DNA from: Cyanophyceae cyanobacterium
GTDB lineage: Bacteria; Cyanobacteriota; Cyanobacteriia; Cyanobacteriales; JBHJGN01
Reading direction: 5' to 3'
DNA length: 35,327 nucleotides
Assembly: GCA_050331735.1 (NCBI GenBank)
Contig: JBHJGN010000070.1
Span: forward strand, 1 to 35,327
Below are positions 1 through 35,327 of this stretch, one piece after another (position 1 is the stretch's first letter; the number at the start of each line of letters is the position of its first letter). The notes beneath the pieces were generated by a model. That model did not search any database, was not told the origin of the DNA, and was given only the letters and a program-made list of their open reading frames with translations. A program made the position numbers and the translations under genes.

Positions 1-19
1 GCTCAACAGAAGACATCAC

Positions 20-141
20 CAGGGTTGCTTGGTGAGCCTAGGAACCCTCGTCAGTTATCACTGTTCGAGTGGAGGAATGGTCAAGTAATTGGCTGTTCAG
101 ATTCTGCGTCCTTAGCGTAGCTTGGGCGTAGAGTATGTCAA
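20..141 (+). mobile_element. Two tandem IS200/IS605-type right-end hairpins (element body lies left of the window)
   Basis: Two imperfect subterminal hairpins each end in TCAA: AGGAACCCTCG..CGAGTGGAGGAATGGTCAA (ends 84) and TCTGCGTCC..GGGCGTAGAGTATGTCAA (ends 141). The second end coincides with the loss of TonB-like sequence. Confidence 0.6.
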
Positions 142-895
142 TGCTTGGTTGAGGTCGCGGTGGAGCAGATGAGCGAGCCGCTACCGTTCCGGGGTTAGCG
201 CTAGCTCCAGCATTTGTCGCGGGCGCAGAAGCTCCGTTCCTTAGACCTTCACTTAACTGTGGCGAACTTGATGAAGATTGAACGGGGGCTGAACTTCCTG
301 GTCGCGGCGGTGCTGATGAGCGAGCCGTTACCGTTCCGGGTGAGGGAGGAGCTGAGTCTGGCGTAGATTGATTGGGAGAGGTTAACACTGGCGGCTCTGA
401 ACTAGGTTCAAGCGGTGCTGATTGAGCTGTCGGTGAAGGCTCTACGGTTACTTCAGGGGGAGCAGCTTGGGGAACAGGCGCGGGACGAGGTTCCGCAGAA
501 GCTGCTGCTTGAGGAGCAGGAGAAGGTGCTGGTTTAGGAGGGGGAGTCTGAGGCGGAGTGACTGGTACTTCTGGTGGTGCTAGCGTTGCGGGAGGGGTGG
601 CAGCTTGCTGTAGATTTAGAGGAGCGGCGGAGGGAGTAACGGCTGGAATTGGAGTCATTTCAGCCGGCTGAGGTTCGGGTTGAGGCTTCGGCTGAGGCGT
701 TTCTGGTTCTGGCTGCTCGACAATAATTAACTCGATTGGCTCTTCTGCTGTCGGGGTCTTTGGCGACCAACGAGGGAAAATCGCTGCCAAGACTCCATGC
801 AGTAGGGCAGATCCAATCAAGCTAACTGCCAAAATTTTCTTAAGTTGCTGTTGCTCTTGCTGTCGTTGTTGAATGCAAAAGGTGGAGTTGGACAT
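142..895 (-). pseudogene. tonB: TonB energy transducer, N-terminal part, interrupted before the TonB C-terminal domain (ORF reads on to 38 in inserted DNA)
   Basis: N-terminal TM anchor with S..LH motif (SLIGSALLHG) and a long Pro-rich linker (PEPETPQPKPQPEP). No C-terminal domain. Lies in a TBDT/exbBD locus. Confidence 0.75.
152..340. repeat. Internal ~40-bp direct repeat in tonB (PGTVxARSSAPPRP twice)
   Basis: GGTCGCGG(T/C)GG(A/T)GC(A/T)GATGAGCGAGCCG(C/T)TACCGTTCCGGG at ~152-193 and ~300-339. Confidence 0.8.
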
Positions 896-963
896 TGATA
901 ATAATTTCTCTACTATCTAGGCGGTTCAGCTAGAAGTTTTGCTTTTTGATAATAATTAGCGAT
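894..963. promoter_or_regulatory. Two Fur-box-like sites upstream of tonB
   Basis: ATTGATAATAATTTCTCTA (894-912) and TTTGATAATAATTAGCGAT (945-963) resemble GATAAT-based Fur boxes; iron-uptake context. Confidence 0.6.
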
Positions 964-1024
964 TACACTTATAGTAGATTTTACAATCATGGGAATCAAG
1001 TAATCGCATCAAATTCATCAAATC

Positions 1025-2227
1025 TTATTTAGTCTGAGTAGAATAATTTGGGCTGTCGGGAGCGTTAAGGGCGATCGCCACAACCATCACGCTCAGAAAG
1101 CCTAGAACAACACTGAGGAGAAAAACGCCCCGATAGCCGATCGCTTCAGCAATCACGCCGCTAAACCCACCCGCTACTAGGCTACCGACAAAAACGAGCG
1201 TGACCTGTAACGTATAGTCAAAGCCAGCCGTTCCTAGCCGAGAGTAATCCATCATCACCGTATACAGCGCAATTAGCGCCATGCCGTAGGTGAAATGCAG
1301 TCCCGCGCTGATGGCATAGAGAACGGGTAAGCTATCAAAACCAATGGTTGGGAGAATAAAAGCGGCAGTTCCCATCGCCATCAAGATGCCAAAGATAACA
1401 AGCGATCGCTTGCGTCCCAAGGATTGAATCAAAAACCCGCTAACGAGGGAGCCGACTAAACCAGCAATATAGGCAACGATGCCGTTCATGACTCCTATTT
1501 CTGCTAGGGACAGTCCCAAATCGACTAGCAGCGGACGAAACATGGTGCTGGTAATTGTTACTCCCATCATGTAGAGCAACAGGACAATCACCCAGCGTCC
1601 CATTCCCCGACGGCGAAAAAAGTTAAACCAGACCCCCCAGCCTAAATTTTGACGAATCTGGTAATCAGCACCCTCTCGATGGAACAGAACCGGAATTAGT
1701 AATACCAGGGTCGTCAGCGCCATTGCTAATAGGCTCCTCGTCCAGCCCCAGATGTCTAGCAACACCAGAATAACTCCGCCCCCAATAATGCTGCCAAGAT
1801 AGCCGCCTGCCCCCTGAATACCGTTACCTAAACCGCGTTCTGTGGGGGCAAGTAAACCAACGGCGAGAGCATCTGTGGCGATATCTTGAGTGGCGGCTAG
1901 AGTAATCGCCAGCAGCATTCCACCGAGAAGTAGACTGAAATTAGTTTCCAGATTGAGAAAAGCGCAGCAGGCGATCGCCAGCACCAACAAGCTCTGCATC
2001 GCTACAATCCAGGCTTTATAGTGACCCCACCGCGTCCAGCCGTAGCGGTCTACTACAGGCGACCAAAATACCTTCAGCGTCCAGGGTAAGCTGAGAAAGC
2101 TCGTCAGTCCAATCACCTCCAACGAAACGCCCTGCTGCCGCAGAAAGACAGGGAGCGTCTGCCCAAAGAAAGCGACGGGCAAAAACTGAGCGATATAGAG
2201 GCTGGTGAGGATTCCCCATTTATTCAT
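1025..2227 (-). CDS. MFS transporter, RhtX/FptX (AmpG-like) siderophore importer
   Basis: About 12 hydrophobic segments; motifs LYxAQxLP, LPWxLKxxWSPxVDR, ATQDIATDALAV, AGFDYTLQ; directly downstream of a TBDT. Confidence 0.85.
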   Translation of the reverse strand: MNKWGILTSLYIAQFLPVAFFGQTLPVFLRQQGVSLEVIGLTSFLSLPWTLKVFWSPVVDRYGWTRWGHYKAWIVAMQSLLVLAIACCAFLNLETNFSLLLGGMLLAITLAATQDIATDALAVGLLAPTERGLGNGIQGAGGYLGSIIGGGVILVLLDIWGWTRSLLAMALTTLVLLIPVLFHREGADYQIRQNLGWGVWFNFFRRRGMGRWVIVLLLYMMGVTITSTMFRPLLVDLGLSLAEIGVMNGIVAYIAGLVGSLVSGFLIQSLGRKRSLVIFGILMAMGTAAFILPTIGFDSLPVLYAISAGLHFTYGMALIALYTVMMDYSRLGTAGFDYTLQVTLVFVGSLVAGGFSGVIAEAIGYRGVFLLSVVLGFLSVMVVAIALNAPDSPNYSTQTK

Positions 2228-2291
2228 TGTTCAAGTGGAAGTAGGAGGCAAAAGGCAGGAGGCAGAGGAGTAAATTTAGAACTCATTACTT

Positions 2292-4304
2292 CTAGAACTC
2301 GGTTCTGACCTGAAAACCTAGCGTTGCGGGTGCGCCGTAGCTGGCAATATTGCCCAAAGAGCCAAAGTTGAAAGCGGTTGTGAGGTGTTCGACATCAAAA
2401 ATGTTGTTGGCAAAGAAATAAATTCCGTAGTTGCCCACTTCATAGCCGAGATGGGCGTTAACCAAAACAAACGGCTCTTGCTCGAACTCGTTAGGATTAT
2501 CAAAAAAGGTCGTACCGAATCCCTGTAGCTCTAGGCGGGTAAAAAGACCGAAGGGAGCGCGATACTGGAGAGCCAAATTATAGGTATAGTCGGGCGAGTA
2601 GGGGAGGCGCTGACCGTCGATAAATTCGTTCCGAAACGGGTTAGTAAATTCATCAAAGGTAGCATCTACGTAGCCAAATCCGGCGATCGCCTCAAACCCT
2701 TCAAACGGATTTGCCCTCACCTCCACTTCAAAACCAGCAATATCGGCATCAGTATTAGCAATTTGACGAGTTAACCCCGTATCATCTACTGCCTGAAGCT
2801 GAAAGTCCTCTACTGGGCTATAGAAAGCAGCGAGGTTGACCAGTAAACGGTCATTAAACCAAGAAGACTTCAACCCTAATTCGTAGTTATAGGAGGTTTC
2901 GGTTTCAAATCGCAGTAGCTCTTCTGTCGTCCCGCCAAAATTAACTCCTGCTGGCTTGTATCCTCTAGCGATTGACCCATAAGCCATTAAACTTGGACTA
3001 AAACGGTATTGAGCAACAAAACGAGGCAACAGAATGTCATCATCCTGCTCGATGTCTTCAAAGCGGATAACGCTAGGTGGGAACCCCTCAAAGTTAGAAA
3101 TATCTGCTTTGTTTTTTAGGGTGGTATCAAATGATTCGTAGCGCAATCCTACCGTTAGAGTAAGCGCCTCAGTTGGTTGGTAGCTAGTCTGACCAAAAAG
3201 CGCAAAGGTCGTTTCTTCAATTTCTGCTCTAGTAATGGATTCTCCTGTTGGAAACCCAACTAACGTATTTTCGGTATAGCCGTCTCTTGCCTCATAGCTT
3301 CCTGACAGACGGAAAGAAAGCTGCTCGGCAATGGGCGCACTAACGCTCGCCTGCACGTCAAAGTTATCAAAGTTGCCTTAGCCGATGTTGCCTCTAAAGT
3401 CAAGTTCCTCCGCAGGCGGACGGGTAATCACGTTCACAACTCCGGCTTGGGCGTTTCTACCATAGAGAGTGGCTTGGGGTCCGCGCAGGGTTTCTACTCG
3501 CTCGATGTCGTAAAGTTCTACCCCCAAAAAGTTAACGTAGTCGTAGGGAACGTCGTCAACATAGAAGGCAACGGGATCGCGGGAGATGAAGTTAAAGTTA
3601 CTCAATCCCCGAACGCTGTAGGTAACAAAGTTGCGGCTGGGAGTGTAGGTGGTAAAGTTTGGGGTATTTTCAGCGATGTCTCTAAAAGAGGTGATGTCCC
3701 CATCCTCGATTTCTTGTTCAGTAATTGCAGTGATGCTGATGGGAACTTCCTGCAAAGGATCTGGCTGTTTCTCAGCAGTGACAATGATATCAATGGTGGG
3801 AATAGGGGCAGTGGCGCTAATCGTTAAACCCAGTTGACTTTGACTCACTTCACCAGAGGGAATGCCGTCAACTCCTGTAATAATGACTCGGACACTATTA
3901 GCATCCGCAGGCGTGACGGTAACGCTAGCAATGCCCTCCACTGGATTCTCCTGACGAAAGCTTCCTTCTGGCAACTGTAGTTGCGCGTTGGGAATATCAA
4001 TGATTAGGTCATTGCCCTCGACCGAAATCAAACCTTCTAGTGCTTGTCCAGTTTCTAGAACAACTTCAATGCCCTCAACCGTAGAGTTTACTTGTACGTT
4101 TGTTATCTGAAGTGGAATCGATTCTAGTTGCGTCAGCCTTTCAGTGACGGCGAGCGGAGTCATCTGAAACTCGTTTGCAGGAAGATAAAAATTAGAATCA
4201 CTAGTTAGCGTTACTTGTTCTGCATCAGTACGAACGGGGAATGCGAGAAGACTGAAAGGAATTGCCAATAGCCCTAAACAATTTGCTAATTGACGCTGCT
4301 TCAC
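2292..4304 (-). pseudogene. AMIN-domain TonB-dependent siderophore receptor with in-frame stop and probable internal deletion
   Basis: ORFs 3378-4346 and 2292-3356 are in one frame, separated by a single TAA (3378-3380; NIG*GNFDNFDVQ). Plug motif ERVETLRGPQATLYGRNAQAGVVNVIT and C-terminal Phe present. Barrel appears short (junction ~3260). GTG start at 4304 with GAGGAG RBS. Confidence 0.88.
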
Positions 4305-4463
4305 TAAATCACTCCTCACGGCACTGCAATTGAACACACAGACCAAAACAGCTCACTAGGCTATCGCAAGCAGCTATTGGTGTCAAAAGACAAGCTGTCA
4401 AAGATGAGGATCGAGAGGCGATCATCTTTCCCCTTCCCAACGCACTTTATAAAAAACAAATTA

Positions 4464-4482
4464 ATTGATAATAAATTTCAAT
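4464..4482. promoter_or_regulatory. Fur box in the divergent TBDT/exbB promoter
   Basis: 19-bp imperfect palindrome ATTGATAATAAATTTCAAT. Confidence 0.7.
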
Positions 4483-4529
4483 AAATAATGGTAAGATGTC
4501 AGACAACTCAAAAGACAATTTTAAGGTTT

Positions 4530-5177
4530 ATGCCCATCGAGAATTTTTGGACAGCAGGAGGGATTGTTAGCCTGCCCTTGCTGGGATTTTCTTTGTTAGC
4601 TGTTGCGCTGATTATCGAGCGCGTTGCTTTTTGGCTGAAAATTCAGCGCCGACAAAGACGAGTCGTTAAAGAAGCGCTTTCCCTCTACCGCAGCGATCCT
4701 TACGCCGCCATCAAAAAACTCAAGCAAAATGCCTCGTTGCCCATTGCCCGCATTTTCATTGAAGCGTTAGAGTTAGAGCGCCCCACCCCTGATGAGTTTC
4801 GCTTGGCGTTAGAAAGTGCGACCCAAGCAGAATTACCCATCCTCAGACGATTTAGCACTTTGTTTCAAACAATTATTACGGTTTCGCCCCTCCTAGGGTT
4901 ATTAGGAACCATTTTAGGGCTAATTCGGTCTTTTGCTTCTTTGGAAATCGGGAACGTTACCGCTACCAACACGGCAGGAGTGGCGGCAGGACTCAGTGAA
5001 GCGTTAGTTTCTACGGTGATGGGACTGATAGTAGCCATTTTCACCCTGTTGTTTGCTAATGCTTTTCGTGGACTCTATCTGCGGGAGTTAGCGTTTATTC
5101 AAGAATACGGAGGTCAGCTAGAATTGCTGTATCGGCGATCGCATGAAGGAGGGCGAAGCTATGCGTCTCCCCGATGA
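4530..5177 (+). CDS. exbB: ExbB (MotA/TolQ/ExbB proton channel)
   Basis: Motifs PLLGLLGTILGLI and GLSEALVSTVMGLIVAI; likely ATG at 4530. Confidence 0.92.
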   Translation: MPIENFWTAGGIVSLPLLGFSLLAVALIIERVAFWLKIQRRQRRVVKEALSLYRSDPYAAIKKLKQNASLPIARIFIEALELERPTPDEFRLALESATQAELPILRRFSTLFQTIITVSPLLGLLGTILGLIRSFASLEIGNVTATNTAGVAAGLSEALVSTVMGLIVAIFTLLFANAFRGLYLRELAFIQEYGGQLELLYRRSHEGGRSYASPR

Positions 5178-5562
5178 GCCAGAGTCGGGCTTTGAAATCA
5201 ACCTTGTGCCGATGATCGATGTCATTTTCTCGATCCTCGCCTTCTTTATTATTTCGACGCTGTTCTTAACCCGTTCGGAAGGATTGCCCGTCAATTTACC
5301 TTCTGCCCAAACTGCTCAAGTTGAGCCGAGTGCGCCCATCAACGTCACAATTGAACCGGATGGCGATCTGTTTCTCAACCGTCAATCAATTGAGCTTGAT
5401 AACTTACAGGGAGCCGTTGGCGCATTGATCGAACCAAACGCCGAGTCTCTAGTAATTATTAATGCCGATGAAAAGGTCGAACACGGACAAGTTGTGAGCG
5501 TCATGGATCGCCTGCGTCAGGTAGAAGGGGTAAAGCTAGCGATCGCCGCTAATAAAGAGTAG
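5161..5562 (+). CDS. exbD: ExbD biopolymer transporter
   Basis: EINLVPMIDVIFSILAFFI, VNLPSA, INADEKVEHGQVVSVMD; overlaps the exbB end. Confidence 0.92.
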   Translation: MRLPDEPESGFEINLVPMIDVIFSILAFFIISTLFLTRSEGLPVNLPSAQTAQVEPSAPINVTIEPDGDLFLNRQSIELDNLQGAVGALIEPNAESLVIINADEKVEHGQVVSVMDRLRQVEGVKLAIAANKE

Positions 5563-5703
5563 CGAGGAAATTTGGTGACTGGTTTAACTGGCTAGCGAGT
5601 AGGCGTAGAGCTAGGATTCGTGTTACCTAGTGCTAATTGCCCCCGCCCTCGTCATCGGTATGCCCCTCGATTTTAGCCATGCCCCAAGCGCTAAACGGCA
5701 GTT

Positions 5704-5940
5704 GATACAGTCGAGATCTCTGCGCTTCAACAGCTCTTGCATAACGGGCAAAAACTCCTCCTGCACCGTACAGCAGAGACAGCCATTCGCCAGCTCTAGA
5801 ATATTGTCTGAGCTGCCGTTGGCATCCTCATCGCAAATCTGGCAATCTCTCAGCAATTCCCCATCAATGCCGACTTCGCCAAATTCATTGACCAAGACGG
5901 CAATTCGGCGATCCTGATTATGCTGGAGCAAATGACGTAG
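5704..5940 (-). pseudogene. cobW: CobW (COG0523 GTPase metallochaperone) internal fragment
   Basis: RIAVLVNEFGEVGIDG and ELANGCLCCTVQEEF present; Walker A and the C-terminal two thirds are missing. Confidence 0.85.
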
Positions 5941-6003
5941 TAATACCAATTAGAAAAAGTAATAGGAGACTTGATGAGTTGGGGGGAAGGGGTAAAGGGG
6001 AAG
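5941..6003 (-). repeat. Degenerate copy of a dispersed MITE-like repeat end abutting the cobW truncation
   Basis: Minus strand reads CCAACTC...TACTTTTTCTAATTGGTATTA, sharing its terminus with copies at 18419 and 33349. Confidence 0.5.
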
Positions 6004-6104
6004 TGGAATTATGTTTACGGGAGAGCTTTTCTCGGACCTGCTTGTGAGTTATCTGTTCTTGGTGCGAGGTTATTTTGAGCTTGCTTAAATTCGATGAGCG
6101 GTGT

Positions 6105-7049
6105 TCATTCGGCTCTCCTTCGCCAACTAACGCCGACTATGCTAAAGAACAGAATACTCAGTACCGTTGTTGGTTCGGGAACAGATTGAGTATTTATTGC
6201 GCCAACCGCTTCTAGATCGAAGCCTCCCGCTCCGGGGACGGGAGTTGGCCAGGGGTCGTAGATAGGACGACCTTGAGCATCACTGAAAGCGCCGCTTCCG
6301 GGAATATCAACAATCCGCACGAAGTTAATAGCGTTGAGATCGACATTGGGCTGAGCGATCGCTGCTTCTGCCAGCACTTCTAGATCGAACGGCGTTCCCC
6401 AGGAGGTGGGCACGAATTGCTCGTCATCCAGAATAATGCCGTTGTTAACATGCTTACCGGCCAAGTTGTATACCTGAGTCGGATCGAGCTGTCCAAACGG
6501 ATCGAGAGGCTCTGGCGTTAGCGAAACGCTCGGAAAGCGCAGAAAGTTGATTCCGTCCGTAGAGACCTCGACATAAGCTAGTTCTGCAAATAGGTTGCCC
6601 GTGTCGGCGAAGCCGAAGCCATTCTCGAAGACAGCAAAATCGGGGCCCTCGCCGTTTTGCATCGGTGCATCAAAAGTCAGCGTAATCTGTCCAGGCATGG
6701 CTGACAACGCAATTTGCTCTGCCGTCAGTTCTCCCAGCGAAACAATATCGTCGAAAGCTCCTGTGACTGGTCCCAGCGCCCGTTCAGGGGTTTGCCACTG
6801 TTCTAAAACACCAGGAGCCGGGAGGTAGTCTGTGTATCCAGTTGCCCAACTAGCGAAGATGGGGTTAACCGTGTTATCGGCTGTGACGTTGCCTAGTCCA
6901 TCGGGACCGACAAAGCCAGGAATGCCAGAATCGATTTCCCCTGGGTCGAAGGTGGAGCCTGAAAAAGGCGCCCCCAGAGCTTTACCTCCTGTTAGGGGCA
7001 GCGCCATCGCGAGCAGGGTTAGAGTTTTCCAGAAAATTGGTTTTTGCAT
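6105..7049 (-). CDS. PEP-CTERM cell-surface protein with a BtuH-like (putative corrinoid-binding) domain
   Basis: Signal peptide; C-terminal VPEP-TM-RRR; motif string IVSLG..ITLTFD..NGEGPDFAVFENGF..ELAYVEVSTDG..FDL..INFVRIVD..GFDLEAV. Confidence 0.8.
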   Translation of the reverse strand: MQKPIFWKTLTLLAMALPLTGGKALGAPFSGSTFDPGEIDSGIPGFVGPDGLGNVTADNTVNPIFASWATGYTDYLPAPGVLEQWQTPERALGPVTGAFDDIVSLGELTAEQIALSAMPGQITLTFDAPMQNGEGPDFAVFENGFGFADTGNLFAELAYVEVSTDGINFLRFPSVSLTPEPLDPFGQLDPTQVYNLAGKHVNNGIILDDEQFVPTSWGTPFDLEVLAEAAIAQPNVDLNAINFVRIVDIPGSGAFSDAQGRPIYDPWPTPVPGAGGFDLEAVGAINTQSVPEPTTVLSILFFSIVGVSWRRRAE

Positions 7050-7271
7050 CGTTCTAGTTCCTTTGTAAAGCTAGTGACCTTGAGATGATTGTCCATGCAG
7101 GCTCGCCCTATGTTGCCTGAATAGTTAACGCTGTATTGTCCGCAACTGTTAGATTGTTAAATGACGCGAGGTAGAATCAAATCTTTGCCTTTGGAGGTTT
7201 TTATGCCCAGATTTAGGCAAGATAAGATGAACTTGCTCATGCCTTGTCTGAGCTCTCAAAGAGACAAGACT

Positions 7272-7850
7272 TTAGCTCTCTACTGAAGACGAGGATATGA
7301 AAATGCGCCAGAGAAGCAGACTATGACCGAGAGCGATCGCCCCTGCCCAAACGAGTTGCTTTAAAAACAACTTGGCAACGATATCCCAGTCCAGATAGTG
7401 CCCATCCGATAACACCGGAAACGCCAACAGGATTGAGCCTTGATAGAGGACAAATCCACTCAAAACCGCGATCGCCAACCAGAGGAAATGTCCCGTCCAG
7501 GTGGACTGGCTGAAAAAAGGTCGCCAACTGGCTAAGGCAACAACGAGCAACGTGCCCAGACCCATCAATATTCCCCAGGCGAAAGCCACTCCGGTTAAAG
7601 GGTAGCCCCGTAAACCAAAGCCAATCCCCTGATTGATCAACCAGCTCAGTAACGCCACCGTCACTGCCCGCTGTCGGGTCAGCATAACGCCACTCATAGT
7701 AGCAAAGGCAACCAGAGGCGGGTGGGCATACACAACATTACTCGCGGTGGCGATCGCTAATAGGGCAAAAGGAAGCCAGCGATTGTGCGCCAGCGATTGC
7801 CAGACTTGCTCGAAACTGTGCGTCTCAAGCTGTTCTAGGGATCTTGCCAT
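7272..7850 (-). CDS. Cobalamin-riboswitch-controlled integral membrane protein (putative cobalt/corrinoid transporter)
   Basis: 192 aa, about 5-6 TM segments, motif WLINQGIGFGLRGYP..WG; first gene after the riboswitch. Confidence 0.7.
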   Translation of the reverse strand: MARSLEQLETHSFEQVWQSLAHNRWLPFALLAIATASNVVYAHPPLVAFATMSGVMLTRQRAVTVALLSWLINQGIGFGLRGYPLTGVAFAWGILMGLGTLLVVALASWRPFFSQSTWTGHFLWLAIAVLSGFVLYQGSILLAFPVLSDGHYLDWDIVAKLFLKQLVWAGAIALGHSLLLWRIFISSSSVES

Positions 7851-7984
7851 CGCTCCTAGCTCCTGACCCTTGAAAGTTGTCTGGTCAAGCAGGCCGCCAG
7901 CAGGCTCTGATCGTTTTGTTCCCAGACTAAAGCAGAAAAATTTATCATCATCCGTACCTCGCAGATGTTGTCGAACATGAACGT

Positions 7985-8106
7985 TTCATCAGCGGGCATT
8001 CTGACTGGGAGGCGTATAACCTCCTTCACAGTTGCGGGACAGCGGCAGATTCTCACTGCTCTTTCCCCGTTTCCTCTAGCGGCTGCTCCCCGCTAGAACT
8101 GATGAA
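7985..8106 (-). ncRNA. Cobalamin riboswitch
   Basis: Minus strand: AGTTCTAGCGG..CCGCTAGAGG AAACGGGGAAAG..GTGAGAATC..GCTGTCCCGCAACTGT..AGTCAGAATGCCCGC; P1 TTCATCAG/CTGATGAA closes the aptamer. Confidence 0.95.
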
Positions 8107-8114
8107 GTAAGCAA

Positions 8115-8123
8115 ATTGTATCA
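8115..8123 (-). promoter_or_regulatory. Extended -10 element for the riboswitch transcript
   Basis: TGATACAAT on the minus strand, ~8 nt upstream of the aptamer P1. Confidence 0.55.
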
Positions 8124-8333
8124 TTCTGCTCCTGGCTTCAAGCATTGATATTTATCAACCATCGCCCTTAAAACTGGCTTGAAGCATTATCAGTATTAAG
8201 CTTTAAGCCTTTCAAGGCTGACACAAATTTGTAAATAAAGTTTAAGGAACCGCTGAAATCTTGACAAGAACACAATTGTCACTGTTGGCTTTAACCATCC
8301 ACAAATTCTGTACACGCTTAAGGTCAAAAACGT

Positions 8334-8717
8334 ATGAAAATATCTCTTGTCGCTCGCAACCGAAGAGCGATTGTCTCAGTAATTTCCTTGCTAGCGATCG
8401 CTAAACCGAGTAAAGCCGTCGCCGTTCATCCAGAACCTTTAGAAACGAGAGAATCTTTTAATCCCAATGAAACAGTCACTAACGAATCTCGTCGAGCCTG
8501 CGTACGTCATCCTAAACTTGCTCAGCACTTCTGTACTTCCGCTTAACAGTTGCAGGATGTCAAAAAAGGAGTGCCAGAGATCGACGAATTGACTCGTCCC
8601 GAACAAGAACTGATGAATGTTACCGATGAAGAAAGTGATACGGCTGTGGAGATATTTGGGTGTGATTGCGTCGCCTCGATTAATTGTTTGCGTCGTCTGC
8701 GTAATCAACTTCCCTGA
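8334..8717 (+). pseudogene. Small secreted cyanobacterial Cys-motif protein with an in-frame stop
   Basis: After the TAA at 8544-8546 the frame continues QLQDVKKGVPEIDELTRPEQELMNVTDEESDTAVEIFGCDCVASINCLRRLRNQLP* to 8717; N-terminal signal-like segment. Confidence 0.7.
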
Positions 8718-8735
8718 TTTTGAGGAGAGGGAGAG

Positions 8736-9166
8736 TCGTTTTGGCTGAACAAAAACGGCATGAAACTCAATTTTGACAGCGTAGTTTTCTAGCGGTTCAA
8801 TAGCCGGACCCTCTATTAAGCTGCCATCTGGAGCAAATTTCGAGCCATGACAGGGACAGACAAAGTTTTCTGCTTCAGCTTCCCATTCCACAAAACAGCC
8901 CATATGAGGACAGGTAGGATCGACAGCCATCAATCTTGTTTCTGAGGGTGCAACAATCAGGATGGGACCAACAGTCGATTCTTCTCTGAAAATTGACCTG
9001 TTTGCTCTAATTCTTCGGCAATGCTGACCTGTTGCCACTTAACAGATTGTGGTTGAGACTCAAATGAGCGGTTGGATTTGTCTGGGAAAGTCATGGCAAT
9101 TGCTACAGGGAAGGAATTAGCCATCCAACCAACACCAAATAAGGCGAGAAGATTACGACGTTTCAT
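8736..9166 (-). pseudogene. Tat-exported Rieske [2Fe-2S] protein (PetC3-like), frameshifted
   Basis: N-terminus MKRRNLLALFGVGW is in one frame and CPHMGC...CPCHGS in another; the shift is at the A-run 8989-8992. The C-terminus reads on far past the domain; the end coordinate is approximate. Confidence 0.8.
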
Positions 9167-9346
9167 TAACATTAATTGCGACTACATTGACATTGTCACG
9201 AGCAGAGTTGTCGCCGTCAAGAGTAAATGGATTGTCAACTCAACAGTACGAATCTGTTTGAGCAAAGCGATAGTTAAAATTCTTTCCACACCTAGCTTTC
9301 CGCCAGGAGCAGACGTTTTCGTTCCGTTGCTACTCACGGGCGTCCT

Positions 9347-10687
9347 CTAGTTCCCAGCAAATTGAATAGTTTTTGCTGTTAATAATTGAGCTACTTTTGG
9401 GTCGTGAGAAGTGACGATCGCGCTTCCGCCTTCTTGAGCAAATAAATCTAATCCTGCTAACATTAATTCCAGCGATCGCGGGTCTTGTCCCACAGTAATT
9501 TCATCAAGTAAACAAATCCTAGGATTTCGGGCTAAAACCGCAGCAAAGGTTAAGCGCCGTTTTTGACCTCTAGAAAGAGATTGAGGGTGACGGTCGCGTA
9601 ATTGAGCCAGGTTTAATTGTTCTAGCCAGCGATTAGAAGCGGTTTCGCTAATTCCTACTTGTTTAACTTCCGCTTCGACTGACTCTGCAAATAATTGATG
9701 TTCGGGATTTTGTAAGACAAAACCAACCGTTTTAGCGAGTTCAGTAATCGGACGGTCCACTACTTTTTTGCCTAACAGCCACCAGTTTCCCGTTTGCGGA
9801 TGCAGTAACCCTGATAATAGTTTTAAGAGCGTTGTTTTCCCACAGCCATTTTCTCCTTGTAACAAGATAATTTCTCCCTGATACAGACTTAAATTGGGAA
9901 AGGAGGGATAGCCTCCCCAGCTCAAATTATCCGTTTCTAACACTAGGGTAGCTTGAGGAGAAGGCAGATTTAATTCTCGCTGAGGTTTTGAGGAAAAATA
10001 ATTAGGGATTCCTTTTTTTAAGAATTCCTCTTCAAAAGAGTAAGCGTGATCGCATAAATCTGCTACTAAATCAAACCGATGTTCGATTATCAAAATGCCT
10101 TGTCCTTGGTGGCTACAGTTACGCAATAATTGACGCAACTGTTGACTATTTGCTTGATCTAAATAAGCAAAAGGTTCATCGAGTAATAAAATTGATTGTC
10201 CCATCATTAAAACACAAGCTAAAACCAAGCGTTGTTTTTGTCCCGCAGAGAGTCTCTCAATTTGCCATTGTGCTTGTGAAATTAAGCCAAATTTCCTCAA
10301 AGAACTTTCCACAAGTAAAGGAATGCGATCGCTGCTAATATTAAGATTTTCCAGACCAAATGCTAATTCTTCCCAGACCGTATCTGTAAAGATTTGGGTT
10401 TCTACATTTTGTAATAAAACGCCAAAATAACGAGCGCGATCACGCACCGATTGTTGCGATAATGCTTTGTTTTTAACGGCAATTTCACCCGCTAATTCCC
10501 CTTGAATATGAGCAGGAGAAATCCCGGCCAAACAATTTAATAGGGTAGTTTTTCCGCTGCCAGTTGCCCCAGAAATGAGAATAATTTCTCCTGAATTGAG
10601 GGTGAGATTAACATTAGAAAAAGTTGGCTGCGATTGATTGCTGTAGGTAAATTTTAAATCAGTAATTGTTAAAAGTGGGTTAGACAT
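9347..10687 (-). CDS. ECF transporter fused double ATPase (A-A')
   Basis: Two ABC domains: GATGSGKTT/LSAGQKQR/LLLDEP and GENGCGKTT/LSRGQKRR/LLDE; ECF-type QNPEHQLF. Confidence 0.9.
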   Translation of the reverse strand: MSNPLLTITDLKFTYSNQSQPTFSNVNLTLNSGEIILISGATGSGKTTLLNCLAGISPAHIQGELAGEIAVKNKALSQQSVRDRARYFGVLLQNVETQIFTDTVWEELAFGLENLNISSDRIPLLVESSLRKFGLISQAQWQIERLSAGQKQRLVLACVLMMGQSILLLDEPFAYLDQANSQQLRQLLRNCSHQGQGILIIEHRFDLVADLCDHAYSFEEEFLKKGIPNYFSSKPQRELNLPSPQATLVLETDNLSWGGYPSFPNLSLYQGEIILLQGENGCGKTTLLKLLSGLLHPQTGNWWLLGKKVVDRPITELAKTVGFVLQNPEHQLFAESVEAEVKQVGISETASNRWLEQLNLAQLRDRHPQSLSRGQKRRLTFAAVLARNPRICLLDEITVGQDPRSLELMLAGLDLFAQEGGSAIVTSHDPKVAQLLTAKTIQFAGN

Positions 10688-11372
10688 ACAAAATTCCTAA
10701 CAACAATCCGAGACAGCCAAGAACAAATAGGGTATCAGGCAAAGACCAGGTTAAGGGTTGACTCATACTGCGGGACGAGTCAGGATCATAACCACGAGTT
10801 TCCAGCCCGATCGCAACTTCATCGGCATAAGAAACAATCCGAAAAATTAAAGGAATAAATAATCCTGAAACCACGTAGCGAGGCTGACGACTTAAATCAA
10901 TTCCTCGCAACTGATTGGCTTCAATAATACGGGTAGCTTCTCGCTGCATTAACGGCAAAAAACGCCAAGTTAGCATTACACTTAAGACTAAAAAACTGGG
11001 AAGGCGCAATGCTTGTAAGGCACGCACTAAAGAGGCGGGAGGCGTGGTTGCAGAAAGTAATGGTGTCGGTAAGGTAATGGCTAAAAGACGAAGCGTGTTA
11101 GTGATGGCAAAGTTCCAATCTCCTTGGGATAAGCCAACGGCAATTAACGTAAAAATCATGAGAAGCGCGATCGCTATTAGAATTAATCGGAAAGTTAGTT
11201 TAACTTCCCAAAGCATGAGGAAGAGAAAAACACCTGCAACCAAGCCTGCGGTTTGAATCTCTTGTAAAGCAAAGGCAATACTGGTAAACACTAAACTAGC
11301 TGCAATCTTTGCTAGCGGATTTACTCTGATTAAAAAACTGCGTTTGCGAGAAGCAAGCTGATCAATCATCAT
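10680..11372 (-). CDS. ECF transmembrane T component (EcfT/CbiQ family)
   Basis: NPLAKI, RFLPLM..EA.RI.EANQLRG, ETRGY conserved XRX motifs. Confidence 0.9.
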   Translation of the reverse strand: MMIDQLASRKRSFLIRVNPLAKIAASLVFTSIAFALQEIQTAGLVAGVFLFLMLWEVKLTFRLILIAIALLMIFTLIAVGLSQGDWNFAITNTLRLLAITLPTPLLSATTPPASLVRALQALRLPSFLVLSVMLTWRFLPLMQREATRIIEANQLRGIDLSRQPRYVVSGLFIPLIFRIVSYADEVAIGLETRGYDPDSSRSMSQPLTWSLPDTLFVLGCLGLLLGILYV

Positions 11373-11502
11373 GATTAGTTATTTGTTCCAAAAACGATGA
11401 ACGATGAACAAATTATTAAGCTGAGGTGCATTTAAACTGGGTACTGTCTCTAAAAACCTGCCTCCTGCCAATACATAAATTAAAAGCGTGACAGCTTAAT
11501 TA

Positions 11503-12057
11503 TTAACGGTTAATTATTTTCCCCGCTTTTTGCAGTTGTGTGACCACCTTTTCCCCCAACCACCAGCCAACAGCCCCAGACACTCCAGACAGCACGGTCA
11601 TTGGCGCTAAAATCCAGGCTTGACTCAACCAAGCAGCAAACGCTTCTCCCGCCACATAAGCCCCAATTAAAGCCCCTGCAACCGTAGCACTGCTAAAAAA
11701 AAGCACATTTCCTAGCAAGCGATCGCTCTTTTGGCGATATCCTCCTCGCGCTAACATGACTACCTCTGTGACTAAAATTGCCACACCGAGAAAAGCGCTA
11801 ATAATTAGAGAAACGCGACTTAAAATCAGCGCCAACGTACCAATGGTTAACGCGACGCTGCCACTGCGCTGCAATCTTGCCATTGCTAGAGTCAGAAATA
11901 TTGCTGCCAAAGGAGCCCAGACAATGGTGCGAATCCCTGGCAACGGAATCGAAATCACCAAGGGAACGGTGACAATACTGGCAATGGCGATGCCAATACT
12001 CATAAACGCGGCAAAGACATAATCTCCTAGCTGCCAAGTTCGGTTTTGCGATGCCAT
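11503..12057 (-). CDS. ECF substrate-specific S component (MptD/heme-ECF-like)
   Basis: 184 aa, about 6 TM segments, directly upstream of EcfT/EcfAA'; pattern DYVFAA...P..A.FL.L..ARL.RSG. Confidence 0.7.
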   Translation of the reverse strand: MASQNRTWQLGDYVFAAFMSIGIAIASIVTVPLVISIPLPGIRTIVWAPLAAIFLTLAMARLQRSGSVALTIGTLALILSRVSLIISAFLGVAILVTEVVMLARGGYRQKSDRLLGNVLFFSSATVAGALIGAYVAGEAFAAWLSQAWILAPMTVLSGVSGAVGWWLGEKVVTQLQKAGKIINR

Positions 12058-12066
12058 AAACTGCTC

Positions 12067-14412
12067 CTAAAACTGACTGCGTAAGCCAAATAAAACCCTC
12101 ACTCCAGGGGCTTTCGCAGTGGAAGTGGGATAAAAGTAGTCTGTATCGAAAAGATTTTCTACAGACAGAGTGAGTTCTTGTGTGGGGGTGAGTTGATACC
12201 CCAAACCCAGATCAACCGCGACGGCGCCCTCAGTTCCTTCGCCAATGACACCACCACTGAGTAAAACTTCTCCTTGGTCATCGTAGATGCGGGTTTGTAA
12301 AAAGCCACTGAAGCGCTCATCTTCATACAGTAAACGCACTAAAGCAGTGGTCGGAAAATCTTCTAACTGACTCAGCGGTTGACCCGATTCATCTTCACTA
12401 TCAACAATGGCAAGATTCCCTTCAATCGACCATTGCGGACTCAATTGATAGCCGAGCTTAAATTCTACCCCTTGGATTAAAATGTCTTTATTGGCTGTTT
12501 GCAGCGTGGGACTGCCCGGAGGTCCGGCGGGAGTTAAAGGGGCAACCCCGATAAAATCACTGATGTCATTGCGAAAATAGGTCACGCCACCGCTTAACGT
12601 GCCGTTATCAAAGTTTAGTCCGATGTCGAAATTATTCGCTCGTTCTGGATCTAAATCGGCGTTAGAGCGCACAAACCCGCGAGTTGGGGAAAAAGAGTCT
12701 TCAGCAAAGAGGTCTTGCAAAGTAGGCGGTCGAAAGCCTTGGGCAAAATAGACGCGGGCGGCTAAATTATCGGTCAATTCATAGACCAAACCGGCATTAA
12801 AGGTAACAGCACTCTCATCGCTTTCGTCTCCGCCGCTTTCTGTATCAAAAATATCAAAGCGGATCCCCCCAGCAAGGGTTAAATCCTCAATCGCATCAAA
12901 TGTTGACTGTAGGAAAACCCCGTTAAACGTTCGCGTGCCAAGAGGGGTTTCGCTTTCTGAAACTTCCCTAGCAGGGGAGGGAATTGTTGGCTCAAAAAGA
13001 ACAAAGTCTGTCTCTGTATCGGTTTCGGAGGTTTGGGCATCTCGACTAAAATCATAGCCGTAGGTAAGAACGAAGTCTTCACTAAGATTGCTGGTTCCTT
13101 TGGCGGAAAAGCCGAAGGTTTCGGTGAGGGTATCTTGCTGATTGTCGTTAATTTGCACTCCCGCGACCAGCGTTGGCGGTCCAAAGCCAGTGGCGATGGG
13201 AAAGGGTCTGGTAATTTCCTGAGTCGAATCGAAGCGTCGATCGCTGCGGAGATAATAGCCTTCTAACTCCACTGCCGTTGCTCCTTCACGGATGTAGGTT
13301 AAGGAGAAGCGATCCGTGTTGCGAAAATCGTTTTCGGCGCGGGTGAAAGGCTCGGTAAAACCGCTTAAATCTGCCCCGTTTTGCCGAAACAGTTCTCCCC
13401 TGATTTCTAGACGATCGCGATCGCTAAAATCAATTCCGCCTGCTGCGTAAGCGTTAAAAACTTCGTAATCAGTCCCCAGAGGAATATCATTGCCATCTCC
13501 ATCTTCCGCATCGCCTCCGGTTCGCGCGGCTAAGCCTAAAACATAGTTTGAGCCAGCCACTTCCAAGTTGCCATTAAATTCCGCAAAACCGCCTCCATAG
13601 AAATAGGAACGGACCCCAAACTCTCGATCGGGTCGCGGGCTGGTGGTGATGACGTTGACCACACCGCCAAAGGCATCCGCGCCATAGAGGGAAGAAGCCG
13701 GACCTTTGAGAACTTCAATCCGTTCAATGCGAAAGGGATCAACGGAGCCAAAATCGGGACCAAACTCTAGATTCGGTTGGCGATTGCCATTGATGAGTAG
13801 ACCAATTCGTTCTCCCGTCACCCCGCGAATGTTTGCTGAAGAAGTAATGGGTCCAAGACGATTAAGAGTCACTCCTGGAACGGTTTGGATCGCATCTCCC
13901 GTATTGCGGATTAACGCCCGACGTCGATTCAGTTCCTCTTCTGTTACTGTTTCCACACTGGCTGGGGTTTCTGCAACGGGAGTAGGACGGCGAGTGCTGA
14001 TGATCACCAATTCAATGGGCGGAGGTAAAACGGTTACTGTGAACCCAGTGGGGGCTTCTTCTAGAGAGATATTGGGTCGCTGATTGTTGCCAACCACTTC
14101 CACCCGCACTGTCTGCTCGTCCAACGGAAACACCCTCACAGCAGCAATGTCAGGAGTCGGGTTATTGCGGATGAACGGCTCCCCCCCAGCTAAGTTAAGT
14201 TGCGTATTGGGAAAATCAATGGCGATCGTGGTTTCATTCAAGGGCGTCTGCTGACCAGAAGAAAGTTCCAATTCCGCATCCAGGGTAATCGTCAACCCAC
14301 CATCGGCAGTTGCTTCCACCTGCACTTGGGTAATTCTTGTTTGCGCCAAGACTGGATGTACAACTGTCGTGACCAAGGCACTCAAACTAACCACTGAAAA
14401 TAAACGGTTCAC
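12067..14412 (-). CDS. AMIN-domain TonB-dependent receptor, heme/tetrapyrrole-receptor-like
   Basis: Signal peptide, AMIN domain, plug VDPFRIERIEVLKGPASSLYGADAFGGVVN, FRPPT...SNADLDPE (FRAP/NPNL-like), terminal Phe; GAGGAG RBS. Confidence 0.9.
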   Translation of the reverse strand: MNRLFSVVSLSALVTTVVHPVLAQTRITQVQVEATADGGLTITLDAELELSSGQQTPLNETTIAIDFPNTQLNLAGGEPFIRNNPTPDIAAVRVFPLDEQTVRVEVVGNNQRPNISLEEAPTGFTVTVLPPPIELVIISTRRPTPVAETPASVETVTEEELNRRRALIRNTGDAIQTVPGVTLNRLGPITSSANIRGVTGERIGLLINGNRQPNLEFGPDFGSVDPFRIERIEVLKGPASSLYGADAFGGVVNVITTSPRPDREFGVRSYFYGGGFAEFNGNLEVAGSNYVLGLAARTGGDAEDGDGNDIPLGTDYEVFNAYAAGGIDFSDRDRLEIRGELFRQNGADLSGFTEPFTRAENDFRNTDRFSLTYIREGATAVELEGYYLRSDRRFDSTQEITRPFPIATGFGPPTLVAGVQINDNQQDTLTETFGFSAKGTSNLSEDFVLTYGYDFSRDAQTSETDTETDFVLFEPTIPSPAREVSESETPLGTRTFNGVFLQSTFDAIEDLTLAGGIRFDIFDTESGGDESDESAVTFNAGLVYELTDNLAARVYFAQGFRPPTLQDLFAEDSFSPTRGFVRSNADLDPERANNFDIGLNFDNGTLSGGVTYFRNDISDFIGVAPLTPAGPPGSPTLQTANKDILIQGVEFKLGYQLSPQWSIEGNLAIVDSEDESGQPLSQLEDFPTTALVRLLYEDERFSGFLQTRIYDDQGEVLLSGGVIGEGTEGAVAVDLGLGYQLTPTQELTLSVENLFDTDYFYPTSTAKAPGVRVLFGLRSQF

Positions 14413-14443
14413 CTGAACTCCTCATATTCAGACTTTCAATTCT

Positions 14444-14458
14444 TCTCAATTTTTGAGA
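14444..14458. promoter_or_regulatory. Palindromic operator candidate in the divergent TBDT/chelatase promoter
   Basis: TCTCAA-TTT-TTGAGA perfect 6-3-6 inverted repeat, overlapping a Fur-like TTGAGAAGAATT on the minus strand. Confidence 0.4.
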
Positions 14459-14591
14459 GAAAGAAAAAACTTTCAGAAAATCCTACCAGCTTAACCAAAA
14501 CCCAGCTATGCCCCTCCCCTGCTAGGGCATAGCCAAAATGAGGCTTAACTGTTAAAGTTATGAGCAATTTTTAGGAATCGTCTCCAATAGA

Positions 14592-17500
14592 ATGATGTCT
14601 TCAGCCCCAGTGCAGATCACTGTAATTGCCCCGACTGCTTGTCTTGGGGATCTTGATAAGGCAGTTCGCCTCCAAACTGAGACCCCTGCCATTGAACTTC
14701 ATTCTTTCTCGGTGCGCCAAATTCAAGACGGCTCGATTGCTAGGGAAACGGTTCTAGAGAGTATTCAAAGCGCGATCGCGCTGCTATTTGATCTTCGTGG
14801 TAATCCTGATCGCGCTCTTGCCCTCGTTCGAGAAGCGCTTTCGGCAACCGCAGACACTAACATTGCTTTTATTCCCGTCTTTGAGGGCAGTCCTGCCATC
14901 ATGGGCTTAGTCCGCATGGGGAATTTTGCCCCCGCGATGCCACCTCAGTCAGCCGGACTCCCCCCTGAAACGACGCGTCAGGCAGAAAACTGGGCAAAAT
15001 GCGTGACCTATTGGACGAATTCGGGAACAGATAATTTAGCCAACCTGCTGCGTTTTGTTGCGTCTGAATATGGCGGGATAGCGACCGAAGTGGCAGACCC
15101 CATCATCTACCCTGATTTCGGGTTTATGGATTTGGATACAGGGACTCGCTACACGACCTATGAAGAGTACCTTCAAAACCATCCATTGGATGCTAATCTG
15201 CCCACAGTTGCGGTCATTTTCTACAGTGGAACAACCCTGACCACTAACCTACTCGGAGGTGCAGAATTACTGCAAACTTTGGAAAAGCAAGCGAATTTAC
15301 TGCCTTTCTTCAGTGATGGCATTGCCACAGCCGATGCAATCCAACAACACCTATTTCGCAATGGTCGTCCAGTCTGCGATGGAATCGTTTCCCTGTTACG
15401 CTTTCGCTTAGATGGCGGTCCCTTGGGGGGCAATCCCGAAAAAACCATTAACCTCCTCCAACAGTTCAACGTTCCCTACATTGTTCCTCTGAGCGCCAAC
15501 AACCAAGATATTGACCAGTGGCACGAAAGCGCGATCGGGCTGGGGGCAACGGAAACCCTTTCTCTAGTTTCGCTCCCAGAAATGGATGGCGCGATCGATC
15601 CCGTGATGCTGTACGGTGTGCAAAAGGAAATGGCAACTCCCATTCCTGGGCGAGGAGAAAAAGTCGCCCGTAGACTCCTCAACCGCATCGCCTTGAAGAA
15701 ACCCAATGTCGAGAAACGAGTGGCGATTGTGATCTTTGATTATCCTCCAGGGGAAGGCACTCTTGGAACAGCCTCCTTTTTGGATGTCTTTGCCTCAGTT
15801 GAAGCCATCCTCACCCGCTTGCAGAAGGCTGGCTATCAGGTTACTCCTCCGGCGTCGGGAACACTCAAAGACAGCTTCCTCAAAAAAGGACTGGTTCACA
15901 ATGGGGAGTTTACCTCGATTCAACTCACGGCTCAAAATGCCATTCGCGTTCCTCTCCAACAATATCTACACTGGTACCAGCAACTTCCTGCTGCCTTGCG
16001 AGCGAGGACCGAAGCCGTTTTTGGCGATCCGCCAGGAGATTTGATGACGGATCGAGGAGATATTCTCCTCGCGGCGCTCGAATTTGGCAATGCGATCGTC
16101 GCCGTTCAACCTTCCAGGGGCGTTCATGAAGATCCGACTAAAATTCACCATGACGATAGCTTACCCCCTCACCACCAGTACATTGCCCTCTATCGCTGGC
16201 TGGAAGAAAGCGCGAACGTTGATGCGATCGTTCACGTTGGCACTCATGGTACGTTTGAATTCTTACCGGGCAAGCAAGTTGCCCTGGCTGCTGAAGATGC
16301 CCCGGATGCCCTTTTAGGAGATTTGCCCCATCTCTACGTTTATCATGTTGTGAATGTTTCCGAAGGCTCGATCGCAAAACGGCGCAGTTACGCGCAATTG
16401 GTTAGCTATGCCTCTCCTACCTTTGCCCCCGCTGGACTCTATGCCGAATTAAGCCAACTCGAAGACACCATAGCTGAATACGAAGAGATGAAGACCAATT
16501 TACCGCGCCGAGTCGCCATCCTCGATCAGATTATGGCTTTGTGTCAAGAATACGGTCTTCCCTTCCCTAATTCTCGTCCTCATGGCATTCCCGACGATTT
16601 TTCACCCTACGAGGAAGCCTTGGAAGAATTACACCATACCCTTTTTGAATGGAAGCGCTCAGCAATTCCTGTTGGCTTGCACACTTTTGGTCAAACCTTA
16701 ACAGGAGAAGGATTAATCAACTACCTCAATCTTGTTGCCCGCTACGATCGCGCTGAAATCCCATCTCTCCCTCGCCTTTTGGCACAAAGAAAAGGATGGG
16801 ACTACGATCGCTTGCTCGATAGCGCTGACCCGAAAGTGGAATCTCTGGCGGCTGAAAGCTCGAACTTGATCGCCCGTCTACTTGAGGGGGAAGAAACGGT
16901 TACAGAAGACTGCAAGCCAATCACGTCTTACTTAAAAGATGTGGCAGAACGCATTCGCAACACCGATGAAATTGGGGCTTTATTGCACGCCCTTGATGGA
17001 GGGTATCTTGAACCAGGAATGGGAGGCGATCCCGTGCGATCGCCGCACACCTATCCGACCGGACGCAATACCTTTCAATTCGATCCGACCAAACTGCCAA
17101 CAGACAGCGCCTACGACCGAGGGTCACAAATTGCTGAGGAAACCCTCACTCGGTACTATCAAGAAAATGGCACTTATCCTGAATCAGTAGGAGTGATTCT
17201 CTGGGGGTTTGAAACCTGTAAAACCTTTGGTGAAACGATTGGACAAGTCTTGCATTACATTGGGGTGAAAGTTGATCGCGGTCGTGGTTACTTTATGAAA
17301 CCTGTCATCGTTCCTTTGAGTGAATTAGGTCGTCCTCGCATCGATGTCACCATCAATATTTGTGGCTTCTTCCGCGATTTATTCCCGAATTTAGTGAACC
17401 TCATTGATGAAGCCTTTCAAACCGTTGCAGAACTGGATGAACCAATGGAACTCAATGCCGTGCGTCGCCATGTCTTCCAGTTGCAATCAAAACTGGGAGA

Positions 17501-18272
17501 CACCCTAGAAGGACGAATGGCAGCAGGACGCTTGTTTGGTCCCCCTCCCGGCGAATATGGAAATCGGCTGAGTACGCTGATTGAAACCGCCGCTTGGGAA
17601 GAAGCAGCAGACCTCGGACGCACTTATCTCGAACGAACCCAGTATCTCTATGGTCGGGAAATGCCAGGAATGGAATCCCGCACTAGTTTGGAAGCTGCTC
17701 TAGCCAACACCCAAATCATTAGTCAAGTGCGAGACTGCCATGAATTTGAAGTGACCGATCTCGATCATTACTATGAATTTTTCGGCGGGATGGCGCAAGC
17801 AACCGCAGTGGTAACGGGAAAACGCCCTGATGTTCTTATTGCTGACACCACAGGAGAACGCATCAGCGTCAAATCTTTAAATCAAGCGGTGCAAAAAGGA
17901 GTGTCAACCCGTCTTCTTAATCCGAAGTGGATCGAAGGAATGTTGCAGCACGACCACAAAGGAGGACAGCAAATTGCTGATCGGGTGGAGTATTTGCTGG
18001 GCTTAGAAGCAACAACGGGCAGTGTCGGAGAAAGCACTTGGCACAAAGTTGCCCAGCGTTTTGTTTTTGATGTGCAGATGCGCGAACGTTTGCAAGCCAA
18101 CAATCCTTATGCCGTGGCTGAAATCGTTCAAAAATTGGGAGAAGCCAACTATCGCGGTTATTGGCAACCAACAGAAGCTGAAACTGAACAATTAAAAGAG
18201 GCTTATCGCGAGATTGAACGCGCCATTGAATTAGGGGAAACAGACTGCTCAAACTTCCACCTCCCCGCGTAG
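14592..18272 (+). CDS. CobN/magnesium chelatase H-family protein (non-canonical paralog)
   Basis: 1226 aa; LPEMDGAI, VHVGTHGTFEFLPGKQ, SEGSIAKRRSYA, GGDPVRSP..YPTGRN, ELGRPRIDV, DLDHYYEFFGG, TRLLNPKWIEGMLQH. Confidence 0.92.
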   Translation: MMSSAPVQITVIAPTACLGDLDKAVRLQTETPAIELHSFSVRQIQDGSIARETVLESIQSAIALLFDLRGNPDRALALVREALSATADTNIAFIPVFEGSPAIMGLVRMGNFAPAMPPQSAGLPPETTRQAENWAKCVTYWTNSGTDNLANLLRFVASEYGGIATEVADPIIYPDFGFMDLDTGTRYTTYEEYLQNHPLDANLPTVAVIFYSGTTLTTNLLGGAELLQTLEKQANLLPFFSDGIATADAIQQHLFRNGRPVCDGIVSLLRFRLDGGPLGGNPEKTINLLQQFNVPYIVPLSANNQDIDQWHESAIGLGATETLSLVSLPEMDGAIDPVMLYGVQKEMATPIPGRGEKVARRLLNRIALKKPNVEKRVAIVIFDYPPGEGTLGTASFLDVFASVEAILTRLQKAGYQVTPPASGTLKDSFLKKGLVHNGEFTSIQLTAQNAIRVPLQQYLHWYQQLPAALRARTEAVFGDPPGDLMTDRGDILLAALEFGNAIVAVQPSRGVHEDPTKIHHDDSLPPHHQYIALYRWLEESANVDAIVHVGTHGTFEFLPGKQVALAAEDAPDALLGDLPHLYVYHVVNVSEGSIAKRRSYAQLVSYASPTFAPAGLYAELSQLEDTIAEYEEMKTNLPRRVAILDQIMALCQEYGLPFPNSRPHGIPDDFSPYEEALEELHHTLFEWKRSAIPVGLHTFGQTLTGEGLINYLNLVARYDRAEIPSLPRLLAQRKGWDYDRLLDSADPKVESLAAESSNLIARLLEGEETVTEDCKPITSYLKDVAERIRNTDEIGALLHALDGGYLEPGMGGDPVRSPHTYPTGRNTFQFDPTKLPTDSAYDRGSQIAEETLTRYYQENGTYPESVGVILWGFETCKTFGETIGQVLHYIGVKVDRGRGYFMKPVIVPLSELGRPRIDVTINICGFFRDLFPNLVNLIDEAFQTVAELDEPMELNAVRRHVFQLQSKLGDTLEGRMAAGRLFGPPPGEYGNRLSTLIETAAWEEAADLGRTYLERTQYLYGREMPGMESRTSLEAALANTQIISQVRDCHEFEVTDLDHYYEFFGGMAQATAVVTGKRPDVLIADTTGERISVKSLNQAVQKGVSTRLLNPKWIEGMLQHDHKGGQQIADRVEYLLGLEATTGSVGESTWHKVAQRFVFDVQMRERLQANNPYAVAEIVQKLGEANYRGYWQPTEAETEQLKEAYREIERAIELGETDCSNFHLPA

Positions 18273-18311
18273 GATCAGAAGCTCAACTTGTGTTCCCTTT
18301 ACAGTCTATAG

Positions 18312-18472
18312 TCAGGAGTTACGCACTTGCCCCCCAAATCCCTCGCCCCTCCCTAAGAGACTTGATCCGTTGGGGAAAGGGGGAAAGGGAAACACAGCAA
18401 GCCTTTCCCTTTTAAGAGCCAACTCTTTGTTAGTTAGGAGAACTATCTCACTCCTTTCGGTCAATGGTATCA
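18312..18472 (+). repeat. Composite of cyanobacterial dispersed-repeat/MITE-like ends
   Basis: TCAGGAGTTACGCAC (18312-18326), a GGGGAAAGGGGGAAAGGG tract, and a 54-bp unit 18419-18472 matching 33349-33402 at 44/54. Confidence 0.65.
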
Positions 18473-18512
18473 GCTCCAAAATTCTGACTGCCAATTAAGA
18501 CGGATGGCTTCC

Positions 18513-18818
18513 CTAGAGTTGCCCGTTGACTAAGCCATTAAATCCGTAGATTTGCCGACTACCAGCGATCGCTACCAGTTCCACTTCTCGTTCATCACCG
18601 GGTTCAAACCGAATCGACGAGCCCGCCGGGATGTTGAGGCGCATCCCCTTGGTTGGCTCGCGCTCGAACTGAAGCGCTGTATTGACCTCGTAGAAGTGAT
18701 AGTGAGAACCAACCTGAATCGGGCGATCGCCTGTATTGCTCACCGTCAGTTGCAGAGTTTCGCGACCCGCATTCAGTTCGATTTCGCCTTCGCCAACAAA
18801 CATTTCTCCTGGAATCAT
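18513..18818 (-). CDS. ureB: Urease subunit beta
   Basis: [38 protein letters not shown]. Confidence 0.97.
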
Positions 18819-19573
18819 GCTCCCTCCTCAATATCCTTTAACAGCTCCGGCCATCCCTGTTCCAGATTTCTCGACGGGCTGCGTCCGGCCCCAGGCTGAT
18901 AGATCCAGCCATCCCAAGGTATTTTAAGCTTTTTGAGGTCATCAGCAACGGTTTTACCAATAATCCATACTTTCGCCTGGGGAATCTGGGAGAGAACGTA
19001 GGAACCGTACTGTTCCCACCAAAGCTGATGCAGGGCAAACTTCAACCGATTGGGAACTCGCTTCCCCCCAGGGATGTACATCGCGTGTAAAGACGCATCT
19101 AAAACCCAGATTCCCTGCCGTTGCAGTCGAGTCAGAGTATTCACTTTCCAGCGCAGCCGCTGTTCTAAAGATGCTCCTTGGCTGCGGCGAGGCGGCTTGC
19201 CTAAGCGGGCTAAGCGGGCAAACAAATCCCAAAATTGTCGCGTTCCGGCGTTTTTCGCATCTGTTTTTCCCGACAACAGTTGCGGCTCTCCGTACCCTAA
19301 GCAATAGATGATGCGGACAAACTCTGCCGGGGTTTGCTGCGCCTCGGTTGGCAACGCTTCTTTGAGGACTATCAGGGCAAAATCGCTTACGGACGTGTAA
19401 ATGTGCGATTCAGCCAGCAAGACCACTTTTACTGTCGGAGGTCGCCACGCCCAGCGATGCTTCTCCACGGCTAAAGCTACTCCTGGTGGTTCTGCTGCTA
19501 ACCCGGCTTCAGCAAATAGCTGAGCGCCTGCTGCTTGAACCGCTTTAATTCTCTCAATTGGTAGCTGAGTCAT
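18815..19573 (-). CDS. Hypothetical protein, possibly uracil-DNA-glycosylase-like fold; cassette-like gene
   Basis: [35 protein letters not shown] pattern; stop overlaps the ureB ATG (ATGA). Confidence 0.6.
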
Positions 19574-19576
19574 GGG

Positions 19577-19603
19577 CGACAACGCTTGAAAGTGCAGTTA
19601 CTG
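19577..19603 (-). mobile_element. Collapsed attC-like remnant between tpm and the next gene
   Basis: Minus strand CAGTAAC-TGCACTTTCAAGC-GTTGTCG: TAAC overlaps the tpm stop, and CTGCACTTT is identical to the right arm of the attC at 20265-20350. Confidence 0.45.
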
Positions 19604-20239
19604 TCGGTTCTGCAACAGCCAGATATTTTCTTTCGCAGCACATTTTCCTTTCAGTCCACCGGGAACATCAGTACTGGCAATCAGAGATACAGCATAGCTT
19701 TCACCATAGTGTTGATTGACTTCTTCGTTGCCAATTGAAAACGGAGGACCTTCCATCAGGTTCTGGTCGTACTCATAAGTAACTAGCAACTGCGGCGCTC
19801 TATTCGTAATCTCCATTAAGTGCGCCGTGTATCGCTTCCGCATTTCTCCTGGCAGGGCTACCAAAGCTGCTCTGTCGTAAATTGCATCTACTGACCCGAG
19901 GATTTTACTAAAGACATTAAGGATATTCCCCACAAAGATATCGATATCTTTAGCGCTATACCGACTTACTTCTCCCACTCTTGTTATTTTTGGCTCCACT
20001 CCAAGTTCCTCAAATAGTTGCTCAACGGCTATTTCGACCAACTCAGCGCCAGACACACGATAGCCATTAGAGAGCAGCCAGGCAATATCGAGAGTTTTCC
20101 CGCACAAAGGCACAAACACGCAACTACCTTTTGATAGAGAAAGCTCTCCAAAATGTTTCACGAGCACTGGGTTAGCTTCGCTTTTGTGGAAACCAATATT
20201 ATTGGTTTCCCACCTCTGAAGCCAAAAACTTGAATCCAT
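19598..20239 (-). CDS. tpm: Thiopurine S-methyltransferase (Se/Te methyltransferase family)
   Basis: FWLQRW..IGFH, VFVPLCGKTLD, YDRAALVALP..MR.RY, GPPFS. Confidence 0.93.
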   Translation of the reverse strand: MDSSFWLQRWETNNIGFHKSEANPVLVKHFGELSLSKGSCVFVPLCGKTLDIAWLLSNGYRVSGAELVEIAVEQLFEELGVEPKITRVGEVSRYSAKDIDIFVGNILNVFSKILGSVDAIYDRAALVALPGEMRKRYTAHLMEITNRAPQLLVTYEYDQNLMEGPPFSIGNEEVNQHYGESYAVSLIASTDVPGGLKGKCAAKENIWLLQNRQ

Positions 20240-20264
20240 ACTTACTCCTTTAGACTGTTAAAGC

Positions 20265-20350
20265 ACATAATGATAAAGTGCAGCGGCGGCAGTTAGCTTA
20301 CAGTTCACACCAGGTATCTTTTGTTCGTCCGCTGCCACGTAGTGTTAGCT
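20265..20350 (-). mobile_element. Integron attC-like site (86 bp)
   Basis: Minus strand AGCTAAC ACTAC GTGGCAGCGGAC...GCCGCTGCAC TTTATC ATTATGT: R'', L-arm inverted repeats and R' (GTT changed to ATT), followed by the tpm RBS and ATG. Confidence 0.75.
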
Positions 20351-20450
20351 AGTGCCTTTAGGCAAGAAGTTGCCAAAACTCTTGCTTTTATTCATTTGTT
20401 AACATTGTGCTGAAAGGAAGTTAGCAAAAACGAAAGATTTTTAAACTGAC

Positions 20451-20826
20451 TCATACACTCTGCAATTTATGTATGCTGGTCTTTCCGCTAATTGTATCTA
20501 CCATCAATATTCCCTCTGACTCTTGATCCATTTTCATAAGCAACTCACCTTGATTGTTCCAAACAGCCGACTGTCCAACGCAGACTAACTCCGATGATAA
20601 CGTTGTGCGCGTCGCTGCACTGCTGAAATACATTAAGACAGGAATCAGTTTTATCAGTGGCGAGCGACCGTGCGAGCTTTGGCTCATGACCCATGAGCGA
20701 TAACTCTGGGAAGAAAACTAAGTCAGCGCCTCGATCAATTGCAACCTCACTGAACTCTAAATGTTTGGCCAGGTTCGACGCGATGTTGCCTGTAACGGAT
20801 TGAAGTTGGACGGCACTAATTTTCAT
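20451..20826 (-). pseudogene. Carbon-nitrogen hydrolase (nitrilase family) with large internal deletion
   Basis: N-terminus MKISAVQ..GADLVFFPELSL joins out of frame at ~20585 to the C-terminus GQSAVWNNQGELL; the catalytic Lys/Cys region is absent. Confidence 0.85.
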
Positions 20827-20866
20827 AGTGAGCTTCTTGACCTCATGTTCCGAAAGTGCTGGCACT

Positions 20867-20885
20867 AGCTAACTATTTATTCGAC
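20867..20885 (-). mobile_element. attI-like simple site at the head of the cassette array
   Basis: Minus strand GTCGAAT-AAATA-GTTAGCT (7-5-7 arrangement), with no attC stem upstream. Confidence 0.5.
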
Positions 20886-21052
20886 TGCGCTTTTGCAAAC
20901 TAGTCCTGTTTTAGGCAGTATTATCTAGCAGCTATGCTGTTTAACTCCGAAATAAGGGTACTTAACTCCTATAAAAGCCATCTAAAACCGTTTAGAGTTT
21001 TGTTATCCCGCTTTTTTCTACTTGCCCATTAACTACCAAAAACTGTTGAGTT

Positions 21053-21691
21053 TTATTCAATTTTTTCAGAGTCGCTATCAACTGTCTCGTCTTCCTCAAG
21101 TTCGGAGACTAAATTCTCAGAAGTTTCATCTTCTGGTAATTCTTCCGGAGAATCCTTAACCGAGGCGGATACGGAAGGTTCAGCTTCTTCCGAAAGCTGT
21201 TCAGGTTCAGAGGGTGATACAGAACTTGCTTCCGTTTCTTCCGGAAGCGGCTCAGATTGAGCCATTTGTGCTGCGGGTGTAACTGGTTCCGGTTCTCCTG
21301 ATGTCTCAGCTTCGGTCGGTAGCGCTGCGGTGTTGATGGCGGCTTCCTCCTGTGGAGAGGGGGTAGCGGTGGACCTAGCGACGAGAGGCTGCACTGTGCC
21401 CTTCATTACTAGCTGTCTGACAGCCCCTTGGTAAAGGCGATCGCCGCCCTGTTGCTGGGTGAATTCGGCAATTTCTGCCCCGAGTTGTTCACCAAGCTGA
21501 CCAACGGCTTCAAGGCTCTCAAAAGGTTCCTGAGCAATTCTTCTCGTTAAATTATTGAGCTCTTTGCTCCCTTTACGAGTTGTTTTGGTCATTCCTCTTT
21601 GATAGAGGACTTTTTTGATACTTTTCTTCAGTGCCTTGTCAATGACTTTGCTGCTCAAACTAGTAGAAGTAGACATAAACTTGAACCTCAA
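21053..21691 (-). CDS. Hypothetical protein: basic helical N-domain plus acidic low-complexity tail
   Basis: 212-aa ORF; Lys/Arg-rich N-terminus, Glu/Ser/Pro-rich C-terminus. Confidence 0.65.
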   Translation of the reverse strand: MRFKFMSTSTSLSSKVIDKALKKSIKKVLYQRGMTKTTRKGSKELNNLTRRIAQEPFESLEAVGQLGEQLGAEIAEFTQQQGGDRLYQGAVRQLVMKGTVQPLVARSTATPSPQEEAAINTAALPTEAETSGEPEPVTPAAQMAQSEPLPEETEASSVSPSEPEQLSEEAEPSVSASVKDSPEELPEDETSENLVSELEEDETVDSDSEKIE

Positions 21692-21850
21692 TCGTTAAAC
21701 GAGCACTTCCTCATCTTAATTGCTTCAGCGCTTTCAGCTCAAAAGATCAGTTGTCCGACTATAAATTCAAGGGGAAGTGGCTTTCGCGATCGCTCAGTTA
21801 AAACCGACCACTGTTCCTCCGAGCTGGGCCTCAATCCTTGCGGAGTCTAG

Positions 21851-22080
21851 CTTTGGTGCGCCGTAGCTGAAGAGAGTCAGGTCTTAGGTAACTTGATGCA
21901 AAAACGATGCAATATCGCTGCTGCAAAGCGGTCGAGGAAGAAGGTGTTCGTACACACAAGGCCGGACTCCTCAAGTTATTGTGACCGATCCGCTGACAAG
22001 CTATGACTCGGCCATCCGAAAAACCGAGTTAAGTTAAAGCCTGAACGCAAGGGGGTCAATAGTAAAGCTGAAAATTTTTC
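21851..22080 (+). mobile_element. IS6-family transposase remnant
   Basis: Degenerate frames read LWCAVAEESQVLGNLMQKRCNIAAAKR / TQGRTPQVIVTDPLTSYDSAIR / RKGVNSKAENF, matching IS6 motifs YLWRAVD..., P.VIVTD...SY, KGLNNRAE. Confidence 0.8.
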
Positions 22081-22139
22081 ACTGATGAATAAGCCTAGGG
22101 AACAAAAGATGCAGCAGTTAACTAACAAGGAGTGAACCC

Positions 22140-24044
22140 ATGAAAACTGATGCTCGTGCTGAGGAGCCAATTCGTACTAGTAGTTTATCAATTGCTAAAA
22201 AGCCAACAAAGTCTTCTAAGGTTGTTTCTGTCGCTGATGCTTTTGAAGAACCTAACGATACTATTACCCAAGCAGTTACCAGCGGACTGAACCCGACTAA
22301 TCCGAGAACCTTTGAGGCGAGTAGCTTCATTGGTAATAACCCTGATGTAGCGCCCACTGAAGATGTAGACTTCATCTCCTTCGAGCTTGGTGCTGGCGAT
22401 CGAGTCGCTGTTGACATTGATGCTCAAGTGTTGGGGTCAACTCTAGATTCTATCCTGCGACTGTTTGATTCCGAAGGTAATCAAGTTGCTGTCAATGATG
22501 ACAGTGATGGTTTTGACTCACTGATTGACTTTACTGCTCCTGCTGCTGACACTTATTTTGCTGGGGTCAGTAGTTTTGCGAATTCAAACTACGATCCGTT
22601 TGCACAAGGAAGTGGTTCTGATGGTCTTTCCACCGGTGAGTACGATATCAGTATTGAACTGATTTCAGAAGACCCTGGAGAACTAGAAAACGGTAGTTTT
22701 GACGGCACCTTTGGTTCCTGGCAAACGATTGGCGACACTAGCATTGAGAACGCGGATTTTGGCGTCACTCCTACCGATGGTTCTTTCCAGGCTTTGATCG
22801 CTAATGGCGTGAGCGATTCTGGCGCTGCGGTGACAACATCCGATTTAGAGGAATTTTTAGACCTGTCACCGGGGCTGCTCGATAATCTCAGCAATGGAGA
22901 TGTCACAGAAGGTTCGGCTATTAAACAAGCTTTCGTTGTCAATGAGGGCGATGTTTTAACGTTCGATTGGAATTTCCTCACCAATGAGTCAACGCCAGAA
23001 GAAACCTTCAACGATTTCGCTTTTTTCTCTGTCTCATCCCCCACGATTAAATTAGCGGATACGACAGAGCCGAGTCTTGAAACCCTCGCCGTCGGTTTTA
23101 ATGAAGAGACAGGATTTCGCACTGCTGCGGTTGGGTTCTCAGAATCTGAAACGGTTACCTTGAACCTAGGGGTCGTAGATGTTGAAGATAATAACGTTAA
23201 CTCCGCACTAATAGTGGACAACATTCGTATTAGCGACAACATTGACGGTGGAGATTCTTCAGATTCCGAATTTGATATCGATATTGTTTTTACCGATGAC
23301 AACTTAACGGACGACCAGCAGGCAGTCTTTACCGATGCTGCTAATCGCTGGGAAGAAATAATCATCGGTGATGTCCCTGATGTGATCGTCCCAGGCTTTG
23401 GGTTAGTAGATGATATATCAATTGATGTCAGCACACCCTCCATTGACGGTCCGGGAGGCGTTCTCGGGCAGGCCGGTCCGACAGTGCTGCGCTCCGATTC
23501 ATTTCTGCCTGCACAAGGCATTATGGAGTTCGATATTGCAGATTTAGAACTTTTAGAGGAAGAAGGTCTGTTTGAGGACGTAATTCTCCACGAAATGGAT
23601 CACGCACTGGGTTTCGGCACCATTTGGCAGGAACAGGATCTGCTTATTGGTGTTGACAGCGATAATCCCCAATTTGTTGGAGCGGGAGCTACGGCTGAGT
23701 ATAACGATATTTTCGGCGTTAATGAGTCGAGTGTTCCGGTCGAAAGCGAGTTCGGTCCGGGGACAGCGCTTAGTCATTGGGATGAGGAATTGTTCGGTAG
23801 CGAACTAATGACAGGGTTCATCAATGCTGGCGAGAATCCACTGAGCCGAATCACTGCTGCCTCGATGGGCGACCTTGGTTACGAAGTCAATGTGGATGCA
23901 GCCGATCCTTACGCGCCGCCTAGCCTCAGAGTCTCGTCAAGTAAGTCCGTTGGTCGAATTCTCGCTATGAACCTTGAAAAGACATTTGTAGAGCCGATGG
24001 TCGGACGCAATATTATCTTGGATATAGAACCGGAGTTTGTCTGA
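22140..24044 (+). CDS. Acidic extracellular protein: PPC (pre-peptidase C) domain plus leishmanolysin-like zinc metallopeptidase domain
   Basis: EEPNDTI..DVDF..LDSILRLFD..VAVNDD; DGPGGVLGQAGP; VILHEMDHALGFGT; SHWDEELFGSELMTG. Confidence 0.85.
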   Translation: MKTDARAEEPIRTSSLSIAKKPTKSSKVVSVADAFEEPNDTITQAVTSGLNPTNPRTFEASSFIGNNPDVAPTEDVDFISFELGAGDRVAVDIDAQVLGSTLDSILRLFDSEGNQVAVNDDSDGFDSLIDFTAPAADTYFAGVSSFANSNYDPFAQGSGSDGLSTGEYDISIELISEDPGELENGSFDGTFGSWQTIGDTSIENADFGVTPTDGSFQALIANGVSDSGAAVTTSDLEEFLDLSPGLLDNLSNGDVTEGSAIKQAFVVNEGDVLTFDWNFLTNESTPEETFNDFAFFSVSSPTIKLADTTEPSLETLAVGFNEETGFRTAAVGFSESETVTLNLGVVDVEDNNVNSALIVDNIRISDNIDGGDSSDSEFDIDIVFTDDNLTDDQQAVFTDAANRWEEIIIGDVPDVIVPGFGLVDDISIDVSTPSIDGPGGVLGQAGPTVLRSDSFLPAQGIMEFDIADLELLEEEGLFEDVILHEMDHALGFGTIWQEQDLLIGVDSDNPQFVGAGATAEYNDIFGVNESSVPVESEFGPGTALSHWDEELFGSELMTGFINAGENPLSRITAASMGDLGYEVNVDAADPYAPPSLRVSSSKSVGRILAMNLEKTFVEPMVGRNIILDIEPEFV

Positions 24045-24144
24045 CCGCTCAGGATTGAGAAAGGTTCACAACCGACTATAACCTTCATGATCAAGATTGA
24101 AGTCTATCAGATAGTTTTGTCAGTGATCAGCCTATCTGTATCTT

Positions 24145-25518
24145 TCAGCTAGGTGTGGAAATAGGTTGCTGTTTACTTTTTAGCGCCTCCACCCTCATGC
24201 GGATTTCTGGAGGAGCCAAAGTGACTCCTCGGCGAATCGGTTTGAGTGGACGTTGACCAATAAGCGTTAACTGGAACCGAGAGACAACCGCAGCCAGCAC
24301 AAGCTTCATTTCCATCAGCGCTAACGCCGCTCCCAAACAGCGACGGTTGCTGCCACCAAAGGGGAGATATTCGTAAGCAGAGTATTGTCTTTCTAGGAAG
24401 CGCTCTGGTCGAAACTGCTGGTGTTGAGGATAAAGATCTTCGCGCTGATGGGTGGAGTAGATCGAGACGGCAAAAGTGGTTCCGGCTTCAAATTGATACT
24501 CCAGCAACCGCATTGATGCTTTACACCGGCGGGTAAAAGCGCCAGGAGCGATGGGATAAATCCGCAGCGTTTCTGCCACAATGGCTCCTAAATAGGGGAG
24601 ACGGGTGATGGCGATGGGATTTTCTGCGTCGCTAAAATGCTCCAATTCCTGAAGTAACTTACTCTGCACTTCTAGAAGGGAGTGAATCCAATACAAAGCC
24701 CAAACCAGTGCCGAAGCGGTGGTTTCGTGTCCAGCGACGAGCAGAGTCATTAACTCATCGTGAATTTCGGCATCACCCATCGATTCACCAAATTCATCTT
24801 GAGCAAAGATCAGTAAGCTCAAAATGTCTTTCCCAACACAATTCTGTTTCCTGCGCTCCTGAATTTCTTCGTATAGCAGTTGTTTGACCTGCTGCTTCAG
24901 ACGCAAGAACCGTCCCCAGGGGCTCAGCGCTCCCCAATCCTTTTGCAGAAAAGAAAAGAAAATGAAAGGAGAACCGAGAGGAGAGCTAATAGTATCTAGT
25001 AATGAACTGAGCAACGTTCTTAACCGTTCGTAACGCTCTCCGCGATCTAAGCCAAAGACCACGCGCAGAATTACCCGGAGGGTAATTTCCTGCATAGAGG
25101 GACGGACGCGAAAAGCGTTGCCTACTGGCCATTGATTCATAACCTGCTCGGCAATCTCGACAATTTGTTGAGCGTAGGTTTGCAGGTATTCGCCGTGAAA
25201 AGCAGGCATTAATAACCGTCGTCGCTGCTGATGAGGTTCACCGTCGAGAAACAGCAGCGAATTGTCACCAAACATAAATTGCAGACCATTGTTTCCCCTT
25301 CCCACTTCAAACTGCTCGCTGGGCGCAGTAAACAGTTCTTTAATCGCTTGAGGATTACTGAGCACAACAAAGCCAGGAGAATCGGGTCTTCCCAGTCGGT
25401 AGATGTCTCCATAGCGCTGAGTATTCTGATCCATATTGATCAGGGGACGAAAAAGAAAATTATATATGCGTAAATATCTTAAGAAGCGCGAAGGAGGAGG
25501 ACCAGGTGGTAGCGTCAT
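24145..25518 (-). CDS. Cytochrome P450 (CYP110-like)
   Basis: AGHETTA, ETLR, FRPERF, PFGGSNRRCLG heme motif. Confidence 0.95.
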   Translation of the reverse strand: MTLPPGPPPSRFLRYLRIYNFLFRPLINMDQNTQRYGDIYRLGRPDSPGFVVLSNPQAIKELFTAPSEQFEVGRGNNGLQFMFGDNSLLFLDGEPHQQRRRLLMPAFHGEYLQTYAQQIVEIAEQVMNQWPVGNAFRVRPSMQEITLRVILRVVFGLDRGERYERLRTLLSSLLDTISSPLGSPFIFFSFLQKDWGALSPWGRFLRLKQQVKQLLYEEIQERRKQNCVGKDILSLLIFAQDEFGESMGDAEIHDELMTLLVAGHETTASALVWALYWIHSLLEVQSKLLQELEHFSDAENPIAITRLPYLGAIVAETLRIYPIAPGAFTRRCKASMRLLEYQFEAGTTFAVSIYSTHQREDLYPQHQQFRPERFLERQYSAYEYLPFGGSNRRCLGAALALMEMKLVLAAVVSRFQLTLIGQRPLKPIRRGVTLAPPEIRMRVEALKSKQQPISTPS

Positions 25519-25564
25519 TGCTCCAAGTTTGAATCGTTTGTTCTATCTTAGAATCTTTGACTCG

Positions 25565-26014
25565 ATGTTGAAATTTACGTTGCGCCGAGCACGACACGAG
25601 GATTTGGAGCGTTTGGACAGGATTCATTCTCAAAACATGAAAGGCTATGTTGAACGAGTCTACCCTTGGCAACCGGAGCTATTTCGTGAGCATTTTGTTC
25701 CCGAAGAGTTCACTGTGGTCGAGCTTGCCGGAACCGTGGTTGGATTTATTAAAGTAGTGTTGGGAGAAGATATCTATTTAGGGGAAATACAGGTTAAGCC
25801 GGAGTATCAGAACCAAGGTATCGGGACTCGTCTTCTTGGGTTGATCATTCAAGAATCGGAACGAAACAATAAAAGGTTATGGTTAAAAGTGATTAAAGGT
25901 AATCCTGCGGTGAATTTCTATACAAAGTTGGGATTTGAGGTTTTTGCAGAATCAGAAACGCATCATTCCATGGAGCGTATGCCAAACGCAGCGGTAGACA
26001 GTAACACCCGTTAA
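25565..26014 (+). CDS. GNAT family N-acetyltransferase
   Basis: V.PEYQNQGIGTRLL and N.AVNFY.KLGF motifs; real start likely ATG 25565. Confidence 0.9.
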   Translation: MLKFTLRRARHEDLERLDRIHSQNMKGYVERVYPWQPELFREHFVPEEFTVVELAGTVVGFIKVVLGEDIYLGEIQVKPEYQNQGIGTRLLGLIIQESERNNKRLWLKVIKGNPAVNFYTKLGFEVFAESETHHSMERMPNAAVDSNTR

Positions 26015-26026
26015 AGCGTGTCCAAA

Positions 26027-26329
26027 CTAACGAATTGGCTCGTGAACGGTCACCAGCTTGGTTCCGTCAGGAAAGGTGGCTTCTACTTGAACTTCAGGGA
26101 GCATTTCGGCAATGCCTGCCATCACGTCGTCTTGAGTAAGCAGGGTCGTTCCGTAGCTCATTAACTCAGCTACTGTCCGTCCGTCTCGCGCGCCTTCGAG
26201 AATTGCCGCAGAGATATAGGCGACGGCTTCTGGATAGTTGAGCTTTAACCCTCTTTCCTTGCGTTTTTCTGCTAGCAGGGCAGCAGTAAAAATCAATAGC
26301 TTATCTTTTTCTTGGGGCGATAGCTGCAT
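26027..26329 (-). CDS. ureA: Urease subunit gamma
   Basis: [38 protein letters not shown]. Confidence 0.97.
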
Positions 26330-26464
26330 CGTTTTTCTACTTTAGATTCAAGTTCAACAATCAACAGAAGCGAGTCTTCAGTTAGTGTATCCCAAACGTT
26401 TATGGATTTGATCGCGATTAGCCGTTAGCTCTTCGCTTTTAGTAGTCTCTTGGTAAGTAAAGGT

Positions 26465-27307
26465 TTACAGCCACACTCTCGGTTTAATAGCAGAACGCTG
26501 GAGGAAAGACAGGCGCAGGAGTTGCCATACTGCCATAAACCAGCTTTGGACTTCCGATACAGAAGCCCCCCGGTAGCGACACAGTATTCCTTGGCCTTGG
26601 GTTTGGGTGACTCCGCCTTCTCCTTGAGGATGAAGACTATTCCAAATAGAGCGAGCTTTGGTAACAATTTCGGGAGAGACAGGCTGCCCGATCCAGATTA
26701 AGCTACCTACCAGAGGCTGACCATTCAAGCCGTGAGAACTGAAGAACGTGTCTTTTCCCGCCGGCAGCCACTGTCTATCTACCCACAGGGGCTTGCCTTG
26801 CTGCCATACTTCAGTATGCGATCGCCAATCTCCCTGCAAAAACTTTTCCCCCCTGGCGCTGCGCCCAAAGCGAGTGATTTCCCATCCGAGCCAGTTCCCT
26901 CCTGGAGACAGTTCCACGCGCACCTCTTGCCGATACTTCGCCCCGTTAAAGATAATCGTCTGCTGCGGCACCCACTCTAAGCAGGCTCCCGCGTCGATTT
27001 TGATATCGATCGTTTGCCGCGCCTGAGCCCCGTTCGAGCGATAAATCTTTCCCGCCGCCGCCGTTGTTAGCACTGCCTGAGCCTGGGACTGAAGATGAAT
27101 GTTCTGGAAAAGGCGATCGCCTCCCACAACCCCTCCAGCGGTGTGGAGAATAACGCTGTGACATACTCCCCCTTCCGGATAAAAAGGACGCTGGACCTTG
27201 AGAGGAGCTTGTACCAACGCCTGCACTGGTCGAGTCTTCCCCTGGCGATGAGCATACACCAGCTCAAGATTTCCCTGCCATCCTAAAGATTCTGATTGCG
27301 GTTGCAC
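26465..27307 (-). CDS. ureD: Urease accessory protein UreD
   Basis: APLKVQRPFYPEG, LHTAGGVVGGD, KIYRS, GRSARGE, PRVW. Confidence 0.95.
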   Translation of the reverse strand: MQPQSESLGWQGNLELVYAHRQGKTRPVQALVQAPLKVQRPFYPEGGVCHSVILHTAGGVVGGDRLFQNIHLQSQAQAVLTTAAAGKIYRSNGAQARQTIDIKIDAGACLEWVPQQTIIFNGAKYRQEVRVELSPGGNWLGWEITRFGRSARGEKFLQGDWRSHTEVWQQGKPLWVDRQWLPAGKDTFFSSHGLNGQPLVGSLIWIGQPVSPEIVTKARSIWNSLHPQGEGGVTQTQGQGILCRYRGASVSEVQSWFMAVWQLLRLSFLQRSAIKPRVWL

Positions 27308-27358
27308 AAACTATTTAACTATTTTGATTTTTTATAGTTAAAAAGAATTTAAATTTAA

Positions 27359-27432
27359 TCGGAGCGGCGGGATTTGAACCCACGACCCCCACTACCCCAA
27401 AGTGGTGCGCTACCAAGCTGCGCCACGCCCCG
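27359..27432 (-). tRNA. tRNA-Pro(GGG)
   Basis: Minus strand CGGGGCGTGGCGCAGCTTGGTAGCGCACCACTTTGGGGTAGTGGGGGTCGTGGGTTCAAATCCCGCCGCTCCGA; anticodon GGG; CCA not encoded. Confidence 0.97.
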
Positions 27433-27479
27433 TTTTTACAGATAACTATATTACACCGTATCGACTGGAATTAGCAAGC

Positions 27480-27845
27480 TTAGAATACTCTAAGGGTCTG
27501 AGCGGCCTGGGCGAGCGGGGGAACCGCTGCCTCACTCCAGTTGCCCTCGCAGCGGCGACCGTGATTGAGAATGAGACGCAGGGAATAGCTGTGAGGATAG
27601 CCTGCTACTTCTAACCACACTAGCTCGCTTTCTGCTTCACAGGCGATTTTTTCCTCATCCATCAGTTCAGCAGACAGTTGCTGCATGGTCTCGGCAAGTT
27701 GAGCCAGCAGCCGACAAAAATCGCTCAACTCGGGTGCTGTCAGTTCAATGGCCCATTCATCGCTGCCCACTAAGCCAGAATAGAGCTCAGCGTCAGGCTT
27801 CCAGCCGATCCGCCAGCCAGGTCCGCTCTTCATTAACCGCTCCAT
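27480..27845 (-). CDS. DUF1818-like conserved cyanobacterial protein
   Basis: GPGWRIGW, WAIELT, ELMDEEKI, RRCEGNW. Confidence 0.75.
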   Translation of the reverse strand: MERLMKSGPGWRIGWKPDAELYSGLVGSDEWAIELTAPELSDFCRLLAQLAETMQQLSAELMDEEKIACEAESELVWLEVAGYPHSYSLRLILNHGRRCEGNWSEAAVPPLAQAAQTLRVF

Positions 27846-27855
27846 GAGTTTACCC

Positions 27856-28464
27856 TTAAGGTAAGAGTAGCTCTGCCTCTCCGGGCTTTGGCAGACTAGG
27901 AGTCGCTCGTCGAGGAGAAGGAGCTGGTTCAGAGGGAGTTTGCTCCTCTGGTTGAGCGAGAGAAAATCTCCCGTTCGGATCGTAAATATTAATTAAGATC
28001 TCCACTAATTCGTTACGCTGACGGAGATTTAGGTTTTTGATGGCTGCAATATCCTGATCTCTTGGACTGTTCTGCAACGTGCTGTAGCCAGGGTAGCGAG
28101 AGGCATCAACGATCGGTTCATTGGCCCCTAGATAGTCAGCTAAAGTCAACTTCCAGTCCAGTCGGAAAACCGTAGGACGGTCTTTTTCGTATTGGTGATA
28201 GCGAATGAAGCGGCTGAGCAGAGTATTGTCTGACGCCACTTCTCCTTCTTGATTGAGGTAGTCGTTGGCTAGCGGTAAGTTAGGAAGGCGTTCGTAGACC
28301 TCAGCCGCAACCGTTTCTGGTCGGAGTGTTTGAGCAACTATTGGCTGAACCCAGTGCCGGGTCATTATTTTATCTCCAAAGATACTCAGTAACATCCCCG
28401 TCAAAAAGGCGATCAAAACTCTAAGCGCTTTTCGCTGATTGGCAGTGTGCAAGTTAACCTTCAT
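27856..28464 (-). CDS. Conserved cyanobacterial hypothetical protein (exported or membrane-anchored)
   Basis: N-terminal hydrophobic segment; [26 protein letters not shown]; coupled to rpoZ. Confidence 0.75.
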
Positions 28465-28700
28465 TCTGAATCGTAGTCACCAATAATTTCTGGCTGTGTC
28501 AGTTCGTCCGACATCTCAATGATGGCCCGAATCGGTGGTTTCATCAACGGATCTTCAACGCTGTCAAAATCTTCAAAATGTCGGCGCTTAGCCCGATTAG
28601 CGACCTGAACGGTAATTTTGTAGCGGTTAGAGGCTGCCTGCATCAGTTCTTCAGCCCGGTACATAATTTCGGAAGAGTTGAAGGGATTTCGTTTTTGCAT
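28461..28700 (-). CDS. rpoZ: RNA polymerase subunit omega
   Basis: [37 protein letters not shown]; likely ATG at 28700. Confidence 0.92.
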
Positions 28701-28900
28701 TTGGGAATAATTGAGTATGGTCAACTTCTCGATTGTGAGTGGTGTTTGTTTATTTTAATACACTCTTTCCTCCCCGCTTGGTTTCAGAGTGACGCTGAGC
28801 GGTTGACCCAAATTTCAGTACAGACAAGGGGGCGATCGCTGTTAAAATCGTGGCATTGTATTTAGATATATAAAACTTTTTGCCGTTTTATTAAGCCACA

Positions 28901-29605
28901 ATGCAAACAATTGCTATTCCTCGTTCTGCGTCGCCTACTAACACCTCTCATCCCCTTAAGCTGATTGCTCTTGGAGACAGTCTCATCTACGGTTACGGAG
29001 ATCCAGTGGGCGGCGGATGGGTGGAGCGATTGCGCCGTCAATGGCTGTGTCCAGACAGCCCCGGTCACGTATTATACAACTTGGGGATCAGAGGCAATCG
29101 CGTGGCGCAGGTGTCTCAGCGCCTCGAGCAGGAATTTTGCCAACGGGGAGAGCTGCGGAACCGAGTGCCAGACGCGATCATTCTGTCGGTAGGAGTCAAT
29201 GATTCGGCTCGGCTCAGACATCCTGACGGTCGCCCATTTACTAATTTTACAGATTTCCAAACTCAGTTAGCTAGTTTGCTTGACCGCGCTGCGCGGCTCT
29301 GTCCGGTGCTGTTCGTTGGGATGACACCAATCGACGAGGCCAAAATGCCGTTTCTAGAGTGTTTGTACTACTCACATAGAGATCAATATCGCTACAAAGA
29401 AGCCACGCGCTTAGCCTGCCAGGACCAAAAAATTCCCTATTTAGATATCTTTGACCTGTGGAGGCAGCGAGGAGAAGCCTGGTGGCAAGGTCACCTCACT
29501 TCAGACGGACTGCATCCTAATGCCCAAGGGTATCAGGCTCTCCTGCAAGATATTCTGCACTGGCAGCCGATGTCGCAATTGATAACAGTGAGCAGCGATC
29601 GGTAA
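28901..29605 (+). CDS. GDSL/SGNH hydrolase
   Basis: ALGDSL, NLGIRG, GVND, DGLHPN. Confidence 0.92.
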   Translation: MQTIAIPRSASPTNTSHPLKLIALGDSLIYGYGDPVGGGWVERLRRQWLCPDSPGHVLYNLGIRGNRVAQVSQRLEQEFCQRGELRNRVPDAIILSVGVNDSARLRHPDGRPFTNFTDFQTQLASLLDRAARLCPVLFVGMTPIDEAKMPFLECLYYSHRDQYRYKEATRLACQDQKIPYLDIFDLWRQRGEAWWQGHLTSDGLHPNAQGYQALLQDILHWQPMSQLITVSSDR

Positions 29606-29700
29606 CCAGGTATCAGTGGACTGATTTAACTTGGTAACGGGTAACTCACAAAGCACTATTGCTCAATACTAAGCACGACCAATCGGTAACTGGTCACTGA
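29581..29700. repeat. Degenerate short tandem heptamer repeats (CAGTGAC/GGTAACT type)
   Basis: AACAGTGAGCAG, GGTAACGGGTAACT, GGTAACTGGTCACTGA; similar tracts at 30220-30260 and 31412-31480. Confidence 0.55.
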
Positions 29701-29701
29701 A

Positions 29702-30214
29702 TTATCGGCATCCGAGGCTCTCTTTTGTAGCCACTCCAGTGACAGGATTCACGCCAGCGGCTCTCTCGCACATCAGAGAAACTTGATAGCGATCAATAAT
29801 AGCGTTGGTAAAGTCAGCCCCGGTGATGGTGGCATCAAAGAAGCGGCTGCGGCTAGCAACGGCATCGACAAAGATGGCGTTCGTTAAATTGGCGTTGTCT
29901 AGCGTCACTCGATCGATTAACGCTCCTGTTAAATCAGCGTCGCTTAAGTCAGCCTCGAGGAGGACACCCTTGGTCAAAATGGCATTTTTCAGATTAGCGC
30001 CTCTAAAACTAGCCCCGCGCATTTCGGCGGCGGCAAACACGGCTCCTTCCAAATCTTTTCGAGAAAAATCTCGCTCCTGTAACTGCGTACTCGTATAGTT
30101 AACAGTTTTAGCCTGAGCCAACGCTGGATGAGCATCTAGCAGTACCCATAAAACTGCCAGCACGAGCACAACAATTAGCTGAATCCAAGTTTTAAGCATT
30201 TTAGCAATCCACAA
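29702..30214 (-). CDS. Pentapeptide repeat protein (lumenal type)
   Basis: Signal peptide, A(D/N)LXX repeats, C-terminal C..A.GVNPVTGV.T.ESLGC. Confidence 0.92.
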   Translation of the reverse strand: MWIAKMLKTWIQLIVVLVLAVLWVLLDAHPALAQAKTVNYTSTQLQERDFSRKDLEGAVFAAAEMRGASFRGANLKNAILTKGVLLEADLSDADLTGALIDRVTLDNANLTNAIFVDAVASRSRFFDATITGADFTNAIIDRYQVSLMCERAAGVNPVTGVATKESLGCR

Positions 30215-30358
30215 TCAATGAACAGTTATCAGTGACCAGTGACCAACGCTGAGTGACTCAGATAGCTAACTTGTTGATTGCTCATCATTCATTGTCACAA
30301 GCGTTGTGATGCTGTTAATTTTAACAAGAGTGCGCACAATACCGTTGTCGAGGCAGTG

Positions 30359-31414
30359 ATGAATTTAATTCCGATTATTTTGGCAGGAGGCAAGGGAGAA
30401 CGTTTCTGGCCTTTAAGCCGCCGGATTCGACCCAAGCAGTTTCTCTCTCTCGACGGCAGCGGCAACAGCCTGCTTCAGGCAACGGCTGCTCGTTTAGTTG
30501 GGTTAGCGGGAGGGTGGGAACAAATCTGGGTAGTGACCTCTGCGCTGATTGCCGATGGAGTGCGGGAGCAACTGCCGCAGCTACCGGAAGCGAATCTCTT
30601 GGTAGAACCGGAGGGGCGAGATACGGCTCCAGCGGTGGCCTGGGCAGCTTTAGAAGCGTCTCAACGTCACGGGAAAGAAGCGGTGCTGGGATTTTTTCCA
30701 GCCGACCACTGGATTGGCGACCAGCAGGCGTTTGAGAAAACGTTGCAGGCAGCGGCGGAATTAGCCTCGGCAGAAAAGGCAATTGTGACCCTGGGAATTA
30801 CGCCGAACGAACCGTCAACCGGGTACGGGTACATTGAACAAGGCGAGCCGCGAGGAACGTATAGCGAGCTGCCCGTTTATCTCGTCAGCCGCTTTACCGA
30901 AAAACCCGACCGCTCTACCGCTCAGTCTTTTATTGAGACGGAACGCTTTAGCTGGAATAGCGGCATGTTTATCTTCCGCGCTGAAGTCGTTTTGGCAGAA
31001 TTACAAACTCACGCTCCAGAAATTATTGGTCCAATTATGGAGAAAGGTAAAGCCGCTTATGCCGGACTAGAAAAGAAAAGCATTGACTATGCGCTAATGG
31101 AAAAGACCTCTTTAGCGTATGTGCTTCCCGCCGATTTTGGCTGGGACGACCTCGGAGACTGGAACGCTATCGAGCGCCTGCTTAAAGGGAATCAGGTCAA
31201 TGTGGAACTTGCGAATCATATCGGGCGCGATACTGAAGACACCATTCTTTACGCCAGTAGCGACGATGACGTGATTGTCACAATTGGTCTTAAAGATGTG
31301 GTAATCGTGCGCGATCGCAACGTCACTCTCGTTGTTCATAAGGAGCGCACTCAAGAAATTAAGCAGGTTCTCAAAACGCTGCAAAATAACCCTGAATACG
31401 ACAAGCTCCTTTAG
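30359..31414 (+). CDS. manC: Mannose-1-phosphate guanylyltransferase
   Basis: ILAGGKGERFWPLSR..PKQF, EPEGRDTAPA, F.EKP, WNSGMF, SIDYALMEK, GWDDLGDW. Confidence 0.92.
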   Translation: MNLIPIILAGGKGERFWPLSRRIRPKQFLSLDGSGNSLLQATAARLVGLAGGWEQIWVVTSALIADGVREQLPQLPEANLLVEPEGRDTAPAVAWAALEASQRHGKEAVLGFFPADHWIGDQQAFEKTLQAAAELASAEKAIVTLGITPNEPSTGYGYIEQGEPRGTYSELPVYLVSRFTEKPDRSTAQSFIETERFSWNSGMFIFRAEVVLAELQTHAPEIIGPIMEKGKAAYAGLEKKSIDYALMEKTSLAYVLPADFGWDDLGDWNAIERLLKGNQVNVELANHIGRDTEDTILYASSDDDVIVTIGLKDVVIVRDRNVTLVVHKERTQEIKQVLKTLQNNPEYDKLL

Positions 31415-31632
31415 CAGTGAACAGTGTCCAGGAAGTAGTGACCGGTGAACAAGTTATTCGCTCAACCACCAACTGAGCACTGGTTGTTGACCGATCGCTG
31501 ATACCTAATTGAACTGTGTCAGTTTTTCTGTCCCTGCAGACTTCTCTCAAAAGTGAGAAAGCAATCAAAATCAATTGCGCTAGAGTTGATTTACTCCCTT
31601 TTCCCCGTTCTTTTCCCTAGGTTAGCGCTCTT

Positions 31633-33273
31633 GTGTTTTCCCTTGCCAAAACTGGTTCTCGTCAAAGAGAAATTCTGGAGATTGTTCTCGGCAACGGCTG
31701 GGATTACATGCGAGGTGTGCTGACTCGTAGTAAAACCGATGAACCTAGCCTCCCCTCACCAGAAGTTCTGCGGAAGATTCTGATCGAGTTGGGGCCGTTT
31801 TATGTCAAGTTTGGCCAACTGCTGAGTACGCGCCCCGATCTGCTGCCGCCTCGATATACTCAAGCTCTAACGGCGCTTCAGGCTAACGTGCCTCCGGTTT
31901 CCTGGACGCAGGTCGAAGCAGTCATTCAAACTCAGCTCAGCCAGCCAGTCACAGAAATTTTTACAACGATTGAGCCAGTTCCGGTAGCGGCAGGATCGAT
32001 CGCCCAAACCCATCGAGCCGTCTTGCGCAACGGTCAGGCGATCGCGCTGAAAGTGCAGCGTCCCGGCATTGATGCCATTGTGACTAAAGATATTACCCTG
32101 TCTAAGGCGATCGCCGAGCTAATCGCGCTTACGGAAGTCGGTCAAGACTACGATGTGATTGCTCTAGCCGAAGAATTTACCAAGGCGGTCGAAGCCGAGC
32201 TAGATTTTACCCAAGAAGCTCATTTCACTGAACAGCTTCAGCAGAATTTATCGGTCAGTCAGTGGTTTGATGCTGAGCAAATCGTCGTGCCACGGGTTTA
32301 CTGGGAGATCACCACCAAAAAGCTCTTAGGACTCGAATGGCTAGATGGCAAACCGCTTCTAGAAGCAAACATTCCTGCCTCAGCAAACGGCAAGGCCGAT
32401 CGTCGCCAAGTGACTTCTCTGCTATTTAGAGCGTTTGTGCAGCAGATCTATGTAGACGGTTTCTTTCATGCCGATCCCCACCCCGGCAACATTTTCTACC
32501 TGCAAGATGGGCGGGTGGCGCTCCTCGACTGTGGCATGATTGGCCGCTTAGATCCCCGTACCCAACAGCTTTTAACCGAGATGCTGTTGGCGATCGTGGA
32601 TAATGATGCTCAACGGTGCGCTCAGCTCACTCTATCTTTGGCAGAGTCTAGTCGGACTCCGAATTTGGAGCGCCTGGAAAATGACTATGCCCGCATGTTA
32701 CGTAAGTACTACAACGTCAGCCTAGACCAAATCAACTTTAGCCAAGTGATTTACGAACTGCTTAAAGTAGCCCGTAACAACAAAATCAGGCTACCGAGCA
32801 ATATGGGTTTATATGCCAAAAGCCTAGCGAATTTAGAAGGAGTGGCCCGACAAGTTAATCCTGAAATTAATTTGCTCGACGAAATTAAGCCCCTCCTGCC
32901 CGATCTCTTCCGTCGTCAGCTTTTAGGGGATGCGCCGCTGCAAACTTTTTTGAGAACCGCTCTCGACCTCAAAAGTCTTTCTCTCCAGTCTCCGCGCCAG
33001 CTCGATGTCTTGCTCGATCGCCTCAGTTCAGAAACCTTGAAGTGGAACGTGCAGATCGAGGGACTAGAACCGCTACGGCGCACCGTTGGTTATTCAGCCA
33101 ATCGTCTGTCGTCGAGTGTTTTAGTTGGAGCCTTAATTATTGGTGCAGCAATCATCTCAACGGCAGCGCCAACGCCTCAGTTATCTCTGATTAGCAACAG
33201 CCTCTTTGCCGCCGCTAGCTTATTAGGACTGTGGCTGATTGCCAGTATTCTTCGTTCCGGACGCTCCAAATAA
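31633..33273 (+). CDS. AarF/ABC1/UbiB family kinase
   Basis: LGPFYVKFGQLLSTRPDLLP, AAGSIAQ.H, KVQRPG, FFHADPHPGN, LDCGM. Confidence 0.93.
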   Translation: MFSLAKTGSRQREILEIVLGNGWDYMRGVLTRSKTDEPSLPSPEVLRKILIELGPFYVKFGQLLSTRPDLLPPRYTQALTALQANVPPVSWTQVEAVIQTQLSQPVTEIFTTIEPVPVAAGSIAQTHRAVLRNGQAIALKVQRPGIDAIVTKDITLSKAIAELIALTEVGQDYDVIALAEEFTKAVEAELDFTQEAHFTEQLQQNLSVSQWFDAEQIVVPRVYWEITTKKLLGLEWLDGKPLLEANIPASANGKADRRQVTSLLFRAFVQQIYVDGFFHADPHPGNIFYLQDGRVALLDCGMIGRLDPRTQQLLTEMLLAIVDNDAQRCAQLTLSLAESSRTPNLERLENDYARMLRKYYNVSLDQINFSQVIYELLKVARNNKIRLPSNMGLYAKSLANLEGVARQVNPEINLLDEIKPLLPDLFRRQLLGDAPLQTFLRTALDLKSLSLQSPRQLDVLLDRLSSETLKWNVQIEGLEPLRRTVGYSANRLSSSVLVGALIIGAAIISTAAPTPQLSLISNSLFAAASLLGLWLIASILRSGRSK

Positions 33274-33307
33274 TGTCGCTCCGAGACGGGGAAAGCGCCT
33301 CTGGCGC

Positions 33308-33402
33308 GGGAAAAGGGGAAAAGGGCACCAGTTTTTCCCAGTTAACTTCCAACTCTTTGATAGTTTGGGGAACTCTCTGACTACTTTTGATAAATGGTAT
33401 TA
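33308..33402 (+). repeat. Dispersed MITE-like repeat copy
   Basis: GGGAAAAGGGGAAAAGGG tract plus 54-bp unit 33349-33402 homologous to 18419-18472, ending AATGGTATTA. Confidence 0.65.
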
Positions 33403-33531
33403 CTTACTCGTTCTGCACCAATCTTTTTCCCTTTCCCCCTTCCCCGTTCCGGAGGAACTATTTCCCCCTTCCCCGTCCCGCTAGCGACTGTGAGACAATA
33501 ATAACAACGCCTATATAACGCGCTTGCAATT

Positions 33532-34089
33532 GTGATGAATCGTTGGTTTCGCTGTTTAATCTGTCTGCTCCTCGCTGTTGTTGTGTGGAGTCACTTTTTG
33601 GGTCCACCCCCTGCCTTGGCCAATATCGATGACGATAAGTACGAAGGCAATATTTTTATTCTCTATGCTGGCAACGGCTCTCTCATCCCCCCTCGAACAA
33701 CTCTCAAACAGTCTTTGGAGAAGGAGAAACCAGCCATATTAGTTTTCTACGTAGACGACAGCAGCGACTGTAAACAGTTTGCTATCGTTGTCTCTCGCTT
33801 TCAGGAGTTTTACGGTCGCGCTGCCAGCATTATTCCTGTTGATGTTGATACTCTGCCGTTTCAAGCCCGTTTTTCCCCAGAAGAACCCGGTTACTACTAC
33901 GAAGGGGTCGTTCCCCAAACGGTAGTCTTCGATCAGCAGGGAGAAGTGGTTTTAAACGCCAAAGGACAAGTGTCCTATGAAGAGGTTGATGATGTTCTGC
34001 GAGAAGTCTTTGACTTATTGCCGCGTTCGGAGTCGGTGGAGTTAAAGCGCCGTCCTGTCAATGAGTTCAGTGGTGAACTGGCTGAATAG
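33532..34089 (+). CDS. Thioredoxin-like thylakoid protein (photosystem I accumulation factor-like)
   Basis: DDDKYEGNIFILYAGNGSLIPP, YVDDSSDCK, VFDLLPRSESVELKRR. Confidence 0.75.
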   Translation: MMNRWFRCLICLLLAVVVWSHFLGPPPALANIDDDKYEGNIFILYAGNGSLIPPRTTLKQSLEKEKPAILVFYVDDSSDCKQFAIVVSRFQEFYGRAASIIPVDVDTLPFQARFSPEEPGYYYEGVVPQTVVFDQQGEVVLNAKGQVSYEEVDDVLREVFDLLPRSESVELKRRPVNEFSGELAE

Positions 34090-34265
34090 AGATCGAGCTA
34101 GAGGGGGAAGCGTAACAAGTCAAAAGACTTCGCTGTTGATCAACTCGTTTTTAGCTGTTAGCTATTACTTGTTTTAGGTGAACGTTTAGTCTAACTTGAC
34201 CCCAATGCCCATTACTCACTACTTCTTGCTCAAAAAAATCTGCTCTCTGCCTTAAAGCTTTGATC

Positions 34266-34931
34266 TTACCAGGGCAGTACTTCTCCCTTGGCGTGCCAAA
34301 ATGTCCCGGTATTTTCTAGATTTAACTCATCGATACGAGCGAGTAAGCCCTTGACTGAAGTTTCGGGAGTAATGCCCGAATCGGTAAAGCCAGTCATGCG
34401 CGTTTGTACTAGTCCTGGATGGAGAATCGCGACGGCAATTCCTTGAGGCTTTAAATCGAGGGCTAAAGATTTACCCGCCATCGATACGGCGACTTTAGAC
34501 ATGCGATAGCCGTAGGAACCGCCAGATGAGTTGTCGGCGATCGACCCCATACGGCTGGTCATAATCGCGATTTTAGAGCCATGCTTGAGGTTGGGTAAGA
34601 GGGCGTGAGTGACGCGCAACATTCCTAGAGCGTTGACTTCAAACTGCTTTCTAATGCTCTCGAAATCTAAGTCTGATAGAGAAACTTTTTCGATAATCCC
34701 GGCATTGTTAATTAAAACATCGAGGGTGCGATCGCCAACCTGTGTAGCTAAGTTGGCTACCGAGTCATCAGAGGTGATATCAATATCTGCGATGGTTTCT
34801 ACGTTTAATTCTTGTAACTCGTCAGTCACAGAACGACAAACGGCAATTACGTTATCGTCTTTGGCTTTGAGTTGGCGACAATATTCCAAGCCAATGCCGC
34901 GATTAGCTCCAGTTACTAAATAAGTAGTCAT
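34266..34931 (-). CDS. SDR oxidoreductase (CsgA/C-factor-like)
   Basis: TGANRGIG, NNAG, YRMSK, HPG.V.T, C-terminal LPW. Confidence 0.92.
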   Translation of the reverse strand: MTTYLVTGANRGIGLEYCRQLKAKDDNVIAVCRSVTDELQELNVETIADIDITSDDSVANLATQVGDRTLDVLINNAGIIEKVSLSDLDFESIRKQFEVNALGMLRVTHALLPNLKHGSKIAIMTSRMGSIADNSSGGSYGYRMSKVAVSMAGKSLALDLKPQGIAVAILHPGLVQTRMTGFTDSGITPETSVKGLLARIDELNLENTGTFWHAKGEVLPW

Positions 34932-35002
34932 GTTTGTTAACTTAGCGAAGGATAAACTTAAACAATATCAAATCCGCTTCCCAGGTCAAGTGTCTGGGGA
35001 GG

Positions 35003-35327
35003 TTATCGAGCCTGGAGAGTGGTTTTGGGCATTAGCATGGCCATCAAAAAAATGGCCAGTTGCGTCACAACAATACTGGGACCGGAAGGAAGATTAAACA
35101 AGGCAGAAAACACAATTCCGAGCGCCGCGCTCAGGGCTCCTAAAGCAGCAGAGAGGAGAACGTAAGTCGTAAAATTGCGGCTGACTAACCGGGCAGCACA
35201 GGCAGGAATGACGACAAAAGCACTGACTAGCAAAACCCCGAGCGCCTTAATAGAAATTCCCACCACCAGCGACAACAGCACAATAAACGCGCTGCGATGG
35301 ATTGACACCGACACCCCACGAGCGATC
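35003..35327 (-). CDS. Metal (Zn/Mn) ABC transporter permease, 3' part
   Basis: IKALGVLLVSAFVVIPA.AAR, PSGPSIV; runs off the window end. Confidence 0.85.
   Translation of the reverse strand, partial: IARGVSVSIHRSAFIVLLSLVVGISIKALGVLLVSAFVVIPACAARLVSRNFTTYVLLSAALGALSAALGIVFSALFNLPSGPSIVVTQLAIFLMAMLMPKTTLQAR

Follow-up and report, generated by a model that had tools for sequence, protein, structure and literature searches.

A TonB-dependent receptor and ECF transporter cassette encoded beside an extra class I chelatase subunit in cyanobacteria

In a small group of cyanobacteria, an uptake cassette and an extra copy of a class I chelatase large subunit are kept side by side. The locus described here is from a Cyanophyceae cyanobacterium (assembly GCA_050331735.1, contig JBHJGN010000070.1), of which a stretch of 35,327 nt (hereafter the window) was analysed, the module lying at positions 9,347 to 18,272. 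The cassette (9347-14412, minus strand) encodes, in this order, a TonB-dependent receptor, an MptD/Trep_Strep-type S component, EcfT and a fused double ATPase, and it is placed head-to-head with a CobN/ChlH-family gene (14592-18272), with 179 bp between the two. This gene run is real and intact, and both its coordinates and the protein families agree with the initial annotation, which had described an intact receptor/S/EcfT/ATPase run diverging across 179 bp from a 1226-aa chelatase. The features of the module and its surroundings are as follows.

12067..14412, minus strand: TonB-dependent receptor, 781 aa, first cassette gene (Pfam AMIN, Plug and barrel)
11503..12057, minus strand: ECF S component of the divergent MptD/Trep_Strep family, 184 aa (homolog profiles, Atlas clusters, AF2 fold)
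10680..11372, minus strand: EcfT (CbiQ family) transmembrane coupling subunit, 230 aa (PF02361, 81.5 bits)
9347..10687, minus strand: fused double ECF ATPase (A-A'), 446 aa (two ABC_tran domains, 191 bits)
14413..14591, no strand: divergent intergenic region between the receptor and chelatase ORFs, 179 bp
14592..18272, plus strand: class I chelatase large subunit, 1226 aa (PF02514 CobN-Mg_chel, 1103 bits)
4488-5177, plus strand: ExbB (Pfam MotA_ExbB, 105 bits)
5143-5562, plus strand: ExbD (Pfam ExbD, 103 bits)
5623..8118, minus strand: B12-riboswitch unit adjoining the module, given as context (RF00174, 52.1 bits), comprising the next four features
7974-8118, minus strand: B12 riboswitch (RF00174, 52.1 bits)
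7272-7850, minus strand: S-component-fold membrane protein, 192 aa (fold comparison)
6105-7049, minus strand: PEP-CTERM protein (family match)
5623-5949, minus strand: CobW fragment, end of the riboswitch unit (family match)

The chelatase scores 892 against the BchH model TIGR02025, just over its cut-off of 829, and is below the cut-offs of the models for ChlH (PRK12493; 864, cut-off 1300, with the N-terminal 120 residues unmatched by the model) and CobN (TIGR02257; 621, cut-off 822). The same genome also encodes a canonical ChlH (2278 bits, cut-off 1300), a canonical CobN (1658, cut-off 822) and a third, BchH-like paralog, and the window chelatase is thus a fourth copy rather than the only chlH or cobN of this organism. 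In a tree of 173 rows, it does not group with these but branches within a clade dominated by anaerobes and archaea, which has ChlH/BchH as its sister group and is separate from both CobN and HmuS, and the ChlH/BchH clade excludes it with a local support of 100. ChlH/BchH is also its best solved relative (4zhj, 625 bits; HmuS, 9d26, 390 bits), and the catalytic residues H617, H621, E625, Y651, Y653 and E660, whose roles are taken from PMC13297055, are all kept. However, besides its placement outside that clade and its score below the PRK12493 cut-off, the host has a ChlH of its own. With CobN (7c6o), it has in common the superfamily and the PF02514 domain, but it differs in the sub-threshold TIGR02257 score, in its separate clade and at the H1174 position, where it shares a His with 22 of 27 ChlH/BchH sequences and with the HmuS homolog, whereas the 67 CobN-side sequences mostly have D (41) or C (17) there, followed by G (3) and A (2). 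The protein has no hydrophobic segment and is firmly predicted from its sequence to be a soluble, cytoplasmic (non-anchored) enzyme. No assayed member of its clade was found in a literature search.

If the import and chelatase genes function together, their linkage should be seen in other genomes, and this is the case. In all three genomes with an approximately 90% identical chelatase, the cassette is present (3/3). The layout in G436 is the same head-to-head one, the chelatase start being 186 bp from the receptor start; in G435 the orientation is the same and both are on one contig, split by an insertion of about 15 kb, while in G437 both pieces end at contig ends. The receptors of these genomes are 86-90% identical to that of the window, the GTG start of the receptor is kept at three orthologous loci, and the receptor-proximal part of the 179-bp region is likewise kept in all three. 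Further afield, 15 metagenome loci have an S component at least 67% identical, and in 15/15 a receptor gene (47-49% identical) lies directly 5' of the S gene. Seven of these loci are informative, in that they reach at least 2.8 kb beyond the ATPase gene, and in 5/7 a 61-66% identical chelatase converges on the cassette; if L113 and L114, which seem to be a single sequence, are counted once, this becomes 4/6. In a Bacteroidales MAG (L017), the layout of the window recurs with ChlI/ChlD genes added, receptor-DUF4374-Trep_Strep S-CbiQ-double ATPase genes diverging from ChlI-VWA-chelatase genes. As the linkage is kept in three arrangements, across two phyla, a functional coupling of import and the class I chelatase subunit is well supported.

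We regard it as very improbable that the chelatase paralog is redundant or in decay and sits by chance next to an unrelated cassette, within an acquired gene island. Several genes of the island are indeed broken. The initial annotation's statement that the neighbours are decaying holds for a second receptor gene (2292-4346), which has one in-frame stop, and for the CobW (5623-5949), Rieske (8439-9038) and NadE N-terminal (20545-20865) fragments, but not for the ExbB/ExbD, TPMT, P450 and urease genes, which look whole. Additionally, two of the informative loci (L107 and L111) have the cassette with no chelatase nearby, which also counts against the best explanation given below, and none of a more distant set of 21 S-T-AA' loci, whose S components are 43-53% identical, has a chelatase. 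However, besides surviving in all three arrangements, the module has full-length frames with the catalytic residues kept, and where it decays, it does so together: four loci (L140-L143) hold decayed receptor, S and ATPase remnants with the order kept, and three of them (L140, L141 and L143) a chelatase remnant as well.

The explanation which we favour, tentatively, is that the module imports a bulky chelate through both membranes, with a porphyrin-type tetrapyrrole, for instance heme, as the likeliest cargo, and that the chelatase then changes the metal of this cargo in the cytoplasm. The Pfam scores of the receptor are 151.5 bits for the barrel, 89.7 for Plug and 34.9 for AMIN, and its best NCBIfam model is TonB-hemin TIGR01785. 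However, the 243 bits obtained are below the cut-off of 317, which counts against this reading, and the description of the receptor as heme-type was thus overstated. Also counting against it, no His is seen between the FRPP and NADLDPE boxes of the receptor motif. The protein at 11503-12057 has no Pfam match at 1e-3 and is itself under the cut-off for PF09605 Trep_Strep (E 0.0079, 16.7 bits). Its assignment as an S component is based on the match of PF09605 to 22 of 28 aligned homologs (best 1.4e-11), on its Atlas matches, 29 of 30 of which are in Trep_Strep clusters, and on an AF2 model (pLDDT 90.4, seven helices) whose best PDB match is the ECF S component 5edl (TMq 0.61, 21% identity). The latter, probably YkoE from the thiamine-precursor transporter YkoEDC, exemplifies the group I ECF systems in which the two ATPases are fused and the S-T-AA' operon is a dedicated one, as here; however, the sequence similarity is marginal, its substrate is surely another one, and the window operon starts with an outer-membrane receptor. 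A literature search found no established substrate for the MptD/Trep_Strep family. The EcfT gene overlaps by 8 bases with that for the ATPase, whose GC content is 0.40 compared with 0.495 for the genome.

The best NCBIfam models of the double ATPase are ECF ATPases and CbiO, and both it and EcfT match best to cobalt-ECF models, which would also be expected if what the receptor and ECF transporter bring in is a metal (Co, Ni, Zn or Cu, either as the ion or in a small chelate), which the chelatase then puts to use on an endogenous tetrapyrrole. A resemblance of the receptor to copper and zinc receptors (OprC 73, ZnuD 53 and TonB-copper 87 bits), the CobW remnant near the module, and locus L015, where a CbiM-PDGLE S component and two TonB receptors lie beside the chelatase, are in the same direction. 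Nevertheless, we consider such metal supply rather unlikely, as the S component is of the Trep_Strep type and not CbiM/NikM, and ChlH, CobN and CbiX already serve the endogenous pathways. Further, FecCD/Peripla_BP_2 importers, which are of the large-chelate type, are found in 6/12 loci of chelatase relatives and TonB receptors in 3/12, and therefore the cargo should be a bulky chelate and not an ion.

The B12 and cobalt context next door to the module, viz. the riboswitch (7974-8118) and the CobW remnant, was missed by the initial annotation. This unit, in which the riboswitch controls the S-component-fold protein, is 1.3 kb from the ECF operon, and its riboswitch is homologous to one at L010. 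At L010, an ExbD gene follows a 90% identical chelatase, and this pair is followed by a riboswitch and an operon for a btuB-like receptor, a BtuF-like protein, a metallophosphoesterase and FecCD; the arrangement at L009 is the same, although Ns mask part of its riboswitch. Such B12 and btu genes adjoining the module weigh against the porphyrin-type reading, and they favour another one, in which an incomplete, metal-free or wrongly metallated corrinoid is imported and cobalt is inserted by the ChlH-like subunit with ChlI/ChlD, perhaps aided by a CobW-type chaperone. This reading corresponds to the earlier prediction of B12-regulated CobN plus ChlID genes adjoining btu genes. Consistent with this, the two further riboswitches of the genome control CobW and HupE, and cobalamin riboswitches are present at 4/5 Firmicutes loci of the chelatase clade, directly 5' of the chelatase operon in L016, L025 and L026 and about 9 kb 5' on the same strand in L023, with BtuR and methylmalonyl-CoA mutase genes following the chelatase in L025. 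G434 and G432 also carry CbiK, and their class I enzyme is therefore an extra one. Despite this, we regard corrinoid import as unlikely overall, though it is the most serious alternative. The 179-bp region has no riboswitch at E<=1, and riboswitches were found in 0/15 of the cyanobacterial cassette loci scanned. In the sister genomes, riboswitch control is found on another, btuB-like receptor (best match TonB-B12, 184 bits), whereas the cassette receptor is less BtuB-like (92 bits for TonB-B12 compared to 243 for TonB-hemin); based on these observations, the cargo should not be cobalamin itself. Moreover, the active-site His agrees with ChlH/HmuS and not with the Asp/Cys of CobN, a canonical CobN and two CbiX-like genes are already in the genome, and metal-free corrinoids are rare in nature. 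No Fur-type box is present in the 179-bp region, nor within 400 nt 5' of the cassette receptor among 17 promoters, which counts against the porphyrin-type reading.

The sister relationship of the clade to ChlH/BchH and the retention of the ChlH catalytic set, including H1174, may also be accounted for if a chlorophyll breakdown product in the mat (pheophorbide or another Mg-free chlorin) is imported and Mg is re-inserted by the chelatase with ChlI/ChlD, both of which the host has. The DNA record is of a microbial-mat type metagenome, and genes for an alpha/beta hydrolase (L113 and L116) and a small VOC-family protein (L104, L113, L115 and L116) are found 3' of the chelatase. However, the clade consists mostly of non-phototrophic anaerobes and archaea, the hydrolase matches are generic (BchO 38 bits, cut-off 173), neither gene adjoins the window module, and no chlorin transporter of such kind is known. 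Chlorin salvage is thus improbable.

The initial annotation's term undescribed was too strong, since a scheme of this general kind is an old prediction, with a single test of it so far. In PMC6460266 and PMC8620254, the BtuS family is described as predicted by Rodionov in 2003, with class I chelatases beside TonB receptors and importers serving in metalloporphyrin/corrinoid salvage, and PMC12583661 demonstrates heme dechelation by one of its branches, HmuS. The relatives of the window chelatase show the predicted arrangement, a non-canonical class I chelatase beside TonB receptors and importers, together with riboswitches; unlike the prediction, an ECF importer takes the place of BtuFCD in the window, ChlI/ChlD do not adjoin, neither unit has a riboswitch, and the host is a cyanobacterium that makes its own tetrapyrroles. 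In the Hmu system of Bacteroidota (HmuR/HmuS; PDB 9d26), as described in that same text, a TonB-dependent receptor is likewise encoded with a CobN/ChlH-superfamily subunit, which acts on the imported tetrapyrrole, a role that is only proposed for the window chelatase. Both proteins have an HxGxHG motif and a DH..EF.GG motif with an active-site-facing His, DLDHYYEFFGG in the window chelatase resembling LSLDHxxEFMGG in HmuS (PMC12583661). However, HmuS is there described as a protein of over 1400 aa that is anchored in the membrane, carries a methionine-rich insertion and works outside the cytoplasm, whereas the window enzyme is shorter, soluble and of another clade, closer to ChlH by bit score, and its inner-membrane route is an ECF transporter. 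A true HmuS homolog (1200 bits) occurs in the Bacteroidales MAG that holds the L017-type system, and the two systems are therefore distinct. LhaSTA of Staphylococcus lugdunensis is similarly a dedicated group I ECF heme importer inside an uptake locus, but its host is Gram-positive, and PMC7299338 describes it with neither an outer-membrane receptor nor a chelatase.

Returning to the porphyrin-type reading, the receptor would move the chelate across the outer membrane, powered by ExbB/ExbD, which likely energise the TonB-dependent receptors of this island and flank the cassette in L113 and L111 as well. The S component, EcfT and the double ATPase, as a group-I ECF transporter, would then move it across the inner membrane, and the soluble ChlH-like subunit would take the imported ring in the cytoplasm and change its metal. 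We infer the tetrapyrrole nature of the cargo, its kind, the direction of the reaction and the use of the host ChlI/ChlD. Peripla_BP_2, heme oxygenase, ChlI/ChlD and CobS/CobT families were found in none of the window ORFs scanned, as initially reported. However, it will be incorrect to interpret this orphan status as an argument for dechelation, since ChlI and ChlD encoded outside the window may serve here, and ChlI/ChlD-like partners are encoded in the loci of 8/12 relatives, which points to energy-requiring insertion, not removal, as the ancestral chemistry of the clade. Cyanobacterial CobN without CobS/CobT, a comparable orphan, is speculated in PMC8620254 to borrow ChlI/ChlD. We lean slightly towards metal removal over insertion, ATP-driven re-metallation with the housekeeping ChlI/ChlD motor being nearly as likely. 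Cyanobacteria already free heme iron with heme oxygenase, which counts against this reading. What is new here in the salvage scheme is the ECF route, the cyanobacterial host and the cytoplasmic enzyme. Metal removal would proceed by a reverse-chelatase reaction giving Fe2+ and porphyrin and, if this reading is true, the freed porphyrin can directly enter the phototroph's own tetrapyrrole pathway.

The five reading frames of the module were found at exactly the positions claimed for them in the initial annotation, viz.:

9347-10687, minus strand: ATPase
10680-11372, minus strand: EcfT (T component)
11503-12057, minus strand: S component
12067-14412, minus strand: TonB-dependent receptor
14592-18272, plus strand: chelatase of the CobN/ChlH family

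The divergent gap of 179 bp (14413-14591) is also real, and the GTG start of the receptor gene is kept in three orthologous loci. The source genome, in which the window forms one entire contig (C70; 35,327 bases), is 5.57 Mb in size and 99.98% complete; it has ChlH, NDH-1 and PetC-like genes, and the nearest orthologs of the window's chelatase are from Dactylococcopsis and other cyanobacterial MAGs, and by these genes and relatives it is identified as cyanobacterial. Based on Pfam and NCBIfam, the ATPase gene encodes a fused double ABC ATPase (AA') of the ECF/CbiO type, whereas the T component is of the CbiQ type (Pfam, 81.5 bits). The 184-aa frame between the receptor and T genes had no Pfam match of its own at 1e-3, and a profile search of the PDB also gave no match. 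However, 29 of its 30 Atlas feature matches were to Trep_Strep clusters and its AF2 model is a seven-helix bundle (pLDDT 90.4) that, among solved structures, is matched best by the ECF S component 5edl (TMq 0.61); due to these cluster and fold matches it is identified as the S component. As required of a group I ECF transporter, the S, T and A genes are in one operon, with A carrying two ABC domains, and the S-T-AA' order is the same in all 15 close metagenome loci. The receptor, which is TonB-dependent and contains AMIN, Plug and barrel domains, scored 243 bits against the heme/hemoglobin receptor model TIGR01785 (cut-off 317), and among proteins of solved structure it is closest to CirA (95 bits) and PhuR (92 bits). 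The described absence of a binding protein, heme oxygenase, ChlI/ChlD and CobS/CobT was borne out for the window frames scanned, as was the decay of neighbouring genes, several of which are broken (a second receptor with a single in-frame stop, and fragments of CobW, Rieske and NadE).

A search of the source genome with PF02514 identified four genes, and the window's chelatase is not the only ChlH or CobN of this genome, as a separate canonical ChlH and a separate canonical CobN are both present.

Genes of the CobN/ChlH superfamily in the source genome
Contig C15: canonical ChlH; PRK12493, 2278 bits (cut-off 1300)
Contig C16: canonical CobN; TIGR02257, 1658 bits (cut-off 822)
Contig C57: BchH-like paralog, with a divergent AraC gene beside it; TIGR02025, 1559 bits
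Contig C70: the window's chelatase; TIGR02025, 892 bits (cut-off 829)

The window's chelatase (1226 aa; PF02514 CobN/Mg-chelatase, 1103 bits) barely passes TIGR02025 and fails all of the ChlH- and CobN-specific models, viz. PRK12493 (864 against a cut-off of 1300), PRK13405 (694 against 1166) and TIGR02257 (621 against 822). Against solved structures it scored 625 bits with ChlH, 498 with CobN of M. tuberculosis and 390 with HmuS. The BchH-like paralog of C57 (22376-26044; 10377-14045 in the fetched locus L008) is 1222 aa long and divergent from an AraC-type regulator gene; its orthologs are present in G435 and G436, two of the three genomes harbouring a chelatase ~90% identical to that of the window, and they form a branch of their own within the ChlH/BchH clade.

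The phylogenetic tree of the chelatases (FastTree, local supports only) contained 173 rows. A search of 1.84 billion proteins supplied 133 of these, being the best 150 cluster representatives minus 17 of <1100 aa; the others were 36 proteins from fetched loci and the four paralogs of the genome. Of eight locus rows excluded, two had a different gene as their longest frame, five had a disrupted chelatase frame and one was a duplicate. In the tree, which was rooted with a true HmuS homolog from Bacteroidales (1200 bits to the HmuS structure 9d26), the window's chelatase groups with its three ~90% identical orthologs (L009-L011) and a 64% identical representative (P0051) with a local support of 100. 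This cluster is nested in a clade with a support of 99 (68 rows as drawn and 66 when residues were counted) whose members are from Clostridia and other Bacillota, Thermodesulfobacteriota, Bacteroidales, Dehalococcoidia, Methanotrichaceae and Thermoproteota. The sister (99) of this clade is a 27-row ChlH/BchH clade (100), which includes the genome's ChlH and BchH-like paralog but not the window's chelatase, and the CobN side is separate, consisting of 67 rows with the genome's own CobN within. The placement outside ChlH/BchH and CobN is strong, whereas the branching order inside the clade is not. The chelatase is rare in cyanobacteria: no match of >35% identity was found in 60 genomes of the same order, the species-level genome collection yielded only three close orthologs, and the S component was found in one of 400 other genomes sampled from the phylum, as a partial frame. 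Named records with a homolog of the S component include those of Nodularia chucula, Phormidesmis and Leptolyngbyaceae. The nesting of a tight cyanobacterial cluster in a clade of anaerobes suggests that the gene may have been acquired through transfer.

The residues described as essential in ChlH (H621, E660 and H1174), as well as the channel residues E625, Y651 and Y653 (review PMC13297055), are all present in the window's chelatase. However, with the sole exception of the H1174 position, these residues are common to the whole superfamily including the HmuS homolog, and since they are found in CobN and HmuS, they do not discriminate between the families.

Residue at the position of H1174
Clade of the window's chelatase: His in 63 of 66 rows
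ChlH/BchH clade: His in 22 of 27 rows
HmuS homolog: His
CobN side: commonest residues D (41), C (17), G (3) and A (2), of 67 rows

The active site looks nearer to those of the porphyrin-handling than of the corrin-handling branches, although this is suggestive only. Further, the motif DLDHYYE(F/Y)(F/L)GG, which reads DLDHYYEFFGG in the window's chelatase, is nearly invariant among the clade members displayed, and it is closer to the HmuS motif LSLDHxxEFMGG, containing His-1209 (PMC12583661), than to TDVSHYFD of ChlH. The core DH..EF.GG is shared with HmuS while the flanks differ, and the equivalent motif in the HmuS homolog L098 is LSLDHVYEFMGG. HmuS itself, as it is described in PMC12583661, exceeds 1400 aa, has a methionine-rich insertion and terminal membrane anchors, and binds heme through Met-79/His-254 at the head/neck interface; HmuS/BtuS proteins are described as membrane-anchored there and in PMC6460266. 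Around the positions of these two heme ligands, the N-terminal domains are poorly aligned with those of the window's chelatase. Identification of the window's chelatase as HmuS was rejected, as it is 1226 aa long, shows no long insertion when aligned with ChlH, and has no membrane anchor, no hydrophobic segment being detected in a Kyte-Doolittle scan. Based on the retention of the catalytic residues and the lack of such a segment, it is predicted to be a catalytically competent, cytoplasmic enzyme.

The linkage between the cassette and the chelatase proposed initially is kept in other genomes, through rearrangements. The receptor-S-T-AA' cassette is present in all three genomes with a ~90% identical chelatase (78-93% identity). 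In G436, the start of the chelatase gene is 186 bp head-to-head from that of the receptor gene, as in the window, whereas in G437 the pieces carrying the cassette and the chelatase both stop at contig ends. In G435, the two are on one contig and divergent as in the window, but ~15 kb lies between them (C23, ~6.1-21.5 kb; L009 1-9800 and L150 among the fetched loci). This stretch, which encodes an SNF2-helicase with NOV_C, a DUF1156/DUF559 protein and a toxin-antitoxin-like UPF0175/DUF3368 pair, looks like an inserted defence or mobile island. When metagenome contigs were scanned with the S-component alignment, 41 loci were obtained. The receptor gene is immediately upstream in all 15 loci whose S component is >=67% identical; seven of these reach at least 2.8 kb past the ATPase gene and five of the seven contain a full-length chelatase (61-66% identical), on the opposite strand and converging on the ATPase gene. 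However, L113 and L114 look like two assemblies of the same sequence, in which case the count would be four of six. The other two, L107 and L111, have other genes past the ATPase gene. The 21 loci with a 43-53% identical S component contain S-T-AA' but no chelatase, and a receptor in one only. In four near-identical contigs (L140-L143, ~9700-13000), remnants of the receptor (89 aa), S component (44 aa) and ATPase (106 aa) are found in the same order as in the intact module, with a chelatase remnant (54 aa) also in L140, L141 and L143, and these represent a decayed copy of the module. It is probable that the cassette imports a large chelate, that the chelatase acts on this chelate or its metal and that the two are functionally coupled; that they are neighbours lacking any functional coupling is very improbable, although the chelatase is absent beside the more distant S components.

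In four of the five convergent loci, the chelatase gene is followed by a gene for a 124-aa protein of the VOC/glyoxalase family, and in two of these loci also by one for a 300-aa alpha/beta hydrolase. Both gave generic family matches only, and neither gene is found beside the module in the window.

VOC gene, with or without the hydrolase gene, after the chelatase gene
L104, 6222-6596
L113, 6691-8101
L115, 3496-3870
L116, 12648-14039

Among 12 loci from the clade of the window's chelatase, ChlI/ChlD-like AAA+ and VWA proteins were found in eight, FecCD and/or Peripla_BP_2 importers in six and TonB receptors in three. Based on these counts, the clade typically represents a complete three-subunit, ATP-driven chelatase beside an importer of large chelates. 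ECF-type parts adjoin the chelatase in four loci: L015 encodes a CbiM-PDGLE S component, L048 and L052 have CbiQ and a double ATPase, and in L017, from a Bacteroidales MAG, a receptor-DUF4374-Trep_Strep S-CbiQ-double ATPase run is divergent from ChlI-VWA-chelatase. As an HMM of the cyanobacterial S components matched nothing at E<=0.01 in loci L009-L088, the S component of L017 is tied to the cyanobacterial ones through Pfam alone. ChlI/ChlD-like genes are lacking both in the window frames scanned and in the five convergent metagenome loci. However, it will be incorrect to interpret from the orphan state of the subunit, as was done initially, that it is a dechelatase, since ChlI/ChlD genes are present in the loci of its relatives and elsewhere in the host. 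In a Methanotrichaceae contig (L077, 6308-14989), two CobN-family genes are in tandem with an ABC ATPase gene between them, the second being in two frames (906 and 336 aa).

A scan of 14 loci for riboswitches identified cobalamin riboswitches in four of the five Bacillota loci. In L016, L025 and L026 the element is immediately 5' of the chelatase operon, and in L023 it is ~9 kb upstream on the same strand, where its membership of the operon is inferred; none was found in L015, L017, L020, L022, L077, L011 and L048. The chelatase of L025 is followed by BtuR and methylmalonyl-CoA mutase. This Selenomonadales contig has six cobalamin riboswitches in 14 kb (9676-23267), of which one is right before the lone chelatase large subunit and BtuR, and another before the methylmalonyl-CoA mutase genes. 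CbiK is also present in C. malenominatum and the Bacteroidales MAG, which indicates that the class I enzyme is an additional one in these organisms and not the only cobalt chelatase.

Cobalamin riboswitches are also found near the cyanobacterial copies. In the Dactylococcopsis MAG locus L010, ExbD comes after the chelatase ortholog, with a cobalamin riboswitch and a second operon next, and the arrangement in L009, from another such MAG, is the same, Ns masking part of its riboswitch. The second operon consists of a receptor (best model TonB-B12, 184 bits), DUF7676, a BtuF-like binding protein, a metallophosphoesterase and FecCD, and its gene content matches that of btuB-cpdA-btuF-btuC, named as the cobalamin uptake operon of Synechococcus PCC 7002 (PMC12967095). 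Upstream of this btuB-like operon, near-perfect Fur-family boxes (one mismatch) are found at 4584-4598 in L010, where the riboswitch is at 4218-4358, and at 14514-14528 in L009, which hints at a double control of this operon by B12 and metal. In the window, a cobalamin riboswitch (7974-8118, minus strand; 52 bits) is homologous to the L009/L010 element, with the likeness reaching past the aptamer, but the genes following it differ from the second operon of these loci, viz.:

5623-8118, minus strand: riboswitch unit with a 192-aa membrane protein (7272-7850), a 314-aa PEP-CTERM protein and a 108-aa CobW fragment

The 192-aa protein is a member of an unnamed family that is widespread among filamentous marine cyanobacteria. 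It gave no clear match by phmmer against the PDB or by Foldseek, and only a wide structural search with its AF2 model (pLDDT 90.6) yielded one: the top 13 rows are all ECF S components (Z 9.0-11.0, 141-165 residues aligned), including BtuM with hydroxycobalamin (Z 10.5), and unrelated structures begin at Z 8.5 or below. It is thus a candidate B12 or cobalt transporter on the basis of its modelled fold, and it might share the EcfT-AA' module located 1.3 kb away. The other two cobalamin riboswitches of the genome control an intact CobW and a HupE/UreJ protein. Due to the riboswitch units around it, the module can be said to lie in a cobalt/B12-flavoured island. However, its own two transcription units both lack a riboswitch, none being detected in 14413-14591 at E<=1 nor in any of the 15 cassette loci scanned. 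The island context and the riboswitches of the Firmicutes relatives are consistent with a corrinoid, or its cobalt, being what the module handles, and this is a possible but rather doubtful interpretation.

Other features of the surroundings are as follows. The second receptor gene (2292-4346, minus strand; AMIN, Plug and barrel domains), with its in-frame stop at codon 323, is divergent from ExbB-ExbD (plus strand, to 5562), and a Fur-type 7-1-7 box with two mismatches is found at 4466, 22 bases before the ExbB start. The chelatase module abuts ureB. The genes for urease beta, urease gamma and UreD (18513-18818, 26027-26329 and 26465-27307, minus strand) are split by ~7 kb of unrelated genes, viz. 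TPMT, a NadE fragment, an M8-like peptidase with a PPC domain, P450 and GNAT. In the divergent promoter, the palindrome TCTCAA-N3-TTGAGA (14444-14458) was considered as an operator and rejected, as it is in no other fetched locus and at least one match occurred in 15 of 100 shuffles. No 9-mer was common to at least six of 13 distinct promoters.

Of the different substrates, one of a porphyrin type, e.g. heme, is ranked first, as a tentative choice, in view of the best (sub-threshold) family of the receptor, the separate BtuB-like receptor in the sister genomes, the lack of riboswitches on the cassette and the His-type active site. Observations against it include the following two. No Fur/Zur 7-1-7 box (up to three mismatches) was present in any of 17 promoters within the 400 nt preceding the cassette receptor gene. 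Further, heme receptors have a His between their FRAP and NPNL boxes, and the receptor described here, which reads GFRPP...NADLDPE, has no His between these boxes. That the module serves instead in metal supply is unlikely, and salvage of a chlorin is less probable still. If the substrate is of the porphyrin type, there is a slight lean towards the chelatase removing the metal from the imported ring, but an ATP-driven re-metallation would be nearly as likely, due to the ChlI/ChlD genes of the relatives and the presence of ChlI (C7) and ChlD (C55) in the host. ChlH, together with ChlI/ChlD, puts Mg into protoporphyrin IX. A more specific proposal, made here as a speculation that is on balance improbable, is that mat cyanobacteria reuse foreign or degraded macrocycles (heme, free porphyrin, Mg-free chlorin or metal-free corrinoid), which would be taken up by the TonB receptor and an ECF transporter with a hitherto unassigned S-component family, after which the horizontally acquired ChlH-sister subunit, using the ChlI/ChlD motor of the host, would strip or replace the metal, with ring and metal both returning to pigment and cofactor pathways.

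The general idea of salvage is already in print. CobN-like proteins termed 'BtuS' were described as a third type besides CobN and ChlH, with a predicted role in metalloporphyrin salvage (Rodionov 2003, as quoted in PMC6460266). In Chlorobaculum, the location of chelatase genes next to a cobalamin receptor led to speculation about cobalt insertion into acquired corrinoids (PMC8620254), and the heme dechelatase activity of HmuS was demonstrated in 2025 (PMC12583661). With 'BtuS-like' chelatases in a wide sense, the window's chelatase shares the anaerobe-type clade and the adjoining receptor/importer, but it has no adjacent ChlI/ChlD and no riboswitch on its operon. What is new is the inner-membrane route, in which an ECF transporter containing an MptD/Trep_Strep S component takes the place of BtuFCD/HmuTUV, the predicted cytoplasmic location of the chelatase, the missing AAA+ genes beside it, and the host, an oxygenic phototroph that has ChlH, CobN and BchH-like genes of its own. 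In a literature search covering few subscription journals, neither a description of this ECF and chelatase arrangement nor one of a tetrapyrrole being passed from a TonB receptor to an ECF transporter was found.

The CobN/ChlH/HmuS superfamily has thousands of members lacking functional annotation, and the authors of the HmuS work state that most of its other clusters could not be annotated (PMC12583661). By its scores and placement, the window's chelatase falls outside ChlH, CobN and HmuS and belongs to one such unannotated clade. In the module, this clade has a context that is conserved and compact, and that can be tested in organisms of a culturable type. If the imported molecule is a ring, whether heme or other, this would be the first substrate for the MptD/Trep_Strep S-component family and would mean an O2-independent reuse of metal and macrocycle by phototrophs. 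If the substrate is instead related to B12, the module bears on the repair or completion of corrinoids in microbial mats. Should the proposed reuse pathway be true, it would be the first instance of (de)chelatase salvage with a cytoplasmic enzyme supplied by an ECF transporter, and a large, so far unassigned clade of the CobN/ChlH superfamily would gain a function.
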